From contig CAVQXP010000004.1 of the NCBI GenBank assembly GCA_963717935.1, positions 544,001 to 608,000 of the forward strand: DNA of 64,000 nt, in the 5' to 3' direction. The notes beneath the pieces were generated by a model. It was given only the letters and a program-made list of their open reading frames with translations. It was not told the DNA's origin and ran no database searches. Source of the stretch: Candidatus Eiseniibacteriota bacterium (GTDB taxonomy: Bacteria; Eisenbacteria; RBG-16-71-46). Below, one piece after another: positions 1 through 64,000 of the stretch. The position numbers were made by a program, and so were the translations under genes. Position 1 is the stretch's first letter. Every line of letters starts with the position of its first letter.

Positions 1-639
1 CACAACTTCAAGTACGAAGGCTACGAGGTGCTCACGGCGAAGAACGGCCAGGAGGGCCTGCGCACGGCGCTCAAGCAGAAGCCGGACCTCGTGATACTCG
101 ACATCATGCTGCCCGAGAAGGACGGCTTCACCGTGCTCAAGGAACTGCGCCAGCGGCACCGCGACATCCCCGTGCTGGTGATGACCGCGCGCAACTTCGA
201 GGCCGACGTGATCAAGGGCTTCGACCTGGGCGCGGACGACTACGTCACCAAGCCCTTCGGCATCAAGGAGTTGATGGCGCGCGCGAAGCGGCTGGTGGCG
301 CGCGGGCCGTCGGGCGCCCCCGCCCCGGGGCCGACCAGCTACAAGTTCGGCGATGTCGAGGTGCGCTTCGAGCTGCGCGAGGTCCACAAGGCCGGCGCGC
401 AGGTCGCGGTCTCGTTCAAGGAGTTCGAGCTGCTCAAGTACCTGATCGAGCACCGCGGCCGCACCGTGTCGCGCGAGGAGCTGCTCGAGGAGATCTGGGG
501 CGTGGACGAGGAGCTGGGGGTGACGACGCGCACCGTGGACACGCACGTCTCGAACCTGCGCTCGAAGCTCGGGGCCGGCTTCGCCCAGCCGTTCATCGTG
601 GCCGTGCACAAGGTCGGCTACAAGTTCGTGGAGCTGTGA
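1..639 (+). CDS. OmpR/PhoB-family response regulator (5'-truncated by window)
   Basis: Frame open from base 1 (HNFKYEGYEV...). Receiver motifs PDLVILDIMLP and DDYVTKPF; winged-helix tail TRTVDTHVSNLRSKL...VHKVGYKF. Confidence 0.93.
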   Translation, partial: HNFKYEGYEVLTAKNGQEGLRTALKQKPDLVILDIMLPEKDGFTVLKELRQRHRDIPVLVMTARNFEADVIKGFDLGADDYVTKPFGIKELMARAKRLVARGPSGAPAPGPTSYKFGDVEVRFELREVHKAGAQVAVSFKEFELLKYLIEHRGRTVSREELLEEIWGVDEELGVTTRTVDTHVSNLRSKLGAGFAQPFIVAVHKVGYKFVEL

Positions 640-702
640 GCGGGCGCCGCGGCGGATCGCGGCGGGGTCCTGGCCGGCGCCGGCCCGGGCCGCCCGCCCC
701 CG

Positions 703-1659
703 TCATCTGCCTTCGTCTTCCTCGTTCCCGCCGTGCGGTCCGGCCCGCGCCGCGGCCCGCGCCAGCTTCGCGAACTCCTCGAGCGTGAGGGTCTCGCCGC
801 GGCGGCGGCCGTCGATCCCGGCGGCCCGGCAGAGGCGCTCGATGCCCTCGCGGCCGAGACCGAGCGCCTCCTCGAGGGTGTTCGCGAGCTGCTTGCGGCG
901 CATGTGGAACGACCCGCGGATGATGCGGAAGAGCAGCGCCCTCGTCGGCTTCGACCGGGCGGCTGCTCGCGCAGGAAGAACCGCACCAGCGCGCTGTCCA
1001 CGTCGGGGCGCGGCCAGAAGGCCGAAGCCCGGATGGCCATGAGCGGGTCCAGCAGTGCGTGGTAGCGCGCGAACAGCGTGAGCGAGCCGTACTCGGGCGT
1101 GCCCGCGGCGGCGGCCAGGCGCTCGGCGTACTCCTTCTGCACCAGCAGCACGGCGCTCTTCACCGCGCGCTTCTGCTCGAAGATGCGCTCCAGCACCGGC
1201 GTGGTGATGTTGTAGGGGATGTTGCCCACCACGATCACGCGCTCGACGCCGTGGGCGCGGGCGGCCTCCGCCAGGTCGAACTCCAGGAAATCGCCCTCGA
1301 CCAGCTCGAGCTGGGGGACTCTCGGCCAGCTCCTCGCGCAGCAGGGCGGCGAGTCCGGTATCCTTCTCGACCGCGATCAACGTGCGCACGCGGGCCGCGA
1401 GCCGCGCCGTGAGGGCGCCGGCGCCGGGCCCGATCTCGACCACGACGTCGTCCTTCTCGAGCCGGCAGTGCTCGACGATCCGCCGGGCGAGGTCCTCGCG
1501 CACCAGGAAGTTCTGGCCCATGCGCTTGAGCGGCGCGAGACCGCGCTCGGCCAGGGCGCGTTTGACGCGCGCGAGCTCGCTGCCCTCGGCGGCGGCCCGC
1601 TCGCGCAGCCAGGCGGAGGGGCGAAGCGGGTCGCGGCTGGTGCGCCTCGGGGGGGACAT
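703..1659 (-). CDS. rsmA: 16S rRNA adenine dimethyltransferase RsmA/KsgA (three apparent single-base insertions)
   Basis: KRMGQNFL, VVEIGPGAGALT, VVGNIPYNITTP, FWPRPDVDSA and RRKQLAN...RRGETLTLEEF are split across frames, with shifts near 1318, 956 and 940. Confidence 0.92.
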   Translation of the reverse strand: MSPPRRTSRDPLRPSAWLRERAAAEGSELARVKRALAERGLAPLKRMGQNFLVREDLARRIVEHCRLEKDDVVVEIGPGAGALTARLAARVRTLIAVEKDTGLAALLREELAESPPARAGRGRFPGVRPGGGRPRPRRRARDRGGQHPLQHHHAGAGAHLRAEARGEERRAAGAEGVRRAPGRRRGHARVRLAHAVRALPRTAGPAHGHPGFGLLAAPRRGQRAGAVLPARAAARSKPTRALLFRIIRGSFHMRRKQLANTLEEALGLGREGIERLCRAAGIDGRRRGETLTLEEFAKLARAAARAGPHGGNEEDEGR

Positions 1660-1717
1660 GGGCGCAGTGTAAGGGTGCGCGCGGGCGCGGGCCAGCGCCG
1701 GTGGTCGCGATCTCCGC

Positions 1718-2773
1718 TCAGGCGGCGTCGGGCTCGCCCTCGAGCGCCTCGCGCGCCATGTCGCGCGCGTACGGGTCGGGTGACCCGTGAGCGATGCGCT
1801 CCAGCTCGCGGCGGCCCTCCATGCCGAACTCGCGCAGCGCGTAGGCCGCGTGCCGCCGCACCCACCAGGCGGGGTCGGTGAGCCGCGCGGGCAGGGCCAG
1901 CATCGCGATGCCGGCCCGCGTGCGTCCCAGCGCCCAGGCGGCCTGCGCCCGCACCTGCCACACCTCGTCCTGCAGCGCGCCCACGAGCGTGGTCGCGCAG
2001 TCGTCGGCCCGCATGCGGCCCAGCGCGCGCGCGGCGGCGATCCGCTGCTCCGCGTCGCCCTCGCGCAGCCGGCGCTCGATGGACCGGCGGGCGTCGTGGT
2101 GGTCCGCGAGCCCCAGCGCCTCGATGAGCGCGCGATCCAGGGTCGCGTCTCCGGTGCCGCGGTCGAGCGCCGCCGCGAGGTCGGGCAGCGCCCGCTGCCC
2201 GAAGCCGCGCAGCAGGGTCACGCGCGCGCGGTGCGTTCGCTGCTCGAGCGCCGCCGGGTTCGCGAGCAGCCAGCGCAACGCCTCGAGGTCGCGGTAGCGG
2301 GCCAGCGCGGTGGCGGCGGCGGCGGTGACCAGCCCAGGACCCTCGCGCAGGGCGCTGCGCAGCGCGCGCCGGGACTCGGGTGCGAAGAGCAGGGCGAGCC
2401 GGCGCGCCGCCAGCTCGCGGCGCCACGGCGACTCGTCGCGCAGCGCCTCGCGCTCGGCCGCGAAGTGGGGGTTGTCGACCAGGGCGCGCGAAAGGGCGAG
2501 CCAGTCACTCCTGCGCGAGGCCAGATCCTCGAGCGCTGCCCAGAAGCTGCCGGGCTCGGCCGCGGCGGCTTCCTCCGCGAGGGCCCCGGGGTGCAGGCGA
2601 TGCTCGAGGAACTCGCGCAGCGAGTGGGCGAGGTCGTGCACGCGCTCCCGCGCGGCCCCCCGCTCGCGGCGCTGCAGGAAGCGCAGCGTGCAGCCGGCGC
2701 CCGCGATCGCCGCGAGCGCGAGGAACAGGGCGAAGAGGAGGTCGGCGGCGGGGGTCGGTGGGGGAGCGGGCAT
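1718..2773 (-). CDS. HEAT-repeat protein with N-terminal membrane anchor
   Basis: Hydrophobic N-terminus, then repeats of type DESPWRRELAARRL, DAEQRIAAARALG, DEVWQVRAQAAWALG and DPAWWVRRHAAYAL. Confidence 0.85.
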   Translation of the reverse strand: MPAPPPTPAADLLFALFLALAAIAGAGCTLRFLQRRERGAARERVHDLAHSLREFLEHRLHPGALAEEAAAAEPGSFWAALEDLASRRSDWLALSRALVDNPHFAAEREALRDESPWRRELAARRLALLFAPESRRALRSALREGPGLVTAAAATALARYRDLEALRWLLANPAALEQRTHRARVTLLRGFGQRALPDLAAALDRGTGDATLDRALIEALGLADHHDARRSIERRLREGDAEQRIAAARALGRMRADDCATTLVGALQDEVWQVRAQAAWALGRTRAGIAMLALPARLTDPAWWVRRHAAYALREFGMEGRRELERIAHGSPDPYARDMAREALEGEPDAA

Positions 2774-2852
2774 GGCACCGAGGTTATCGGCCCGGCGGAA
2801 TGCGGGCTTGAGGCGTGCGCCGGCGCGGATCGCGCCCGCGCCGGGCGCCGGC

Positions 2853-3617
2853 CTACGCGGCCGGGAGCCGGAACAGCGCCTTCGCGTTGGCCGTCGTGAT
2901 GCGGTCGGCCTCCTCGGGCGTCCAGGTCCGCAGTTCGCAGAGCCGCCGCAGCACCCGCGTGAGGAGTCCCGGCTCGTTGCGTCGAAGCGAGCGCGGCTCG
3001 GGCTCGAGCCAGGGCGAGTCGGTCTCGAGCACGAGCATCTCCGCCGGCGCGGCCTTCACCGCCGCCTCGAGCGGGCCGTGTCCGTAGGTCAGGCAACCGC
3101 CGATCCCCAGCCGGAAGCCGAGCCCGCGAGCCCGCTCGACCGCCTCGGGCCCGTCGTCGAAGCAATGGAGCACGCCGCCCGCCTGTGGGCGCATCTCCTC
3201 GAGGATGCCAAGGGTCTCGGCCAGCGCGCTGCGCTGGTGGATCACGACCGGCAGGCCCAACTCGTCGGCCAGCGCGAGTTGCGCGCGGAACCAGCGCTCC
3301 TGGTCGGCGCGCGGCGCGTAGTCGCGGTAGAAATCGAGCCCGGTCTCGCCCAGCGCCACCACGCGCGGGTGGCGCGCCTCGGCGCGCAGCGTCTCGATCC
3401 ACGAGGCGGGCACCTTCGCGGACTCGCTCGGGTGCACGCCGGGACACAGAAAGACCGAGGGATGCGCGGCCGCGAGCGCCTGCGCGCGGGGCAGGATCGC
3501 GGGCGCGTAGGCGATCTCGACGAAGTGCGTCACCCCCGCGTGACGCGCGCGGTCGAGGACGCGCTCGCGGTCCTCGTCGAAGCGCGGGTCGGTCAGGTGG
3601 CAGTGAGTGTCGATCAT
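2853..3617 (-). CDS. tatD: TatD-family hydrolase
   Basis: MIDTHCHL, GVHP, ALGETGLDFY, LPVVIHQR, GVLHCF, LETDSPWL and NEP motifs; directly downstream of metG. Confidence 0.95.
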   Translation of the reverse strand: MIDTHCHLTDPRFDEDRERVLDRARHAGVTHFVEIAYAPAILPRAQALAAAHPSVFLCPGVHPSESAKVPASWIETLRAEARHPRVVALGETGLDFYRDYAPRADQERWFRAQLALADELGLPVVIHQRSALAETLGILEEMRPQAGGVLHCFDDGPEAVERARGLGFRLGIGGCLTYGHGPLEAAVKAAPAEMLVLETDSPWLEPEPRSLRRNEPGLLTRVLRRLCELRTWTPEEADRITTANAKALFRLPAA

Positions 3618-3759
3618 CGGGTCCGCGGGCCCCGGCAGACGCGCACCGCGGCGCCAGGGCTCACCGTGTGCCGGTCCGCCGGCCCGGGGCGTTCATGGTC
3701 CGCGTCGCGAGAAGGCCATCGGGCCGCGGTCTGCCGCAGCGGGTCATGAATGGCCCAGG

Positions 3760-5541
3760 CTAGGCCTTCGCGTCCGGGCGCGGAGCCACGCCGGCCGCGG
3801 CCTTGAGGTCGATGCGCGGGAACAGGATCACCGGCTGGCCGAGCGTGCGTGCGGCGGGCGGGCCGAAGGCCGGCCGCGCCGCCGCGTCCCGCTGCTGGCC
3901 GGGCGTGCCCGGCAGGCCCAGCACGCCCCACAACTCCTCGCACTTCACGGGGATCGTGGGCCAGGCCCAGATCGCCACCAGGCGCAGGGTCTCGAGCAGG
4001 GCGTTGAGCGCGGTGCCCAGCTCGATGCGTCGTGCCGGGTCCTTGGCGAGGTCCCAGGGCCGCGCGCGGTCCACGAACTCGTTGGCGCGCTCGACCGCCT
4101 GCCAGGCGCTCGCCAGCGCGTCGTGCAGGCGCAGCTCGTCGTAGGCCTTCGGCACCTCGTCCGCGGCCGCGGTGGCCGCCGCCATGAGCGCGTCGAGCGC
4201 TCCGCGCGCCGCGGGGTCCGTGAACGAGTCGGGCGCCCACTCGGAGGGCGTGGCGCCGGCGTAGCCGTTGTGCACCAGCTTCACCGTGCGGCTCGAGAGG
4301 TTACCGAGCTTGTTCGCCAGGTGCGTGTTGCAGTGCTCCACGAACAGCTCGAGCGAGAACTCGCCGTCGCCTCCGGTCGGGATGGCGTCGATGAGGTAGA
4401 AACGCAGGGCGTCGGCACCGAAGCGGGCCGCCATCTCGACCGGGTCCACGACGTTGCCGAGCGACTTGGACATCTTGACCCGGGCATCCTCGGCCTCCGC
4501 CCCCTTCACCTCCGGCTTGCGCAGCAGGATGAAGCCATGCACGTAGACCTGGCGCGGCAGCGGCACGCCGGCGGCGAGCAGCATGGCCGGCCACAACACG
4601 CAGTGGAAGCGGCTGATGTCCTTGCCGATGAGGTGGAACGCGTTCGTGTACTGGGGCTGGCCCATGCCCGCCCACGCCGCCCCCGGTCGCCCCTGGCCGT
4701 CGAGCTCCTGGAACACGTCCTGGCGCGTCGCGCCGGGGCCGCCGGTCTCGTCCTCCTTCGACAGCCACCACTTGCAGTAGGTGCGCTGCGGCCAGCCGAG
4801 GGCGGAAAGATAGTTGAGCAGCGCGTCGGGCCAGACGTAGACGGTGTGCCCCTCGCCACCCTCGATCTCCTCGGGCAGCGGGATGCCCCAGGGCAGGTTG
4901 GGGCGCGAGACGCTCACATCCTCGAGCCCGCCCTTGATGAGATTCACGACCTCGGTGCGCCGGTAGTCCGGCTGGATGAAGTCGGGATGGGCGTCGATGT
5001 GCTTGAGGAGCGCCTCGTCGTACTCGGAGAGCCGGAAGAAGAAGTTCGACTCCTTGATCGCCTTCGGCTTCTTCTTGTGCTCGGGGCAGCGCCCCTTCCC
5101 GTCGAGCTCCTTCTCGGCCTTGAAGCCCTCGCAGCCCTCGCAGTAGAGACCGACGTACTCGTCCTCGTAGATCGCCGGTTCGCCGGTGCGGGGCGTGCGC
5201 GCCAGCGAGAGCCGGCGCATCAACTCCTGCACGGCCAGCTCGTGGCGCTTGTCCGAGGTGCGGATGAACTGGTCGTAGGTCACGCCGAGCGTCTTCCAGG
5301 CCGAGACGAAGGTCCGCGACATCTCGTCCACGAAGTCCTGCGGCTCCTTGCCGGCCGCCTCCGCGGCGCGGGCGATCTTCTGGCCGTGCTCGTCGGTGCC
5401 GGTCAGGAACCAGGTGGCGTCGCCGCGCTGGCGATGGAAGCGTGCGAGCGTGTCGGCGAGGACCTTCTCGTAGGCGTGGCCGAGGTGGGGCCGGCCGTTC
5501 ACGTAGTCGATGGCGGTGGTGATGTAGAAGCGTCGCGGCAC
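3760..5541 (-). CDS. metG: Methionine--tRNA ligase (no C-terminal tRNA-binding appendix)
   Basis: GTG start at 5541 (MPRRFYITTAIDYVNGRPHLGH); GTDEHGQKI, CEGC..CPEH knuckle, IGKDISRFH, KMSKS. Confidence 0.95.
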   Translation of the reverse strand: MPRRFYITTAIDYVNGRPHLGHAYEKVLADTLARFHRQRGDATWFLTGTDEHGQKIARAAEAAGKEPQDFVDEMSRTFVSAWKTLGVTYDQFIRTSDKRHELAVQELMRRLSLARTPRTGEPAIYEDEYVGLYCEGCEGFKAEKELDGKGRCPEHKKKPKAIKESNFFFRLSEYDEALLKHIDAHPDFIQPDYRRTEVVNLIKGGLEDVSVSRPNLPWGIPLPEEIEGGEGHTVYVWPDALLNYLSALGWPQRTYCKWWLSKEDETGGPGATRQDVFQELDGQGRPGAAWAGMGQPQYTNAFHLIGKDISRFHCVLWPAMLLAAGVPLPRQVYVHGFILLRKPEVKGAEAEDARVKMSKSLGNVVDPVEMAARFGADALRFYLIDAIPTGGDGEFSLELFVEHCNTHLANKLGNLSSRTVKLVHNGYAGATPSEWAPDSFTDPAARGALDALMAAATAAADEVPKAYDELRLHDALASAWQAVERANEFVDRARPWDLAKDPARRIELGTALNALLETLRLVAIWAWPTIPVKCEELWGVLGLPGTPGQQRDAAARPAFGPPAARTLGQPVILFPRIDLKAAAGVAPRPDAKA

Positions 5542-5639
5542 AGGTGTCTCCCGGGTCGGAAAGTGAGGCGCGGAGTATAGCGAAAGCGTCGCAGGACGTG
5601 CGAGCGTCGGAGCGCCCGGGCGGGTGGGCCCGGGCGGGC

Positions 5640-6534
5640 TCAGTCGCCCGGGCGGGCCACGGACGGTCCGTCCGCGTCCACGGCGTTGCCCTCCGGCCCC
5701 GGCGGGTCCGGGGCGCTGCCGCGCCGGGGCCACGGCCCCGGCGGCAGCATCGTCCTGGGTGATGCGGTGTTCCTGGCCGTCGCCGTCCCGCACCCAGACC
5801 ACCTGCTGGTGCAATTCGGTGCGGAACACCGTGCACAGGCCCCCGCCGGTCTGGAGTTGTGCGCCCACGGGCGGCAGCTTGGCCGCGCCATCCCGGTAGA
5901 GGTTGAGTTCGTAGGCGAGGCAGCACATCAGCCGCCCGCACGTTCCCGAGATCTTCGTGGGATTGAGCGTGAGTTGCTGCTCGCGGGCCATGCGCAGCGT
6001 GACCGGGTGGAAGTCCTTCAGCCAGGTCGAGCAACAGAATGCGCGCCCGCACGGGCCACAGCCGTCGAGCCGCTTGGCTTGATCGCGCACGCCGATCTGG
6101 CGCAACTCGATGCGCGTCTGGAAGCGCGCCGCCAGGTCCTTGACGAGTTCACGGAAGTCCACCCGGTGCTCGGCCAGGAAGTAGAAGGTGATGCGGTGAC
6201 CGGTGAGGGAGGTCTCCACCTCGGAGAGGTCCATCTTGAGCTCGCGGACGGCGATTCGCTCGCGGCAGTACTCGAACGCCTCGGATTCGCGCCGGGCCAG
6301 GTGGTCCTCGAGGTCGAGATCCTCCTCGGTGGCCTTGCGGATGATCTCTCGCGTGACGCTGCCCGGCCGCTTGAGCTCGAGTAGCGCCGGGTCCTTGAGG
6401 AGCACGCCGCCGATCGCCTCGCCGTGTTCGGCCTGGACGACCACGCGGTCGTTCAGCCGGAGCCAGAGGTGGCGGGAGTTGAGGAAGAAATCCCTGCGTG
6501 AACCGCGCAGGGCGACCTGCACGATCTCGGACAT
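5640..6534 (-). CDS. ricT: PSP1 domain / RicT (YaaT)-like regulatory Fe-S protein
   Basis: FYFLAEHRVDFRELVKDLA, RIELRQIGVRD, GPCGRAFCC and KISGTCGRLMCCLAYE. A probable frameshift near 5750 fuses it to metG in the ORF track; the alternative frame stops at 5640. Confidence 0.85.
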
Positions 6535-6739
6535 CTCGAAACCTTTATGGGCGGATGAGACCCGCCGGACCGGCCTTGCAGCCGGGGTTTCGCGTGAATG
6601 GCGTTCCGGTCCGAGGCTGGCACCGGCTATGAAGAACCCTCGAGGTCGAGGGCGAGGCCTGAAGGATAGCGCAGCGGACGGGCGTTGCCTATGGAGGTGG
6701 CGGGGGCATTCGGCGCGGGCTCAGCGCCCGGGCGCGGGC

Positions 6740-7435
6740 TCAGCGCCACGCGGCCAGCAGGGCCACCAGCGCCGCCAGGCCGGCGACGACCGGGCCGTCG
6801 AGGCGGCCCCGGCGCAGGGGCAGTGCCCGCGCGCGCGACAGGCCGAAGCCGCGCGTCTCGGCGGCGATGGCGATCTCGTCCGCGCGGCGCAGCGCGTCGC
6901 TCATCACCGTGAGCGTGGCCAGCCGGAGCGTCCGTGCGGCGCTGGTGCCGCAGGCCACCGCGCATCCGCAGCGTGTCCCAGGTGAGGCGCGAGGAGCGCT
7001 CGAGTGCGGGCAGCAGGTTCACCGCCACTCCGAGCGTGAAGCCCAGCCCGTGCAGTCCCGCGCGCTCGAGCAGGCCGGCCAGCTCCCCGGGCGACGTCGA
7101 GGCGGCGAGCCCGCGCGCGGCGATCAGGATGGCGAGCGCGCGCAGCGCCATCCACAGACCGGCGGCGCAGTCCCGCGGACGAGACCGCGACGGGGCCGAG
7201 GCGCGCGTCGGCCGGTCCCAGCCACAGCGCGCCCGAGACCAGCAGCAGCGCCACGAACGTCCACAGCGCCCCGCTGCGCGCGACGCGCAGCGCGGCCGGA
7301 TGGAACAGCAGCGCCAGGCCGAGGGAGAGCGCCAGCGCCGAGCCCCGCGCGCGCGCCGCCGAGCAGCACGGCCGCGAGCAGCACGGCGAGGAAGCAGCCG
7401 AGGTGGCCCGCCGTGCCCAGCCGTTCGCGGAACAT
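6740..7435 (-). CDS. ECF transporter transmembrane (T) component, frameshifted
   Basis: Pieces in several frames: hydrophobic N-half, STSPGELAGLL, TLRMRG and DALRRADEIAIAAETRGF (two xRG coupling motifs of the CbiQ/EcfT family). Confidence 0.8.
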
Positions 7436-7444
7436 GGCGATGGC

Positions 7445-8044
7445 CTACGCGGCGCCGGCCTGGAGCCGGCGCGCGAGCTGCCGGCCGAGGCCGCAGGCCA
7501 GCACGCCGGCGGCCGCGCCGACGGCCGCGTGCAGGACGACCAGGGCCGGCACGACGACCGGAATGGCCCGCGGGTCGAGGTGCAGGAGCAGGGCGCCGGC
7601 GTCGAGCATGCGGCGGTAGATCTCGACCATCCCCCGGCCCGCCAGCAGGCCCTGGGCGACGAACGGATGGACGAATGCCCACAGGACTCCGAGCGCGCCG
7701 GCCAGCGCCAGCGGGCCGCGGCGCGGCCGCCCACCGGCCAGCGCCAGCCCGGACTCGGCCAGCAGGGCCTCGGCGAGGATCGCGAGCATCGGGCTCAGCA
7801 CGATCGAGCCGAGACTGAACGCCTTGAGCAGGGCGCTCACCAGCGCGATCGTCAGCACGGCGCCGCGCCGCGGGACGAAGCGGTAGCCCGTGAGCACGAT
7901 GAGCATGCCGATCGCGCTCATCGCGAGACCAGCGAGCGGCAGTCGCAGCGCATGCAGCACCGCGCCGAGCGTCATCTCGGCCACGCCCCACAATGCGCCG
8001 AAGACGGCCAGCGTCACGAGTTCGCGCGTGGACCAGCTCCTCAT
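7445..8044 (-). CDS. ECF-type substrate-binding (S)-like integral membrane protein
   Basis: 199 aa with about 6 TM segments (TRELVTLAVFGALWGVAEMTLG..., VPRRGAVL); lies between the ECF ATPase and T genes; ATGA overlap with the ATPase stop. Confidence 0.75.
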   Translation of the reverse strand: MRSWSTRELVTLAVFGALWGVAEMTLGAVLHALRLPLAGLAMSAIGMLIVLTGYRFVPRRGAVLTIALVSALLKAFSLGSIVLSPMLAILAEALLAESGLALAGGRPRRGPLALAGALGVLWAFVHPFVAQGLLAGRGMVEIYRRMLDAGALLLHLDPRAIPVVVPALVVLHAAVGAAAGVLACGLGRQLARRLQAGAA

Positions 8045-9483
8045 GCCTCCAGCTCCAACTCTGCCAGCGCACCGTCCGCCACGAGGCGACCGCCGCGCAT
8101 GAGCAGCAATCGCCTGGCGTAGCGGGCGGCCAGGTCGTGATCGTGCGTGATCAGCAGGATCGTGCTGCCGCGGGCGTTGAGGTCCGCGACGAAGTCCATG
8201 AGCCGCTCGAGGTGCGACCAGTCCTGCCCCAGGGTCGGCTCGTCGAGGATCAGCAGGCGCGGCGCCGGCGCGAGCGCCGCGGCCAGGGCGGTCCGCTGCT
8301 GCTGACCGACGGAGAGCGACAGCGGGGCGCGCCCGCGCAGGGCGACGAGATCGGCCGCCGCCAGCGTCTGCTCGTGGGTGGCGCGGTCGAAGACCGCCCA
8401 GTTGCGCGGGCCCAGGGCCACCTCGTCGTCCACGCGCTCGGTGAGCAGTTGATCGAGCGGGTTCTGGCACAGCAGCCCCACGTCCAGGCCGGGCCGCGCG
8501 CGGCCCCCGCCGGGCGCGAGACGGCGGCCGCTCCGCGGGCGCATCAGGCCGGCCAGCACGCGCGCCAGCGTGCTCTTGCCGGAGCCGTTCTCGCCGACCA
8601 GTGCGACGAACTCGCCCGGGTACAGGCTCAGATCGATCCCGTCGAGCACCGCGTGCCCGTTGTATCCGGCGCTGACCCCGCGCAACTCGATGAGCGCCTT
8701 GCCGGCCGGCCGGTCGCGCCCCGTGGTCCGGGGCCGGTCCCGTGCCGGGTGCGCGTCGGGCCGCGCGAGGCCGAGGTCGCACAGCCGGGCGCGCTCCCCG
8801 GAGACGGCGCCGGCCGGTCCATCGGCCACGATCCGCCCCCCGTCCATCAGCACGATGCGTCCGGCCACGCGGGAGGCCTCGGCCAGACGATGCTCGATCA
8901 TCACGATCGTCACCCCGTGCCGCCGGTTCAGCTCGGCCAGGGTGTGCAGCACCTGTCGTGCGCCCGGGCGGTCGAGGCTGGCCAGCGGCTCGTCCAGCAC
9001 CAGCAGCGGCGGCCGCAGCGCCAGGGCCGCGGCGATCGCAAGGCGCTGCTGTCCACCGCCGGACAGTTCGAGCGGGGCGCGGCCGCGCATCTCCTCGAGT
9101 CCGGTCGCCCGCAGTGCCCAGTCCACGCGCTCACGCACCTCGTCCCCGCCGAGTCCGAGATTGCGCGGTCCGAAGGCGATCTCCTCCTCGACCGTCAGGC
9201 AGAAGAGCTGCGTGGCGGGGTTCTGGAAGACCAGGCCGACCCGGGTGGCCGGGCCAGCCGGCGGCGGGCGTGACGGGTCGAGCCCCGCCACGCGCGCGCG
9301 ACCCTCGACCCGGGCGGGAATCACGGCCGGGATCAGCCCGGCCAGCACGCGCACCAGCGTGCTCTTGCCGCAGCCCGACGGGCCGCCGACCAGGACGAAC
9401 TCCCCCGCGGCGATGCCGAGCGAGATCCCCTCGAGGGCGCGCTGCGCGCCGTAGCGGACGGAGAGTGCCTCGAGCTCGATCAT
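8041..9483 (-). CDS. ECF transporter tandem ATPase (two ABC domains)
   Basis: GPSGCGKS/LVFQNP/LSGGGQQR/LDEP and GENGSGKS/LSVGQQQR/LDEPT/ITHD; start MIELEALSVRY at 9483. Confidence 0.92.
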   Translation of the reverse strand: MIELEALSVRYGAQRALEGISLGIAAGEFVLVGGPSGCGKSTLVRVLAGLIPAVIPARVEGRARVAGLDPSRPPPAGPATRVGLVFQNPATQLFCLTVEEEIAFGPRNLGLGGDEVRERVDWALRATGLEEMRGRAPLELSGGGQQRLAIAAALALRPPLLVLDEPLASLDRPGARQVLHTLAELNRRHGVTIVMIEHRLAEASRVAGRIVLMDGGRIVADGPAGAVSGERARLCDLGLARPDAHPARDRPRTTGRDRPAGKALIELRGVSAGYNGHAVLDGIDLSLYPGEFVALVGENGSGKSTLARVLAGLMRPRSGRRLAPGGGRARPGLDVGLLCQNPLDQLLTERVDDEVALGPRNWAVFDRATHEQTLAAADLVALRGRAPLSLSVGQQQRTALAAALAPAPRLLILDEPTLGQDWSHLERLMDFVADLNARGSTILLITHDHDLAARYARRLLLMRGGRLVADGALAELELEA

Positions 9484-10034
9484 CGGGGATCGCGCTCTCC
9501 CGCGCCCGCGCCGGTGAGGAGCGCCGCGATCCGCCGCCGGGCGGTCGCGTCGCCCGCGTCGACGACCGTGGCGTGGGGCCAGCGGGCCCGCGCGCGGGCG
9601 AGCAGGCCGGAACGCACCACCACCAGCGCCCGGCCGTAGTCGCCGGCGTCGATCGCGCCGAGGCCGGCGGTCCAGCCGCGGTCCTGGATCAGTTCGAGCG
9701 GACCCAGCTCGTCCACCACCAGCAACTCGCACGGCGCCGCGCGCTGCAGCAGGGCGTTCCCCCAGGCGAGGACCGCCTCGTCGAAGGACCACGACCCCAG
9801 CTCGAGCATCGCCGGACGCGCGGGATCGTGCAGCCAGGCCAGCGGCCGGGTCTCGCCGGAGCGCAGATCCACGGCCTCGATCCCCACCCTGCGCGTTTCC
9901 ACGAAGCGGGCGGGAGAGAGCACGCCGGCCACGTCCAGGCCGGAGCGCCGGGCCACGGCGGCAAGCTCCCGGCACAGGGTCGTCTTGCCGCTGCCCGCGG
10001 GCCCGGTGAGGATCGTGAGCGCGCCGCCCATCAT
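9480..10034 (-). CDS. THEP1/DUF2478-like P-loop NTPase
   Basis: ILTGPAGSGKTT, VAGVLSP, LLVVDELGPLE and LVVVR; start and stop codons overlap both neighbours. Confidence 0.82.
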   Translation of the reverse strand: MMGGALTILTGPAGSGKTTLCRELAAVARRSGLDVAGVLSPARFVETRRVGIEAVDLRSGETRPLAWLHDPARPAMLELGSWSFDEAVLAWGNALLQRAAPCELLVVDELGPLELIQDRGWTAGLGAIDAGDYGRALVVVRSGLLARARARWPHATVVDAGDATARRRIAALLTGAGAGERDPR

Positions 10035-10495
10035 GCCTCCCGGGCGGGTCGGCGGGCTGCGCAGGCCGAGCACAGCCCGTAGACCACGAGCTGCTTGCCC
10101 GTGACCTCCTCGTCTCCCGACACGGAGACCCAGGGGAGCGACTGGTCGGTGAGGCAGCGCATCCGGCCGCAGCGCGTGCACTGGAAATGAGGGTGGTTGC
10201 CGGGACAGTCCCTCCCGAGCCGGGCGTGGGCGCAGAATCGCCAGGCGCCGTCCTGGTCCTGGACCCGGTGCACCAGCCCGGCATCCTGCAACGCCGTGAG
10301 CGTGCGGTACAGCGTGACCCGGTCCAGCGCGGCCAGCCCGCGAGCCTTCGCGATCTCGCTGTGAGCCAGGGGGTGGCCCTTCTGCGACAGGAAACGCAGC
10401 ACCGCATCGCGGGCGGGGGTGCAGCGCAGCCCGGAGCCCTTCAACAACTCGCGGACCTTCGATGGGAGGCCTGGAGGAACGCGGGATGCGGACAC
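10031..10495 (-). CDS. Fur-family metalloregulator
   Basis: GLRCTPAR, LDRVTLYRTL, HPHFQCTRCG and GLCSAC (two CxxC). The GTG start at 10495 is approximate. Confidence 0.9.
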   Translation of the reverse strand: MSASRVPPGLPSKVRELLKGSGLRCTPARDAVLRFLSQKGHPLAHSEIAKARGLAALDRVTLYRTLTALQDAGLVHRVQDQDGAWRFCAHARLGRDCPGNHPHFQCTRCGRMRCLTDQSLPWVSVSGDEEVTGKQLVVYGLCSACAARRPAREA

Positions 10496-10584
10496 GGGCG
10501 CGGACCCTCGACGACGGTGGCGGGACGGTGGCGCGCGCGGGCAGCGGCGCCGGGTCCCGCAACGGTACCGCGCCCCACGGCCAG

Positions 10585-10601
10585 GTGCAACAAAGTTGCA
10601 T
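10585..10601. promoter_or_regulatory. Palindromic operator gTGCAAC-aaa-GTTGCAt, probable binding site of the adjacent Fur-family regulator
   Basis: Perfect 6-3-6 AT-enriched inverted repeat in the divergent intergenic region between the Fur-family gene and the TonB-dependent receptor. Confidence 0.72.
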
Positions 10602-10689
10602 CTGCCCGCGGGCCCTGCTAGCGTCCGCTGCCTTCGCAGGAAGTCACCCGCGACCCGCCGCCGGCCCCGGGCCGCCCCCGGAGACACCC

Positions 10690-12701
10690 ATGCCACCACT
10701 CGTCCGTCTGCCAATCGCGCTCGCCCTGGTCCTGCTCGCGCCCGCCACCTCGCTCGCAATGGAGCGCCCCGCCCCCCGGACACCTCGCGCGTCTTCCAGC
10801 TCGGGGCGATCGAGGTGGTGGCGCTGCGTCCGCGGGGTGCAGCCGCGCTCGAGGAGCAGGTCGCCGGCCCCGAACTGCACCGCGCGGGCCAGGTGGACTA
10901 CTCGCAGGCGCTCGCGCGCCTGCCGGGCCTGGCGATCACGAACGGCGGCAGCCGCAACGAGGCGGGGCTCTACCTGCGCGGCTTCGACCTGCGCCAGGTG
11001 TCCTTGTTCGTGGACGGGATCCCGGTCTACGTCCCCTACGACGGCTATGTGGACCTGCGCCGCTTCACGACGTTCGACGCCTCGCAGATCACGGTCGCGA
11101 AGGGCTTCAGCTCCATGCTCTACGGACCCAACGCGCTGGGCGGGGCGATCAACGTCCAGTCGCGGCGCCCGGCGTCGGTCCTCGACGCGAGCGGCGGGCT
11201 GGGCGCTTTCAGCGCCGATGGCTACGAGAGCTACGGGAGCGTCGGTTCCCGCCACGCCGGCTGGTACGCGCAGGCGTCGGGCTCGTACCTGCGCCAGCGC
11301 GGCTTCCCGCTGTCGTCGGACTACCGGGCGGTCCCGGAGCAGCCCGCCGGCGATCGCCTGAATGCCAGGCGGGAGGACTGGCGGGCGAGCGTCAAGCTGG
11401 GCCTGACTCCCAACGACACCGACGAGTACGCCCTGGTGGTCGCCACGCAGCAGGGCTCGAAGGGCAACCCGCCGTACACGGGGACCCTGCAGAAGGTGCG
11501 CTACTGGCGCTGGCCGCAGTGGGACAAGGACGATCTCTACCTGATCACGCAGACCGCGCTGCCCTGGCGCTCGATGCTCAAGGGGCGGGCCTACTATGAC
11601 CGCTTCCGCAACGAGCTGTGCTCGTACGACGACGCGACCTACACGACGCAGACGAAGAAGTCCTCGTTCCGGAGCTACTACGACGATCCGAGCGGCGGCG
11701 GCTCGCTCGAATGGTCGCTGCCGACCGGGGCGCGCAACACCCTGCGCACCGCCTTCCACGGCAAGTACGACCAGCACAAGTCGCACGACGCCGACGAGGC
11801 CGAGCGGATCGCCGAGGACCTGACGCTCTCGGGGGCGGTCGAGGACACCTGGAAGGTCTCGGAGTCGTTCGCCGGCGTGGCCGGCGTCAGCTACACGCAG
11901 CGCCGCGCGCTCAGCGTCACCGACGAGGAGAGCAACGCGCGCGAGGAGCTCCCGACCCCGACCGACGTGGCGTGGAACGGCCAGGGGGCGCTGCTCTGGG
12001 ACGTCGCCCGCGGCACGCTGCGGGCCAGCGTGGCCCAGCGCACCCGCTTCGCGACCATGAAGGACCGTTACTCCTACAAGGCGGGCAGCGCGATCCCGAA
12101 CCCCGACCTCGACCCCGAGACCGCGCTGCACTGGGAGCTGGCGTACACGGGCGGGCCGCTGGCGGGCCTGCAGACGCGCCTGGCGGTCTTCTACAGCCGC
12201 ATCTCGAACCTGATCCAGTCGGTGGACGAGGTGGCCTTCGCCGTGGACGAGGGCGACACCACGTGGCTCTCGCAGATGCGGAACATCGGCGACGCCCGCA
12301 GCGCGGGATTCGAGGTCGGGTTCGACGCCTCGCCCCTGCGGGCGCTGGGCGTGGGCGCCGCGTATTCGTACGTGGACCGGAGGAACCTGGATGCGCCGGA
12401 GATCAAGCAGGCCGGCATGCCCCGCCACAGCATCACGGCCCATGTGGACGTTGCCCCGGTCCGGCGGTGCAGCCTGCGGGCGAGCGTGTTCGGCTACGGC
12501 GAGCGCTACGCCACCAGCACGGGGCTCAAGCTCGCGCCCTTCGCGACCGTCGAGCTGCGGGGCACCGTCGAGGTCTGCCCGGGCACGAGCCTCGAAGCGG
12601 GTGTGGCGAACCTGCTCGACGAGCAGTACGAGCTGGACGAGGGCTTCCCGGAGGCGGGGCGGACCTATTTCACCGGGCTGAGGTTCGCCCTCGTCCGCTG
12701 A
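10690..12701 (+). CDS. TonB-dependent outer-membrane receptor (frameshift near 10775 after the signal peptide)
   Basis: Signal peptide MPPLVRLPIALALVLLAPATSLA; plug motifs LYLRGFD, VDGIP and YGPNALGGAIN; NPDLDPET; C-terminal NLLDEQY...GRTYFTGLRF. Confidence 0.92.
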
Positions 12702-12764
12702 GCGGGCGGGGGGCCGCGGTGGGCGGGGCGCCGAGGCCCCGGGCGTGACGGCGCCGGAGGGGCT

Positions 12765-13972
12765 TCAGTAGTCCCAGCGCGCGGTCGGGTGCGGGGGCCA
12801 GGCGTCGCCGCCGAAGCGCTCGCCGCCCAGGCGCGAGAGGGCCGAGAACATGGCCAGCTCGGGGGTGACGTTGCCCTCGATGGTGCGCAGCATCTCCTCG
12901 AGCACCAGAAGGCGGCGGCGGATCTCGGCGGGCTCGATGCGCTCCGCCTGACGGCGGATCTCGGTCTCGCGGTCGCGGTTCACCAGTTCCTCGCGCGGTG
13001 CGCCGTAGCGCGCGCGCAGCAGGTCGCGCAGCCAGAGCTGGTGGAACTCGACCATGCGGCGCAGCGTCTCTCGCCCGGCCCGGCCGAACTTCGTCATCCC
13101 CTGCACCGCCTTCCACAGCGCGGCCGGATCGCCCCGCAGCGCGGGCTCGAGCAGCGCGAGCGCCTGGTCGCGCTGCTCGAGCGGCTTGCCGTCGCGCAGC
13201 ACGAGAGCGCGCGCCAGCGAGCCGCCGGAGAGCGCGGCCAGCAGGCGCGACTCGTGGTTCGCGACCCCGACACGCTGCTCGAGGAACTGCTGGATCGTCG
13301 TCTCGGGCAGCGGGGCGAAGCGCACGCGCTGGCAGCGCGAGGGGATGGTGGCCGGCAGCCGCGCGGCCCGCGCGGTGGTCAGCACCCACACGGTCGAGGC
13401 GCCCGGTTCCTCGATGGACTTGAGCAGCGCGGAGTACTGGTCCTCGCGCATGCGGTCGGCGTCGCGCACCACCACGACGCGGCGCTCCGCCTCGTAGGGC
13501 CGGTAGGCCAGCTCGCGCAGCAGCTCGCGGGTGAGCGAGAGCCGGATCGAGGCGGCCTTGTCGTAGCTGGAAGACGAAGAACGGGTCCTCGCGCAGCGCC
13601 TGCTGCGTCTCGGCGACGGTGTTGTCGAGCAGCCTCTCCTCGCCCGAGACCGGGAAGAGGAACTTGAGGTCCGGATGCGTGAGCTGGGCCGACTTCTGGC
13701 AGGCGGCGCAGACGCCGCAGGCGTCGTCGGCCGGAGCGGCCGGAGCCAAAGCGGCCGCGGGCCCGTCGAACAGCCCGCCCTGTGGCCCCGGCGCCGTTGC
13801 GGGTCTCGCACAGCAGCGCGCGCGCGAATGCCAGCGCGGCCGTGCCCTTGCCGACCCCGGGCGCGCCCAGGAACAGGTAGGCATTGGCGTAGCGCCCCCC
13901 GGCCACGACCCCGCGCAGGAACGCGGAGGGGCCGGGCTGGCCGAGCAGTTCGGAGAGGCGGACGACCGTCAT
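12765..13972 (-). CDS. holB: DNA polymerase III delta' subunit (frameshifts near 13800 and 13570)
   Basis: AYLFLGAPGVGKGTAA, CGVCAAC, HPD, ALLKSIEEP and TIPSRCQ; holB typically sits near yaaT/metG. Confidence 0.85.
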
Positions 13973-14073
13973 GCGGGCAGGATACACGGCCGGGCGTGGC
14001 CGAGCGGAGCGCGGGCGCGGACGACACGCGGAGCGGACCGAAGGAGCGCGGCCGGGTGACGGAGGACCGGCGC

Positions 14074-15319
14074 CTACCTCAGCCAGTCCTCCGGATCGAG
14101 CGCGCTGCCGCCGTTGCGGACCTCGAAGTGCAGCACCGTGCCCTTGAGCGAGGTTCCGCTGTCGCCGACACGGCCGATGGCCTGCCCGGCCGGCACCTCC
14201 TGGCCCTGCTTGCACCAGGATCTCGGAGAGGTGGCCGTAGAGCGTGTAGTAGCCGCTGCCGTGGTTCACCACGATGACCTGGCCGAAGGCGGCGAAGTCG
14301 TCGCTGGTGAAGTCCACGCGGCCCCGCGCCACGGCGCGCACGCCGTGCCCGCGGCCGCGGCGATGTCGACGCCGTTGTTGAGCGTGGTGGTGCCGAAGCG
14401 CGGGTGGCGCTCCGGGCCGAAGCGTCCCACCACGCTGCCCTCGACCGGCCAGTCGAGCTGGCTGCGGGCCCGCGCGAAGTCGCCGGTGTAGGGCTCGGCT
14501 GCGCGCCCGCCGGCGCGGCGGCGCTGCGTCCTCGGCCTGGCGCTGGCGCTCGAGCCGGGCCAGCAGGTGCTGGATGTCCTTCGCGGTCTTCTCCAGCTCG
14601 GCGGCGGCGGCCTCGTAGGTCTTGCGCTGGGTGCGGATCTGCGTCACCTGCCGCTCGCGCTGCGTCGTCAGCTGGCCGAGCCTGCGGTTCTGCGCCGCGG
14701 TCTGCTGCTCGTTGTTGCGGATCTCGCCGAGGTTCACCTCGAGCTGCTGCTCGGTGGCCTGGACCTGCTCCTTCTTGCCCACGATGTCCTCGAGCAGCAT
14801 GCGATCCTGCTCGGCCACCATGACGATGAAGTCCCAGCGCGCCAGCAGCTGCGCGAACGAGCGCGTCGAGAGCAGGAACTCGAGCTCCCGGTCGGCGCCC
14901 GACTTGTACATGCTGCGCAGGCGGCGCGCGAGCTTCGCCTTCTGCTGCTCGAGCGCGAGCAGCGTCTGCTGCAGGGTCTGGCGCGTGACGCCGAGCTGCT
15001 GGCCGAGCGCGCCGCGACGGTTCTGCAGCGAGCGCAACCGGCGGCGCGTGAGGTTGAGATCGCGCTGGGTGCGGCGCAGCTGGCCGAGCGCCTGGGTCTC
15101 CTTGCCCTGGAGCCGGCTGGCCTGCTCGCGGCTCTCGCGGGCCTGCTGGTTGATCTCCTCGAGTTCGCGGCGCTTGGAGGTCTCGAGGCGCAGTTGTTGC
15201 TCGCGGGGGCTGGCCGCGGCGTTGTCCGACGCCGGGGACTGCGGGCGACCGGCCGTGGGAGCGAGCAGCCCGATCAGGAGCGCGGCCGCGAGCGCCAGCG
15301 CGGGGCGCCGCGGGCTCAT
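14074..15319 (-). CDS. envC: EnvC-like murein hydrolase activator (coiled coil + degenerate M23), frameshifted
   Basis: Signal peptide, long Q/E-rich coiled coil, LDWPVEG, NNGVDI, YTLYGHL and LHFEVR...LDPEDWL; follows ftsX. Confidence 0.85.
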
Positions 15320-16173
15320 GGGCCGGCCGAGCGGAGCGTGCGCGCGAGGGCGAGGGCGGCGGCGGCCCACGCGAGCAGGGCGGCCCCGCCGAGGAAGGCC
15401 GCGATCCAGGCCGGCGGGAGGAAGGTCACGTGTACGATCTGTTGCACGGCGAATTGCTCGAACGTGAAGAGCAGGCCGAGCGCCGCGAGCGCCGCGACCA
15501 GGGTCTGGCCCACGGCCTCGAGCGCGAAGGGGGTGGCGATGAAGCGGTCGGAGGCGCCGAGGCGGATCATGATCTCGACCTCGCGGCGGCGCGCCATCAC
15601 GGTCAAGCGGATGGTGTTGTAGATGATCAGCACGATCGCGAGCGCGACGGAGATGTCGACCACCAGCGAGCCGCGCGCGAGCGTGGCCTGGAGTTCGTCG
15701 AGCCGCCGCACCCACTCGCCGCCGTAGCGCACGTCCTCGACCTCCGGGAACTGCGACACCTGTTTCGCGGCCTGCTCCATCGCCGTGTAGTTGAGCAGTT
15801 CGGGACGCAGCCGCACCCGCAGCGAGGCGGGCAGCGGGTTCTGGTCCACGGCCTGCAACAGCTGCGGGTCGCCGACCTGCTGCGAGAACTCCTCCCAGGC
15901 CTGTTCTCGGCTCACGAAGGTGGCGGTGCCGTAGAGCTCGGTGAGGCGCACGATCAGCGCGTCGCGCTGTTCGACGGTGACCTCGTCGCGCAGGTAGACC
16001 ACCATCTCGCGCCGGTCGCCGATGAAACGCACCGCGGACTGCGCGTTGTGCGTGAGCAGCAGGAAGATGCCGCACAGCAGCAGCGTCGCGGTGAGGGAGG
16101 TCATGGCCGTCGACGCCAGCCCCGGGTGATGGCGGAACGAGCGCCAGGCTTCGCGCAGGAAGTAGACGTGCAC
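15316..16173 (-). CDS. ftsX: Cell division permease FtsX
   Basis: YFLREAWRS, NPLPAS, IIYNTIRLTVMARRREVEIMIRLGASDRFIATPF. Confidence 0.93.
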   Translation of the reverse strand: MHVYFLREAWRSFRHHPGLASTAMTSLTATLLLCGIFLLLTHNAQSAVRFIGDRREMVVYLRDEVTVEQRDALIVRLTELYGTATFVSREQAWEEFSQQVGDPQLLQAVDQNPLPASLRVRLRPELLNYTAMEQAAKQVSQFPEVEDVRYGGEWVRRLDELQATLARGSLVVDISVALAIVLIIYNTIRLTVMARRREVEIMIRLGASDRFIATPFALEAVGQTLVAALAALGLLFTFEQFAVQQIVHVTFLPPAWIAAFLGGAALLAWAAAALALARTLRSAGP

Positions 16174-16175
16174 GT

Positions 16176-16901
16176 TCAGGCTCCCGGCGCCGGCGCCGCC
16201 ACCGTGCCGGACTCCCGGGGGGCGCAGGGTGAGCCGGCTGGTGCGGGGGCGTCCGCGAGCCGGCCGTCATCGAGCCGGAGGATGCGCCCGCCCAGCGCCG
16301 CGCCGAGGTCGAGGCGGGTCGTGACCATCACGAGCGCGGCGCCTTCGTCGTGGATGCGGCGCAGCAATTCGATGATCTCCTTCGCGCTGGCGGGCTCGAG
16401 CGCGCCGGTGGGTTCGTCGGCCAGGACCACGGCGGGGCGGTTCACGATGGCGCGCGCGATGGCCGCGCGCTGCTTCTCGCCGGCGGAGAGCTCGGACGGG
16501 TAGGCGCCCTGCTTCTGCTGCAGACCCACCTCGTCGAGCGCGTAGAGCGTGCGCGGCACGACCTCGGCATCGGCGAAGTGCCCGCCGATGCGCACGGCGA
16601 GCGCCACGTTCTCGAACACCGTGCGGTCGTTCAGCAACCGGAAATCCTCGTAGATGATGCCGAGCGTGCGCCGCAGCAGGGCGCGCCTGCCGCGCGCCAG
16701 GCGCGCTCCGCGAAAGGTACCGACGGTGACGGCGCCGGAGGTGGGCGCGATCTCGTGGGTGATGAGCCGCAGCAGCGTGGTCTTGCCGGCGCCGCTGGGG
16801 CCGGCGAAGACCACGCATTCGCCCTCGTCCATGTGCCACGAGACGGAATCGAGCGCCATGCGCTCCCGGTAACGTCTGGACACCTGCTCGAAAGTGATCA
16901 T
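16176..16901 (-). CDS. ftsE: Cell division ATP-binding protein FtsE (several motifs degenerate)
   Basis: GPSGAGKTT, DFRLLNDRTVFENVA, AIARAIVNRP and ADEPTG; directly upstream of ftsX. Confidence 0.88.
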   Translation of the reverse strand: MITFEQVSRRYRERMALDSVSWHMDEGECVVFAGPSGAGKTTLLRLITHEIAPTSGAVTVGTFRGARLARGRRALLRRTLGIIYEDFRLLNDRTVFENVALAVRIGGHFADAEVVPRTLYALDEVGLQQKQGAYPSELSAGEKQRAAIARAIVNRPAVVLADEPTGALEPASAKEIIELLRRIHDEGAALVMVTTRLDLGAALGGRILRLDDGRLADAPAPAGSPCAPRESGTVAAPAPGA

Positions 16902-16959
16902 CGGCGTCAACCTAACAGATGGTGCGGGTCGCGGGGGAGCGCGTCATCGGGCCTCCGGG

Positions 16960-18363
16960 CTAGAGATCGCGGATCTCGACGTGGGCCTTGGCGCGCAGGC
17001 CCCGGACCCACTCGTCATAGCGCTCCTTGAACTTGATCTGCCCGACCGCCTCGGGGAGCTGCTCCTTGATCTCGTCGAGCGTGTACGGCCGCTCCGGCCT
17101 GCGGTCCCCGACCTTGAAGATGTTGAAGCCGGCCTGGTTCTCGAGCGCCTCGCTGACCTGGCCGACTTCGAGGGTGTCGAGCCCCGCGCGGATCTGCGGC
17201 ATGAGCGCGCCCAGGGAGATGAAGCCGATGTCGCCGTCCGGGCCGGTCGGCGCCTGATACCGGCTGTAGCGGCGCACCAGGGTCCCGAAGTCCACGCCCT
17301 TGGCGGCTTCGGTGCGGACGCGGTCGGCCAGCGCCTTCGCGCGCGCGCGGTCGGCGTCCGTGGTCTCGACCCGGATCAGGACGTGGCGCGCATGGACCTC
17401 GGGGATGACCCTGCCGTTGGAGTCGAGGCTGTCTCCGCCCGCGACGGTCTTGAGCGTGTCCCGCTCGAGCACCTGCACGAGGTGCCAGCCGTAGGGGCTC
17501 TGCACCGGCTCGCTCACCTTGTTGAGCTCGAGGCTGAAGGCCGCCTGCTCGAGCGCGGGCTCCATCGTACCCCGGGAGAAGAAGCCGAGGTCGCCGCCGG
17601 CCCTCGAAGAACCGGTGTCGTCCGAGACCTCGGCCGCGACCTTCGCGAATTTCTCACCGCCCTCGATCCGCTTGCGGATCCCCAGCGCCCGCTGGTGCGC
17701 CAGGGCGTCGGCCGTCGAGTCGGGCGTGACCGGAATCTGGATCACGGAGAGACGGACCTGGCCGGGGGCCAGGGGGAACTTGGCCGGATTGGCCGTGAAA
17801 TACGCTTCGGCCTCCGCCTGTGGCACCGGCCTGCGCGGCAGCGCCCTCTGCACCATGCGCTGCGCCAGTTGCTGGCGGCGGGCCTCCTCGCGGTACTTCG
17901 CGCGCAGCCGTTCCTCGGTCAGGTTCTCCTTCGCGAGTTGTTCCTGGAAGCCGGCGGGTCCCATGCGCTCCTTCGCGTCCTGGATCGCCTTCTCGACCTC
18001 GCGGGTCACTTCGGCCTCGCTCGCCACCAGGGCCTGGCGCTTTGCCTCGGCCACGACGAGCTTCTCGTTGATCATCTCCTCGAGCACCTGCCGGCGCAGC
18101 GTGTCCACCGTGGCCGAGTCCGGGCGCAGTTGGTTGCGCATCACGAACAGGTAGACCTGCTCCTCCACGTCGCTCTGCAGCACGACCTCGTCGTTCACCA
18201 CGGCGGCGATGCCGTCGAGGTGCTGGGCGCTCGCGGCCGGGGTGGTCCCCGGGGTTGCGGGGTGCGCCGTTGCGGTGGTGCGGGGCTTCGCGGTCTGGGC
18301 CAACGCGGGCAGGACCGCGATGGCAAGCAGGAGGGCGGCGAGCGCCCAGCGCGAGGACTTCAA
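16960..18363 (-). CDS. surA: SurA-like periplasmic chaperone/parvulin PPIase
   Basis: Signal peptide, LDGIAAVVNDEVVLQSD, and two parvulin domains (GGDLGFF...SPYGWH; ARHVLI...GDIGF...GFNIFKV). Confidence 0.85.
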   Translation of the reverse strand: MKSSRWALAALLLAIAVLPALAQTAKPRTTATAHPATPGTTPAASAQHLDGIAAVVNDEVVLQSDVEEQVYLFVMRNQLRPDSATVDTLRRQVLEEMINEKLVVAEAKRQALVASEAEVTREVEKAIQDAKERMGPAGFQEQLAKENLTEERLRAKYREEARRQQLAQRMVQRALPRRPVPQAEAEAYFTANPAKFPLAPGQVRLSVIQIPVTPDSTADALAHQRALGIRKRIEGGEKFAKVAAEVSDDTGSSRAGGDLGFFSRGTMEPALEQAAFSLELNKVSEPVQSPYGWHLVQVLERDTLKTVAGGDSLDSNGRVIPEVHARHVLIRVETTDADRARAKALADRVRTEAAKGVDFGTLVRRYSRYQAPTGPDGDIGFISLGALMPQIRAGLDTLEVGQVSEALENQAGFNIFKVGDRRPERPYTLDEIKEQLPEAVGQIKFKERYDEWVRGLRAKAHVEIRDL

Positions 18364-18609
18364 CGTGACCTCCAGGGAATGACGGTGGGGCTGCGCGCAG
18401 GACTCCGCGCCGCACGAATGGGTCCGGGGGCCGGGCGGATGCCCTGGCCCCTCCGATTGGAAGCGAGGTGGCAGTATAGCGACTCCTCCCGCCGGAGCCT
18501 ATGCGCTGGCGAGCCCCCCGGCGGCCCCGCCCGGGGCTTTCGCCCCCCCAACTACCGCGCTCGTCCGCTGCCGGGAGCCCCCTCCCTGGTCCGGGGTATC
18601 CTGATCGTC

Positions 18610-20861
18610 GTGGACCGCCCTCTCTCCTCGTCCGTGCCCGTTGATGGACCTCCCTCCGTATGGGAGAGTCCCCTCGTGAACGCCAGTCACCGAACCCGGC
18701 GGCTGCTTGCCGTGGCGGCCGTGGTCCTTGCCGTCGCCATCGCCCTGCCGCGCTTCCTCACCCACACGCCCTATGCCCGTATCGGCGCCGAGCTCGACTA
18801 CGACTCGCCGGGCAAGGTCGCACGCATCACGAACGTCGTGGGGCCGCCCTCGCGGGGCCTGCTCCAGAAAGGCGACCGGCTGCTGCTCGTGGACGGTCGC
18901 CCGGGCACGCGGGCCGAGTTCAGCAAGCTGAAGCCCAAGGGGGGGTTCCCGCGGGGGCCCATCAGCCTGGTCATCGAGCGCAACGGCGAGATCCTCGAGC
19001 TGACGCTCCCGCCCGTGCAACTCAGCGTCTGGCAGCGCGTGCGGTTCTACACCTTCCCGCTCGCCACGGTCGTCGCCGCTCCGCTCGTGGCCTTCCTGCT
19101 GGTCTGGCGGCGCCCGGACCTGAGCGCCGCGTGGGCCTTCCTCTGGTTCGCGGCGCTCCAGGCGTTGTCCGTGGTCTGGGATCTGTTCCGCTTCCCACAG
19201 GGCGACGTGGGCCCGCTCTTCCGCTCGTACCTGAACCTCTATGGCGCGCTCATCTGCTGGTACCCGGCGGCCTTCCTGCACTTCATGACCGTCTTCCCGC
19301 GGCCCCGCTGGCACCGGCCCGGCCTGTCGAGCAATCTCTGGTTCTGGCTCGTCGTGCTCGCCTACGCCACGCCGCCGGTGCTGTGGATCTTCGGGCAGGG
19401 CCCCATCAAGGTCTACTTCGGCCCGGCCATGCTGTGGTTCCAGTCCATCGCGCTGCCGCTCGGCACGCTGTCGCTCGTCGAGCACTACGCCCGCCCGAAC
19501 CGCGACGGCCACCGGCCCCGGGCGAACGAGCGGGCGCTGGCGCTGGCCGTGGCGACGCTGCTGCTGCTGAATGCCGCCTCGATGTTCCTCTGGGAGTCCA
19601 CGCAGCTCATGGCGCTGGTCCTCGTTCCCACTGGTGCGCCTCGCCTTCACGTCCATCAACTTCGCCTTCCTGGCCGTGCCGCTGGTGATCGCCTTCCTCA
19701 TCGCCAACGACCCGGTCTTCGACCCGCGCCGCGTCGTGGTCCAGAGCCTGCCGTTCGCGCTGCTCTCCGTCGTGCTGGCCGGCATCTACCTCGCCGTCGT
19801 GGTGGGCTCGCAGCGGCTCTTCGCCGCGGTCACCGGCGAGGAGTCGATGATCTTCAACGTCGTCGCCGCGCTGGTCGTGGCCTTCGCCTTCGCGCCGCTC
19901 TGGACGCGGACCCAGCACGCCCTGGACCGGCTCTTCGGGCGCGATCCCGCAGGCCCTGCGCCTCGCGCTGGACCAGACCGGGCGCGAGTTGCTGGGGGCG
20001 CTCGACCACGACGAGCTGCGCCGCTCGGTCGAGACCGGTCTTGCGCGCGGGCTCAAGCGCGAGGTGGCGCTCGAGTGGCCCGAGCCGGGTCCGCCGCGCC
20101 TGGCCGCCGGCGAGTCGCTGCCCGAGCACGCGCACCGCGCGGTCGAGAACCTGCTGCTCCAGGCCGGGATCCGCCTCGAGAACCTGGCGCTCCAGGAGCA
20201 CCGTGCGGCGGCCGAGCGCCAGGCCGTCGAGTTGCGCGAGGCCGCGACGCGGGCCGAGTTGCGGGCGCTGCAGGCCCAGGTGCAGCCGCACTTCCTCTTC
20301 AACGCGCTCAACGCGCTCGCGTACCTCATCGAGACCGATCCGCCCGCGGCCCAGCGCTTCTCGGAGCGGCTGGCCGACATGCTGCGCTACGCCGTGGAGG
20401 CGGGGAACCGCCCGGCCGCCCTGCTTTCGGAGGAGATCGGTTTCGTCGAGGACTATCTGGGCGTGGCGCGCGAGCGTTACGAGACCCCGCTCGGGTTCGC
20501 CTACCGCGGTCCGCAGGAGCTGCTCTCGCTGGCGGTGCCGCCGCTGCTCCTGCAGCCGCTGGTCGAGAACAGCCTCAAGCACGGCTGCGCCGCCCCGGAC
20601 GCGCCCGGGCTGCACCTCGAACTCACGGCCGTCCAGGACGACGGGTTCATCGAGCTGACGTTCTCGGACGACGGCATCGCCTCGTCCGCCGCCGGCCCGG
20701 GCCTGGGCGTGGGCCTCACCAATCTCGAGCAACGCCTGCGCCGCTTCGCCGGCGCGGACGCCACCATGGAGGCCGGCGCCCGACGGGATGCCGGCGGAAC
20801 GCCGCGGCCGGGCTTCGTGGTGCGCCTGCGCTGGCCGGTCACGAAGGGAGCGAACGGATGA
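18610..20861 (+). CDS. LytS-family membrane sensor histidine kinase with N-terminal PDZ-like domain (frameshifts near 19630 and 19950)
   Basis: GLLQKGDRLLLVDG...IERNG (PDZ-like), multiple TMs, AQVQPHFLFNALN, LQPLVENSLKHG, FSDDG and GVGLTNL. Start is 18610 or 18676. Confidence 0.85.
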
Positions 20862-21655
20862 GCCCACGCGCGAACGAGGGCGGGACCACCGGGACGCGCC
20901 TGCGCGCCCTGATCGCCGACGACGAGCCGCGCGCGCGGCAGTTCCTGGAGAGGTTGCTGGGTGAGCACGAGGAGCTCGAAGTGGTGGGGGCCGCGCGGAG
21001 CGGGGCCGAGGCGCTGCAGCTGATCACCAGCCTCAAGCCCGACGTGGCGTTCCTCGACATCCACATGCCCGATCTCTCGGGTCTCGAGGTGGCGCGTCAC
21101 CTGCGCGGAGCGGAGGCGCCCATCGTGGTGTTCGTGACCGCCTACGACAAGTATGCGACCGAGGCCTTCGAGGTGGCGGCGCTGGACTACGTCCTCAAGC
21201 CGCTCAAGCGGGAGCGCCTGGCGGAGACCGTCCGGCGCGTGGTCGCCGAGGCCCGCAACGGCCGCCCCGCCGCGCGCGCCGAGGCGCTGCGCGACGCGCT
21301 CGACTCGCCCGGGATCGCGAACCAGCTGTCGCCTCTGCGGCGCCTGCCGGTGCGGCACCGCCGGGAGGTGAAGCTGCTCGACCTGGCCCAGGTGCCGCTC
21401 ATCTTCTCTCGCGACCGTCTGGTGCTGGCGCGCTGCGAAGCCCACGAGTACCTCGTGGACTACACGCTGCAGGAGCTGGAGCAGCGACTGCCCGAAGGTC
21501 AGTTCGTGCGCGTGCACCGCGCCGCGCTCGTCAACGTGGACGCCATCGAGAGCTACGGCGGCGAGGAGGGCGTGCTGGTCCTGAAGCTCCGGGATGGCAC
21601 GCGCGTCGAGGCGAGCGAGCGGCGCGCGGCCGAGGTGCGCCGCCGGCTGAGGTAG
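20858..21655 (+). CDS. LytTR-family response regulator
   Basis: LIADDEPRAR, FLDIHMP, FVTAYD, DYVLKP and FVRVHRAALVN; ATGA overlap with the kinase. Confidence 0.94.
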   Translation: MSPRANEGGTTGTRLRALIADDEPRARQFLERLLGEHEELEVVGAARSGAEALQLITSLKPDVAFLDIHMPDLSGLEVARHLRGAEAPIVVFVTAYDKYATEAFEVAALDYVLKPLKRERLAETVRRVVAEARNGRPAARAEALRDALDSPGIANQLSPLRRLPVRHRREVKLLDLAQVPLIFSRDRLVLARCEAHEYLVDYTLQELEQRLPEGQFVRVHRAALVNVDAIESYGGEEGVLVLKLRDGTRVEASERRAAEVRRRLR

Positions 21656-21772
21656 GTTCGCGCTCCACGGAGGACGTCCCCCGGCCCGCGGGAGGGCTCC
21701 CTGCGCCGCCAGCCACCCGGGCCGCCGCTGACGCCGCCCGCACGGACCGCGCCGCGCGGGCGGCGGGGCCGC

Positions 21773-23233
21773 CTACCTCCCCGGCTCGGCCGGCGGCACC
21801 GGCCAGGGGATCTGCTTCAGCCGCTCCTTGTAGACGACGGGTTTCAGCTGGAGCGCGAGGGTGTCGGTGAACTCCCTGAGCCGGCGCTCGCGCGCGAATT
21901 CGAGCGCCTCGTTCCGGAGCGCCTGCTGGTGGTTCGGGTCGAGCCTCGCGAACTCGATCGGTCTGCCGTCCTTGCCCGGAAACTGCGATGCGTGGCGCTC
22001 GTAGGCGGCCCGCACGTCGTCCCCGGTGACCGTGGCCGTGGCCAGCACGAGCGTCTCGTAGGCGGACTGGAGCAGCACGTTCTCCATCTGCGCGCGCGCC
22101 TGGCGCGCGAGCGCGGGCTCCTCGGCGAGGTGGCGCTGGCGGGCCTCGATGAGGGCGACGCGCTGCAGTGCCGCGCTCTTCAGCCATTGTTCGATCATGG
22201 GCATGACCGACCAGTTGGGACGGGGCTTGGACGGGTCCTGCAGGTCCAGGACCGCCTCGCCCAGCGTGTAGGTGCCGGGCTTGCCTTCCTCACCGTCGTA
22301 GCGCACGAGCACCTGACGCGCCTCCTCCGGTGTGGGCTTCGCGGGCTCCGGCATCGGATAGCCGCTCACCGACACCGTGTCCTTCGGAGCGTTGTAGCGG
22401 GCGAAGAGCGCTTGCGGTGCGCCGGCCTCGACGGTCACGTGGTATTGCGCCAGCAGATCGCGCTGGGCGCGGTTCAGCAGGACGCGCTGTTTGCCCTGCC
22501 GCAACCCCTGGCGCAGCGCCTCGCGCACCTGCTCGAAGGGCTCCTGCTGGCGCGGCCGGCGCTCGATCACCTTGACGAGGAACCAACCGTCGGTCGGCGA
22601 CTCGATCGGGCCGAGCACCTTCCCGACGGGGCCGTCGCCCGTCGCCGTGTCGAGCACGGGCATCATCGTGCCGGCGGTGATGAACCCCAGGTCACCGCCC
22701 TTCGGGCTCAGGCCCGTGGTGTTGAAACGGTCGGCGGTCGCGCCGAAGTCGGCGCCGCCCTGGATCTCCGCGAGCGCCCGGTCGCACGTCGCGCGGTCGG
22801 GCGTGAACACGATCAGCGCACGCGCCTCTTGGGCGCGTCGCTGGTAGAGGGCCTGGACCTCGGCGTCGCTCACCGGCGCGTCGCGCGGGGCCAGGTGCTG
22901 GATCAGCGCGCGCAGGGCGAGTTGCTCCCGCGCCTGCTGGAGCATCCGCGCCTGGTCTTCGGGGCCGACGATGCCGCGCTGGAGGGCGTCGATCACCACC
23001 AACTCGCGCTTGACGAGGTCCTCGAGCAGGGCGGCCTTGGCGGAGTCGGGGCCTCCCGCGTACTGGCCCTGGTTGCGGCTCGCGACATCGAGGAAGTCAT
23101 CCACGGTGATGGTGCGATTGCCGACCCGGGCGAGCACGGCGGGCCCGGAAGAGCAACCCGCGAGCAGCGCGGCGAAGAGGACGAGGAGGGGCAGGGAGGC
23201 GAGGAGCCGGGCGGGAATCGGCGAGGGTCTCAT
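21773..23233 (-). CDS. Lipoprotein parvulin-type PPIase / foldase (PrsA/SurA-like)
   Basis: Lipobox LLAGC, VLARVGNRTITVDDF, KGGDLGFI, GPIESPTDGWFLVKV; start at 23233. Confidence 0.82.
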   Translation of the reverse strand: MRPSPIPARLLASLPLLVLFAALLAGCSSGPAVLARVGNRTITVDDFLDVASRNQGQYAGGPDSAKAALLEDLVKRELVVIDALQRGIVGPEDQARMLQQAREQLALRALIQHLAPRDAPVSDAEVQALYQRRAQEARALIVFTPDRATCDRALAEIQGGADFGATADRFNTTGLSPKGGDLGFITAGTMMPVLDTATGDGPVGKVLGPIESPTDGWFLVKVIERRPRQQEPFEQVREALRQGLRQGKQRVLLNRAQRDLLAQYHVTVEAGAPQALFARYNAPKDTVSVSGYPMPEPAKPTPEEARQVLVRYDGEEGKPGTYTLGEAVLDLQDPSKPRPNWSVMPMIEQWLKSAALQRVALIEARQRHLAEEPALARQARAQMENVLLQSAYETLVLATATVTGDDVRAAYERHASQFPGKDGRPIEFARLDPNHQQALRNEALEFARERRLREFTDTLALQLKPVVYKERLKQIPWPVPPAEPGR

Positions 23234-23385
23234 GGCGTTCCTTTGGGGTGGTCGTGGGGGCCGGTCGGCCCCCTGTTTACAGGAGTCCGGCGGTGGCTGC
23301 AAACGGGCCGGTCGGACCGCCCGGGAATCGGCGGGCCCGCTCCGGGCACGACCGGAAGTCGCCGCGCCGTCGCGGGGGCGGGCGC

Positions 23386-26300
23386 CTACGCGCCGGCCCC
23401 CGCCGGCGCCACCGCCACGGCCAGGGCCTGCAGCACCTCGCGCGTGCGGTTCAGCAGCACCAGGCCCTGGCCGCGCACGCGCAGGCCGAACTCGCGGCCG
23501 GTGAAGAACTCGACCTGGAAGGCGAGCATCCCGACCACGGTGCGGATCTCGGCGGGCCCGAGCGGTCGCCGCAGCACGAACTCGGTCACGTCCTGGAAGA
23601 CGCGCAGGCTCTCGACCTCGCTGGCGGCGGCCAGCAACCGGAGGCGCCGCAGCTCGAACAGCGCCACCGCGGGTGGCGGCAGCTGGCCGAAGCGATCGAG
23701 CATCTCGAGCGTGAGGTCGTCCAGCTCGTCGGTCGGTGCGCGTGCCGGCGAGGCGGCGGTAGAGGTTGAGCTTCTCGTGCTCGTCGGGCACGTAGTCGTC
23801 GGGCAGGAAGGCGCTCCAGTCGGTCAGGAGCCGCGGCTCGGGCTTCACCTCCGCGGCCGCGCCCTTGAGCTCGGCCACCGCGTCCTCGAGCAGTTTCACG
23901 TAGAGGTCGAAGCCGAGTCCGAGGATGAAGCCGTGCTGCTCGGGCCCGAGCAGGTTCCCGGCCCCGCGGATCTCCATGTCCTTGAGCGCGATCTTGAACC
24001 CCACGCCCAGTTCGTCGAGCTCCTCGATGACGCGCAGCCGCTTCTCGGCCTCTTCGGTGAGCACGCGCCGCGAAGGCACCAGCAGGTAGGCGTAGGCACG
24101 GTGCGCCGAGCGCCCGACGCGTCCGCGCAACTGGTAGAGCTGGGCCAGCCCGAGCGTGTCGGCGCGGTCCACGATGAGCGTGTTCACGCTCGGCATGTCG
24201 ATGCCGGACTCGATGATCATGGTCGAGACCAGCACGTCCCAGCGCCTGTCGAGGAACTCGAGCATGACCCGTTCGAGTTCGCGCTCGGGCATCTGGCCGT
24301 GCGCGACCGCGACGCGCACCTGGGGCACGAGCTTCTGCAGGCGAAGCGCGGCGTTGTGGATGGTCTCGACCCGGTTGTGGACGAAGAACGCCTGCCCGCC
24401 GCGGTCCACCTCGCGCAGGATGGCGTCGGTCACGACCTCCTCGTCGAGCTCGAGGATCTCCGTGTGCACCGGCAGCCGGTCGCGCGGCGGGGTCTCGATG
24501 ACCGACATGTCACGAGCCCCGGCCAGCGAGAGGTTCAGGGTGCGAGGGATGGGCGTGGCGGTCATGGCCAGCACGTCCACGGTGGTCGTGATCTGCCGGA
24601 TCCTCTCCTTCTGCGCCACGCCGAAACGGTGCTCCTCGTCGATGACGACGAGCCCGAGGTCGCGGAACTTCACGTCCTTCGAGAGCAGGCGGTGCGTGCC
24701 GATGACGACGTCCACGTCGCCGCTGGCGAGCCCGGCCACGATCTCCTTCTGCTGTTTCGGCGTGCGGAAGCGCGACAGCACCTCCACCCGGACCGGGAAG
24801 TCGGCGAGGCGCTCGCGGAAGACCAGCAGGTGCTGCTGCGCGAGGATGGTCGTGGGCACGAGCACCGCCACCTGCCGTGCCGTCCTGCACGGCCTTGAAG
24901 GCGGCGCGGATCGCCACCTCGGTCTTGCCGTAGCCCACGTCGCCGCAGATCAGGCGGTCCATGGGCCGCTCCGATTCCATGTCCTGCTTGACCTCGTCGA
25001 TGGCCTTGAGCTGGTCGGGGGTCTCCTCGTACGGGAACGAGGCCTCGAGCTCGCGCTGCCAGACGGCGTCGGTGCGGAAGGCGTGGCCCTGTGAGCGCCT
25101 GGCGCGCGGCGTAGGCGCGGATCAGGCCCTCGGCCATGTCCTGGATGGCGCGCTGGGCGCGTGCCTTGGTCTTCTGCCACGCGCCCGAGCCCAGCCGGTG
25201 GAGCGAGGGGCGCGCGCCCTCGCCCGCGGCGTAGCGCGAGACCAGCGCCAGCTGCTGCACCGGCACGTAGAGCCGGTCGCGCTCGGCGTAGGCGAGCTCG
25301 AGGCAGTCGGTCTCCTGCCCGTTCAGGGTCAGGCGCTGCATGCCGCGGTAGACGCCGATGCCGTGGTCCTCGTGGACCACGAAGTCGCCCAGCTTGAGCG
25401 CCGAGAGCTCCGCCAGCGAGAGTCCGCCGGTCTTCTTCAGGCGCCGCCGCCGCCGCCGGTAGCGCGCGAAGATCTCGTGGTCGGTGAGGACCGCCAGCCC
25501 GGCCGATCTGAGCGTGAAGCCCGCCGAGACCAGGCCCACCCCGAGCGTGGCACCGGTGTCGCCGAGCAGCTCGAAGAGCCGGTCGCGCTGCCCCGGGTTG
25601 TCGCAGAGGATGACGGGCTGCACGCCGTTCGCGCCGAGCTCGGCGAGGTGGCTCTTCAGCCGCTCCATCGAGCGCTGCACCGGCTCGGCGGGCACGCAGT
25701 CCACCACCAGGGTGCGCGAGTAGCGCCCGGCGTCGCCGGCCTCGACGATGGGGCCGAGCCAGTCCGCGCCCGGCCGCGAGGTGGCCAGCGCGTCGAGCGC
25801 TCCGCCCGGCAGGAAGAGCGCCTCCGGCGGGGAGATCGAGGGGTAGGGTCCGCGCGTCTCCTCGAAGCCGTGGCGCACGAGTTCGTCCAGCTCCTCGGCG
25901 CGCGCGCGCAACCGGCCCGGGTCGTCGAGCACGACGATCGTGTCGTCGGGCAGGTAGTCGGCGAGCGTGCCCAGGTCGGGGTCGTAGTGCGCGGCGAAGC
26001 GCTCCATGCCGTCGTGGAAGAGCCAGGCGCCGCGGGCCCGGGCGTCGTCCGCGTCCGCCCCGGAGCCGCGCTCCTCGCGCGCTGCGCGCAGCCGCTCGGT
26101 CACCGCGGCGGCCTCGTGGGGCTCGATCACGATCTCGTAGCGCGGCAGGACCGTGGCGGCGGGCAGTTGCTCGAGCGAGCGCTGGGTGGAGGCGTCGAAG
26201 CGCCGCAGCGAGACCAGCGTGTCGCCGTCGAACTCGAGCCGCAGCGGGTCGGCGAGCCCGGCCGCGTAGACGTCGAGGATGCCGCCGCGCCGCGCGAAGT

Positions 26301-26919
26301 GCCCGACCGATTCGACCTCGGTGAACCGTTCGTAGCCCATGAAGACGAGCCGCTCCATGAGCGCGCCCGGGTCGTAGTCGTGCCCCACGTGAAGCTCGAG
26401 CAGGGCGCGCGCGAGACGCTCCGGCCGCGGCACCTTCTGCAGCACGCCGCGCACCGTGGCGAGCACCACGCCCGACCCGGAAGCGCCCGCCGCCCGCTCC
26501 CGGGCGAGGCGGCTCAGCGTCTCGAGGCGCTGGGCGGTGATGCCCGGGTGCGGCGAGGACGGGTCGTACGGGAGCGTGTCCGGCTCCGGCAGGGCGAGCG
26601 TCGCGCCCGGACCACGGAAGTACTCGAGGTCGTCGCGCGTCTCCTCGAAGGAGTCACCGTGACCGACCACGTAGAGCACCCGGCGGCCGCTCGTCCGCTG
26701 GAGCCAGGCCGCGAGGTAACCGCGGGCCGAGCCCGTGAGCCCGCGCAGCCCCACGCGGGAACGGCCCGCGCGCAGGGCGTCGAGGAGCTCCGCCGCCTCG
26801 GGGATGCGCCCGGCGAGCAGGGCGATGCGCTCGGTCAGCTCGTTCCGCAGGAACGTCTCGGTGGGCGGCGGTGGCGGCGCGTCCTGTCTCTTCAAGCGGC
26901 CCCCCGGCTCGAGCGCCAT
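23386..26919 (-). CDS. mfd: Transcription-repair coupling factor Mfd (frameshifts near 25090, 24878 and 23735)
   Basis: [81 protein letters not shown] and DRFG. Confidence 0.95.
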
Positions 26920-27002
26920 GCCAAAAACCCGCCACGGGGATCTCCCGGGCGGTCCACGGCCGCGTTCGTGACGACGTCCCACCGCAGGGTGGGACCTGCG
27001 GC

Positions 27003-27032
27003 AGCCTAGCAGCGGGCCGCCGCGAGCCTCAA
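27003..27032 (-). promoter_or_regulatory. sigma70-type promoter for mfd (TTGAGG-N18-TAGGCT, extended -10 TG)
   Basis: Same TGC-TAGGCT -10 element as upstream of moxR. Confidence 0.5.
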
Positions 27033-27123
27033 GTGACGCAGGGCCCCCCACCCGCGGCTCCCGGCGGGCCCGGGGCGCCGCCGGTGAGCCGATTCCCTGC
27101 GCCCGGCATCACGGAAGGGGCTA

Positions 27124-27153
27124 TTGACCCACGGAGACCGGGAGGGTTATAGC
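27124..27153 (+). promoter_or_regulatory. sigma70-type promoter for the OmpA-family gene (TTGACC-N18-TATAGC)
   Basis: AT-enriched hexamers at near-canonical spacing; AGGAGG SD before the ATG at 27232. Confidence 0.5.
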
Positions 27154-27231
27154 TCAACAGACCAAGATGCCGGGGACCGGGGGCGCGACCGCGCTCGAGG
27201 TTTCTGGCTGACCCCGAAGGAGGTCGGCCCC

Positions 27232-28053
27232 ATGTCTGCTCCTCGTGTGCTGCTCGTTCTTCTGTTGCTGGTGGTTGTCGCCGGTACGTCCTCGGTCGCC
27301 ACGGCGAAGGCCGACGACTCGTCCGTCCCCTGCTGCCTGCCCGCCGGGGACTACGACCAGGATGGCGTCCAGGACCGCCTCGACGCCTGCAACAACACCC
27401 CCAGGGGTTGTGTCGTCGACCAGTACGGATGCCTGGTGGACACGGACGGCGATGGGGTCTGCGACGGCATCGACAAGTGCCCCGACACGCCGAAGGGCGA
27501 GAAGGTCAACAAGGTGGGCTGCAGCGCCAGCCAGCGCGCGGTCGCGAAGGTGCCGGCCACGCCGCCCCCCCCGCCCGCGGCCCAGGAGATCGCGCGTCCC
27601 GCCACGCCGCCACCGGCACCCTCGCAGCCGCAGTCGGAAGTCGAGAAGCAGCTGATCGAGACGGGCAACATCGTGCTGCGCGACGTCTACTTCGAGGTCA
27701 ACAAGGCCACGCTGCTGCCCGAGTCCGAGGCGCGGCTGGACGAGGCCGGCGCGGCGATCGAGAAGTTCGCGGACCTCAAGGTCGAGGTGCAGGGCCACAC
27801 GGATTCGCGCGGCACGGCGACGTACAACGAGAAGCTGAGCCAGGCCCGCGCGGAGACCGTGCGCGAGTACCTGCTGGCTCACTTCCAGCTGAAGGCCGAC
27901 AACCTCATCGCCAAGGGCTACGGCGAGAGCCAGCTCGCGGTGTCGCCGGAGAAGTCGGCCGACGACTACGCGATGAACCGCCGCGTGGTGCTCAGAGCCA
28001 TGAACGCCGAGGTGCTCCCCAGGGGCGTCACGATCGAACAGCAGGTGAAGTAG
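27232..28053 (+). CDS. OmpA-family peptidoglycan-binding protein with thrombospondin type-3 repeats (no beta-barrel)
   Basis: Signal peptide; DYDQDGVQDRLDAC and DTDGDGVCDGIDKCPDT; Pro-rich linker; VEVQGHTDSRG..YNEKLSQARA..KGYGE..NRRV. Confidence 0.92.
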   Translation: MSAPRVLLVLLLLVVVAGTSSVATAKADDSSVPCCLPAGDYDQDGVQDRLDACNNTPRGCVVDQYGCLVDTDGDGVCDGIDKCPDTPKGEKVNKVGCSASQRAVAKVPATPPPPPAAQEIARPATPPPAPSQPQSEVEKQLIETGNIVLRDVYFEVNKATLLPESEARLDEAGAAIEKFADLKVEVQGHTDSRGTATYNEKLSQARAETVREYLLAHFQLKADNLIAKGYGESQLAVSPEKSADDYAMNRRVVLRAMNAEVLPRGVTIEQQVK

Positions 28054-28071
28054 CGCAGCCGGAGCGGGTGG

Positions 28072-28105
28072 GGAGCCCCCGGGGCCTTCCGGCCCCGGGG
28101 GCTCC
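28072..28105. terminator. 15-bp perfect hairpin between convergent genes
   Basis: GGAGCCCCCGGGGCC-ttcc-GGCCCCGGGGGCTCC; no long U-tract. Confidence 0.7.
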
Positions 28106-28158
28106 GTTCGTGCAGGATGCCGCCCCACGGTGGCCGGGGCGGGCCAGCCGGTGGCCGC

Positions 28159-28500
28159 CTACGACCGGATCATCGTGAGCGCCATCTTGAAACGCTCGTT
28201 CGCCTTGAGCGCATGCGGGACGTTCGCGGGCATGAGGATCATGCCGCCCGCCCGCAGGTCGTAGAGCGCGCCGCCCACGGTGATCTCCGCCGCGCCGTCG
28301 AGGACGTGCACCAGCGCGTCGAAAGGCGTGGTGTGCTCGCTCAGGCCCTGGCCCTGGTCGAAGGCGAACACGGTCACGTTGCCGGTGGTCTTCTTGACGA
28401 TGATGCGGCTCACCACCGAGCCGGCCTGGTAGGCCACGAGGTCGGCCATCACTCCGGTCAGGGGGGCAGCGTCCAGCGGGGGCTTCTCGTCAGGCGCCAT
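28159..28500 (-). CDS. Cupin-domain protein
   Basis: FAFDQGQGLSEHTTPFDA...MPANVPHALKA. Confidence 0.9.
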   Translation of the reverse strand: MAPDEKPPLDAAPLTGVMADLVAYQAGSVVSRIIVKKTTGNVTVFAFDQGQGLSEHTTPFDALVHVLDGAAEITVGGALYDLRAGGMILMPANVPHALKANERFKMALTMIRS

Positions 28501-28515
28501 CGGATCGTCTCCTTC

Positions 28516-29406
28516 TCAATGAGTGGCCGCTTGCGCTGGCGCGCGCTGCACCAGCGCCACGCCGGCGAGCACCAGGAGCCCGCCGGCCAGCGTCGCCACC
28601 CCGACCGACTCGTGCAGCAGCAGCATGGCCGCGATCAACGTCACGAGCGGCTCGAGGTACAGGAACGCGGCCACCCGCGAAGCCTCCACCCGCTCGAGCG
28701 CGCCGTACCAGAACAGGTAGCCAAGGCCCGACGCGCCGATCCCCAGGTAGAGCACGGCGGCGAGCCCGGCCCCGGAGAGCGCAGCGTACTCCCGCCAGCC
28801 GCCGGCGTGCAGGAAGACGGGGGCGAGCATCAGCCCGCCGAGGAACATCGCGCCCGCGGTGGCGCGTAGGCTCCCGAGGCGGCGGATCGTGGCGTGTCCG
28901 AGCGTGGTGTAGATCGCCCAGTTGAGCGAGCTCGCGAGCATCAGCAGGTCGCCGCGCGTGCCCGGCAGGGCGAGCAGGTCCGGGGTCGCGCGCCCGCGGG
29001 ACACGACCAGCACGGCGCCCGCGAAGCCGAGTGCCAGCCCCGCGACCTTGCCCGCGCCGAAGCGCTCGCGCAGGAACAGTCCCGCCAGCACCGCCGACCA
29101 GATGGGGATCAACCCGACGATCCAGCCGGCGTGCACGGCGGTCGTGAGCCGGAGGCCGAAGGCCTGGAGCAGCTGGTGGAAGCCCACGCCGACGAAGCCC
29201 ATCAGTGCGAGCGGACCCCACGAGTCGCGCGGCGGCAGCAGCGGCAGGCGCCGCGCGGCGAGCGTGGCGAGCAGCAGCGCGGTCCCGAGGGCGGAGCGGC
29301 TGAAGATGAGCGTGACGGGCGAGATCTCCCGCAGCACGGCCCTGGTGGCGACGAACGAGACCCCCCAGAGGACGACGGCGATGAAGGCGCCGAGGCGCGG
29401 TGGCAT
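28516..29406 (-). CDS. DMT/EamA family transporter
   Basis: About 10 TMs; LWGVSFVA, FLRERFG, FLYLEPLVT, LLHES. Confidence 0.92.
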   Translation of the reverse strand: MPPRLGAFIAVVLWGVSFVATRAVLREISPVTLIFSRSALGTALLLATLAARRLPLLPPRDSWGPLALMGFVGVGFHQLLQAFGLRLTTAVHAGWIVGLIPIWSAVLAGLFLRERFGAGKVAGLALGFAGAVLVVSRGRATPDLLALPGTRGDLLMLASSLNWAIYTTLGHATIRRLGSLRATAGAMFLGGLMLAPVFLHAGGWREYAALSGAGLAAVLYLGIGASGLGYLFWYGALERVEASRVAAFLYLEPLVTLIAAMLLLHESVGVATLAGGLLVLAGVALVQRAPAQAATH

Positions 29407-29409
29407 GGC

Positions 29410-31476
29410 TCAGGGGCGCGGCGAAGAGGGTGGACGCTCCGGCCCGGCCAGCCCGAGACGGCCCACCACGCCCTCGGCGACGAGCAGCAACAGTGCCAGT
29501 CCCACGAACCACGTCCACAACTCGCGGCCGTAGCGCGCCTCGCGCACGCGTCGCGCCAGGCCCGCGCCCGGGTGGATGACCTGCGCGCGGCCCGCGGGGA
29601 ACGCGCGCAACAGCGTCGCCTCGGGCATGGCCGCCAGGTCCGATTCGCGCGGGTCCGGGTTCACGGCGAAGGTGCTGCGCACGGTCGCGCCCTGGATCAC
29701 GCGGTAGAGGCCGGGCCGTTCGATCGGTGCCGAGACCAGACGCGTCGCGCCCGCCGCGGCCACCAGTTCGGCCGGCACGTCGCGCCCCCGCTCGTCCTCG
29801 ATGCGCCAGAGACCGGTCGCCGCTGGCGCGCTGTAGCGCTCGCCCGGTGTCAGCGACGCGGCCGCCGTGCCGCGGCCCAGCACCTTGACCGTCTGGTGCA
29901 GGAGCGGCAAGAACGCGCCGCTCACGGGGAAATCGGAGGCCTGCGGGTCGAGCCCCGCCGCGAAGGCCAGCGCGCGCGCGCCCTCGACCAGTGCCGGGTG
30001 CGTGCGGTCGAACTCGAGCAGCGTGCGTGCGCGCGGGCCCGCGGCGAACGCGCGGATGGCGCGGAAGCGCGCGGTGGTGAGGGGCTCCCCGGGCCGCGCG
30101 GGGAAGCCCGCGAACGCGGCGTGTCCCGCGAGCGAGCGCACCAGCCGCCAGGCGGCCCCGGGTGCGGCCTGCTCGGCGCCGCCGAGCGTGCCCAGGCCCG
30201 CCTCGCGCAAGAGCGAGCCGTTCCAGAAGGGCGCATCGGCGCGGGCGCCGAGCACGACGAGCACGCCACCGCCCGAGCGCTGGAAGTCGAGCACGGCCTG
30301 AGTCTCCAGCGTGCCGAGCCGCTCGAGATCGTTCAGGACCAGCACGTCCGCGCCCGCGAGCCGCGCGGGCAGTCCCGCCGCGGTCACGGTCTCGACCGCG
30401 AGACCCGAGGCCGGGGCCCCCGCCTCGAGCGCGAGCCGCAGCGCGGAGGGCGGGCCGTCCTCGCGCAGCACGACGCGCAGCGTGCCCGAACGGCCGGCCG
30501 CGAACACGCGGCGGTCGTCGAGGGGCAGTGGATCCTCCGGGATCGTGACCACGCCGCCCTCGTCGGGGATGCGCGCGAGCGGCAGGAGCGTAGAGGTGGC
30601 GCCGCGCACGGGCAGGTCGAGGAAGCCGCGTGCCAGCTCCGTGCGGGTCTGCGCATCGTGCGCCTCGACGGCGAGATCGCCGGGGCGCGCTCCGTACGAC
30701 GAGGCCGAGACGGTGAGCGCGAGGCCGCTCTCCGTGGGTGCGAGCGCCGCGTCGGTGAGGGCCACGTTGGCGCGGCTGCGCGGGGCGAGCGGGACGAGGT
30801 AGACGCGGGTCTGCGCCCAGGGCCCGCCGGGTGCCGCGCCGAACGAGTTCGAGGGGAAGCCCGCAGCCTGGAAGTCCGAGACCCAGAACAGCTCGCGGTT
30901 CAGGGCGTGCGTCCCGGCCAGTGCACGGGCGGCGAATTCGAGCGCCGCGCGGTGGTCCGTCGTCATCGCGCCCGCGTCCAGCGCCTGCGCGGCCGCACGC
31001 AGCCGCCCCACGTCGCTGCTCGGCCGCTCGCTCCCGGGATGGGGGGTGCGGTCGTAGGGGACGAGAAGCAGTTCGTCGGACGGTCCGAGCGTCGTGAGCA
31101 GGTCCTCGACCACCCGGCGCGCCTGCGCCGCCAGGGTCCCGCCGCCCACGGGGGTGGCCGGCGTCGCGGCCCCCATGCTGGCGCTGACGTCCACGAGCGC
31201 GATCACGGTGGTCGCGGCGCCGGAGCGGGCCCCGGTGCTCCGCACGGCCGGCCGTGCCAGGGCCAGTGCGATCGCGGCCACCGCCAGCGTGCGCAACAGG
31301 AGCAGCAACCACTGCTTCAGGCGCAGGCGACGGATCTCGCTCTGGTTGACCTCGGCGAGGAACTCGAGCGAAGGGAACGGCCGCTCGCGCGGGCGCCGCC
31401 GCGTGAACAGGTGGATGACGACCGGGATGGCCGCGGCGAGCAGGCCGAAGAGGAAGAGCGGGTTGAGGAAGCTCAT
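29410..31476 (-). CDS. BatA-N/VWA domain membrane protein with GATase-like domain
   Basis: MSFLNPLFLFGLLAAAIPVVIHL, LALARP, MIDAS DVSASM, SDFQ and FAVNPDPRESDL...ELW plus C-terminal TM. Confidence 0.9.
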   Translation of the reverse strand: MSFLNPLFLFGLLAAAIPVVIHLFTRRRPRERPFPSLEFLAEVNQSEIRRLRLKQWLLLLLRTLAVAAIALALARPAVRSTGARSGAATTVIALVDVSASMGAATPATPVGGGTLAAQARRVVEDLLTTLGPSDELLLVPYDRTPHPGSERPSSDVGRLRAAAQALDAGAMTTDHRAALEFAARALAGTHALNRELFWVSDFQAAGFPSNSFGAAPGGPWAQTRVYLVPLAPRSRANVALTDAALAPTESGLALTVSASSYGARPGDLAVEAHDAQTRTELARGFLDLPVRGATSTLLPLARIPDEGGVVTIPEDPLPLDDRRVFAAGRSGTLRVVLREDGPPSALRLALEAGAPASGLAVETVTAAGLPARLAGADVLVLNDLERLGTLETQAVLDFQRSGGGVLVVLGARADAPFWNGSLLREAGLGTLGGAEQAAPGAAWRLVRSLAGHAAFAGFPARPGEPLTTARFRAIRAFAAGPRARTLLEFDRTHPALVEGARALAFAAGLDPQASDFPVSGAFLPLLHQTVKVLGRGTAAASLTPGERYSAPAATGLWRIEDERGRDVPAELVAAAGATRLVSAPIERPGLYRVIQGATVRSTFAVNPDPRESDLAAMPEATLLRAFPAGRAQVIHPGAGLARRVREARYGRELWTWFVGLALLLLVAEGVVGRLGLAGPERPPSSPRP

Positions 31477-32102
31477 CGCTCCACCTCGCGCCACGCGGAA
31501 TCCGCCGCTTCCCACACCTCGATCCGGGTGACCGGGTGGATCTCCCAGCCGGTGAGGCGCGCCCCCCGCCGGAGCGCCTCGGGGTCGTGGCGCACGTCGT
31601 ACTGGTGATCGTAGAGGAGCCAGCCGCTCACGCGGGCGCGGCGTGGTCCCGTCTCCCACGGGGTCGCTCCGCCCTGGTTCGGGCGCAGGGTCGCGACCAG
31701 GTTCTCGTACGACCAGCGGTCGGACCCGCGGCCCCACTGCGGGGTCAGCTCGGCCGTGACGTACGCGGTGTCCGGCCCGCCGGGGGGGCGCCGTGTGGCG
31801 GCCAGCTCGAAGTGGATGTCGCCGTCCTTCGAGGTGAGCAGGTGCTGGACATAGCCATCGAAGGAGACGCCGCGCTCTTCGAGGCGCGCGTATTCGGCGA
31901 GTGGCCGTCCGCGCGGCAGCGACTCGAAGTCGGCGGCCGTGAACGGCGCCAGGCGGTCGGGCGCGTCCGCGCGGTCCTTAAGGGCGCGCAGGTGCCGCAT
32001 CTCGGGCGGCGACCACGGCGCCTTCCCCACGAGTTGCAGGAAGAAGAGCAGCACGACGAGGCCGAGCACGACCGCCCCCAGGGCGGCGAGGCGGAGGATC
32101 AC
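31473..32102 (-). CDS. Membrane-anchored hypothetical protein (possible OB-fold)
   Basis: GTGA/ATGA overlaps with both neighbours; N-terminal TM; motifs DGDIHFEL, TAELTP, SGWLLYD and WEIHPVTRIE. Confidence 0.75.
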   Translation of the reverse strand: MILRLAALGAVVLGLVVLLFFLQLVGKAPWSPPEMRHLRALKDRADAPDRLAPFTAADFESLPRGRPLAEYARLEERGVSFDGYVQHLLTSKDGDIHFELAATRRPPGGPDTAYVTAELTPQWGRGSDRWSYENLVATLRPNQGGATPWETGPRRARVSGWLLYDHQYDVRHDPEALRRGARLTGWEIHPVTRIEVWEAADSAWREVER

Positions 32103-33067
32103 AGGAGCCTCGCGCGCTTCTCGAGATACGCGAGCAGCGCCTGGTCGAACGGGGTGCGCGTGTCGATCTGGACGTAGTCGATGCGGTTCTCGCGGCATTG
32201 CCGCCGGTACTGCGCGGTCCAGGCGGCGAGCCGCTCGCGGTAGCGGCGCGCGATCTCCCAGGGCTCGGTGGTGAGCCGCTCGCCGCTCTCCAGGTCCACG
32301 AACGTCGTGCTGTCGGTGTAGGGGAACTCGAGCTCGTCGGGGTCGAGGATGTGGAACACCACCACCTCGTGGTGGTCGTGGCGGAAGTGCTGGAGCCCCG
32401 CCAGCACCTCTCCCGGGCGGTCCATGAGGTCCGAGCAGAGCACGACCAGGCCGCGGCGCTTGATGCGCTCGGCGAGTTCGTGCAGCGCGGGGCCGAGCCG
32501 CGTGCGGCCCTGCGGCTCGAGTGCCCCGAGCGTCTTCAGCACCACGTCGAGATGCGAGCGCACGGCGCGCGCCGGCACGTAGCGCAGCGGCCGCTCGGCG
32601 AACAGCAGCAGGCCCACGGCGTCCTGCTGATGGAGCATGAGCCAGGCGAGCGAGGCGGCCAGGCACTGCGCGTACTCGAGCTTGGTCATGGCGGCGCGCG
32701 ACGACTTGAACCCCATCGAGCCCGAGAGGTCCACGAGCAGGTGACAGCGCAGGTTGGTCTCCTCGTTGTACTGCTTGACGAGGAAGCGGTCGGTGCGCGC
32801 CCAGACCTTCCAGTCGAGGCTCTTGAGCGGGTCGCCCGGCATGTAGGGCCGGTGTTCGGCGAACTCGACGCTGAAGCCGTGGAAGGGCGAGCGGTGCATG
32901 CCGGCGATGAAGCCCTCGACCACCAGCCGCGCGCGCACGTCGAGGTGGGAAAGCCGCGCGACCACGGCGGGGTCAAGCAGGTCGCGTCCGGGGCCGCCGG
33001 GGCGCGAGCCGGCGAGCCCGAGGTCGGGCCGCGCGCCGGAGCCGGAGCGGGGGAAGGAGGCGCTCAT
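32099..33067 (-). CDS. DUF58 (MoxR-associated VWA-like) protein
   Basis: GMHRSPFHGFSVEFAEHRPYMPGD, DWKVWAR, EETNL and DLSGSM. Confidence 0.93.
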   Translation of the reverse strand: MSASFPRSGSGARPDLGLAGSRPGGPGRDLLDPAVVARLSHLDVRARLVVEGFIAGMHRSPFHGFSVEFAEHRPYMPGDPLKSLDWKVWARTDRFLVKQYNEETNLRCHLLVDLSGSMGFKSSRAAMTKLEYAQCLAASLAWLMLHQQDAVGLLLFAERPLRYVPARAVRSHLDVVLKTLGALEPQGRTRLGPALHELAERIKRRGLVVLCSDLMDRPGEVLAGLQHFRHDHHEVVVFHILDPDELEFPYTDSTTFVDLESGERLTTEPWEIARRYRERLAAWTAQYRRQCRENRIDYVQIDTRTPFDQALLAYLEKRARLL

Positions 33068-34437
33068 GCGCTCCTCCTCCCGCGCCAGAGGAAGTACACG
33101 GGGAAGCCGAGCGCGGCGATGATCACGCCGCCGGCGGCGCGCCAGCCGCTGGCCGAGAGGTCGCTCGCGATGATGGCCACCGTGACGAGGATGAAGAGGA
33201 TGGGCGTGAGCGGGTAGAGCGGCGTGCGGTACGCGGAGAGCCGGCGGCCGGACTCGCGCTCGCGGCGGCGCTGCACGAAGAGCGCCGCGGTCGTCACGCC
33301 GTAGAAGAGCCACATCGTGGTCACGAACCAGCCCGAGACGTCCTCGAACGAGCTGGCGATCCACAGCCAGAGGCAGGAGAGCGCCGCCTGCACCCACAGC
33401 GCGCGGTCGGGCGCGGAGCGCCGGGGATCCACGTGAGCGAGCGGCTTCCAGAGCAGGCCGTCGGCGGCCATGGCGAGCGTGACGCGCGGCCCGGTGAGGA
33501 TGGCCCCGTTCACGGTGCCGAAGGTCGAGACGGCGACCAGCACCGCCAGCGCGCGGCTGCCCCAGGGCCCGAGGATGCGGCGCATCGTCTCGGCGCCCAC
33601 CACCGGGTAGGCGGCCACCTCGCCCGGCGTGAGCACGCGGAAGTAGGCCAGGTTCGTCACCACGTAGATCGTGATGACCAGCACCGTGCCCCAGAGGATG
33701 GCGACCGGCAGGTTCCGCCGGGGCTCCACGATCTCGCCGCCCACGTAGGTGGCGTCGGTCCAGCCGTCGTAGGCGAAGAGCACCGGGATCATCGCCAGCA
33801 CCATGGCGAGCAGCAGCGGCCGCGCGGCGTGCGTGGCGGCGACCGGAGCGGGGTACCCGCCGAAGGTGGGTCCCGGGGCGCCGGAATGCGGGAGCGCGAA
33901 CGCCGCCACGCACAGCGCCGCGATGCCGAGCACCTTGAGCGTGGTGAAGAGCGAGGCCGTGCCCGCGCCCTGCCGCACGCCCAGCGCGTTGATGCCGGTC
34001 AGCAGCAGGATGGCAGTACAGCCCACCGGCAGCAGCGCGCCGCGCGGCAGGCCCACGGCATCGCAGAAGTACTCGGCGAACACGAAGGTGATGGCGGCGA
34101 TGAGCGTGGGCTTGATGACCCAGAGGTTCGCCCAGCCGAAGGTGAAGGCCCAGGCGTCGCCGAAGCCCTCGCGGATGAAGACGTAGAGCCCCCCGGTCTT
34201 CGGGTGCGCGACCGCCAGCTCCACGAGCGCGAGCGAGCCGCAGAGCGAAAGCGCGCCGCCGACGATCCAGACGGCGATCATCGCCGGCGCCTGGTCGAGG
34301 AACTGCGCGACCGAGTTCGGCGATTTGAAGATGCCCGAGCCGACGATGTTGCCGACCGTGATGGCCGTGGCGGCGTAGAGACCGATCTGCCGCTTGAGAT
34401 CCACTTCCGGGCGGGGCGCGGGCGGGGCGAGAGCCAT
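33064..34437 (-). CDS. APC-superfamily amino acid permease
   Basis: GNIVGSGIF, ELAVAHPKTGGLY, FAYDGW, EIVEPRRNLP and YRTPLYP; about 12 TMs. Confidence 0.93.
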   Translation of the reverse strand: MALAPPAPRPEVDLKRQIGLYAATAITVGNIVGSGIFKSPNSVAQFLDQAPAMIAVWIVGGALSLCGSLALVELAVAHPKTGGLYVFIREGFGDAWAFTFGWANLWVIKPTLIAAITFVFAEYFCDAVGLPRGALLPVGCTAILLLTGINALGVRQGAGTASLFTTLKVLGIAALCVAAFALPHSGAPGPTFGGYPAPVAATHAARPLLLAMVLAMIPVLFAYDGWTDATYVGGEIVEPRRNLPVAILWGTVLVITIYVVTNLAYFRVLTPGEVAAYPVVGAETMRRILGPWGSRALAVLVAVSTFGTVNGAILTGPRVTLAMAADGLLWKPLAHVDPRRSAPDRALWVQAALSCLWLWIASSFEDVSGWFVTTMWLFYGVTTAALFVQRRRERESGRRLSAYRTPLYPLTPILFILVTVAIIASDLSASGWRAAGGVIIAALGFPVYFLWRGRRSA

Positions 34438-34443
34438 GCGCGA

Positions 34444-35463
34444 CTACTCGGTCGGCACCGTCTTGAGCAGTTCCTGGATGATGCGCTCGGGCCTCACGCC
34501 CTCGGCTTCGGCGGTGAAGTTGGTGACGATGCGGTGGCGCAGCACGGCGGGCGCGACGGCCTGCACGTCCTCGATGCCCGGGGCGAAGCGGCCGTGCAGC
34601 ACGGCGCGCGTCTTGGCGCCGAGTACCAGGTATTGCGAGGCGCGTGGGCCCGCGCCCCACGAGACCCACTGGCGCACGAACTCCGGCGCCCCCGCGCCGC
34701 CCTCGGCCGAGGCCCCGCCGCGCGTCGCGCGCGCGAGCCGCACGGCGTAGCGCACCACGTGCTCGCCCGCCGGCACGCGGCGGATGAGCTGCTGCAGCTC
34801 GAGGATGTCCGCACCCGACAGCACGCGCTCGAGCTTCGCCTCGTAGGCCGAGGTCGTGGTGGCGACGATGCGCTCCTCCTCGTCCCGGCCCGGGTAGTCC
34901 ACCAGCACGTTGAACATGAAGCGGTCGAGCTGCGCCTCGGGAAGCGGGTAGGTGCCCTCGAGCTCGATGGGGTTCTGGGTCGCCAGCACGAAGAACGGCA
35001 GCGCCAGCGGGAAGGTCTGCCCGCTGGTGGTGACCTCCTTCTCCTGCATGGCCTGCAGGAGCGCCGCCTGGGTCTTCGGGGGCGTGCGGTTGATCTCGTC
35101 CGCCAGCACGATGTTCGCGAACACCGGCCCGTGGATGAAGCGGAACGAGCGCCGCCCGGTCGCGTGGTCCTCCTCGATGATGTCGGTGCCGGTGATGTCG
35201 CTCGGCATGAGGTCGGGCGTGAACTGGATGCGACTGAACCGGAGATCGAGCACCCGCGCCAGGCTCGAGATGAGCAGGGTCTTGGCGAGCCCCGGCACGC
35301 CCACCAGCAGCACGTGGCCGTTGGCGAACAGGGCGATGAGCAACTGCTCCACCACCTGGTCCTGCCCGACGATGATCTTGTGCAGCTCGGCGAGGATCTT
35401 CTCCCGCGCCGCCTTCAGGCGTTCGACGGCCTGCAGATCGGAACCGGCGGCTTCGGGGCTCAC
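34444..35463 (-). CDS. moxR: MoxR-family AAA+ ATPase
   Basis: HVLLVGVPGLAKT, RIQFTPDLMPSDITG, LADEINRTPPKTQAALL, ATQNPIELEGTYPLPEAQLDRF; GTG start about 35463. Confidence 0.95.
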   Translation of the reverse strand: MSPEAAGSDLQAVERLKAAREKILAELHKIIVGQDQVVEQLLIALFANGHVLLVGVPGLAKTLLISSLARVLDLRFSRIQFTPDLMPSDITGTDIIEEDHATGRRSFRFIHGPVFANIVLADEINRTPPKTQAALLQAMQEKEVTTSGQTFPLALPFFVLATQNPIELEGTYPLPEAQLDRFMFNVLVDYPGRDEEERIVATTTSAYEAKLERVLSGADILELQQLIRRVPAGEHVVRYAVRLARATRGGASAEGGAGAPEFVRQWVSWGAGPRASQYLVLGAKTRAVLHGRFAPGIEDVQAVAPAVLRHRIVTNFTAEAEGVRPERIIQELLKTVPTE

Positions 35464-35551
35464 GCGTACCTCGGGGGGGCGGGAAGACGGCAGGGCGCGG
35501 GGTACCCACCGAAGGCGGGTCCGGCGCGCCCGGAACTCGAACGGAGGCGAA

Positions 35552-35581
35552 AGCCTAGCACGCGCCGTGAACGAGCGGCAA
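35552..35581 (-). promoter_or_regulatory. sigma70-type promoter for the moxR operon (TTGCCG-N18-TAGGCT, extended -10)
   Basis: Matches the mfd promoter pattern TTG...TGCTAGGCT. Confidence 0.5.
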
Positions 35582-35654
35582 TCGCTGGACGAAGGCTTGA
35601 CGAGGGCGCGGGCGAAGCGGGGACCACGGCGCGCGGCCGGCGGCCGCGCGCGCC

Positions 35655-38165
35655 CTATTCGATCCGCACCAGCTTGGTCAGCCGCGTCGCGCTCCCGGCG
35701 CGCGCGAAGTAGAGACCGGGGGCGACCGGGCGGCCGGAGTCGTCGCGGCCGTCCCAGGCGAAGGCGCCGCCGCCGTCCAGCACGGCCGCGCGCCGCCGGC
35801 GGCCCGAGAGGTCGAAGATGGTGACGCGGGTCCCCGCCGGTCCCGAGATGCGGATCGCTCCGCGGAACGGATTGGGGGCGGCGAGCAACGGCGTCCCCGG
35901 ACCGCCGTTGCAGGTCGTGGCGCGGATCTGGACGGCCGCGTCCGCCCAGGCCTGGTCGCGCTGCGTGCCGTGCTCGTCGCAGGCGGTCACGCGCAGCGCG
36001 CCGTCGCCCGGCCATGCCCCGCACGGGACGACCACGCCCGCCGCTCCCGCTTCCGCCGCCACGCGCGCGAGCGTCAGCGGCGCCCGCCCGCCCTGCACCA
36101 GGGCGACCTCGACCGCCGTGACCTCGTCGGGATCGCTCGCCTCCCAGCGCACGGTGAGGGTGTCACCCGGGGCCAGCGTGTCGCCCGCCGCGGGGGCGAG
36201 CAGCACCACCGTGGGCGGGCGGTCCACGGGACCCAGCACGGTGAAGCCGAAGCGCATCTGCGTGGGCGGCAGCGGCACGTACTCGTCCTCGGCGCAGTCG
36301 GGGCAGTCGGCGGTGGTGATGCGGTAGAGGTGGCCGCGCAGGGTGAACGAGCGCGCCGTGCCGGGCAGGGACGTGCCGGGCGGGCTCCACTCCACCACCT
36401 CGGCCCAGGGCACGAAGTACGGCAGGCGCCAGCCGCCCCGCACGGTCGTGGTGCCGCCCACGCGCGGCCACACGCGCACCGGTCCGAGGAACGAGTCGGG
36501 CAGCGCCAGGTTCGCGGTGACCTCGAGGAGCTCCGCCGGGTGCCGTCCGCTCCAGTGGCCGAGCGTGCCGAAGCCGCCCTCGTCGACCTGCAGCGTGTCG
36601 GAGCCGAGCGCGCGGAACGACTGGCCGGCGACCTCGTCGTGCCAGATGCCGATGGCCGGCCCGACGGCATCCAGCGCGGCCGCGGCGTCGAGCCGGCCCC
36701 ATCCGGTCATCGCATCCACGCCCGGGTCGCCGATGTCGTGGGCGCTCTCTCGCAGCACGTGCTTGAAGTCCGCGTCGATGAGCTCGGGCCGCGCGGCGGC
36801 GAGCAGGCCCACCGCGCCGGTCACGAATGGGGCGGCGAACGAGGTCCCGGCCACGGAGACGTAGCCGGGATAGGAAGTCCCGATGGCGTTCGGGTAGGTC
36901 ATGTACGTGGTCCAGATGTCCACGCCCGGGGCCATGAGGTCCATGTCCGGGCCGTAGGACGACCAGCTCGCGCGCTGGTCGAAGCGGTCGGTGGCGCCCA
37001 CCTGGATGCCCAGCCCGTCCGCCGCGTAGGCAGCCGGGTACTGCGCGCTGAGATCGCCGAGGTAGCCGCTGTTGCCGGCGGCCGCCACGACGACGCAGCC
37101 GCGGGCGATGGCCCAGTGCATCGCCAGGCGCTCGAGCCGGCTGGGGCTGCCGCCCGCGTAGGACAGGTTCATGGCGCGCGCCCCCACCGCGGTGGCGTAG
37201 AGCATGGCTGCGGAGATGGCGTACGAGGTCGCGTACCCGCTGTGGCCGGGCGAGACCTTGATGGGCACGAGACGGCAGCCGAAGTTGCCACGCCCGTCGC
37301 CGCCGCACACCCCCGCCATCCCGAGCGAGTCGAAGTGCGGCCCGTCGTTGGTGCGTGCCGCCATCACCCCCGCGACCCCCGTGCCGTGGTAGAACGAATC
37401 GGCGATGGCGTCCGCGGGCTCCAGGCCCGTGATGTTCACCGCGTGGACGATCCGCGGCGAGCCATCGGGCAGCGTGGCCGCGAGATCGGGGTGTGCGGGG
37501 TCGATCCCCGTGTCGGCCACGGCGAGCAGGACGTCGTTCGACCCGGAACAGCGCGCCCAGGCCTCGAGTGCGCGGATGTCGGCGCCGGCCACGCCGCCCC
37601 AGGGCGAGGCGGGCCCCAGATTGCGCAGGCCCCACTGGCGCCCGTCGAGCAGCAGCGGGTCGTCTGGCAGGGGGGGGTCGAACTGGAGCGCCGCGAACCC
37701 GCGCACCTGGTTGGGCTCGGCCCACTCCACGCCGGGGTCGGCGAGCAACGCCTCGAGCGCGGCGGCGGTGGTGGCCGAGTCGGGCACCGCGAGCAGCCAG
37801 ATGCGCGCCGGGTCGAGGGCGAAGGGGCCGGTCTCGAGGTCCGGCGTCTGGGCGCGGAGTGCGGCGCCGGTGCCGGGCGACAGCGGGACGGTGAGCGGAA
37901 GCCGGTCGGCGAGCGACTCGCGGAAACGAAGACCGAGGGTCTCGAGCCGTGCGGCGAGTCCCGCCCGGGCTTCATGGGCGGTGGTGCCCGGGCGTGGGGG
38001 CGCGAGCGCCACCACCAACTCGTACACGGGCTCGGCCCGGGCGACGGGTGCGACCACGACCAGGAGGATCGAGAGGACGGCCCCGAGGAGCGAAACGCGA
38101 AGGACGGACATGGGATCCAGTGCGGGAGGCGGGACGGCGGGGGCCCGCGGGACGGCGGGACTCAT
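35655..38165 (-). CDS. Secreted S8 (subtilisin-like) serine peptidase with FlgD/T9SS-like C-terminal domain
   Basis: Catalytic AVADTG, HGTGVAG, AAGNSG and GTSFAAP; tail PNPF...IFDLSGRR...WDGRDDSGRPVAPGLYFAR. Confidence 0.92.
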   Translation of the reverse strand: MSPAVPRAPAVPPPALDPMSVLRVSLLGAVLSILLVVVAPVARAEPVYELVVALAPPRPGTTAHEARAGLAARLETLGLRFRESLADRLPLTVPLSPGTGAALRAQTPDLETGPFALDPARIWLLAVPDSATTAAALEALLADPGVEWAEPNQVRGFAALQFDPPLPDDPLLLDGRQWGLRNLGPASPWGGVAGADIRALEAWARCSGSNDVLLAVADTGIDPAHPDLAATLPDGSPRIVHAVNITGLEPADAIADSFYHGTGVAGVMAARTNDGPHFDSLGMAGVCGGDGRGNFGCRLVPIKVSPGHSGYATSYAISAAMLYATAVGARAMNLSYAGGSPSRLERLAMHWAIARGCVVVAAAGNSGYLGDLSAQYPAAYAADGLGIQVGATDRFDQRASWSSYGPDMDLMAPGVDIWTTYMTYPNAIGTSYPGYVSVAGTSFAAPFVTGAVGLLAAARPELIDADFKHVLRESAHDIGDPGVDAMTGWGRLDAAAALDAVGPAIGIWHDEVAGQSFRALGSDTLQVDEGGFGTLGHWSGRHPAELLEVTANLALPDSFLGPVRVWPRVGGTTTVRGGWRLPYFVPWAEVVEWSPPGTSLPGTARSFTLRGHLYRITTADCPDCAEDEYVPLPPTQMRFGFTVLGPVDRPPTVVLLAPAAGDTLAPGDTLTVRWEASDPDEVTAVEVALVQGGRAPLTLARVAAEAGAAGVVVPCGAWPGDGALRVTACDEHGTQRDQAWADAAVQIRATTCNGGPGTPLLAAPNPFRGAIRISGPAGTRVTIFDLSGRRRRAAVLDGGGAFAWDGRDDSGRPVAPGLYFARAGSATRLTKLVRIE

Positions 38166-38211
38166 CGCAAGCGACGTGCCCGGATCGGACGAACGGCCGC
38201 GGCGCCCGTTC

Positions 38212-39117
38212 CTATCGCCCTCCGTGCAACGGGAATTCGGTGCGTGCCGCGCGAGAAAGGCGCAGCTCGTCGATGCCCCCGTCGAGCGCGTACCAGGGCG
38301 CCGTGTCGGCCGTGGGCCCCTGACGCAGGTCGCCGCCGAAGTTGGTGAGGAAGCGCGCGTCGAAGAAATTGCCCACCAGCAGCGGGGCCTGGCTCACGCG
38401 GATGCGCCCCGAGGTCGCGAAGGTGCCGTCGGGCTGGCCGTCCAGGAAGAAGCGCACGACCTGGCCGTCGAACGTGACGGCCACGTGGGTCCAGCGCTGC
38501 AGCTCGATCTTGCTCAGGGAGTAGAACACGCGGGGCGAGCCCGCGTCCTCGGGCTGGAAGACGAACAGGAGCCGGCCAGCCTCGACGCTCCGCACGAACT
38601 CCTGGTGCCACAGGGGGCCGGTGCCGGCGCCGAACTCGGCGGGCCGGAGGGCGGCGGGCAGGTTGGAGCCGACGACGGAGAACATCCAGCTGTGCTCCGC
38701 GGTCGTCGGCGACCACCGGGTGGCGATGGGGGAATCCTCGTACGGCGAATAGGCATTCGGGGCGATCCACGCCTCGACGGTGAGCGCCGACTGCGAATCG
38801 AGCAGCGAGCTGTAGGGCACATGGAGGAACGAGTTGGCCGAGAGCGTGAACAGCCGCGCGCCCCGGAAGCGGCCGAAGATGGTACGGGTGTCCGGGCCGG
38901 CGGTGGCGTCGAGCCGTGACGGACCGGCGTCGGCCGCGTAGAGGCTGCCGGTCTCGTCCATCCGCCACAGCGCCACCGTGACGGAATCCACGGGGGTGCC
39001 GGGCAGGTCGGCCGTGAGGTCGGGCGGTTTCGCGTTCTTCGCGCACGCGGCGAGCGCGAGCAGGCCGAGGGCGGCCGCGAGCACGCGGCCGGCGGAGCCG
39101 CGGCGGGTCCGGCTCAC
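38212..39117 (-). CDS. LamG/concanavalin-like domain lipoprotein
   Basis: Lipobox LAAC; VALWRMDE, LTVEAWI, WTHVAVTFDG..VRFFLDG and GGIDELRLS. Confidence 0.87.
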   Translation of the reverse strand: MSRTRRGSAGRVLAAALGLLALAACAKNAKPPDLTADLPGTPVDSVTVALWRMDETGSLYAADAGPSRLDATAGPDTRTIFGRFRGARLFTLSANSFLHVPYSSLLDSQSALTVEAWIAPNAYSPYEDSPIATRWSPTTAEHSWMFSVVGSNLPAALRPAEFGAGTGPLWHQEFVRSVEAGRLLFVFQPEDAGSPRVFYSLSKIELQRWTHVAVTFDGQVVRFFLDGQPDGTFATSGRIRVSQAPLLVGNFFDARFLTNFGGDLRQGPTADTAPWYALDGGIDELRLSRAARTEFPLHGGR

Positions 39118-41249
39118 CTCCCGGCCTCCGTCTGCGCGAGGGTCGCGCGCGCCCGAGCTTCGGCTTCGCGGTCGCCGAGCGCCTGATACAACTCGATCAT
39201 GCGTCGCAGCGTATCAGAGTCGCGGGTCAGCGCCACCACCGGGCGCCACAGCGCCGCGGCCTCCTGCGGGCGCCCCGCGAAGAGCACCGCCCAGCCGCGC
39301 CCGATCCGGGCGTCCGCGTTCGAGGGAGCGAGTGCCTCGGCGCGCTCGAAGGCCGCCTGGCCGGCCGCGAAGTCGCCCAGCCGCAGGCAGACCTTGCCGA
39401 TCGCGAGCTGCAGCGCCGCGTCGCGGGGCAGGCGCAGGGCCGCGCGCTCGTAGTTGGCACGCGCCTCGGCCGGCCGCCCGCGCGCCAGCTCGACGCTCCC
39501 CAGCGAGCGCAGGGCCAGCGGCTCCGAGGGGTCCACGGCCAGCTGTCCGCGCGCCGAGTGCAGGGCGGTCAGCGTGTCGTTCGCGGCCCACGCCGGCGCC
39601 TGGCCGAACCCGGGGCCGATCTCGTAGAGCACCGCGGGGTGCGGGGTGGTGACGCGGCGGCGCGTGAGGCCCGGGACCACGGCCGTCGAGTCGAGCAGGT
39701 ACCAGAACTCCGGGCGGGTCTGGCCCTCGGGCCAGGAGAAGTAGAGCCAGCGCGCGCCCCGGGCCCGTGCGTAGTCCGCCAGCTCGGGCAGCGTGCCGAC
39801 GAACGGGAAGGGCACGGGCTCGACCCCGGAGTGGAAGGCGACGTGGGCCTTGCGCGCGATGACCCGGTCGCCCGGGCGCGCGAGCGAGCGCAGCGTGCGC
39901 GCGGCGTCGAGCACCTCCACGGGCAACTGGTCTAGCACCCGGGCCTGCGATCGCACCGTGGTGGCGAGGGCGAGAGCCAGCGGCAGCAGGGCGAGCGCGG
40001 GCTTGAGCCAGGCGCGGGGCCCGCGCAGGAGCACGAGCGCGAAGCGCGGCGAGGCGAAGAACAGCGCGGCGGCAGCGGCGTAGTACGGCAGCAGGGCGAG
40101 CGAGTAGCGCTCGGAATAGAAGGCCGGGACGAGCGCGAGGAAGAGCAGCGCCCAGGCCGGCGCGAGCGGCCAGAGGCGCCGAAGCGTCCCGTCCGCCAGT
40201 CCGAGCCCGAGGCCGAGCGCGGCGCACGCCGCGGCCGGCCAGCCGAACAGGCGCGCGGCGTCCTGGCGCAGGTGGTCGTAGACGTTGAAGAGCATGCGCC
40301 CCGCGACCGCGCCGGGGTCGCGGGCGATCACGTCGGCCAGGCCGTGGAACTGCGGCTGCATCGTGCGCTGGTAGGTGTCCCAGGGGATGCCCTTCGCGCG
40401 CGCGAACACCTCGTAGGCGATGTTGTGGTGGAGCTGGAACGTCACGCCGGTCCCGCGCGCAAACGAGTAGATCACCCATGGAACGAGCGGCAGGAGGAAC
40501 CCGCCGGCGAACAGCAGGGCCGCGCGCCCGCGCTTCTCCTGCAGCGCCCCCCCTGCGGCGATGACGACGAGCCCGGCCGGCAGGAGCACGCCGGCGTTGT
40601 AGCGCGTGAGGAAGGCGAGCGCGGCCAGCACGCCGGCCCCGGCGGCGGCGCGAAGGCCGGGGCGGGCCAGCAGCAGGTAGAGCGTCGCGGCCTGCAGGGC
40701 GAGAGCGAACGCATCGGTCGTGACCGAATAGCCGTAGCGGAAGAACGTGGCATTCGTGGCCATGAAGAGCGCCGCGCCCAGGGCGGCACGCGCATCGGCG
40801 CGCCGGCGGAGCAGCGCGGACCACAGGAGCAGCGTGAGCGAACTCGAGGCCACCGAGAGGAGACCCGCTGCCAGGAAGAGGTTCCGCACGACGAGTCCGG
40901 CCAGCGCCAGTGCCAGTTCGTAGCCCGGACCGACCACGCCGTAGCGCGCCGGCTCGAGGTGGCCGTGCTGGATCAGGCGCGCGCCCTGGGCGTACTGACC
41001 GTAGAAGTCGGTCTCGGTCATGTAGTCGCCGACGCGGTGGGGCCCCAGCGCCATGACGAGGAGGGCCGCGCCCAGCAGCGCGACGACGAGCAGGCTCAGC
41101 CGCCACAGCACGCGGTCCAGCCCGGGCGCGAGCCCCGGCGCGGCGTGGAGCGCGACCGCGCCCGGACGCGTCCGGGGCCCGCGCCCGGCGGTCTCCTCGG
41201 CGGATGGCCGGTGGGGGCGGGGTCGTCGGCTGGAGGGTGCGGCGGACAT
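39114..41249 (-). CDS. GT-C (ArnT/PMT-like) glycosyltransferase-like membrane protein with C-terminal TPRs
   Basis: ETDFYGQY loop, PGY, TTD, LAFLTRY, many TMs and ERYSL; TPR helices at the C-terminus. Confidence 0.75.
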   Translation of the reverse strand: MSAAPSSRRPRPHRPSAEETAGRGPRTRPGAVALHAAPGLAPGLDRVLWRLSLLVVALLGAALLVMALGPHRVGDYMTETDFYGQYAQGARLIQHGHLEPARYGVVGPGYELALALAGLVVRNLFLAAGLLSVASSSLTLLLWSALLRRRADARAALGAALFMATNATFFRYGYSVTTDAFALALQAATLYLLLARPGLRAAAGAGVLAALAFLTRYNAGVLLPAGLVVIAAGGALQEKRGRAALLFAGGFLLPLVPWVIYSFARGTGVTFQLHHNIAYEVFARAKGIPWDTYQRTMQPQFHGLADVIARDPGAVAGRMLFNVYDHLRQDAARLFGWPAAACAALGLGLGLADGTLRRLWPLAPAWALLFLALVPAFYSERYSLALLPYYAAAAALFFASPRFALVLLRGPRAWLKPALALLPLALALATTVRSQARVLDQLPVEVLDAARTLRSLARPGDRVIARKAHVAFHSGVEPVPFPFVGTLPELADYARARGARWLYFSWPEGQTRPEFWYLLDSTAVVPGLTRRRVTTPHPAVLYEIGPGFGQAPAWAANDTLTALHSARGQLAVDPSEPLALRSLGSVELARGRPAEARANYERAALRLPRDAALQLAIGKVCLRLGDFAAGQAAFERAEALAPSNADARIGRGWAVLFAGRPQEAAALWRPVVALTRDSDTLRRMIELYQALGDREAEARARATLAQTEAGR

Positions 41250-41324
41250 GGTGGTGGAGTCTAGCCGGGCGCGCACGCCCGCGCGAGCGCGCGCCTCGAG
41301 GCCGGGCGCATGGCGGAGGGGCGG

Positions 41325-41362
41325 GAAAAGCGGAAGGCGGCAGCTTGTGGCTGCCGCCTTCC
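41325..41362 (-). terminator. Intrinsic terminator after the PEP-CTERM gene
   Basis: 13-bp stem GGAAGGCGGCAGC-cacaa-GCTGCCGCCTTCC followed by gcTTTT on the minus strand. Confidence 0.75.
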
Positions 41363-41405
41363 CTCCGGGCGGGGATCGAGGCGTCCGGGGCGGGGGGCTC
41401 CTATC

Positions 41406-41723
41406 TCAGTGGCGCCGACGGCGCACGGCGGCGCCCAGCGCGATCAGTCCCATCGAAGCCAGCACCATCGTCCCGGGCTCGGGCACCGGGTTGGTCGGGC
41501 CGCCCGCGGGCCCGCCGCCCGGGTGCGGACGATTCGCGCCGCGCCCTGGGCTGAAGTTCACGGTTCCAGGGACGGGGGTCGCGCCCGCGATGGACCCTGG
41601 CATGACGGTCGGGTCCTCGATGGCCTTGGGGTGTGGCTGCGGGAGGTGACTGGGCTGTACGTAGGCCAACGCCGTGCTTGCCGCGAACGTCAGGGCCGCA
41701 AGTACCAGCGTAATATGCTTCAT
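41406..41723 (-). CDS. Small PEP-CTERM surface protein (105 aa)
   Basis: AAGGAGG SD; signal peptide MKHITLVLAALTFAASTALA; Pro/Gly/Thr-rich body; VPEPGT-TM-RRRRH. Confidence 0.92.
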   Translation of the reverse strand: MKHITLVLAALTFAASTALAYVQPSHLPQPHPKAIEDPTVMPGSIAGATPVPGTVNFSPGRGANRPHPGGGPAGGPTNPVPEPGTMVLASMGLIALGAAVRRRRH

Positions 41724-41776
41724 GGGGCTGCCTCCTTGCTGCAGGGCCAGAAAGAACGACTCACTACCCAGGTGAA

Positions 41777-41822
41777 CGCAAGCTCCATACCGCCCCGGGT
41801 AGATGGCCTTAACTATTTGTAA
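41777..41822 (-). promoter_or_regulatory. sigma54 (-24/-12) promoter with upstream IHF-like site
   Basis: cGGtatggagcTTGCg (GG-N10-GC) at 41777-41792; TTACAAATAGTTA at 41810-41822 resembles WATCAANNNNTTR. PEP-CTERM genes are commonly sigma54-linked. Confidence 0.6.
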
Positions 41823-41973
41823 TACAGTCGATTGCGTGGATTGGGTTGACCGCCCCGAACGCTTGGGTTGGGGGAATCGTCGCAACGACCGACGCTCTTG
41901 GGTCGCCCGACGCCCAGGGCGCCGGAGAGACCCGCCCGCCAGGACCACCGCCCGGCGGGGTCCGCGCCTTGGC

Positions 41974-43992
41974 TCAGGGCAACAGGACGAGCCGCGCCAT
42001 GCGCGTCAGGCCCGGCACGCTGAAGCGCGCGAAGTACAGACCCGCGGCGATCCCGTCGCCGCTCCCCCGCGGGCTCCAGCGCACTTCGTGGTGCCCCGCC
42101 TCGGTCTGGTCCGACACGACGCTCGCCACGCGCCGCCCCGAGAGGTCGAACACCTCCAGGCGGACTGGTGCCGCCATCGGCAGGTCATAGGCGAAGCGGA
42201 TCGCGTCGGTCGCGGGGTTCGGGCGCGGCGGGTAGAAGCGCAGCACGGTGGGCAGCCCGGGCGCCACGCCCGCGCCCACGGAGGTGACCCGCGCTCGCAG
42301 GGTCACGACCAGGTCGGGCTGGGGCTGGGCCCCGGGCAGCGCCTCGTCCGCGCTCGAGAAGGTGAGCGTGGCCTCGTAGGTCGAGTCGAACACGACCCCG
42401 GCCGTGTCGAGACGGATGGTATAGGAGGCCGGCGTCCCGCCGACCAGGGCGGGAGAGAAACCTCCCACGATCGAGAAGCGCCCGTCCCCGCCGGTGATGA
42501 CACCCGCGTTCAGGGCGAGTTGCGCCTGCAGGTCATCGTATCCCGGGTTGAAGACGTCGAGCGACGTGTCCTGGAAGGCCTCCGGCAGCCGCTCCCCGAA
42601 GTCGAGCGTGTCGGCCAGCACCGTGGCCAGCAGGTCGAGCGAAGCCGAGGCGTGGCGCAGGACCTTGCCCGAGAGCAACACGCTCTTCGACAGCGTGTCC
42701 GGGTCGTTCGTGGCGAGGGTGAGCGTGCCGCTCTTCACCCCGGCCGTGACGGTGCTCATGCCGATGGTCTGGCTGGTGGCCGTCGCACCCGCGGGTTGGG
42801 CGAAATCCCCCGGCGGTGCGGTGAAGTCGATGGGCGGGCTCAGGCTGTAGCGCAACGAGTCACCCGGCAGCGTGAGCGGGTTCGAGCCGGAGACCGTGTA
42901 GCCGACGGGCTGGGGCGCGATGTTCGAGATGGCGAGCGGCAGTTCGGCGGTCGCGCCGGTGATGACCGAGCCGAACACGAGCTGCGAGGCGGCCGAGATC
43001 TTGGCCGGCAGCCGGAGGACGGCGACCACCGGGATGTGGTCCGAAGCGTTCTTGAGCGCGGTCGCGATGGTGTAGCCCACGGCGTTGTTGAAGCCACCGC
43101 CGTTGATGTCCGTGTTGAAGTGCGCGCCGTCGTTGCCGTAGGTGTTGTAGGCCACGACCTCGAGTCCCTGTCCGTCCTGCGCGGAGTACGAGGAGAGCAG
43201 CAGGTCGAAGCGGTCGTCCATGCCGCCGCCGGAGAAGCTGATGCCCGGGATGCTGGGGCAGGTCGCGCACGCGCACTGCGTGTGCCAGAGCATGTAACCC
43301 GAGTTGTCGTGCCAGGAGCCCGGCATCAGCAGGTAGTCCTTGCAGCGCCCGTCGTTGTCGGTCTGCAGTTCGGTCAGCCGGATGTAGCCGCCCTCGTAGG
43401 CGCCGTAGAAGTTCGAATCGCCCCCGATGAGGAAGTTGGGGCCCGCCAGGGGTTGGTCCGTATTCAGGATGGTGGAGCGGATGTTCGTGCACTCGATGCG
43501 GCGGGCCGCCGAGTCCGCCACGCCCGCATTGAGGTGGATGGAGTAGAGGCGGAACCACCCCGGGTTGGTGCGATAGCCGACCGGCTTGACCAGGCACTGC
43601 AGGACCTTGCGGATGCCGCCGTCCGAGACGGCGCTGACGCTCACGATGCTCGCGGCCGCGGGTTTCCAGAACACCACCATGCCCTCGCCGGTGAGCACGT
43701 CCAGCCAGCTCGACCCCGTCCACTGCCCCGGCTGCACCACGTTGAGCACGTTGATGAGAAAGGAGTCGCGCGCCGCAGACGTGTCCAGCTCCTGGACGAT
43801 CAGGATGTCGGGGTCCATGGCCGCCATCACCGTGCGGAAGTCGGCCTGCCGCGGGGTGATGCCGATGGTCGAATTGTTGTAGCCGTACTGCAGCAGGTTC
43901 CAGGTCGCCACGCGCAGGGCGTGGGCCGGCGCGGCGACCGCGAGCAGCGCAGCCGCGCAGAGGAAGACGATTCGCCTCGGGCCGATTCTCAT
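41974..43992 (-). CDS. Secreted endonuclease/exonuclease/phosphatase (EEP) protein + Ig-like domains + FlgD/T9SS-like CTD (paralog B)
   Basis: ATWNLL, ILIVQE, IHLNAG, GDSN, DDRFD and ASDHIPV; tail PNP...VFDLSGRRV...AGLYFAR. Confidence 0.87.
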   Translation of the reverse strand: MRIGPRRIVFLCAAALLAVAAPAHALRVATWNLLQYGYNNSTIGITPRQADFRTVMAAMDPDILIVQELDTSAARDSFLINVLNVVQPGQWTGSSWLDVLTGEGMVVFWKPAAASIVSVSAVSDGGIRKVLQCLVKPVGYRTNPGWFRLYSIHLNAGVADSAARRIECTNIRSTILNTDQPLAGPNFLIGGDSNFYGAYEGGYIRLTELQTDNDGRCKDYLLMPGSWHDNSGYMLWHTQCACATCPSIPGISFSGGGMDDRFDLLLSSYSAQDGQGLEVVAYNTYGNDGAHFNTDINGGGFNNAVGYTIATALKNASDHIPVVAVLRLPAKISAASQLVFGSVITGATAELPLAISNIAPQPVGYTVSGSNPLTLPGDSLRYSLSPPIDFTAPPGDFAQPAGATATSQTIGMSTVTAGVKSGTLTLATNDPDTLSKSVLLSGKVLRHASASLDLLATVLADTLDFGERLPEAFQDTSLDVFNPGYDDLQAQLALNAGVITGGDGRFSIVGGFSPALVGGTPASYTIRLDTAGVVFDSTYEATLTFSSADEALPGAQPQPDLVVTLRARVTSVGAGVAPGLPTVLRFYPPRPNPATDAIRFAYDLPMAAPVRLEVFDLSGRRVASVVSDQTEAGHHEVRWSPRGSGDGIAAGLYFARFSVPGLTRMARLVLLP

Positions 43993-44001
43993 GTCACCTC
44001 T

Positions 44002-45978
44002 CTAGCGGACGATCGCGAGACGCACGGTCTGGGGTGGAAGTCCCTGCGCCGTCAGGCGCACGAAGTAGAGTCCCGAGCCCAGGGCGCCGGCGGTCTCGCC
44101 GCGGCCATCCCAGCGCAGGTTGTAGCGCCCGGGCGTGAACTCCCGGTCGGCGAGCAGCGCCACGCGGCGGCCCGAGAGGTCGAAGACCTCGAGACGCGCG
44201 CTGGTCATGCGCGCCAGGTCGAAGCGCAGCGTGCTGCCGGAGGTCAGCGGGTTCGGCATCGGCGTGTAGAGCCGCGTGGAGGTCGGGAGCGCCGGCTCGA
44301 CCGCCAGGGCGGAGTCGGCCGCGACGTGCGCGGCCAGCAGGTAGTGCACGTCGGGTTGCGCGGTGGCGCCGGGCAGCGGCTCGTCCGCGCTCGTGAAGGT
44401 GAGCGTGGCCTCGTAGGTCTGGCTCGCGGAGGCGCCCGTGGCGTCGAACTGCACGCCCCACCGCGCGGCCGTGCCCGCGACCAGCACCGGGCTGAAGCCG
44501 ATGATCGAGAAACGGCCGTCGCCGCCGGTGATCTGGGCGGCGCTCACCGAGAGCCGGGCGCGCAACGCCTCGTAGCCGCGGTCATGCACCGCGGCGAGCA
44601 AGGGGGTGAAGTCGCCGTCGGCGTGCTCGCCGAAGTCGAGCGTGTCCGCGACGACCGCCGCGAGCGAGTCGAGCGAGGCCTGCGCGTGATCGAGCACGGC
44701 GCCCGAGAGGCCGACCAGGGTGGTCGGGTCGTCCGGGGCGTCGGAGGAGATCGTGAGATTCCCGGACTTCAGGCCCACGCTGGCCGCGCTCATCGCGACC
44801 GGCGTCACGATCGATCCGCCCGCGGCCACGGCGAGCGGGCCCGGGGCGTCGAAGTCGGCCGGCGCGGCGAAGGTGCAGTTGAGCGAGTCGGCCGGCGCGA
44901 CGGCCGGGTTCGACACGGTCAGGTCCCGGCTCTGCGCCGGGGCGCCGACGATGACGCTGCCGAAGGCGAGGGCGTCGTCGGTGGTGAGCTTCGCCGGGAG
45001 CTGGATGTCCACGCGGACCGGGAGGTGGTCGCTGGCGTACCACAGCGCCCGGGCGTAGGCGGTGTCCGCCGGAAGGATCGGGGGGTCGGTGATGCTCAGG
45101 TTCAGGTGCTGGCCATCGTTGCCGACCGACTTGTAGGTCGAGGCCAGCAGCTCGAGCCCGGTCTGATCCTTCAGGTTGTAGGTCGGCAGGAACAGGTCGA
45201 ACCGGTCGTCCAGGCCGCCGCCGGAGTAGGACCCGCTGGGCCGGTACACCGTGGTCGAGGGGCACTGCGTGTGGATGCTGGCGAAGGCGGCGTTGTCCTG
45301 CCAGGTGCCGACCGCATTGAGCGGGTCATAGACGCGGCCGTCATTGTCGGCCTGGGACTCGAGGAACTTCTGGAAGCCCGATTCCGTGCTCGTGTAGATG
45401 TTGAAATCGCCGGTGATGATGCAGTGCGTCCCCGGCGGAACGTTGTTCATGGTGTCACGCAGGCCCGTCGCCTCGCGCAGGCGCTGGGCCGCGTCGGAGG
45501 TGCCGGCCTTGAGGTGCACGGAGTAGATCCTGAGTTCGGCGGCATCGGCGGAGTAGCCCACCGGCTTCAGCCGGTATTCGTTCACGTAGCGCGTCATGTC
45601 CGCCGAGACGAAGAAGGCCCGCTGGCCGAGGAACGCCACCTTCGCCGGCTTGTAGACGAGCATGTTGTTCGATTCCGGGCCGGCCGTGTACGGGGCCGAA
45701 CTCCACTGGCCCGGCTCCAGGACGTTCAGCACGTTCAAGCGGAAGGAGTCTATCCCCGCCGAGCTGTAGAGCTCTTGCGCGACGACGACATCGGCCCCGA
45801 GGGGCGACATCACGGTCCGGAAGTACGGGTTCCGGCCCGACACGTTCACGTTGGGGTAGTACATGAGGTTGTAGTTCACCACCCGCAGCGCATGGGCCGG
45901 AGGGACGAGCAGCAGCGCTAGGAATGCCACCGCGGAGTAGGTGCGCCAGCCGAGCGCGGGCCGGATCTGGGGGGCCAT
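44002..45978 (-). CDS. Secreted EEP protein + Ig-like domains + FlgD/T9SS-like CTD (paralog A)
   Basis: VNYNLM, VVAQE, VHLKAG, GDFNIY, DDRFD and ASDHLPV; tail PNP...VFDLSGRRV...WDGR...SGLYFVR. Confidence 0.87.
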   Translation of the reverse strand: MAPQIRPALGWRTYSAVAFLALLLVPPAHALRVVNYNLMYYPNVNVSGRNPYFRTVMSPLGADVVVAQELYSSAGIDSFRLNVLNVLEPGQWSSAPYTAGPESNNMLVYKPAKVAFLGQRAFFVSADMTRYVNEYRLKPVGYSADAAELRIYSVHLKAGTSDAAQRLREATGLRDTMNNVPPGTHCIITGDFNIYTSTESGFQKFLESQADNDGRVYDPLNAVGTWQDNAAFASIHTQCPSTTVYRPSGSYSGGGLDDRFDLFLPTYNLKDQTGLELLASTYKSVGNDGQHLNLSITDPPILPADTAYARALWYASDHLPVRVDIQLPAKLTTDDALAFGSVIVGAPAQSRDLTVSNPAVAPADSLNCTFAAPADFDAPGPLAVAAGGSIVTPVAMSAASVGLKSGNLTISSDAPDDPTTLVGLSGAVLDHAQASLDSLAAVVADTLDFGEHADGDFTPLLAAVHDRGYEALRARLSVSAAQITGGDGRFSIIGFSPVLVAGTAARWGVQFDATGASASQTYEATLTFTSADEPLPGATAQPDVHYLLAAHVAADSALAVEPALPTSTRLYTPMPNPLTSGSTLRFDLARMTSARLEVFDLSGRRVALLADREFTPGRYNLRWDGRGETAGALGSGLYFVRLTAQGLPPQTVRLAIVR

Positions 45979-46283
45979 GGAGACTCCTGAGTTGGGCTGT
46001 GGTGGCCCGGCTGCGCGTGGTCAGGGGCGGACCCGCCGCCGTCGGGGGCGACTATGGAGTCGTGGATTGTCACCAATAGTGTAGTTCGTCCCTCCGTCTT
46101 CCCGCCAGTGCGATCCCGCGCAGAGCGCCGCTCGCGCGGTGCTGGCCGCGTTGCGGAATGCCCGATGGGAGTATCGGAAGAGGCCGCTTCCGGTTGGATG
46201 CCTCCCCGGCCGCCGGGGTTCACTTTCCGGCGAGGAAGGCGCGTCGTCCGCGGGGGGCGAGCGGCGCCCGCCCCGCCCGCGGC

Positions 46284-46562
46284 TCAGGTCTCCGGGGTCT
46301 CGCGCACCAGCGCCCGCGCCGCCGCCTTGCTCAACGAGCCCCGGGGCAACTCGAGGATCTCGAGCGTACGGGAGCGGCGGCCGTCTTCCGGGGCGTCACG
46401 GGTGCTCCCCCGGGCGAGTGTCACGCGGTCGCCAGCGCGGGCCTCGCGGCTCGGCTTGGCCGGCGCGCCGTTGAGCCGTACGAGGCCCTGCTGGATGGCC
46501 TCGCCGGCCTGGGACCGGCTCTTGAAGAGCCGCAATTCGAAGAGCAGCACGTCGAGGCGCAT
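46284..46562 (-). CDS. S4-domain RNA-binding protein (Hsp15/RqcP-like)
   Basis: MRLDVLL...LFKSRSQA....G.VRLNG..AKPS...GD. Confidence 0.87.
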   Translation of the reverse strand: MRLDVLLFELRLFKSRSQAGEAIQQGLVRLNGAPAKPSREARAGDRVTLARGSTRDAPEDGRRSRTLEILELPRGSLSKAAARALVRETPET

Positions 46563-46591
46563 GGCGTCATCCGCGGGCGTGCCCGTTCAGA

Positions 46592-47734
46592 TCAGGGCAG
46601 GAAGTAGAACGCGATACCGAGAACCAGGTAGACGGCGACCAGCAGCACGCCCTCGAGCCAGTTGGATTCGCCATCCTGCGCCACCAGATGGACCGCCGCC
46701 ACGGAGATGGCGACCGACACCACCTCGAACGGCGTGAAGCGCAGGTCCATCGGACCGCGCTTCATGAAGTACGAGAGGAAGACCAGCAGCGGCGCGACGA
46801 ACAGCGCGATCTGGATGCTCGAACCGATGGCGATGTTGAGGGCGAGGTCCATCTGGTTGCGCGCGGCCATCAACACCGCGGTCGAGTGCTCGGCGGCATT
46901 GCCGATCGTGGCGACCACGATGACGCCCACGAACACGGGCGTGAGCCCGAGCGCGTGCGAAGCCTCGTCCACCGCCCCGACGAGCAGCTCGCTCATCCAC
47001 GCCACGAGCAGCGTGGCGCCGAGCAGCATCAGCGCGGGTCGCCAGGTGGGGGCGCGCGTCCGCCCGGCGGCGCCGCCGGGTTCCGCGGTCACCTGCACGC
47101 CGGCGTAGAGATGGCGGTGGGTGCCAAGGCTGAAGACGAGGCTCAGCAGGTAGGCGATGAACAGGACCACCGCGATCTCGAGCGAGAGGTCCCGCTCGCG
47201 CAGCGCCTCCTGTGCCGCCGTGAGCGCCGCCCGCGCGACCGCGTTCGAGGCCACCACGTTGAAGAGCGCGGGCACGACCAGGCCGATGGCGGCGAGGGCC
47301 AGCAGGGTCGAGCCCATCGAGGCGGCCGCGCGGTCGAAGGTCTGGCGCTCGCGGCGCAGGCCGCCGGCGAAGAGGGCGACCCCCAGCACGAGCAGGCTGT
47401 TGCCGAGGATCGAGCCGGTGAGGCTCGCCTTCACGATGTCGTCGAGCCCGCGCCGCAGCGCGGCCAGCGCGATGACCAGTTCGGCCGCGTTGCCGAAGGT
47501 GGCGTTCAGCAGGCCGCCCACGCCGGCGCCGAAGCGGCGCGCGAGGGTCTCGGTGGCCTCGCCCATCGCGCCGGCCAGCGGCACGATGGCGAGAGCGGCG
47601 CAGGCGAAGACGGCGACGCCGCTCCAGTGGAGCTGGTGCGCGATCGCCGCGAGCGGCACGAAGAGCAGCAGCCATCGGAGGAGGTGTGTGGGGGCCGCGA
47701 ACGGGCGGGGCGAGGACGTGCGCGCGGAGGTCAT
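46592..47734 (-). CDS. cax: Ca2+/H+ antiporter (CaCA family)
   Basis: Two GNAAE alpha-repeats, [12 protein letters not shown] and DGESNWLEG. Confidence 0.95.
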
Positions 47735-47792
47735 CGCGCGGGACTGTGCCCCAGCGGCCGGCCGGGCTCAAGTCCGATCGGGAGGTGGGCGT

Positions 47793-47937
47793 GGGGTCGG
47801 GGTCCGGGGCCATGCAGCGAACGTCGCAGGGTCGTCTTTCGGCCACGATGGCCGAAAGACGACATTGCGGAGGCGTCAAGCGGCGCCAGGAAGGCGCCGC
47901 AAGCCGTGTTCGCTGCATGGCCCCGGACCCCGACCCC
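47793..47937. repeat. 145-bp T-shaped inverted-repeat element (30-bp perfect terminal IR enclosing two hairpins)
   Basis: GGGGTCGGGGTCCGGGGCCATGCAGCGAAC (47793-47822) pairs exactly with 47908-47937; internal hairpins at 47831-47863 (15 bp) and 47880-47900 (8 bp). Confidence 0.9.
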
Positions 47938-48030
47938 GGACCGTGACTCCGGACGAGTGCGCCGCCAACGCGACGGGCGGGGTCTCTCGACCCCGCCCGT
48001 GCGCTGGATCCCTCTATCGCGAGCGAAGGA

Positions 48031-51000
48031 TCACGAACAGCCCAGGGATGTCCCGCAGTTGAGGCACTTGTAGCAGGTGCCGTTGCGGATGGTGATGTGT
48101 CCGCAGTTGTCGCACAGTGGCGCGTCGCCCGGGAACTTACCGAGCTGGGCATCCGGACCGCTCTCGACGCCATGCGCCTCCATGCGCGCCCGGACCGCGG
48201 ACGGTGCCGCGGACGGTGCCGCAGCGTGCGTCCCGCCGCCGCCGTTCTCGGCCGTGCGGTGCTCGCGTCCCACGGGATGACCGATGGCGTGGACCTTCGG
48301 CTGGCCCACCAGGCTCTCGTCCACGATGTGCGCGAGATCGGTGCGGCCGAGGTACTCGATGCCGAGCACGCGGAACACGTAGTCCACGACGCTGGTGCAG
48401 GCGCGGAGGTTGTCGTGCCCGTCCACGCGGCCGTGCGGCTCGAAGCGCGTGAAACAGAACTGGTCCACCAGGTCGTCGAGCGGCACGCCGTACTGGAGCC
48501 CCATCGACACGGAGATGGCGAAGCAGTTCATCATGCTGCGGAACGCGGCGCCCTCCTTGTGCATGTCGATGAAGATCTCGCCGACCGTGCCGTCCTCGTA
48601 CTCGCCGGTGCGCAGGAAGACCTTGTGCCCGCCGATGCGCGCCTCCTGCGTGAAGCCGTGGCGCCGTTTCGGCAGGCGGCGCCGGCGCAGCCTGGGCGGC
48701 GAGTTCTTCTCGGGCTCCTCGGCCCTGCGGGTCGTTGCCAGCGGCTGGCTCATCTTGGAGCCGTCGCGGTACAGCGCGACCGCCTTGAGGCCCAACTTCC
48801 AGGACTCGAAGTAGATCTTCTCGACGCCCTCGACGGTGGCCTCCTGCGGCAGGTTCACGGTCTTGCTGATGGCGCCCGAGATGAACGGCTGCACCGCCGC
48901 CATCATGCGGACGTGTCCCATGGGCTCGATGAAGCGCGACCCGTGCGGACCACAGCGGTTGGCGCAATCGAAGACCGGCAGGTGCTCGGACCGCAGGCCC
49001 GGCGCGCCCTCGACCGTGAGGTTGCCGCACACCACGGCGTTGGCCTCCTCGATCTGCGCGTCGGTGAAGCCGAGGTAGGGCAGCAGGCAGAAGCCCGGCT
49101 TCTCGCGCTCGGCGACGCTGACCCCGAGACGGGTGAGCGCGTCGTCGCCGATCATGCCGCGCGAGAAGGCGAAGCGCAGGTGGAGCGTCCCCGGCAGCGC
49201 CTCGTCGATGCGGCGGACCTCGGATTCGCGCAGGCCCTTGTGGAGCAGCACGTCGGGGTGCACGTGCGGCGCGCCCTCGAGCGTGCCGGTCCCGATCGCC
49301 CAGCGGCCGATGCGCTCGATCTCGACCTGCCCGTAACCCAGGCGGCGCAGCGCCGCGGGCACGGACTGGTTCACGATCTTGAAATGGCCGCCGCCCGCCA
49401 GCTTCTTGAACTTGACCAGCGCGAAGTCGGGCTCGACGCCGGTCGTGTCACAGTCCATCAGGAGTCCGATGGTGCCGGTGGGGGCGAGCACCGTGGCCTG
49501 GGCGTTGCGGAAGCCGTGGATGGTGCCGAGCGCGATGGCGCGGTTCCAGCACTCGACCGCGGCCTGGCGCAGGTCGCGGGGCGCGACGCGCGGGTCGATG
49601 GACTGCGCCGCCTCGCGGTGCAGGCGCATGACCTCGAGCATGCTGTCGCGGTTCTCGCCGTAGCGAGCGAACGGTCCGCGGCTGGCGGCGATCTCGGCCG
49701 ACAGCGCGTAGGCCTCGCCGGTCATGGTGGCCGTGACGCAGGCCGCGTAGGCGCGGGCGTCCTCGCTGTCGTAGGGCAGCCCCTGCACCATGAGCGCCGT
49801 GCCGAGGTTGGCGTAGCCCAGCCCCAGCGGGCGGAATTCGTGCGAGCGGCGCGTGATCTTCTCGGTCGGATACGACGCGAAGTCCACCGCGATCTCCTGC
49901 GCCAGGAAGAACAGGCGGCAGGCGTGGCGGTAGCCCTCCACGTCGAAGCTGCCGTCGGTGTGCAGGAACTTCATCAGGTTCACCGACGCCAGGTTGCAGG
50001 AGGTATCGTCCAGGAACACGTACTCGCTACAGGGGTTCGTGGCGTGGATGCGGTCGGTCGTCTTGCAGGTGTGCCACTTCTGGATGGTGTCGTCGAACTG
50101 CACGCCCGGGTCGGCGCACTGCCACGCGGCGCCGGCGATCTCGCGCCACATCTCGCGGGCGCGCAGCGTCTCGTAGACCTCGCCGGTGGTGCGGAACGTG
50201 GTCTGCCAGGGCAGATCGTCCGCCACCGCGTGCATGAAACGGTCGGGCAGGCGCACCGAGTTGTTGGAGTTCTGTCCGGAGACCGTGCCGTAGGCTTCGG
50301 CGTTGAAGTCCGACGAGTAGCCGGCCGCCACCAGGGCCGCGACCTTCTTCTCTTCGCGCATCTTCCAGCGGATGAAGTCGAGGATCTCGGGGTGATCGGC
50401 ATCGAGCACGACCATCTTGGCCGCGCGGCGCGTGGTGCCGCCGGACTTGGTGGCGCCCGCGCCCTTGTCGAGCACCTCGAGGAAGGACATCAGACCCGAG
50501 GAGGTGCCGCCGCCCGAGAGCCGCTCCATGCGCCCGCGCAGCCGGGAGAAGTTCGTGCCCGTGCCGGAGCCGTACTTGAAGACGCGCGCCTCGTTGCGGG
50601 CGAGCTCGAAGATGCTCATCAGGTCGTCGTCCACCGACTGGATGAAGCAGGCGGACACCTGCGGGTGCGAATAGGAATCGGTGGTGGTCAGGACCGCATC
50701 GGCATCGGCGTCCCAGTGGTGGTTGCCGCCCGAGCCGCTGATGCCGTACTCGTGCCACAGGCCGCAGTTGAACCACACCGGCGAGTTGAAGGCGCCGATC
50801 TGGTGCACCAGCATCCAGGCGAGCTCGGCCTCGAAGGCGTCGGCGTCATCCGGGCTCGCGAAGTAGCCACCCTGCTGCTCGCCGCTCGCGCGGAGCGTGT
50901 GCGCGATGCGATGCACGACCTGCCGCACGCTGGTCTCGTGCCCGGGTTTGCCGGGGAGCCCCGCCTTGCGGAAATACTTGCTCACCACGATGTCGGTGGC

Positions 51001-51228
51001 GAGCTGCGACCACGCGGACGGCACCTCGATATCGTCCATCTGGAAGACGACCGAGCCGTCGGGGTTCGCGATGACGGTGCGCCGTCTTTCCCACGCGATC
51101 TCGTCGAGCGGATTCACGCCCGGTCGCGTGAAACGGCGCGGCACGTGGAGTCCGGCGTGGGTGGGTGGAGCGAGCGCGGTGGTGGCGAGCGACGCGGAGC
51201 CCGCGCGGCCGGTGAGCGTCTGGGTCAT
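48031..51228 (-). CDS. nrdJ: Adenosylcobalamin-dependent (class II) ribonucleotide reductase
   Basis: FNSPVWFN, SACFI, TNPCSEY, CNLASVNL, RPLGLG and APTGTI; C-terminal TSCPD-type domain and CDNC...CLNCG..GCS. Confidence 0.96.
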   Translation of the reverse strand: MTQTLTGRAGSASLATTALAPPTHAGLHVPRRFTRPGVNPLDEIAWERRRTVIANPDGSVVFQMDDIEVPSAWSQLATDIVVSKYFRKAGLPGKPGHETSVRQVVHRIAHTLRASGEQQGGYFASPDDADAFEAELAWMLVHQIGAFNSPVWFNCGLWHEYGISGSGGNHHWDADADAVLTTTDSYSHPQVSACFIQSVDDDLMSIFELARNEARVFKYGSGTGTNFSRLRGRMERLSGGGTSSGLMSFLEVLDKGAGATKSGGTTRRAAKMVVLDADHPEILDFIRWKMREEKKVAALVAAGYSSDFNAEAYGTVSGQNSNNSVRLPDRFMHAVADDLPWQTTFRTTGEVYETLRAREMWREIAGAAWQCADPGVQFDDTIQKWHTCKTTDRIHATNPCSEYVFLDDTSCNLASVNLMKFLHTDGSFDVEGYRHACRLFFLAQEIAVDFASYPTEKITRRSHEFRPLGLGYANLGTALMVQGLPYDSEDARAYAACVTATMTGEAYALSAEIAASRGPFARYGENRDSMLEVMRLHREAAQSIDPRVAPRDLRQAAVECWNRAIALGTIHGFRNAQATVLAPTGTIGLLMDCDTTGVEPDFALVKFKKLAGGGHFKIVNQSVPAALRRLGYGQVEIERIGRWAIGTGTLEGAPHVHPDVLLHKGLRESEVRRIDEALPGTLHLRFAFSRGMIGDDALTRLGVSVAEREKPGFCLLPYLGFTDAQIEEANAVVCGNLTVEGAPGLRSEHLPVFDCANRCGPHGSRFIEPMGHVRMMAAVQPFISGAISKTVNLPQEATVEGVEKIYFESWKLGLKAVALYRDGSKMSQPLATTRRAEEPEKNSPPRLRRRRLPKRRHGFTQEARIGGHKVFLRTGEYEDGTVGEIFIDMHKEGAAFRSMMNCFAISVSMGLQYGVPLDDLVDQFCFTRFEPHGRVDGHDNLRACTSVVDYVFRVLGIEYLGRTDLAHIVDESLVGQPKVHAIGHPVGREHRTAENGGGGTHAAAPSAAPSAVRARMEAHGVESGPDAQLGKFPGDAPLCDNCGHITIRNGTCYKCLNCGTSLGCS

Positions 51229-51438
51229 GGGGACCTCCCTGGTCCTCCTCGCGCCGAGGAACCCTTCCAGACAATCGGACCGCGGTGGCGCGGCGTCGGA
51301 GTTGCACGCGCCCGCGCGGTTCGATTCGCAGTGACCCTTGCTTCTTGTCCGCTCGATGCAACAGAAGCGGCCAGTGTCTTGCGTGATTGGAAGGTTGCTT
51401 TCCGTTCACCCGCGAGGAGTCATTCATGGCGAACGGTG
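51229..51438 (-). ncRNA. Candidate structured 5' leader of nrdJ
   Basis: About 210-nt untranslated region with five nested inverted repeats and an SD-occluding hairpin; I recognise no known riboswitch consensus in it. Confidence 0.4.
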
Positions 51439-51444
51439 CAATGC

Positions 51445-51477
51445 TTTATACCACCGCTTCACGCACCTTGCGCAAGG
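51445..51477 (-). promoter_or_regulatory. nrdJ promoter: extended -10 TGgTATAAA; 12-bp palindrome CCTTGCGCAAGG over the -35 region
   Basis: -10 at 51445-51453; palindrome at 51466-51477. Confidence 0.55.
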
Positions 51478-51642
51478 GCGAAGTTCACCGCGGCGGATGC
51501 GGCTGCGATGCGCCCACCCTGTTTCCGCGCAGGAACGACGGGGTCGCCACGCGACACCGCCGGACGCGAGGCGTGGAGCGCGCGGTGACCGCGGACGCCT
51601 GCGCAAGTCCGGTGCCGCGACACGCGAGGCCTGGCGGCGTGG

Positions 51643-52635
51643 CTACGGCAGGCGGACCGAGGGGTGGATGTCCGAGCCGGCGCTGGCCAGCTGGGACGGT
51701 CTGACCACCAGGCTGCCGGTGCGGCTGTAGTAGCGCACGTTCCAGCCGGTCGTATCGGCGCTCAGGCTCTGGAAAGCGAGGTAGGAGCCCGAATGGCTGA
51801 TCCGCGGATGGCGTTCGTCGTCCGCGGTGTTGAGGTTGGTCAGTTCCACGAAGCTGCGGGGGTCGGTCGTGAGGTCCACGAGGTAGATGTCGAATCCGCC
51901 CTGGCCCCCGGCGCGGTCCGAGGCGAAGGACAGGTAGCGTCCGTCCGGGGTGAGCACGGGATCCCGGTCGCGGGCGCCAGCAACCCGCAGGTCCTTGAGG
52001 CTATCCACCTTCTGGGCGGACCGATCGTACAGGTAGAGGTGCGCTTCGCCCTCCCGATCCGAGAGCAGGACGATCCGGTTTCCGGTCGAGTCGGGGGCGG
52101 GCGACCAATCGTCGTACGCGGCCTGGGTGTCGAGGCCGGGCAGGGGCTCGAAAGCGAGTGAGCCCCCGTTGACGAGCCGGATGCGCCGGGCGCCCAGGGT
52201 GTCGCGCACGAAGGCCAGCCGGCGGGTGTCCCCGGTGAAGGCGGGCTCCGTCTCGTGGCCGGTGTGCAGGCCCGGGGTGGAGATCAGCGAGCAGGAGATG
52301 CGCTCGTAGATGTAGATGTCGCTGGTCCCGGGGCCGCCCCGGTCACTCACGAAGGCGATGAGCTGCCCGTCGCGCGACAGCGAGGGGCTCGAATCGGAGG
52401 CGGTCTGGCTGTTGAGGTCGCGAAGGAGCCGGAAGCCCACCAAGTCCGCATCGAATAGATAGATGTCGTACGACCCCGCGTGTCCGCGATCGCTCGAGAA
52501 GGCGATCAGATCGGCGCCCTCGTTGTCGCAGAGCGCCTCTGGCGAGGTCGTCTGCTTCGAGCAGCCCGGGGTGACGAGCAGGATGAGCAGTGCGGCAAGG
52601 GTGCGGCTACGGGTACGAGCCACGCGACCGTCCAC
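51643..52635 (-). CDS. TolB-like beta-propeller lipoprotein (PD40 repeats)
   Basis: Lipobox TPGC; repeats IAFSSDR, PSLSRDGQLIAFVSDR, TPDGRYLSFASDR and DIYL. Confidence 0.87.
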   Translation of the reverse strand: MDGRVARTRSRTLAALLILLVTPGCSKQTTSPEALCDNEGADLIAFSSDRGHAGSYDIYLFDADLVGFRLLRDLNSQTASDSSPSLSRDGQLIAFVSDRGGPGTSDIYIYERISCSLISTPGLHTGHETEPAFTGDTRRLAFVRDTLGARRIRLVNGGSLAFEPLPGLDTQAAYDDWSPAPDSTGNRIVLLSDREGEAHLYLYDRSAQKVDSLKDLRVAGARDRDPVLTPDGRYLSFASDRAGGQGGFDIYLVDLTTDPRSFVELTNLNTADDERHPRISHSGSYLAFQSLSADTTGWNVRYYSRTGSLVVRPSQLASAGSDIHPSVRLP

Positions 52636-52802
52636 GGCGGACCTCCGAAATGACCCTGGCGCAACCGAATGGGCCCACTTCCTTCGCCCCGGCCGGACTC
52701 TAGCAGACCGGGGCGCCCCGCGGCCCGGATCGCGGTTTTTCTTGCAGCGGCCCCGGCGTGGTGGGATGTTGGTTCCCGTTGCGTTCCGGAGAGCGGAGCG
52801 TC

Positions 52803-53165
52803 ATGTCACGAGTCATGCTGTATCACTGCCATGCGGCCGAGGAGCACGCGCTCCTCGACGAGGACCTGAGCTTCGTGTGCTGCGACGACTGCGAGGAGAT
52901 GCTCTCCGAGGTCGTCCAGCACCCCCCCGACGTGGTGGTCTACGAGGTCAGGCCCGAGAGCGTGTCAGACCTTGCCGTGTTGCGCCTGCTGCGCCGCGTG
53001 GTGCCGCGGGTCCCGTTCGTCCTGGTCGGAGAGGGCCGGGCGCCGGCGTGGGACGTCCCCGCCGAGCTGGCGCCACTTTACCGCTCCCCGCTCCCCGTGG
53101 AAGAGCGCGGCCTGCGCACGGCCGTCCGCCGCGCGCTCGCAGCGAGCGCCGACACCGCGAACTGA
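52803..53165 (+). CDS. Stand-alone pseudo-receiver domain protein, Cys/His-rich
   Basis: PPDVVVYEV...LRLLRRVVPRVPFVLV follows the receiver beta3-alpha3-beta4 pattern, with Glu in place of the phospho-Asp. Confidence 0.55.
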   Translation: MSRVMLYHCHAAEEHALLDEDLSFVCCDDCEEMLSEVVQHPPDVVVYEVRPESVSDLAVLRLLRRVVPRVPFVLVGEGRAPAWDVPAELAPLYRSPLPVEERGLRTAVRRALAASADTAN

Positions 53166-53237
53166 TCCGGCCCCGCGACCCGGTGCGCCCCCGGGAGAGC
53201 CGCGCCCGCGGCCGACGCGGCGCATGGGTCGTCCAGG

Positions 53238-55334
53238 CTATGCCTCCCCGATCTTCCCGTCGCCACCGGCCTTCGCGGTCGCCCCGGCCTTCGCCTGCTC
53301 CTCGGCCTCCATGCGCGCCCACTCGGCCGGGTGCTCGCGGCGCAGCTGTTCCTCGTTGATGAGCCCTGTCACCCAGGCCCAGTTCATCGGATAGACGTCC
53401 GGGTTCAGCATGTTCTGGTAGACGTGCCAGACCAGGATGGCGACGAGGGCCAGCCAGGCCTCGTAGTAATGCACCAGCGTGGCCAGGTCGAGGACCCACT
53501 TGGGCATCCACTGGAGCGACTGGTTCGCGAACCAGAGCAGAACCCCCGTCACGGTCATCAGGATCACGCCCCAGACCAGGGACCAGTATTCCGCCTTCTC
53601 GATGTAGGTGAAGCGGTCGAAGGCCGGCGGGTCGCGGCGCAACCCCACCAGGTACAGGATGTTGGCCCCGGCCTCGCGCACGTCTCGCAGCCCCGGCAGC
53701 AGGGCGACGAAGGTGCCGCGACCGCGCCGGGTGAACAGATGGGCGACGTGCACCAGGGACGTCCCGACCAGGACGACCGCGGCGACCCGATGGATGAGGC
53801 TGCGCCAGGCGAAGGCCCCCTCCAGGCGCGCCATCCACGAGAACGGCCACGACTCGGGGAACTTGAGCGCGAAGCCGGTCCAGATCAGGGCGAAGAAGCT
53901 GATCATCAGCAGCGCGTGCTGGATCCGCTCGCTCCGGTTGGTGCGCTCGTACCAGCGCCCCAGGCCTCGCTCCGGCTCCACCTCGCCGCGGTAGAGCCGG
54001 TAGTGGCGGCGCAGCTTGCGGGTGAAGTCCAGCCCCTGATGGACGGCCATGCTCCCGCCGAGCCCGAAGATGAGCCAGAGGTAGATCAGCCGAACGTAGT
54101 AAAGGACCGGGCTGCCGGCCGTGGCGATGACGACATGCACGGGGCCCAGCGCCGACCACTTGCCGGCGCCGGGATGGCACTTGCCGCAGGTCTCGCCCAG
54201 TCGTTCCGGGTTCACCGCAGAGCGCGGGTCGCTCGAGGGCAGGATGTCGTGGAAACCGTGGCAGGAAGAGCAGTTAGCGACAGCCTTCGAGCCGCCACGT
54301 GAGGCCAGACCGTGGAAGGAATCACGATATGTCGTGAGTCGGCCGGCCGGAAGACCGTAGGTCTCGCGGAGTCCCTGGGCCTCGTGGCAACGCGAGCAGG
54401 TCGTATTCACCGCGGAGGCCACGACCGGCGAGGCTGGATCGTGGGGCCCGCGGATCAGGTGCTCGCCGTGGCAGTCCGTGCAGTTGGGCGCCGCGGTGAC
54501 GCCGCGGCGCAGCGCCTGGCCGTGGATGCCCGTTTCAAAGGCCGCGAACTCGCGGGTGTGGCAACGCCCGCAGGTGTGCGGGACGTTGGTGCGGAAGATG
54601 GATGACGTGGGGTCGTTCGCGCGCTTCAGGTCGTGGCTCTCGTGGCAGTCGCTGCAGGTGGCCGCGCGCGGGTCTCGCGAGCGCCCGTGCACGCTCTTCG
54701 TGTAGAGCGCGTAGGCCTCGGGGATGGTGATCCGGCGCCGGGTCATGAGCGCGCGGTTCGCGTGGCAGCGGGCGCAGGTGTGCGGCAGGTTCGCGCGGTT
54801 GACCGGCGAGGCGGGGTCCGTGTGCGGGCGGATCGAGTGGAATGGCCCGTGGCAATCCTTGCAGGTCGAGGCCTCGGGGTCGCCGCGCGCGAGCGCCGTG
54901 CCGTGGACGCTGCCCTGGTACTGCCCGGTCACCTGTGCGTGGCAGCCGACGCAGGCGTCCGGGCCGGTTCGCGCGGGCCGGCGCACCTGGTGCCCCGACC
55001 CGTGGCAACCCAGGCAGGCCACCTCGTGCGGGCCCGCGGCCTGCCGGTGGGCGCTGCCGGCAATGGCGGCGGTCGCATCCTGGTGACAGGTGCCACACTG
55101 GACCTGTGGCAGGGCGGTCGCATGCGGCAGGCCCTTCACGCCCCCGTGGCAGGCCACACACGCCAGCCGCCCGTGCGGGGAGGCCTCGAGTTGTGCGAGG
55201 TCCACGTACGCCGTGCCCCCGCCGGAATCGCGCGCGAGGGCTCGATCGACGTGGCAGGTCATGCACACGTCGTTGCCGAGCGGCCCGGCGAGCGCGGGCA
55301 GGGCCAGGAAGGCGGCGAGCAGCGCAGCCGCCAT
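53238..55334 (-). CDS. 13-heme cytochrome c fused to diheme cytochrome b (CbcL-like quinol oxidoreductase)
   Basis: 13 CxxCH counted; membrane domain ERIQH, LIHR, EKAEYW, VHYYEA...WHVY. The start may lie slightly upstream. Confidence 0.9.
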   Translation of the reverse strand: MAAALLAAFLALPALAGPLGNDVCMTCHVDRALARDSGGGTAYVDLAQLEASPHGRLACVACHGGVKGLPHATALPQVQCGTCHQDATAAIAGSAHRQAAGPHEVACLGCHGSGHQVRRPARTGPDACVGCHAQVTGQYQGSVHGTALARGDPEASTCKDCHGPFHSIRPHTDPASPVNRANLPHTCARCHANRALMTRRRITIPEAYALYTKSVHGRSRDPRAATCSDCHESHDLKRANDPTSSIFRTNVPHTCGRCHTREFAAFETGIHGQALRRGVTAAPNCTDCHGEHLIRGPHDPASPVVASAVNTTCSRCHEAQGLRETYGLPAGRLTTYRDSFHGLASRGGSKAVANCSSCHGFHDILPSSDPRSAVNPERLGETCGKCHPGAGKWSALGPVHVVIATAGSPVLYYVRLIYLWLIFGLGGSMAVHQGLDFTRKLRRHYRLYRGEVEPERGLGRWYERTNRSERIQHALLMISFFALIWTGFALKFPESWPFSWMARLEGAFAWRSLIHRVAAVVLVGTSLVHVAHLFTRRGRGTFVALLPGLRDVREAGANILYLVGLRRDPPAFDRFTYIEKAEYWSLVWGVILMTVTGVLLWFANQSLQWMPKWVLDLATLVHYYEAWLALVAILVWHVYQNMLNPDVYPMNWAWVTGLINEEQLRREHPAEWARMEAEEQAKAGATAKAGGDGKIGEA

Positions 55335-55803
55335 CGCGTTTCCCCCGGCCCGGCGCGGTCGCGCGCGCACCACGGTCCCGGCGCGCGGGGCCGCCAGCGG
55401 TGGAGAAGCTCGGTTCACGCCGGATGGCCTCCAGAAGGAAGAGGGTGTGGCCCCCCCCCGGACAAGGAATGGACCACGGAAGACCTTTTCTGGCAAGGTC
55501 TTCAAGCGGCCAAGTCGTCAGGTGGTAACGGGGGGCCGGGATGGTACCTTCGGATGTCTTGCCAGCGAGGCGCCAATTCAGTAGAAATACTGATGTCTGG
55601 GACGGCGCGGGGCCGCTCGCCGGCTCCCCGGCCCGGTCCTGTGCAAGGAACTCGCGGCGTTCGAGCGGTCCGTAGTTCTACCGAATCTTCGACGTGTCCC
55701 TTGCCGGAATTGGTTACTCTCCGAGACAGGTCTCGTGGGTCGCACGCGACGCCTCGACCTCGTGTTCTCAGGTGGGCGGTTACCTTCAAGGCCGGAGGGG
55801 CTG

Positions 55804-56367
55804 ATGATCAAGAGCATCTTCGCGTTCGTCGTGCTGGGGGTGCTGGCGGTGGGCGCCGCGTCGCGGGCCGCGGACGCTCCGAAGGCGGACGCGCCGAAGA
55901 ACGACTACGTCGGCACGACCCTGAAGACCTGCATGTGCCACTACAAAGAGTTCAAGGCGTGGTCGGCGACCCCGCACGCGCACGCCCTCGAGACCCTGCA
56001 GGCCACCACGCCCGAGCAGCTGAAGAAGATGAACGAGCGGCTCGAGACCGCGGTGAAGGATCACCCGGAGAGTGATGCCGCGTGCCTGGGCTGCCACGTG
56101 ACCGGTTACAGGACGGGCGGCTACCCCGCGGCTGACTCGCTCAAGAACGCCGCGCTGGCTCGCGTGACCTGCGAGGTCTGCCACGGCCCCGCCAGGAACC
56201 ACCTGACGGTGCCGGCCAACGACAAGGCGGGCCGGAAGGCCTCCATGCTGGTCCCGACGGCCGAGACCTGCAAGAAGTGCCACACCGATGCCACCTCGCC
56301 GAAGTTCGACTTCGCGGAGCGGAGCCAGAAGGTGCACCCCGTCGCCGCCAGGGCGCCCGCGAAGTAA
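55804..56367 (+). CDS. Periplasmic cytochrome c554-like tetraheme protein (3 CxxCH + 1 CxCH)
   Basis: GGAGG SD; signal peptide; YVG..TCMCH...W..TPHAHA, CLGCHVTG, VTCEVCHGP..H, CKKCH...FDF...KVH. Confidence 0.88.
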   Translation: MIKSIFAFVVLGVLAVGAASRAADAPKADAPKNDYVGTTLKTCMCHYKEFKAWSATPHAHALETLQATTPEQLKKMNERLETAVKDHPESDAACLGCHVTGYRTGGYPAADSLKNAALARVTCEVCHGPARNHLTVPANDKAGRKASMLVPTAETCKKCHTDATSPKFDFAERSQKVHPVAARAPAK

Positions 56368-56388
56368 GCGGACCGAAGCCGTCCGACG

Positions 56389-59229
56389 ATGGAGACCCGT
56401 ACGGGCCGGCCTGCCAGTCGCGGGCCGGCCCGCGGCCTGTTCACCGGGCTCCTCGCGCTGGCCGGAGCGCTCCTTGCCGGCGCGTTGCTCCACCCGGCGG
56501 CGTGGTCGGCGCCGGAGGCGGTGAAGCCGCTCCCCGGCGCCGAGGACTGCATGGCCTGCCACGAGGCCGGCCCGCCACTCGCGAAGCGCGACGCCGACAC
56601 GCCGCCGCGCTTCGACGCCTCCGGGCTGCGCGCCTCGCCCCACGCGAAAGTGGCCTGCGCCGCCTGCCACGCGGACCTCGAGGGCAAGGAGTTCCCGCAC
56701 GAGACGAAGCCGGCGCCGGTCCGCTGTGGCGCCTGCCATGCGACCGAGCAGCAGCAGTTCGTCGAGAGCCTGCACGGCCAGGCCGCCGCGCGCGGGGAGA
56801 AGCTCGCCCCCTCGTGCAAGGACTGCCACGGACGGCACGGCGTGCTGCCGCGCAACGACCCGCGCTCGCCCGCGAACACGGTCAACGTCCCCGCGCTGTG
56901 CGGGCGCTGCCATCACGAGGGCTCGCCGGTCCAGCTCACCTACCACATCCCGCAGGACTCGATCCTCCAGAACTACTCCGAGTCCATCCACGGCGAGGGG
57001 TTGTTCCGCAAGGGCCTGCTCACGACCGCCGTGTGCACCTCGTGTCACACCGCGCACCACGTGCTGCCGCACACCGACCCGCGCTCGAGCATCGCGCGCC
57101 GCAACGTGGCCGCCACCTGCACGCAGTGCCACGTGCGCATCGAGCAGGTGCACCGCAAGATCATCAACGGGGTGCTGTGGGAGAGCCGCCCCAACGACAT
57201 CCCCGCCTGCGTGGACTGCCACCAGCCGCACAAGGCGCGGCGGGTCTTCTATACCCAGGGCATGGCGGACCGCGACTGCCTGACCTGTCACGGCCGGCGC
57301 GAGCTGCGGGCCCAGGGCGGACGCTCGATGTTCGTGGACACGGCCGTGCTGCAGGGCTCGCGCCACGCGAAGATCGCCTGCGCGCAGTGCCACAGCGAGG
57401 CGCAGCCCTCGCACGCCCGGCCCTGCTCTTCGATCACGCGCCGGGTGGACTGCTCGGTCTGCCACGCCGGGGTCGTGGACTCCTACCGGGAGAGCACCCA
57501 TGGGCGACTGGCCGCGAAGGGCAGCCCCGACGCCCCGGCCTGCCGCGACTGTCACGGCACGCACGGCACCCTGGGGCACCTGCAGTCGGACGCGCCGACC
57601 TACGCGCGCAACGTCCCGGCGCTGTGCGGGCGCTGCCACCTGAGCGGCAAGCAGGCCCAGGTGCGCTATCGCGGGACGGAGCGCCGCGTGGTGGAATCCT
57701 ACGTCGAGAGCATCCACGGCAAGGGGTTGCTCGAGAGCGGCCTCACCGTGACCGCGACCTGCGTGGACTGCCACACCACGCACGGCGAGCTGCCGCACAC
57801 CGACCCGGCGTCCAGCGTCAACCCGGCGAACGTGGCGAAGACCTGTGCCCGCTGCCACCGGGGCATCTACGAGCTGTTCGCGGCCAGCGTGCACTCGCCC
57901 GTGGTGACGAAGACGAAGCGTCCGCTGCCCACCTGCTCCGACTGCCACTCGGCCCACACCATCAACCGCACCGACCGGCAGGATTTCAAGTTCGCGATCA
58001 TGAGCCAGTGCGGCAAGTGCCACGAGGACCTGGCGAAGACCTACTTCGAGACGTACCACGGCAAGGTCTCGCGGCTCGGCTACCTCAAGACCGCCAAGTG
58101 CTACGACTGCCACGGCGCGCACGACATCCAGCCGAACTGGGACCCCCGCTCGCACCTGTCGCGGCAGAACATCGTGAAGACCTGCGGCCAGTGTCACCCC
58201 GGCTCGAACCGGCGCTTCGCCGGCTACCTCACGCACGCGACCCACCACGAGCCGCACAAGTACCCGGCGCTGTTCTTCACCTTCTGGGGCATGACGGTCC
58301 TGCTGGTCGGCACCTTCGGCTTCTTCGGCCTGCACACGCTCGCCTGGCTGCCGCGCTCGCTCCAGTACCGGCGCCAGCTCGCGAAGTCGCAAGCCGCGGA
58401 GGGCGAGCTGCACGTGCGGCGCTTCCCGCCGCTCTACCGCAACCTGCACCTGATGGTGATCGTCTCCTTCCTCGGGCTGGCGCTCACCGGCATGACGCTC
58501 AAGTTCTCCTACACCCCGTGGGCCTACGTCCTGTCGCGGGTGCTCGGCGGGTTCCAGGCGGCGGGCTTCATCCACCGGGTCTGCGCGGGGATCACCTTCG
58601 CCTACTTCTTCCTGCACCTGCGCGACATGATCCGCCGCCGGGCGAAGTCCGGCGTGTCGTGGCGGACGTTCCTCGCCGGCCCGGGCGGGATGCTGCCCGG
58701 GCGGCGGGACCTCGAGGAGTTCTGGCAGTCGGTGAAGTGGTTCGCCGGCCGGGGCCCGAGGCCGCAGTACGGCCGCTGGACCTACTGGGAGAAGTTCGAC
58801 TACTTCGCGGTGTTCTGGGGCGTGGCCATGATCGGCTCGACCGGGCTCGTGCTCTGGTTCCCGACCCTCTTCACCCGGCTCCTGCCCGGCATCTTCATCA
58901 ACCTCGCGACCATCATCCACAGCGACGAAGCGCTGCTCGCGGTGGGCTTCATCTTCACCGTGCACTTCTTCAACACGCACTTCCGGCCCGAGAAATTCCC
59001 CATGGATACGGTGATCTTCACCGGCACCGTGCCGCTCGAGGAGTTCAAGCAGGACCGTCCGCGCGAGTACGAGGCCCTGACGGAGAGCGGCGAACTGGAG
59101 GCCCGGCTCGAGCCGGCGCCCGCGCCCCGCACGGTGCGCGCCTGGCGCATCTTCGGCTTCGTCGCTCTCTCGGTCGGCATCCTGATGGTGCTGCTGATCG
59201 TCTACGCGACGGTCTTCGGGTATCGGTAG
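56389..59229 (+). CDS. 19-heme cytochrome c fused to diheme cytochrome b (CbcL-like)
   Basis: 19 CxxCH counted; RNLH, FIHR, WTYWEKFDYFAVFWG and IIHSDEALLAVGFIFTVHFFNTH. Confidence 0.92.
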   Translation: METRTGRPASRGPARGLFTGLLALAGALLAGALLHPAAWSAPEAVKPLPGAEDCMACHEAGPPLAKRDADTPPRFDASGLRASPHAKVACAACHADLEGKEFPHETKPAPVRCGACHATEQQQFVESLHGQAAARGEKLAPSCKDCHGRHGVLPRNDPRSPANTVNVPALCGRCHHEGSPVQLTYHIPQDSILQNYSESIHGEGLFRKGLLTTAVCTSCHTAHHVLPHTDPRSSIARRNVAATCTQCHVRIEQVHRKIINGVLWESRPNDIPACVDCHQPHKARRVFYTQGMADRDCLTCHGRRELRAQGGRSMFVDTAVLQGSRHAKIACAQCHSEAQPSHARPCSSITRRVDCSVCHAGVVDSYRESTHGRLAAKGSPDAPACRDCHGTHGTLGHLQSDAPTYARNVPALCGRCHLSGKQAQVRYRGTERRVVESYVESIHGKGLLESGLTVTATCVDCHTTHGELPHTDPASSVNPANVAKTCARCHRGIYELFAASVHSPVVTKTKRPLPTCSDCHSAHTINRTDRQDFKFAIMSQCGKCHEDLAKTYFETYHGKVSRLGYLKTAKCYDCHGAHDIQPNWDPRSHLSRQNIVKTCGQCHPGSNRRFAGYLTHATHHEPHKYPALFFTFWGMTVLLVGTFGFFGLHTLAWLPRSLQYRRQLAKSQAAEGELHVRRFPPLYRNLHLMVIVSFLGLALTGMTLKFSYTPWAYVLSRVLGGFQAAGFIHRVCAGITFAYFFLHLRDMIRRRAKSGVSWRTFLAGPGGMLPGRRDLEEFWQSVKWFAGRGPRPQYGRWTYWEKFDYFAVFWGVAMIGSTGLVLWFPTLFTRLLPGIFINLATIIHSDEALLAVGFIFTVHFFNTHFRPEKFPMDTVIFTGTVPLEEFKQDRPREYEALTESGELEARLEPAPAPRTVRAWRIFGFVALSVGILMVLLIVYATVFGYR

Positions 59230-59270
59230 GCGATCCGCGCCCGGTCCGGGTCGCGCGAGCGCACAGCCAG

Positions 59271-59303
59271 CGGGGCGGGCGGAAAAGCTCTCCGCCCGCC
59301 CCG
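59271..59303. terminator. 13-bp hairpin between convergent genes
   Basis: CGGGGCGGGCGGA-aaagctc-TCCGCCCGCCCCG. Confidence 0.65.
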
Positions 59304-59325
59304 TTCCGGTACGCCCCGCCCCGCC

Positions 59326-59673
59326 CTACGCCACCGCCCGACCCGCGTTGAGGTGCGCCACCGCCTCGTGTTCGCTGTCGTAGAGCGGCAGCGCGCCTGC
59401 GAGGTGGGTCACGTCGAGCAGCCAGCGCTGGGGGCCGGCCGCACCGCAGAGCGCCAGGCCTCCGCCGTTCGCCGATGCGGTCCACTGCGCCCGCGCGAGC
59501 ACGCCCAGGCAGTGCGCGGTCAACACGCGCGCATGGCTGAGGTCCACGATCACGCGGCGGCCCCGCTCGGCCAGCGCGGAGAGCTCGCGCTCCAGCTCGT
59601 CGCAGGCGGCCCCCTCGATGAGGTCCCCGCTCGGCTGGAGCACGACCAGTTCGTCTACCGCGTGGGAGGTCAT
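59326..59673 (-). CDS. STAS-domain (anti-sigma antagonist-like) protein
   Basis: VVLQPSGDL, VIVDLS, GGLALCG, LLDVTHL...LYDSEHEAV; GAAGGAG SD. Confidence 0.85.
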   Translation of the reverse strand: MTSHAVDELVVLQPSGDLIEGAACDELERELSALAERGRRVIVDLSHARVLTAHCLGVLARAQWTASANGGGLALCGAAGPQRWLLDVTHLAGALPLYDSEHEAVAHLNAGRAVA

Positions 59674-59940
59674 GGGTTCGACTCCTTCCGTCCGGGCCCG
59701 GGACTGCGTGGGTTCGTCGTCACACGGTAGGACGGAAGGCAGGCGGGAAAGGTTGCCAGTCCCGTCCGGGCGCCCCGGGGCGGGCCACGAGCGCGGCGCG
59801 AAGGCGCCGGGAGGTCAGGGAGGTGTAAGGCGCTGCGCGCTCCCGTTTCGCGGCGCCGAACGCCGTCCGCTGGCGCGGGTGCTGCGGACGGCGGGCCGGC
59901 GCCGGGCGCCGCAGGTCACGGGCGCGGCCGGCCCGCGACC

Positions 59941-61773
59941 TCAGCCCTGGTGGCACTGCGCGCACGCGGCCTGCGTGGGCCTCAACCGGCCGCCCGCCGG
60001 GTCGTGGCAGGTCTTGCATTCCAGTTCCATCGCGAGATGGGCCTCGTGGGAGAAGTCCCCGCGGAAGCTCCGCACGGTGCGCGTCTTCACGTCGGCGTGG
60101 CATTGCAGGCACGAGCCACCGGCGACCGCGGCCTTCCGATGATGGCAGGGGACACAGCCGGCCGGCCCGAAGCGCACGACTTCCCCGGGTCCGCGCTGCT
60201 CGTGCGTCCGGTGACAGGCGGCGCACTCGAGTTTCGCCTCGAGCAGGTGCGGACCATGGTCGAAGGCCTTGCCCTGCCAGGCCCCGCGCTGTGCTTCGAC
60301 GCCGGTGTGGCACAACAGGCAGCGTCCCGAACTGGCGCCCGCGCGCCGCCAGGGCGACGCGAGCGGGGCCAGTCCCTTCGCGCGGCGCGCCTCGTTCATC
60401 CGCTCGTGCGCCTCGTCGAGCAGGGCGTAGGCGTAGGTGATGTTGTGCACGGCCCGGCCCCGCGAGACCAGCAGGAAGTCGTGCCGCGCGTCCTGCCAGG
60501 CCTGCGGCGGCTCCGGGCCCATCGCGCCCGCGGTCGCCTCGAGCTGGCGCTGCAGCGCGGTGACGCGCTCCGCCGAGGCGCGCTGCCAGGACTCGAAGAT
60601 CCGCTGGTAGGCGGGCCCGTGGCAGGCCATGCAGGAGACGCCGTCGGCGCGCTGGATGACGGGCTCGAGCGGATCCCTCACGGCCCGGGCCGCTGCGGTC
60701 CTGTCGTCGTGACAGCCCCGGCAGGTGACGCCGACTGCGTACATCGGTCCGGGCATGTCGGGCACGCCGCGTCCGCCGGTGCCGGCGTAGAGGCTCTGCT
60801 GCGCGCTGTGGCCCGCGCCGTGGCAGGCGCCGCAGGCGCTTGCGTCGCCGGGGCCCGCGTCGTGCGCGTCGCCCGCCCGGGCCGCCCCCGGCGGCGTGCC
60901 GTGCTCGATGGCCAGGTGGCAGTCCGTGCAGTCCACCTTGTGCTTCGAGACGTGCCAGTCGTGCAGGTAGTCCGTGTCGCCGTAGCGCGCGAGCCGCTCG
61001 GGCTGGTTGTGGCAGGTGAGGCAGTGGGTCTGCGGCACGTCGCCCGCTCCGCGGTTCACGCCCGCGTGACACGCGGTGCACTCGGTGCCCAGGCGCGCGA
61101 CCTCGCCGTGGTCGAACGCGGTGCCGGCGGCGGTGGTGACGCGTCCCGGGACGGTGTGACAGAGCCGGCAGCGCGCGGTGCCCTGGTCCGGCGCCTGGCC
61201 CTTGAAGTGGCACAGCGCGCACGTGACCGGGGTGACCGCGATGTGGGTTCCGACCATGACCTGCGAGTGGCACGAGGTGCAGCGCAGCCGGAAGCCCTTG
61301 CGGCTCTCGGTCAGGTGGGGCGTGTGATCGAAGATGACGCCGTGATAATCGACGCGGCCCTCGAGCAGCCGGCGCTCGTGGCAGCGCAGGCAGTTGGCGT
61401 CGTCCACCTCGGCCCAGGGCTTGGTGCCATAGGTGCCGGTGAAGTACTTCACCACCATCGAGAGCGCCTCGTACTTCTTGCGCAGCTCGGCGCCGATGCC
61501 CGGCGAGATGTGGCAGTCCACGCAGGCGACCTGGTTGTGCTTCGAGGTCTTCCACGAGGCGTAGTAGGGCTTCATGACGTGGCAGGTGCCGCAGAACCGC
61601 GGCGTCGAGGTGCCCAGCATCGCCAGCAGGACGAGCACGGCGAAGAGCCCGAGCGCGAGCCCGACGGTGAGCGTGGCGACGCGCAGGCCGCGGGGCGAGA
61701 GCCGCCCGCCGCCGCGGCGGTCCACCCAGCGGCCGAGGCGGGAGTCGGGTCCGAGGCCCGGCAGCGGCGGCAT
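59941..61773 (-). CDS. 18-heme cytochrome c with NapC/NrfH-like N-terminus
   Basis: Single N-terminal TM, TSTPRFCGTCHVM (CxxCHxM), W..SKH...CVDCH; 18 CxxCH counted; FDH/FSH c3-like modules. Confidence 0.9.
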   Translation of the reverse strand: MPPLPGLGPDSRLGRWVDRRGGGRLSPRGLRVATLTVGLALGLFAVLVLLAMLGTSTPRFCGTCHVMKPYYASWKTSKHNQVACVDCHISPGIGAELRKKYEALSMVVKYFTGTYGTKPWAEVDDANCLRCHERRLLEGRVDYHGVIFDHTPHLTESRKGFRLRCTSCHSQVMVGTHIAVTPVTCALCHFKGQAPDQGTARCRLCHTVPGRVTTAAGTAFDHGEVARLGTECTACHAGVNRGAGDVPQTHCLTCHNQPERLARYGDTDYLHDWHVSKHKVDCTDCHLAIEHGTPPGAARAGDAHDAGPGDASACGACHGAGHSAQQSLYAGTGGRGVPDMPGPMYAVGVTCRGCHDDRTAAARAVRDPLEPVIQRADGVSCMACHGPAYQRIFESWQRASAERVTALQRQLEATAGAMGPEPPQAWQDARHDFLLVSRGRAVHNITYAYALLDEAHERMNEARRAKGLAPLASPWRRAGASSGRCLLCHTGVEAQRGAWQGKAFDHGPHLLEAKLECAACHRTHEQRGPGEVVRFGPAGCVPCHHRKAAVAGGSCLQCHADVKTRTVRSFRGDFSHEAHLAMELECKTCHDPAGGRLRPTQAACAQCHQG

Positions 61774-63021
61774 CTAGCCCCTTTTCGCGGCCTGATCGCG
61801 GAAGCGCTTGAGCACGAACAGCGTCAGCAGCACGTAGAACCAGAACGCCAGGAGCACGTACTTGTGCTGGCGCAGGTTCCCGAGCTTGCCCCGGATCTCC
61901 TGCTGGACCTCCTGGCCCACCGCGCGGGCCCGCGTGGTGAAGCCGGCCACGACCTCCGGCTGCACGGAGTGCGCCGCGGGCAGAGCCTCGCGCAGATAGG
62001 TGCGCGCCTCCTCGATGCGGGCGTGATAGTCCTCGGTCGGGATGGGGATGGCGTCGGCCTTCACGACCAGCGCCACGGCCTTGTCCACCTCGTCCGCCGC
62101 CGTGCGGTAGTCGGACCCGATGCGCCGGCCCAGGTCGAGACGGCGTGAATCGCCCTCGTGGCAGAGGACGCACGAAGTCGCCAGCCGTTCGGGCCGGGTG
62201 GCCTGCACGGCGTGGGCCCCGTGGCAGGTGGCGCACTCGGGGCGCCGGCCGCCCGCCTGACCGCCGGTGGCGGCCGCGGCCGCGTGCGCGCCCGCGGCGA
62301 GGTAGCGCCGCTCGACCGTGTGGCACCGCCCGCACACCTTGATCACCGAGCCCGCGTCGGGCGGGGCGGCGCCGTGCGCGCCGTGACAGGAGACGCAGGT
62401 GGGCGCGCGCAGGTTGCTCTTCCCGGCCAACTCCTGCGCGTGCACGCTCGACTCGTACTGCCGGAAGACGTTGGGTCGCCCGCGCGGTCCCATGAGCACG
62501 GTGTCCCCGTGGCAGCGCCCGCAGGTGCGCGGGACATGGAGCGCGTACGTCGAACTCGCGGGGTCGCGGGTCGCGAGGATCTCGTGCGCGCCATGGCAGT
62601 CGGAGCACACCGCGACCCGGTCGTCGCCCCGCGCGAGCCGTCGCCCGTGCCCCGAGATCTGGTAGAGCGCGTACGAGTCCACGGGCAGGCCATAGGGGCG
62701 CATCCGGGCCTCGTCCGCATGGCACGAGGCGCAGAGCTTCGGGATGTCCCGGCGCGCGGGACGGCCGCGGTAGTCGCGGCCGTGGGCGACCGCGGCGTCG
62801 AGGCTGCGGTCGTCGCCGCCGTGGCACGAGACGCAGCGCACGCCTTCGGGGGCGTGGCGGCTCTTCTCGAACTGGACGCGCTCGGCCGGGTGACAGATGC
62901 CGCAGCGGCCCGAGGCCGCGGTGACGGCCGCCGATCCCGCCGCAGGCGCGGGCGGACCGGTCTGCGCGTGAGCGGTCGGGGCCGTGGCGGCCAGGAGCAG
63001 GAGAGCGAGCGCGGTCCTCAT
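61774..63021 (-). CDS. 9-heme cytochrome c with signal peptide, helical stalk and C-terminal membrane anchor
   Basis: MRTALALLLLAATAPTAHA; 9 CxxCH; C-terminal YVLLAFWFYVLLTLFVLKR. Confidence 0.9.
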   Translation of the reverse strand: MRTALALLLLAATAPTAHAQTGPPAPAAGSAAVTAASGRCGICHPAERVQFEKSRHAPEGVRCVSCHGGDDRSLDAAVAHGRDYRGRPARRDIPKLCASCHADEARMRPYGLPVDSYALYQISGHGRRLARGDDRVAVCSDCHGAHEILATRDPASSTYALHVPRTCGRCHGDTVLMGPRGRPNVFRQYESSVHAQELAGKSNLRAPTCVSCHGAHGAAPPDAGSVIKVCGRCHTVERRYLAAGAHAAAAATGGQAGGRRPECATCHGAHAVQATRPERLATSCVLCHEGDSRRLDLGRRIGSDYRTAADEVDKAVALVVKADAIPIPTEDYHARIEEARTYLREALPAAHSVQPEVVAGFTTRARAVGQEVQQEIRGKLGNLRQHKYVLLAFWFYVLLTLFVLKRFRDQAAKRG

Positions 63022-63025
63022 CGCC

Positions 63026-64000
63026 CTACCTCCGTTCGAGCAGCGCGCCGAGCACGCTGAGCACGAGCCACGCTCCGAGCACGGCAACGCCGGCCAGCCG
63101 GATGCGGCGCCTTCGCGGGCGGGTCTCCTCGCCGCGCAGCCACAGCGGCATGAGCAGCACCGCGATGGCCGCCGCCAGCAGCACGAGCCCGCTCAGCCAC
63201 GCGGGCACGGGCAGGTGCTGCAGCAGGACATAGGGGGCCAGCATGTACCACGGCGGGCGCGCTCCGCCGGGCGTGGCGTAGGGGTCGGCCGCGCCGTGGA
63301 AGCGGAAGGGCAGCAGCGTGGCCAGGGTGACCAGCACGGCGAACAGGCCGACCGTGAGCATGGTCATCGAGTAGACGTGCTCGCGATAGTGGATGGTCCG
63401 CTCGTCGCGCACCGCCTCGGCCCGGCTCAGACCGACGCGCCGCAGCGTGGCGAAGGTCAGGTAGAGGAAGCCGGCGTAGAACACCGGCAGGACCATCAGG
63501 TGCAGCACGTAGAAGCGGATCAGCACGTCCGCATTCACGGTCCGTCCACCCAGCAGGAAGGCCAGCACCGGGCCGGCGATCGGGATCGCCCACACGACCT
63601 CCAGCCCGCGCACCGTGCTCCAGTAGGTGTGCGAGTCCCAGATGAGGAGCCTCCCGGTGAAGTCCGACTGGATGACCACCCAGGTCGTGGCCACCGCGCA
63701 CCACCACAGCACCTCGCGCGGGGCGCGGTACAGACCCTCCCAGAAGAACCGCAGCAGCCGCAGCACGATGACGCCCACCAGCAGCCACGAGCCCCAGGCG
63801 TGCATCTGGTGGATGAACCAGCCGCCCGGCAGGTCGCGCACGATGGTGCGCGTGCTCTCGAAGGCGGCCTCGGGCGTGGGCCGGTAGTAATAGGCGAGCA
63901 GGACGCCCGTCACGATCTGCAGGCCGAACAGGATGGCGGCCAGCAGTCCCAGCGCGCGCGCGCCGTGCGCGTAGCGGGGCACCGGCTCCGCGGCCACGTC
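63026..64000 (-). CDS. Cytochrome b of bc/b6f type (b6 + subunit IV fused), 5'-truncated by window, lacking heme bH ligands
   Basis: LQIVTGVLLAYYYRP, GWFIHQMHAWG, PREVLW, FTGRLLIWD, RFYVLH and PPWY; frame open to the window end. Confidence 0.9.
   Translation of the reverse strand, partial: DVAAEPVPRYAHGARALGLLAAILFGLQIVTGVLLAYYYRPTPEAAFESTRTIVRDLPGGWFIHQMHAWGSWLLVGVIVLRLLRFFWEGLYRAPREVLWWCAVATTWVVIQSDFTGRLLIWDSHTYWSTVRGLEVVWAIPIAGPVLAFLLGGRTVNADVLIRFYVLHLMVLPVFYAGFLYLTFATLRRVGLSRAEAVRDERTIHYREHVYSMTMLTVGLFAVLVTLATLLPFRFHGAADPYATPGGARPPWYMLAPYVLLQHLPVPAWLSGLVLLAAAIAVLLMPLWLRGEETRPRRRRIRLAGVAVLGAWLVLSVLGALLERR

Follow-up and report, generated by a model that had tools for sequence, protein, structure and literature searches.

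A multiheme cytochrome island of Candidatus Eisenbacteria with two CbcL-family proteins and a cytochrome b lacking the heme bH ligands

Introduction

A stretch of 64,000 nucleotides from an Eisenbacteria contig (the window in what follows) ends in a dense run of multiheme cytochrome genes, which raises the question of how these proteins are linked to the quinone pool and whether they form a system that is already known. An earlier note, made from the sequence alone, had proposed an undescribed wiring system for electron exchange with metals, humics, electrodes or partner cells in a lineage probably not known as electroactive. The closest genomes to the source contig are Candidatus Eisenbacteria MAGs, and the host is an uncultured, soil-type bacterium. 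The view of the lineage agrees with the papers found on Eisenbacteria, which give metagenomic hints but no demonstration of electroactivity; Cyc2 homologues have been reported in Eisenbacteria MAGs (PMC9769843, accessible part).

Results

Between positions 53238 and 64000 five proteins carry 62 canonical CxxCH motifs, distributed as listed in Table 1, and gene B adds one atypical CxCH motif (CMCH). As a chance control, the 32 other open reading frames (ORFs) of the window contain no CxxCH in 15,462 aa, and six-frame translation yields a single CxxCH in positions 1-53237 compared with the 62 of the island. A motif search for CxxxCH, CxxxxCH and CxxCK in the island proteins found none. The earlier counts of 13, 4, 19, 18 and 9 hemes (~63) hold for A, C, D and E, while B has three canonical motifs and one CxCH instead of four. 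Judged by strands and gaps three or four transcription units are plausible (A; B-C; F-E-D; then the STAS gene), where three had been proposed, and the cluster continues past the window as expected, gene F being cut by its end. Heme counts and domain matches together bear out a set of multiheme modules linking the quinone pool to the periplasm.

Table 1. Features of the cytochrome island (positions in the 64-kb window).
Feature	Description	Positions	Strand	Basis
A	13-heme c domain fused to FdnI/HydC-like diheme cytochrome b membrane domain	53238..55505	-	13 CxxCH, PF01292
B	small periplasmic cytochrome c554-like protein	55735..56367	+	PF13435 1.3e-16; 3 CxxCH + one CxCH
C	19-heme c domain fused to diheme b membrane domain	56389..59229	+	19 CxxCH, BLASTP to A
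STAS	STAS-domain protein, anti-sigma-factor antagonist type	59326..59673	-	PF01740 5.6e-8; TIGR00377 5e-7, below cut-off
D	18-heme cytochrome	59941..61773	-	18 CxxCH, PF03264, NrfH and OcwA matches
E	9-heme cytochrome, signal peptide and one C-terminal transmembrane helix	61774..63087	-	9 CxxCH; helix 411-429
F	long cytochrome b (fused b6 + subunit IV type), cut at window end	63026..64000	-	PF00033, PF00032

Gene A is matched by PF01292 (2.3e-16, 60.5 bits, cut-off 30.1), by TIGR01583 (2.3e-14) and by FdnI (1kqf_C, E 1.3e-4); its start is likely the ATG at 55334, which gives a signal peptide beginning MAAALL. The hydrophobic segments fall within residues 458-692, and across 32 sequences H489, H530, H572, H586, H679 and H694 are invariant, and 13 non-motif histidines are conserved for the 13 hemes. 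Gene C reaches only 23.2 bits with PF01292, below the Pfam cut-off for the b domain. In BLASTP it aligns with A at 29% identity (E 9e-89) along 692 aa, a stretch that takes in the membrane part, and the six invariant membrane histidines are common to C and the A family. Thus both diheme-b domains that had been claimed are supported, that of A by PF01292 and that of C by its alignment to A and the six membrane histidines.

On sequence grounds A and C are paralogues within the catalogued CbcL/MtrH/MtoC family, C in its 19-heme subgroup. A survey of the family covers 15 phyla and heme numbers of 3-23 (Zhong and Shi 2018, PMC6295460; this source is cited here from its accessible parts), and the heme positions of C (54...599) are close to those of the listed 19-heme member MAF27600.1 from Gemmatimonadetes (53...603; Table S2), so that the label "undescribed" is not supported for A and C. 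CbcL of Geobacter sulfurreducens (GSU0274), compared by description, likewise combines a multiheme c domain on the periplasmic side with a diheme b domain of FdnI/HydC type that has six helices and conserved histidines in the membrane, though with 9 hemes in 619 aa compared with 13 in A and 19 in C. It is needed for low-potential acceptors, and family members adjoin mtrAB or mtoAB (PMC6295460; bioRxiv 10.1101/2021.04.15.440034, accessible parts); other cytochrome genes are also frequent neighbours, as here. Parts 2 and 3 of Table S2 list no 13-heme member, Eisenbacteria are absent from the accessible Table S2, and the locus differs from the family in that two putative paralogues share an island with a Rieske/cytochrome b operon. 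Gene C is 91% identical to its counterpart in the relative L002 across 623 aa. Of 8000 scored candidates, 3726 match A with E<=1e-3; among public metagenome proteins homologues of A number in the thousands, those of D and F in the hundreds.

Gene F matches PF00033 (3e-31, 109 bits) and PF00032 (6e-8) and, judged from 376-aa homologues, lacks about 53 N-terminal residues. H67 and H167, which ligate heme bL, are intact, while R81 and T182 stand in place of both histidines that ligate heme bH, as seen in HMMER alignments to five solved cytochromes b/b6 including mitochondrial cytochrome b. F retains the glycine of helix A as well as the arginine located three positions beyond the missing helix-B histidine, and its Qo motif reads PPWY. 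Of the earlier description as a bc-type cytochrome b, the assignment to the Rieske/bc type stands; the protein is not of the ordinary type. The replacement is not an isolated one: among the best 120 homologue cluster representatives (64-93% identity, bL ligands intact) 119 have R/T and one R/S at the bH positions, and 118 have PPWY. With 50% clustering, arginine occupies the helix-B position in 16 of 150 representatives, and in a tree of 133 sequences all 18 arginine forms fall inside one clade of 19 (support 0.915). The cytochromes b of the relatives L003 and L004 retain one of the two bH histidines. We infer that heme bH itself is absent from F, although it could still be bound in an unusual way.

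The stop codon of F (TAG) is followed after 4 nt by the ATG of E, for which 63021 is the likely start, and the TAG of E directly abuts the ATG of D; this spacing indicates one translationally coupled F-E-D operon. An adjacent Rieske gene, for which the earlier note had suggested a check, immediately precedes the F homologue in L001-L004 and has intact CTH...CPCH motifs, and a Rieske protein is predicted from this conserved context to be encoded just beyond the window end. The operon would thus specify a Rieske/cytochrome b complex with 27 c hemes, in which E is presumed to be the equivalent of cytochrome c1/f; D is assigned to it, as a putative subunit, by gene order only. Compared with the part of A that holds its last nine hemes, the heme domain of E shows 30% identity (E 1e-31). 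The order Rieske-cytochrome b-E-D is kept in all four arginine-form loci, which span two phyla. A Rieske gene with cytochrome b is present in 14 of 80 loci and adjoins an E homologue in 13, eight of which, from Eisenbacteria, Acidobacteriota and Methylomirabilota, also have a full-length A-like gene within about 5 kb. The closest relatives, L001 and L002, have another Rieske/cytochrome b operon within a few kb, this one canonical (H/H/H/H, PEWY).

From its N terminus gene D encodes a transmembrane helix, an NrfH-like tetraheme module with heme 1 as CGTCHVM, three further hemes, an OcwA/NrfA-like pentaheme module with helix bundle (about residues 242-465) and six C-terminal hemes. The first part matches PF03264 (6.3e-13, 49.3 bits, cut-off 24.1), TIGR03153 (4.8e-17, below cut-off) and NrfH (2j7a_C, E 3.2e-7), confirming the NapC/NrfH-like module noted before; residues 242-465 match OcwA (6i5b_A, E 1.2e-14). 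By sequence D is therefore an NrfH-like anchor fused to an OcwA/NrfA-like module. M67 and 17 non-motif histidines are invariant in 43 sequences. Foldseek ranks OcwA, an S-layer undecaheme cytochrome, MccA and NrfA first, all weakly (best E 9.3e-3 for OcwA, none with E<=0.001, model mean pLDDT 62). Like NrfH of Desulfovibrio vulgaris and NapC/NirT, D starts with one transmembrane helix, four CxxCH and CxxCHxM at heme 1, the methionine being invariant in 43 of 43 homologues. Unlike NrfH, it extends 440 residues and 14 hemes further, stays below the NrfH equivalog cut-off (62 versus 134 bits) and is encoded in a Rieske/cytochrome b operon rather than with NrfA. The similarity to OcwA, the cell-surface nonaheme reductase of Thermincola potens, covers the NrfA-like pentaheme part and the three-helix bundle; OcwA is, however, a Gram-positive surface protein with two open hemes, whereas D has an inner-membrane anchor, and its conserved histidines suffice for closed coordination.

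Discussion

We favour, with a probability of roughly 0.55, a reading in which three parallel inner-membrane gates connect the (mena)quinone pool with periplasmic multiheme cytochromes serving acceptors reached via the periplasm. Two gates would be A and C, single-polypeptide CbcL/MtrH/MtoC-type enzymes whose FdnI-like diheme b domain would trade electrons with quinol and pass them to 13 or 19 periplasmic c hemes; the conserved histidine counts fit bis-His ligation of all of these. The third would comprise the Rieske protein, F, the C-terminally anchored E and the N-terminally anchored D. As F lacks the histidine ligands of heme bH, the second electron most likely cannot cross the membrane to the Qi site, and this bc complex, a new variant, probably cannot run a Q cycle. 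It would rather act as a weakly coupled quinol oxidase that delivers both electrons to periplasmic heme chains. The most likely use would be anaerobic respiration of extracellular or insoluble Fe(III)/Mn(IV), humics or partner cells, several gates each covering a redox window of its own, by analogy with ImcH, CbcL and CbcBA in Geobacter; complex formation, direction of flow and acceptors are what we infer here. ImcH and CbcBA share this conceptual role of alternative inner-membrane quinol oxidases, although modules of their types are absent from the island: CbcB is a cytochrome b with four helices that resembles HydC/PhsC and does not belong to PF00033, and ImcH combines three transmembrane helices with six CxxCH and one CX3CH motif.

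Overall the families are known, and the bc complex variant is the new part. The Kuenenia stuttgartiensis complexes Kuste4569-4574 and Kustd1480-1485 also combine a Rieske and cytochrome b core with a hexa- or octaheme cytochrome replacing cytochrome c1/f, and a rerouted low-potential branch was proposed for them; their b hemes are intact, and they have a cytoplasmic NAD(P) oxidoreductase in addition (PMC12954380, accessible part). The island differs in that F has lost its n-side heme ligands, and the additional subunits, with 9 and 18 hemes and an NrfH-like anchor, lie in the periplasm. Natural loss of a heme b ligand occurs in Pyrobaculum, where the second bH histidine is missing (PMC4122944), and in cyanobacterial subfamily K, where Glu or Gln replaces the helix-2 histidine (PMC5600118); these differ from F in lineage, substitution and partners, and in neither case does the operon include multiheme cytochromes. 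As PMC4122944 dropped from its survey all sequences lacking any of the four histidines, an F-like clade would be invisible there.

Electrons could also run the other way, from extracellular Fe(II) or reduced minerals to the quinone pool, with A and C resembling MtoC and the Rieske/cytochrome b complex in an uphill or branched path, which we consider doubtful. The bc1 complex of Acidithiobacillus ferrooxidans works in reverse. PPWY at Qo is otherwise reported for that enzyme, but was explained there as acid adaptation, not as a direction marker (PMC4122944). MtoC of Fe(II) oxidisers is a member of the CbcL/MtrH/MtoC family, for which the survey's authors found nothing in the sequences to tell quinol-oxidising from quinone-reducing members (PMC6295460, accessible parts), and there are the reported Cyc2 homologues of Eisenbacteria MAGs mentioned above. 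However, Cyc2, MtoAB and carbon-fixation genes were not seen in the window, and if heme bH is missing, the membrane potential could not drive through this cytochrome b the uphill push proposed for reversed bc1. Another rather unlikely reading makes the island a detoxifying or respiratory reductase system instead of an outward wire. D would then be the terminal enzyme, reducing a soluble substrate in the periplasm, with nitrite, hydroxylamine, sulfite and oxyanions such as selenite as candidates, and would draw electrons through an NrfH-like quinol dehydrogenase of its own. Its NrfH-like N terminus with CxxCHxM, the OcwA match and the Foldseek ranking would suit such an enzyme, OcwA reduces nitrite and hydroxylamine in vitro, and the best NCBIfam match of F is ExtP of a selenite/tellurite operon, yet at 140 bits against a cut-off of 290. 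Against it, all 18 motifs of D are CxxCH and none CxxCK, and the 17 invariant histidines with Met67 suffice for six-coordination of every heme except the NrfH-type heme 1, so that no open catalytic heme is indicated. The structural matches are weak, and OcwA itself is a terminal reductase for extracellular acceptors with very slow nitrite turnover (PMC6703420, accessible part).

An ordinary respiratory bc complex feeding oxidases, a chance neighbour of unrelated cytochrome genes whose histidines were lost as a redundant paralogue decayed, is very improbable. The second canonical operon in L001 and L002 would allow a redundant copy to drift; but the near-invariant R/T pair, the intact bL ligands, PPWY, the intact Rieske motifs and the conserved gene order, in a clade spanning many 50%-identity clusters, argue for purifying selection on a changed function.

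For the three-gate reading the outer-membrane link is plausible but unproven. In one Methylomirabilota MAG (L049), a distant relative with a canonical cytochrome b (H/H/H/H, PEWY), an MtrA-like cytochrome and an MtrB/PioB porin (PF11854, 2.2e-115) lie directly upstream of Rieske-cytochrome b-E-A; this is the only direct genomic support for the proposed metal, humic or electrode exchange, and the porin says nothing on direction. Among the 39 ORFs scanned in the window Pfam finds no porin or catalytic subunit, as the earlier note had stated, and porin-cytochrome, outer-surface cytochrome, nanowire and cytochrome maturation genes are absent both there and from 21 kb around the cluster in the closest relatives.

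Gene B probably begins at the ATG at 55804 and has a hydrophobic helix at residues 23-41, an N-terminal signal or anchor. It might serve as a soluble shuttle; its CMCH aligns with CKMCH in the Acidobacteriota homologue of L003. The STAS gene also neighbours the cluster in L001 (88% identity) and L002 (81%), and 2 of the 80 loci contain it; its product is a possible regulator of the island.

Gene content of the island

The island (window 53238-64000) comprises seven ORFs, listed in the table, whose codon bias is that of real genes. We refer to the two CbcL-like cytochromes as A and C, to a small c554-like cytochrome bearing a signal or anchor helix as B, to the 18-heme and 9-heme cytochromes as D and E, and to the cytochrome b as F.

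Genes of the island, with the number of CxxCH motifs in each product
Gene	Position in window	Strand	Length (aa)	CxxCH
A	53238-55505	-	755 (counted from first start)	13
B	55735-56367	+	210	3
C	56389-59229	+	946	19
STAS gene	59326-59673	-	115	0
D	59941-61773	-	610	18
E	61774-63087	-	437	9
F	63026 to window end	-	324 (open-ended)	0

Together the island proteins carry 62 CxxCH motifs. The earlier note had counted four heme motifs in B, three of which correspond to canonical CxxCH motifs; the fourth does not hold as such, being an atypical CMCH that reads CKMCH in a homologue. The motif is absent from the other 32 ORFs of the window (0 in 15,462 aa), and a six-frame count yields 62 occurrences in the island versus 1 in positions 1-53237, at a G+C content of 68-77% across the whole window. 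A chance origin of the CxxCH density of the island is excluded.

The cytochrome b F has altered heme bH ligand positions

F matches PF00033 (109 bits) and PF00032 (33 bits) and contains a Qo motif of the PxWY type, present as PPWY. Its heme ligands were read from HMMER alignments in which three mitochondrial cytochromes b and two cytochromes b6 served as references. The two His ligands of heme bL are kept (H67, H167), and the positions of the bH ligands are occupied by Arg81 and Thr182 (R/T), leaving F short of the four canonical His. There is no other His in these helix halves of F. F retains the glycine of helix A and the arginine three residues past position 81, which speak against a complete loss of heme bH.

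Replacements at these positions are also found in relatives. Among 17 cytochrome b ORFs from the loci fetched by a search with E, those of L001 and L002 are R/T and those of L003 (Acidobacteriota) and L004 (Eisenbacteria) are R/H. H/H is found in the remaining 13, together with PEWY wherever the sequence covers that part; these include second copies in L001-L003 as well as all sequences from Methylomirabilota, Rokubacteria and Terriglobia. The four Arg forms are exactly those of the loci with the gene order cytochrome b, E, 18-heme D.

Among representative sequences F has 4539 matches at E-values of 1e-3 or lower. The best 150 of these comprise 123 canonical sequences, 16 with Arg at the helix-B position, two fragments that do not cover the helix-B region and have Thr at the helix-D position, and nine single oddities and fragments; of the 16 Arg representatives, 11 have His at the helix-D position and the other five have T, S, R, N and Q, respectively. 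In a tree of 133 cytochromes b, from which sequences shorter than 300 or longer than 600 aa had been removed beforehand, all 18 Arg forms fall within one clade of 19 (support 0.915), whose remaining member is H/H. The close family of F amounts to 366 clusters at 90% identity (E-value 1e-40 or lower, among 8000 scored candidates); its best 120 homologues are R/T in 119 cases and R/S in one, and PPWY is present in 118. As judged from these alignments, the altered state of the bH ligand positions is conserved rather than decayed.

F, E and D form an operon with a Rieske gene upstream in relatives

The TAG of F is followed after 4 nt by the ATG of the E signal peptide, and the TAG of E immediately by the ATG of D. 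Directly upstream of the F homologue, all of L001-L004 carry a Rieske gene whose cluster motif (CTH..C/CPCH) is intact; the window ends inside F. Since this Rieske gene is preceded in L002 by a Na+/H+ exchanger gene on the opposite strand, the cluster probably ends less than 1 kb past the window.

E shares homology over its nine hemes with the last nine hemes of A (30% identity, E-value 1e-31), and no match to E better than 2.3e-3 was obtained among PDB sequences. Its C-terminus is a single transmembrane helix, and cytochromes c1 and f likewise end in one membrane helix. With nine hemes, this helix and translational coupling to F, E is the putative membrane-anchored c-type subunit of the operon.

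D has one helix at residues 35-53, followed by its first hemes at 61, 84, 128 and 165, and matches PF03264 with 49.3 bits (cut-off 24.1). A CxxCHxM motif at heme 1 is the signature of NrfH, known from structural work on the Desulfovibrio vulgaris protein. In D this motif reads CGTCHVM; all 43 sequences compared share C61, C64, H65 and M67, and the motif aligns with 2j7a_C. As the score of D against the NrfH equivalog TIGR03153 (62.3 bits) is under the cut-off of 134.2, we regard D as NrfH-like and not as an NrfH orthologue. At residues 242-465 D also has a sequence match (E-value 1.2e-14) to the NrfA-like pentaheme and helix-bundle part of OcwA, which is described as the surface reductase of Thermincola potens (PMC6703420). 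The AlphaFold2 model of D is mediocre (pLDDT 62, pTM 0.43) and a Foldseek search with it gave no match at E-values of 0.001 or lower, agreeing with OcwA weakly; the link to OcwA therefore rests on the sequence match. D contains 17 invariant non-motif His in addition to Met67, for 18 hemes. Based on these ligand counts an electron wire appears to be a better fit for D than an open-heme enzyme. The F-E-D operon looks like one complex, in which D is predicted to associate with F.

Two known inner-membrane systems were considered as models for the island and rejected. ImcH begins with three transmembrane helices and contains, in about 500 aa, one CX3CH and about six CxxCH motifs (PMC6295460); CxxxCH occurs in no island protein, and D has a single helix. 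CbcBA is described as a four-helix HydC/PhsC-like diheme cytochrome b beside a 7-heme cytochrome with a C-terminal anchor (bioRxiv 10.1101/2021.04.15.440034), and F belongs to PF00033/PF00032, not to PF01292.

A and C are assigned to the CbcL/MtrH/MtoC family

The CbcL/MtrH/MtoC architecture has been catalogued in 15 phyla, in proteins of 416-1034 aa with 3-23 hemes and a sequence similarity within the family of 28.6% or more (Zhong and Shi, PMC6295460). The numbers of N-terminal periplasmic CxxCH motifs in A (13) and C (19) fall within this range. A has a C-terminal FdnI/HydC-like cytochrome b domain (PF01292, 60.5 bits, cut-off 30.1), and FdnI is its best solved relative. C scores 23.2 bits against the same model, under the cut-off, and is 29% identical to A over 692 aa including the whole membrane part (E-value 9e-89). 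A crude hydropathy scan finds five hydrophobic segments past the heme domain in A and four in C, compared with about six helices, with conserved His for two b hemes, in the family. In an alignment of 32 sequences (A, C and 30 homologues of A) six membrane His are invariant and 13 non-motif His are conserved, for the 13 c hemes of A. By the cytochrome b domain, the alignment of C with A and these His, A and C have the CbcL/MtrH/MtoC architecture.

The hemes of C (54, 90, 113, 143, 171, 216, 244, 274, 297, 331 ... 599) match in position those listed for the Gemmatimonadetes protein MAF27600.1 (53, 90, 113, 143, 171, 216, 244, 274, 297, 333 ... 603) in Table S2 of PMC6295460, where many 19-heme proteins of 906-952 aa appear; C thus falls into a catalogued, uncharacterised 19-heme subgroup. 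No 13-heme member was found in parts 2 and 3 and passages of part 1 of that table, and Eisenbacteria are absent from Table 1 of the same work. Proteins of the A type are abundant, with 3726 matches at E-values of 1e-3 or lower among 8000 scored candidates, the best 120 of which all lie below 1e-258.

If internal ATGs are the true starts of A (55334) and B (55804), a divergent intergenic region of 466 bp separates A from B-C, and is likely a shared control region.

The pairing with CbcL-like genes recurs in three phyla

The search with E, using one genome per species, returned 257 confirmed relatives, and 80 loci were kept. The two best, L001 and L002, are both labelled Candidatus Eisenbacteria, with L002 located on a 3.6 Mb chromosome. 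Identities of the island proteins to these loci are 73-74% (E), 82-83% (D), 87-89% (F) and 81-88% (STAS), and C is 91% identical to its counterpart in L002 only. In the protein collection the named homologues of A, D and F come mostly from Eisenbacteria, with a few from Terriglobales. The island would accordingly stem from a probable relative of the Eisenbacteria. L001 (13299-19434) and L002 (13238-18912) contain between D and STAS about 6 kb that are absent from the window. This stretch codes for a cytochrome with eight hemes and a membrane protein of the NrfD type, and carries a second Rieske/cytochrome b/9-heme operon, the cytochrome b of which is canonical (H/H/H/H, PEWY).

Sixty-six of the 80 loci are devoid of a Rieske or cytochrome b match; since it was the heme domain of A-like proteins that matched E in them, they were rejected as sources of E orthologues. 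The other 14 contain both a Rieske gene and a cytochrome b, which adjoin the E homologue in 13; in L007 they lie about 7 kb from it on the opposite strand. A full-length A-like gene is found within about 5 kb in eight of the 13 (L003, L004, L008, L012, L018, L049, L060 and L079). The gene order is A-Rieske-cytb-E-D in L003, C-A-Rieske-cytb-E-D in L004 and Rieske-cytb-E-(c7)-A-D-like in both L060 and L079. In L049, a Methylomirabilota MAG, Rieske-cytb-E-A is directly preceded (4446-7902) by genes for a multiheme cytochrome resembling MtrA and for an MtrB/PioB porin of 806 aa (PF11854, 2.2e-115), the only MtrAB-type porin beside a homologous cluster. Thus, the pairing of a CbcL-like cytochrome with a Rieske/cytochrome b-multiheme operon recurs in three phyla and is joined once by an outer-membrane conduit.

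In L003 (3-6157) the cluster extends upstream, all on the same strand as A-Rieske-cytb-E-D, where 11-heme and 9-heme cytochromes are joined by a B homologue (a c554-like cytochrome), a second cytochrome b of the canonical type (ORF of 493 aa) and a further cytochrome with nine hemes. The L060 contig is labelled 'Patescibacteria group'; its cluster order and gene sizes equal those of Methylomirabilis L079, and it is probably mis-binned.

Discussion

Three membrane modules of the island (A, C and F) have homology at quinone sites; to these come the NrfH-like part of D and 62 c-heme sites on the periplasmic side. In A and C, electrons would pass between quinol and the heme chain of the same protein, as proposed for CbcL, and B may shuttle electrons onward. 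In the predicted complex of Rieske protein, F, E and D, quinol would be oxidised at the Qo site, the second electron could not be sent to a Qi site, and proton release would be scalar only, implying weak coupling. Such a low-coupling gate would be sensible where the span from menaquinol to the acceptor is small, the same logic as has been put forward for ImcH, CbcL and CbcBA (bioRxiv 10.1101/2021.04.15.440034).

In the boldest reading of this complex, bifurcation at Qo would be kept and the Q cycle abandoned. The high-potential electron would then pass via the Rieske protein into the 9-heme E, and the low-potential electron would go sideways, from heme bL to the NrfH-like heme that the 18-heme D has at the membrane surface, so that each quinol feeds two periplasmic wires of unlike potential. 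The simultaneous favourable reduction would pay for reducing acceptors more negative than the quinone pool. A rerouted low-potential branch proposed for anammox complexes would be a precedent (PMC12954380). We consider this reading improbable, at roughly one chance in eight. If true, abundant uncultured soil bacteria (Eisenbacteria, some Acidobacteriota) would gain such acceptors by a kind of respiratory bifurcation without earlier description. For the island as a whole, a role in extracellular electron exchange is plausible though unproven, and electrons might flow in either direction.

The CbcL family, NrfH, OcwA and Rieske/cytochrome b complexes with multiheme partners are all of known kinds. 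Multiple Rieske/cytochrome b complexes in one organism were reportedly treated by ten Brink et al. in 2013. A natural loss of a bH ligand is described for Pyrobaculum (PMC4122944) and altered helix-2 ligands for cyanobacterial subfamily K (PMC5600118), the only cases returned by our literature search for cytochromes b without bH ligands or for this operon type. A survey of Qo motifs dropped any sequence without one of the four His (PMC4122944), and clade G' of Dibrova et al. is placed in 'large conserved operons of unknown function' (PMC5600118). Clade G' (PMC5600118) and the complexes of ten Brink et al. apart, our literature search gave no earlier description of the F clade or its operon. 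We regard the island proteins as new representatives of families already described, and the Rieske/cytochrome b complex as a new variant of its kind. The literature on Eisenbacteria in connection with multiheme cytochromes or extracellular electron transfer yielded passing mentions only.

If F binds heme bL only, a large conserved Rieske/cytochrome b clade would run without a Q cycle. As a natural experiment this would bear on the central mechanism of complex III, and it would be a route of respiration where the energy span does not suffice for full coupling. Recurring as it does in Eisenbacteria, Acidobacteriota and Methylomirabilota, the pairing of CbcL-like cytochromes with Rieske/cytochrome b-multiheme operons offers candidate inner-membrane markers for soil metagenomes. 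They could flag extracellular electron exchange in uncultured phyla, or phyla not deemed electroactive, that abound in soil and sediment. The current names of these genes (formate dehydrogenase gamma subunit, NapC/NirT cytochrome, ubiquinol-cytochrome c reductase) are all misleading.

Other features of the window

Outside the island the window is of housekeeping character (MetRS, TatD, Mfd, SurA, FtsEX, class II ribonucleotide reductase and others) and contains no porin-cytochrome or cytochrome maturation genes. The statement in the earlier note that no porin is visible in the window is borne out, with no MtrB/PioB-type porin (PF11854) and periplasmic decaheme partner among the 39 scanned ORFs. 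Scans for Rfam families (gathering thresholds) and for tRNAs gave no hit in the window.

The gene for the transcription-repair coupling factor, mfd (21773-27051, minus strand), seems to be split across two reading frames. The ORF at 24670-27051 contains the UvrB-interaction and CarD/TRCF domains, and that at 21773-24871 has helicase domains from its very start and a PPIase domain at its end; either a frameshift, an error of assembly or a fusion accounts for this. At 41974-45978 on the minus strand lie two paralogous ORFs in tandem (672 and 658 aa), with weak matches to endonuclease/exonuclease/phosphatase domains. Adjoining A on the opposite strand is a 135-aa ORF (52758-53165, plus strand) without a Pfam match, the codon bias of which is gene-like.

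Follow-up and report, generated by a model that had tools for sequence, protein, structure and literature searches.

The last gene of the window (our term for the whole stretch of DNA analysed, 64,000 nucleotides) encodes a bc-type cytochrome b, here called cytb* (cytochrome b*, 377 aa), in which both histidine ligands of heme bH have been replaced. The loss is conserved and the gene is under purifying selection; taken together, these two observations are good grounds for seeing selection towards a cytochrome b that lacks a normal bH site. The function that we tentatively favour, at somewhat less than even confidence, is that of a stand-alone, one-heme menaquinol oxidoreductase that works without a Q cycle and feeds electrons into heme wires.

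The gene and its neighbourhood

The first-pass annotation described the reading frame of cytb* as intact; the gene is indeed unsplit and its frame uninterrupted, but its start codon, an ATG at contig C4 608159, lies outside the window, 159 bases past its end. The gene belongs to an operon with the order Rieske, cytb*, nine-heme cytochrome, 18-heme cytochrome, the members of which overlap or abut in this genome. The region contains the following features (window positions unless marked C4):

C4 608156-608626, outside the window, minus strand: Rieske gene, overlapping cytb* by 4 bases, with a twin-arginine-like start and the boxes CTHVRC and CPCHDGRF
63026..64000, running 159 bases past the window end to C4 608159, minus strand: cytb*, assigned by ORF, Pfam and model
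61774..63021, minus strand: MHC9*, a nine-heme cytochrome c with a signal-peptide-like start and a C-terminal membrane anchor
59941..61773, minus strand: 18-heme cytochrome c with an N-terminal anchor and an NrfH/NapC-like first domain (CxxCHxM)
59674..59940, no strand: spacer of ~270 bases, at which G004, of the same genus, holds ~5.9 kb
56389..59229, plus strand: neighbour outside the operon, a fusion of a 19-heme cytochrome and an FdnI-type membrane cytochrome b
53238..55334, minus strand: neighbour outside the operon in this genome, a fusion of a 13-heme cytochrome and an FdnI-type membrane cytochrome b

In many relatives, the 13-heme/FdnI-type fusion lies directly upstream of the Rieske gene. 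An FdnI-type multiheme fusion was considered as an obligatory transmembrane partner of cytb* and rejected: such fusions accompany 57 of 63 cytb* genomes, were not found in 6 and occur in 50 genomes without cytb*.

Matches to PF00033 and PF00032 above the Pfam cut-offs identify the cytochrome b fold. The structure predicted from a 149-row alignment (pLDDT 92.8, pTM 0.90), which supersedes an earlier one from 23 rows (pLDDT 57.5), has seven long membrane helices and a Foldseek TM score of ~0.7 against bc1 cytochrome b. At its N-terminus, the protein carries an insertion of 22 residues.

Loss of the heme bH ligands

The first histidine of helices B and D of cytochrome b binds heme bL, the second heme bH. 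The codons at these four positions agree with the first-pass annotation, which had read them as His, Arg, His and Thr:

63800..63802, minus strand: His120 (CAC), heme bL ligand of helix B, kept in 120/120 of the best 120 of 436 homologues
63758..63760, minus strand: Arg134 (CGG), in place of the helix-B bH ligand, the founding change of the clade
63500..63502, minus strand: His220 (CAC), heme bL ligand of helix D, kept in 120/120 of the best 120 of 436 homologues
63455..63457, minus strand: Thr235 (ACC), in place of the helix-D bH ligand; one sub-clade has Thr fixed, whereas most basal members have His

Of the ligands on which a Rieske/cytochrome b Q cycle depends, the two bL histidines are thus present and the two bH histidines are not (Arg134, Thr235). 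In an alignment to a PetB-type protein, spinach cytochrome b6 (6rqf), Arg134 and Thr235 fall on the second histidine of helices B and D, and an alignment to plant cytochrome b confirms the same register, the helix-D spacing of cytb* being b6-like. The four heme ligands of cytochrome b are also listed in PMC4122944. The best 120 of 436 homologues are 63-93% identical to cytb*; all 120 have Arg134, and position 235 is Thr in 118 and Ser in 2, with His restored in none. The absence of the canonical ligands therefore stands, but the further claim that no histidine lies nearby is qualified by two conserved ones on the cytoplasmic side, His34 (111/120) and His261 (119/120). Here and below, the roles assigned to cytb* positions are those we take the named bc1 residues to have, and the equivalences come from alignments.

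That the ligands are missing because the gene is decaying or misassembled is very improbable indeed. The idea can draw on the absence from this genome of two neighbouring respiratory operons, on an in-frame TAG inside the cytb* match of one relative (G010) and on the lack of matching raw reads of the strain, since no sequencing run contained more than 0.14 of the words. In four runs, including two RNA libraries, related populations yield contigs that cover the operon, and none of the contigs listed bridges the spacer at 59674-59940. Against decay or error stand the identical residues in 120/120 homologues (best 120 of 436, with Thr or Ser at 235), the confidently predicted, intact fold and the gain of new invariant residues. 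Within the genus, dN/dS of cytb* is 0.19-0.29, close to the 0.24-0.31 of the neighbouring antiporter gene (simple counting, GC-rich genes, three pairs); compared between two relatives, the canonical cytochrome b gives 0.15 by the same simple counting, and values for cytb* overall span 0.1-0.4, indicating purifying selection. On this genome's own branch, cytb* has accumulated 5 replacement versus 17 silent changes (18 versus 26 on other branches); replacements in both multiheme genes are slightly but not significantly raised there (p 0.17 and 0.053, or 0.07 for the whole module). At the family level, decay or error is already refuted by conservation and dN/dS.

Distribution and order of ligand loss

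A family profile with a cut-off of 300 bits, set by ourselves (the next score below 315 is 250), finds the cytb* clade in 63 of 206 Eisenbacteria genomes and in 17 of 401 genomes sampled from a second phylum, with at most nine and at most four candidates per genome scored, respectively. The second phylum is that of the single Acidobacteriota record among the named relatives, which otherwise are Candidatus Eisenbacteria and one record labelled Terriglobales; among the sources named for further homologues are Blastocatellia, Polarisedimenticolia, Aminicenantia and one WOR-3 fragment.

Across 60 rows from fetched loci, one of them masked and one an empty duplicate, the ligand states are H-R-H-T (36), H-R-H-H (18), H-R-H-N (2), H-R-H-G (1) and H-H-H-H (1), while 103 further homologues comprise 89 with H-R-H-H, seven with Thr, four with Asn and one with Gln at the last position, and two partial sequences. 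In a quick tree (SH-aLRT support only, midpoint root; four family rows left out as truncated, partial, masked or a duplicate domain match), 64 family rows form one clade (SH-aLRT 100) and 34 Thr rows one sub-clade (100), outside which Asn, Gly and Ser at the helix-D position arise on separate branches. Ligand states and tree together make the helix-B Arg the founding change, the helix-D His having been lost later and, apparently, at least four times. What the first-pass annotation called a paired loss, and took as a sign of selection for a single-heme cytochrome b, is on this phylogenetic pattern the end state of two steps; selection for a protein without a normal bH site holds, but not the pairing. 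The high retention of the helix-D His in basal members counts against simple drift, and a single-His heme may exist there. One clade member (G231, L172) on a long branch has all four histidines and has lost Arg137 instead, representing either a reversion or the basal state.

A remodelled cytoplasmic half

Comparison of family rows with 72 four-His controls shows that the bH/Qi pocket is remodelled and suggests that it is filled in. Gly155, which packs against heme bH, is Gly in 71/72 controls and Ala in 49/67 family rows; position 72 changes from Gly or Ser to a bulky Leu, Ile or Val; and Tyr233 (56/67) and Phe236 (64/67) are gained. At Qi position 265, 54/72 controls and 11/11 linked canonical partners carry an acidic residue (Asp or Glu in the controls, Asp in the partners), where the family has Leu, Met, Ile or Val (Met265 here). 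The Cys of heme ci is likewise absent from the ci position of cytb*. The 22-residue insertion lies on this side of the membrane, before helix A, in 71/72 family rows and has conserved residues of its own (Glu27, Ser30, Phe35, Gly36, Asp43 and Pro47). Also on the cytoplasmic side, His34 (40/42 rows) and His261 (42/42) are fixed in the Thr branch, making a relocated heme ligand possible.

A modified Qo half

On the periplasmic side, the Qo frame (Trp180, Pro302, Trp304, Tyr305 and Tyr310) and the bL glycines are kept. Three elements of this half are altered:

63650..63652, minus strand: Arg170 at the position of the conserved Qo Tyr (TGY to TGR)
63245..63256, minus strand: PPWY, a Qo motif without an acidic residue
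63599..63610, minus strand: Arg184...Glu187 of the cd1 helix, a newly gained, almost invariant pair on the docking surface between Qo and Rieske

Both motifs noted at first pass, PPWY and TGRLLIWD, are thus present. The Qo Tyr position is occupied by Arg, Ser, Thr, Lys, Ala or Asn in the family, Tyr being absent from the six commonest residues of 72 family rows and from 103 further homologues. The Glu of PEWY is mostly Pro; the second Pro of PPWY occurs in 119/120 of the best 120 of 436 homologues. Arg184, found in 72/72 family rows where 61/72 controls have Val, may block the Qo pocket, Glu187 is fixed, and the Arg beside bL has become His in 57/67 rows. An aromatic residue, Tyr217, is kept in 67/67 at what we take to be the bL-bL bridge position. 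As the Qo Tyr and the PEWY Glu are lost too, quinol turnover at the Qo site of cytb* is only putative. Bacterial bc1 complexes mutated at the Qo Tyr (Tyr147) are strongly impaired (PMC7908018), and Glu-less Qo motifs (APWY, PPWY, PPWF) are found in other bc complexes (PMC4122944).

Rieske, nine-heme and 18-heme subunits

The cytb* locus was fetched from 66 genomes or records, eight named records of which may duplicate genomes that also carry a handle. Both Rieske boxes are present in 61 of the 64 loci with at least 400 bases upstream, and this genome has all four cluster ligands. For residue comparisons, 54 paired Rieske proteins were chosen by a pattern that demands both boxes, for which reason the rate of intactness is taken from the 61/64 loci and not from these rows. 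In box II, all 54 have Phe at the position of the Tyr that hydrogen-bonds the cluster, which is Tyr in 28/31 canonical partners; Ser is absent from both groups. In box I, 49/54 have an Arg where canonical partners mostly have Gly. The nine-heme subunit MHC9* has His in 55/55 rows at two candidate ligand positions outside the CxxCH motifs, at which Met is found in 21 and 11 of the 27 rows for its canonical paralogue (two of these rows may be duplicates); were these His axial ligands, His/His coordination would give a lower potential than His/Met. Judged by these substitutions, the Rieske (Tyr to Phe) and nine-heme (Met to His) subunits look tuned to lower potential. Removal of the Tyr lowers the potential of the yeast Rieske protein by ~65 mV, although the anammox protein Kustd1480, which lacks it as well, still has a high potential and so is an exception to the Tyr-to-Phe rule (PMC12954380).

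An NrfH-like CxxCHxM start of the 18-heme protein is found in 44 of the 50 loci with at least 1.9 kb downstream (four of the other six have CxxxCHxM) and behind 0/23 canonical cytochrome b genes within 2.4 kb. In the 206 Eisenbacteria genomes, the 18-heme N-terminus (63 strong matches, five weaker ones below 145 bits set aside) and cytb* coincide in 60/63, counted either way; the three cytb* genomes without an 18-heme match are 63-83% complete. The first domain aligns to NrfH (2j7a, E 7.7e-08), scoring 62 bits against the TIGR03153 cut-off of 134, and keeps the quinol-site Lys. The Asp position of NrfH (acidic, distal of heme 1) aligns to Met86/Val87 of the fragment, which means that the 18-heme quinol site is not canonical either, and an invariant Glu lies one turn before it; for the Lys, the Asp and the CxxCHxM motif, we presume the roles they have in NrfH. 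When cytb* was modelled as a complex with four hemes and a 120-residue piece of the first 18-heme domain, the prediction scored 0.00 against a mark of 0.32, which counts as evidence neither way.

Canonical partners

This genome (93% complete, 5 contigs) contains one PF00033 match only, and tblastn and blastp found no match in it beyond cytb* itself. The first-pass annotation had proposed that a canonical cytochrome b might be encoded upstream and asked for a Rieske gene there: the Rieske gene was found, but the only other upstream gene is a divergent Na+/H+ antiporter. With no second cytochrome b in the genome, an obligate heterodimer is unsupported.

Relatives differ in this respect. At the spacer, G004 has a canonical Rieske-cytochrome b-9-heme operon plus an 8-heme/NrfC-like/NrfD-like operon, and G005 has the same genes. 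A canonical operon lies nearby in convergent orientation in G004, G005, G019, G021, G013, G131 and G149, and in tandem in G462, G509, G310, G399, G426 and G166, the first four of which have it in one apparent operon with cytb*. The canonical clade, defined as the 59 genomes with at least 51% identity to the G004 protein (weaker matches were set aside), accompanies cytb* in 41/63 Eisenbacteria genomes and occurs alone in 18. No canonical partner was found in 22/63, which span several genera and three families; 15 of the 22 are at least 90% complete, and many are fragmented. PF00033 rechecks of 10 of the 22 returned cytb* only in eight and one weak, divergent extra match in two. G008 has a split b6-type gene elsewhere in its genome. 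In the second phylum, 15/16 genomes hold a canonical cytochrome b, six of them on the same contig within ~15 kb. The two modules do not share a Rieske or nine-heme gene, and their cytochromes b are only ~30% identical.

In partnerless genomes, the Rieske boxes are intact in 18/22, this genome included. G135, G145, G147 and G151, one related group, have Asp for the box II His and have lost the twin-arginine motif, a His-to-Asp change present in no partner-bearing genome examined, and the Rieske proteins of two more, G141 and G155, have diverged and show no obvious twin-arginine motif. For cytb*, dN/dS is 0.28 for the partnerless pair G126-G117 (intact Rieske) and 0.25 for a pair with a partner; among the altered group it is 0.09-0.10 for G145-G147 and 0.31-0.38 for the more distant G151 pairs. 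Given their His-to-Asp change, G145, G147 and G151 are not evidence for quinol turnover. The absence of a partner here and in 21 other genomes leaves an obligate heterodimer unsupported at the family level as well. Pulling in the opposite direction are the Rieske change, the second-phylum copies and the finding that monomers lacking bH function in engineered mixed dimers whereas symmetric knockouts do not grow (PMC4152375); a facultative heterodimer, or a role without Rieske-quinol chemistry, is possible.

A possible mechanism and its alternatives

As a stand-alone menaquinol oxidoreductase, the product of the four genes would be a Rieske/cytochrome b module whose cytb* binds only bL. Menaquinol would be oxidised on the periplasmic side with release of both protons there, the first electron passing over the Rieske cluster to the nine-heme protein and the second parking on bL before returning, via the quinone site, to the re-oxidised Rieske cluster. 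Such a route, with both electrons entering the multiheme wire as one of the two first-pass proposals had it, would turn the 'short circuit' of the normal bc1 complex, which moves two protons out and takes up none inside per quinol (PMC7908018), into the main path. The 18-heme protein would carry the electrons onward, and the same wiring could run in reverse as a quinone reductase. As bH and Qi are missing, no electron would reach the cytoplasmic side within this monomer; as no charge would cross the membrane, the yield would fall below that of the Q cycle; and as little driving force would be needed, the module would suit low-potential periplasmic or extracellular acceptors. A lower-potential Rieske protein and heme chain, as suggested by their residues, would fit an enzyme that works near the menaquinone potential, with too little drive for a Q cycle. 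Where both operons coexist, the canonical one could serve as the high-yield and cytb* as the low-threshold route. We infer heme content, potentials, quinol turnover and direction alike.

The genome encodes futalosine-pathway menaquinone genes and a bd oxidase; no heme-copper oxidase was matched in it (93% complete). Hydrogenase-like large-subunit matches occur at two places, and a DmsE-like decaheme gene has as neighbours a six-heme gene and a frame of 523 codons that matches no family, a locus that we would guess to be a porin-cytochrome conduit.

For the one-heme oxidoreductase count the conserved and selected ligand loss, the remodelled bH/Qi half, the kept bL site and Qo frame, the partnerless genomes (18/22 with intact Rieske boxes), the co-occurrence with the 18-heme protein, the low-potential signature, and the genome's menaquinone, bd oxidase and DmsE-like decaheme genes with no heme-copper oxidase match. 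Against it count the loss of the Qo Tyr and Glu, a possible block of the pocket by Arg184, the His-to-Asp Rieske group and the diverged Rieske proteins of G141 and G155, the canonical copy in 15/16 second-phylum genomes, the helix-D His in 89/103 basal homologues, the fragmented state of many partnerless genomes, the lack of a listed contig across the spacer, the exception Kustd1480, the slight and non-significant replacement rise in the multiheme genes, and the failure of bH-knockout bc1 homodimers to support growth in Rhodobacter (PMC4152375). The family-wide loss of the Qo Tyr and Glu, together with Val to Arg184 in 72/72 and the bL-adjacent Arg to His in 57/67, would also be expected if the Qo site were dead. 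Then cytb* would be a one-heme scaffold or relay for the Rieske and nine-heme proteins, while the 18-heme protein would perform the quinol chemistry in its NrfH-like domain, or else the module would sense the quinone pool. We regard this as doubtful, though a serious contender: the 18-heme protein has its CxxCHxM and a Lys aligned to the NrfH quinol-site Lys in 38/38 rows, the Rieske box I Arg (49/54, mostly Gly in canonical partners) could fix the head on Glu187, and the module stays under selection even where the box II His, presumably the quinol-contacting ligand, is Asp (G145-G147 dN/dS 0.04-0.13, four genes). It is opposed by the kept Qo frame, by Rieske boxes intact in 61/64 and 7/8 loci examined, by the Met/Val at the NrfH Asp position, which makes the quinol site of the 18-heme protein non-canonical too, and by the Glu-less Qo motifs of other bc complexes (PMC4122944).

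An asymmetric heterodimer, in which cytb* would pair with a canonical cytochrome b and hand electrons over the bL-bL bridge, from where they would reach bH and Qi of the partner, while partnerless genomes keep a residual or different function, seems unlikely. The partner in 41/63 Eisenbacteria and 15/16 second-phylum genomes, in tandem in four, would fit it, as would the bridge aromatic Tyr217 in 67/67, the confinement of altered Rieske proteins to partnerless genomes and the growth supported by engineered, cross-inactivated dimers with a bH knockout (PMC4152375), but there is no partner here or in 21 other genomes, cytb* shows 5 replacement versus 17 silent changes on this genome's branch, the canonical clade stands alone in 18 genomes, and the two modules have separate Rieske and nine-heme genes around cytochromes b of ~30% identity. 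Decidedly unlikely, too, is an outward-facing electron bifurcation, in which quinol oxidation would still split and the low-potential electron, not crossing the membrane, would pass from bL to an NrfH-like heme in the 18-heme protein, which would thereby replace bH and Qi; if true, one wire would carry periplasmic electrons more reducing than menaquinol and the Rieske/nine-heme wire would take the other electron. The tie between the 18-heme protein and cytb* (60/63 both ways, the motif behind 0/23 canonical genes) supports this, whereas a low-potential Rieske protein would give little pull, the Qo Tyr and Glu are lost, and models of anammox multiheme bc complexes place the c hemes 26-28 A away from the cofactors in the membrane (PMC12954380). 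Finally, a non-standard second heme, either a five-coordinate single-His heme beside Arg in basal members or a His34/His261 heme here, possibly across the dimer interface, is quite improbable. It would explain the pattern in the 103 basal homologues (helix-D His in 89, Gly155 in 74, Arg137 in 102) and the fixation of His34 (40/42) and His261 (42/42) in the Thr branch; His-Lys ligation works for bH (PMC4807273), and a new interface heme has been predicted in anammox complexes (PMC12954380). However, both canonical ligands are absent from this protein and its pocket is bulkier, His34 is not conserved beyond the Thr branch and His261 occurs in 26/72 controls too, T, N, G, S or Q replaces the helix-D His in separate branches, and the Qi acid is gone family-wide.

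Relation to known systems

With bc1, b6f and menaquinone-type bc complexes with multiheme c, cytb* shares the fold, the bL ligands, the Qo frame, the upstream Rieske gene, the anchored c-type cytochrome downstream and the b6-like helix-D spacing. Unlike these complexes, it lacks the bH ligands, the Qi acid, the heme ci Cys and the Qo Tyr and Glu, and has the 22-residue insertion and the extra 18-heme NrfH-like subunit. NrfH, NapC and CymA carry out non-electrogenic, periplasm-side quinol oxidation into heme chains; the first 18-heme domain aligns to NrfH (2j7a), yet the NrfH/NapC/CymA systems have no Rieske protein or cytochrome b.

Natural loss of bH ligands is already known for Pyrobaculum (one ligand) and for Acidiphilium and Acidocella, where Rieske is lost or stripped too. 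The 'deranged' bc1 of the latter two has likewise lost bH His in a retained gene, but its Rieske gene is either missing or devoid of three or four ligands, and the complex was read as non-functional (PMC10715153); cytb* modules, in contrast, keep the Rieske boxes (61/64 loci, one group with a single His-to-Asp change) and have multiheme cytochrome partners. In the Pyrobaculum cytochrome b, a bH ligand is systematically lost, which was read as heme absence, but this case is archaeal, concerns one His only and is mentioned in passing in PMC4122944, an evolutionary survey that removed His-lacking sequences from its data set. Engineered Rhodobacter bc1 (the H212N and cross-inactivated forms) has, as proposed for cytb*, a monomer with bL and without bH, but such mutants function only through the intact partner monomer (PMC4152375), of which this genome encodes none. 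The available sections of PMC4683180, PMC5317091 and PMC3509893 contain nothing on bH loss, and no description of this clade was found in the literature covered, two reviews likely to mention it (Dibrova 2013, ten Brink 2013) lying outside that coverage. The present analysis adds the natural lack of a canonical partner with the resulting counts, the sequence in which the ligands disappeared, and the matched substitutions in the Rieske and nine-heme proteins.

The four heme histidines have been treated as invariant in cytochrome b, yet a clade in two phyla drops bH and Qi and keeps Rieske and heme wires. If cytb* turns over quinol, it would be a natural enzyme built on a reaction that bc1 is known for suppressing, and the fixed differences at Qo (Tyr, Glu, Arg184/Glu187 and the Rieske Arg) form a list of residues for testing what enforces bifurcation. 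An annotation as 'cytochrome bc complex' need not imply proton pumping. Were quinol turnover true, uncultured bacteria would have in this module a route from menaquinol to multiheme wires that needs little driving force.

Cytochrome b variants within and outside the clade

Loss of bH ligands extends beyond the clade of cytb*, the cytochrome b whose residues at the bL/bH positions of helices B and D read H-R-H-T. One or both bH histidines are also missing in P0143, P0155, P0202, P0245 and P0265, other cytochrome b representatives that score under the cytb* clade core, where the states HFHL, HHHQ, HWHW and HFHR occur; bH loss may have happened on several separate occasions. Within the clade, the genome G231 encodes a protein with all four histidines and without Arg137 (fetched locus L172:7982-9001), in an operon of the same four genes, a state that is possibly a reversion or possibly basal. 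In G061, a single frame joins a canonical cytochrome b to an eight-motif multiheme cytochrome (L082:11999-15190).

Altered cofactor motifs in partner proteins

At four loci in relatives, box II of the Rieske protein reads CPCD rather than CPCH, and the twin-arginine motif is missing:
L126:14462-15157, CPCD Rieske of G147
L127:7855-8550, CPCD Rieske of G145
L128:5299-5808, CPCD Rieske of G151
L177, CPCD Rieske of G135
Strong selection persists on these proteins, which possibly carry an Asp-ligated cluster or serve as cluster-less subunits.

In G166 (L120), G019 (L034), G131 (L137) and G149 (L130), the 18-heme protein begins its series of heme motifs with an expanded one, CxxxCH, and all four retain the Met that follows it.

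Composition and reshuffling of the respiratory island

The following features lie in and around the respiratory island that holds the cytb* operon (window coordinates unless a locus is named):
48031-51228, minus strand, ribonucleotide reductase of the B12-dependent class II that includes a TSCPD domain, ordinary
51643-52635, minus strand, PD40 beta-propeller protein, ordinary
53238-59229, a 13-heme and a 19-heme cytochrome, both in fusion with a membrane cytochrome b of the FdnI type
55804-56367, cytochrome resembling c554, in which three motifs are CxxCH and one is CxCH
59326-59673, minus strand, STAS-domain gene within the island
L001:12845-14191, plus strand, Na+/H+ exchanger, past the window end

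The two fusion genes are divergent, with the c554-like gene between them, and in relatives the 13-heme fusion often adjoins the Rieske gene of the cytb* operon on its upstream side. The exchanger gene is divergent from the Rieske gene, a position conserved across the genus and in a few other relatives.

Further multiheme genes were seen nearby or elsewhere: a 42-CxxCH cytochrome within or beside the islands of six relatives (L068, L069, L123, L125, L129, L134), 10-motif and 6-motif cytochrome genes close to the island in several relatives and, on the same contig as the window (G000:C4:1028866-1032681, L174), consecutive genes for a DmsE-like decaheme, a 523-codon frame without a family match and a six-heme lipoprotein-like protein.

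At 59674-59940, the spacer after the 18-heme gene, this genome has neither the canonical bc operon nor the 8-heme/NrfC-like/NrfD-like operon, the latter lying directly after the 18-heme gene in G004, G005, G010, G018, G019 and G131; the STAS-domain gene at 59326-59673 has a counterpart in the same position in G004 and G005. Among relatives, the respiratory island has been reordered and pared down module by module.
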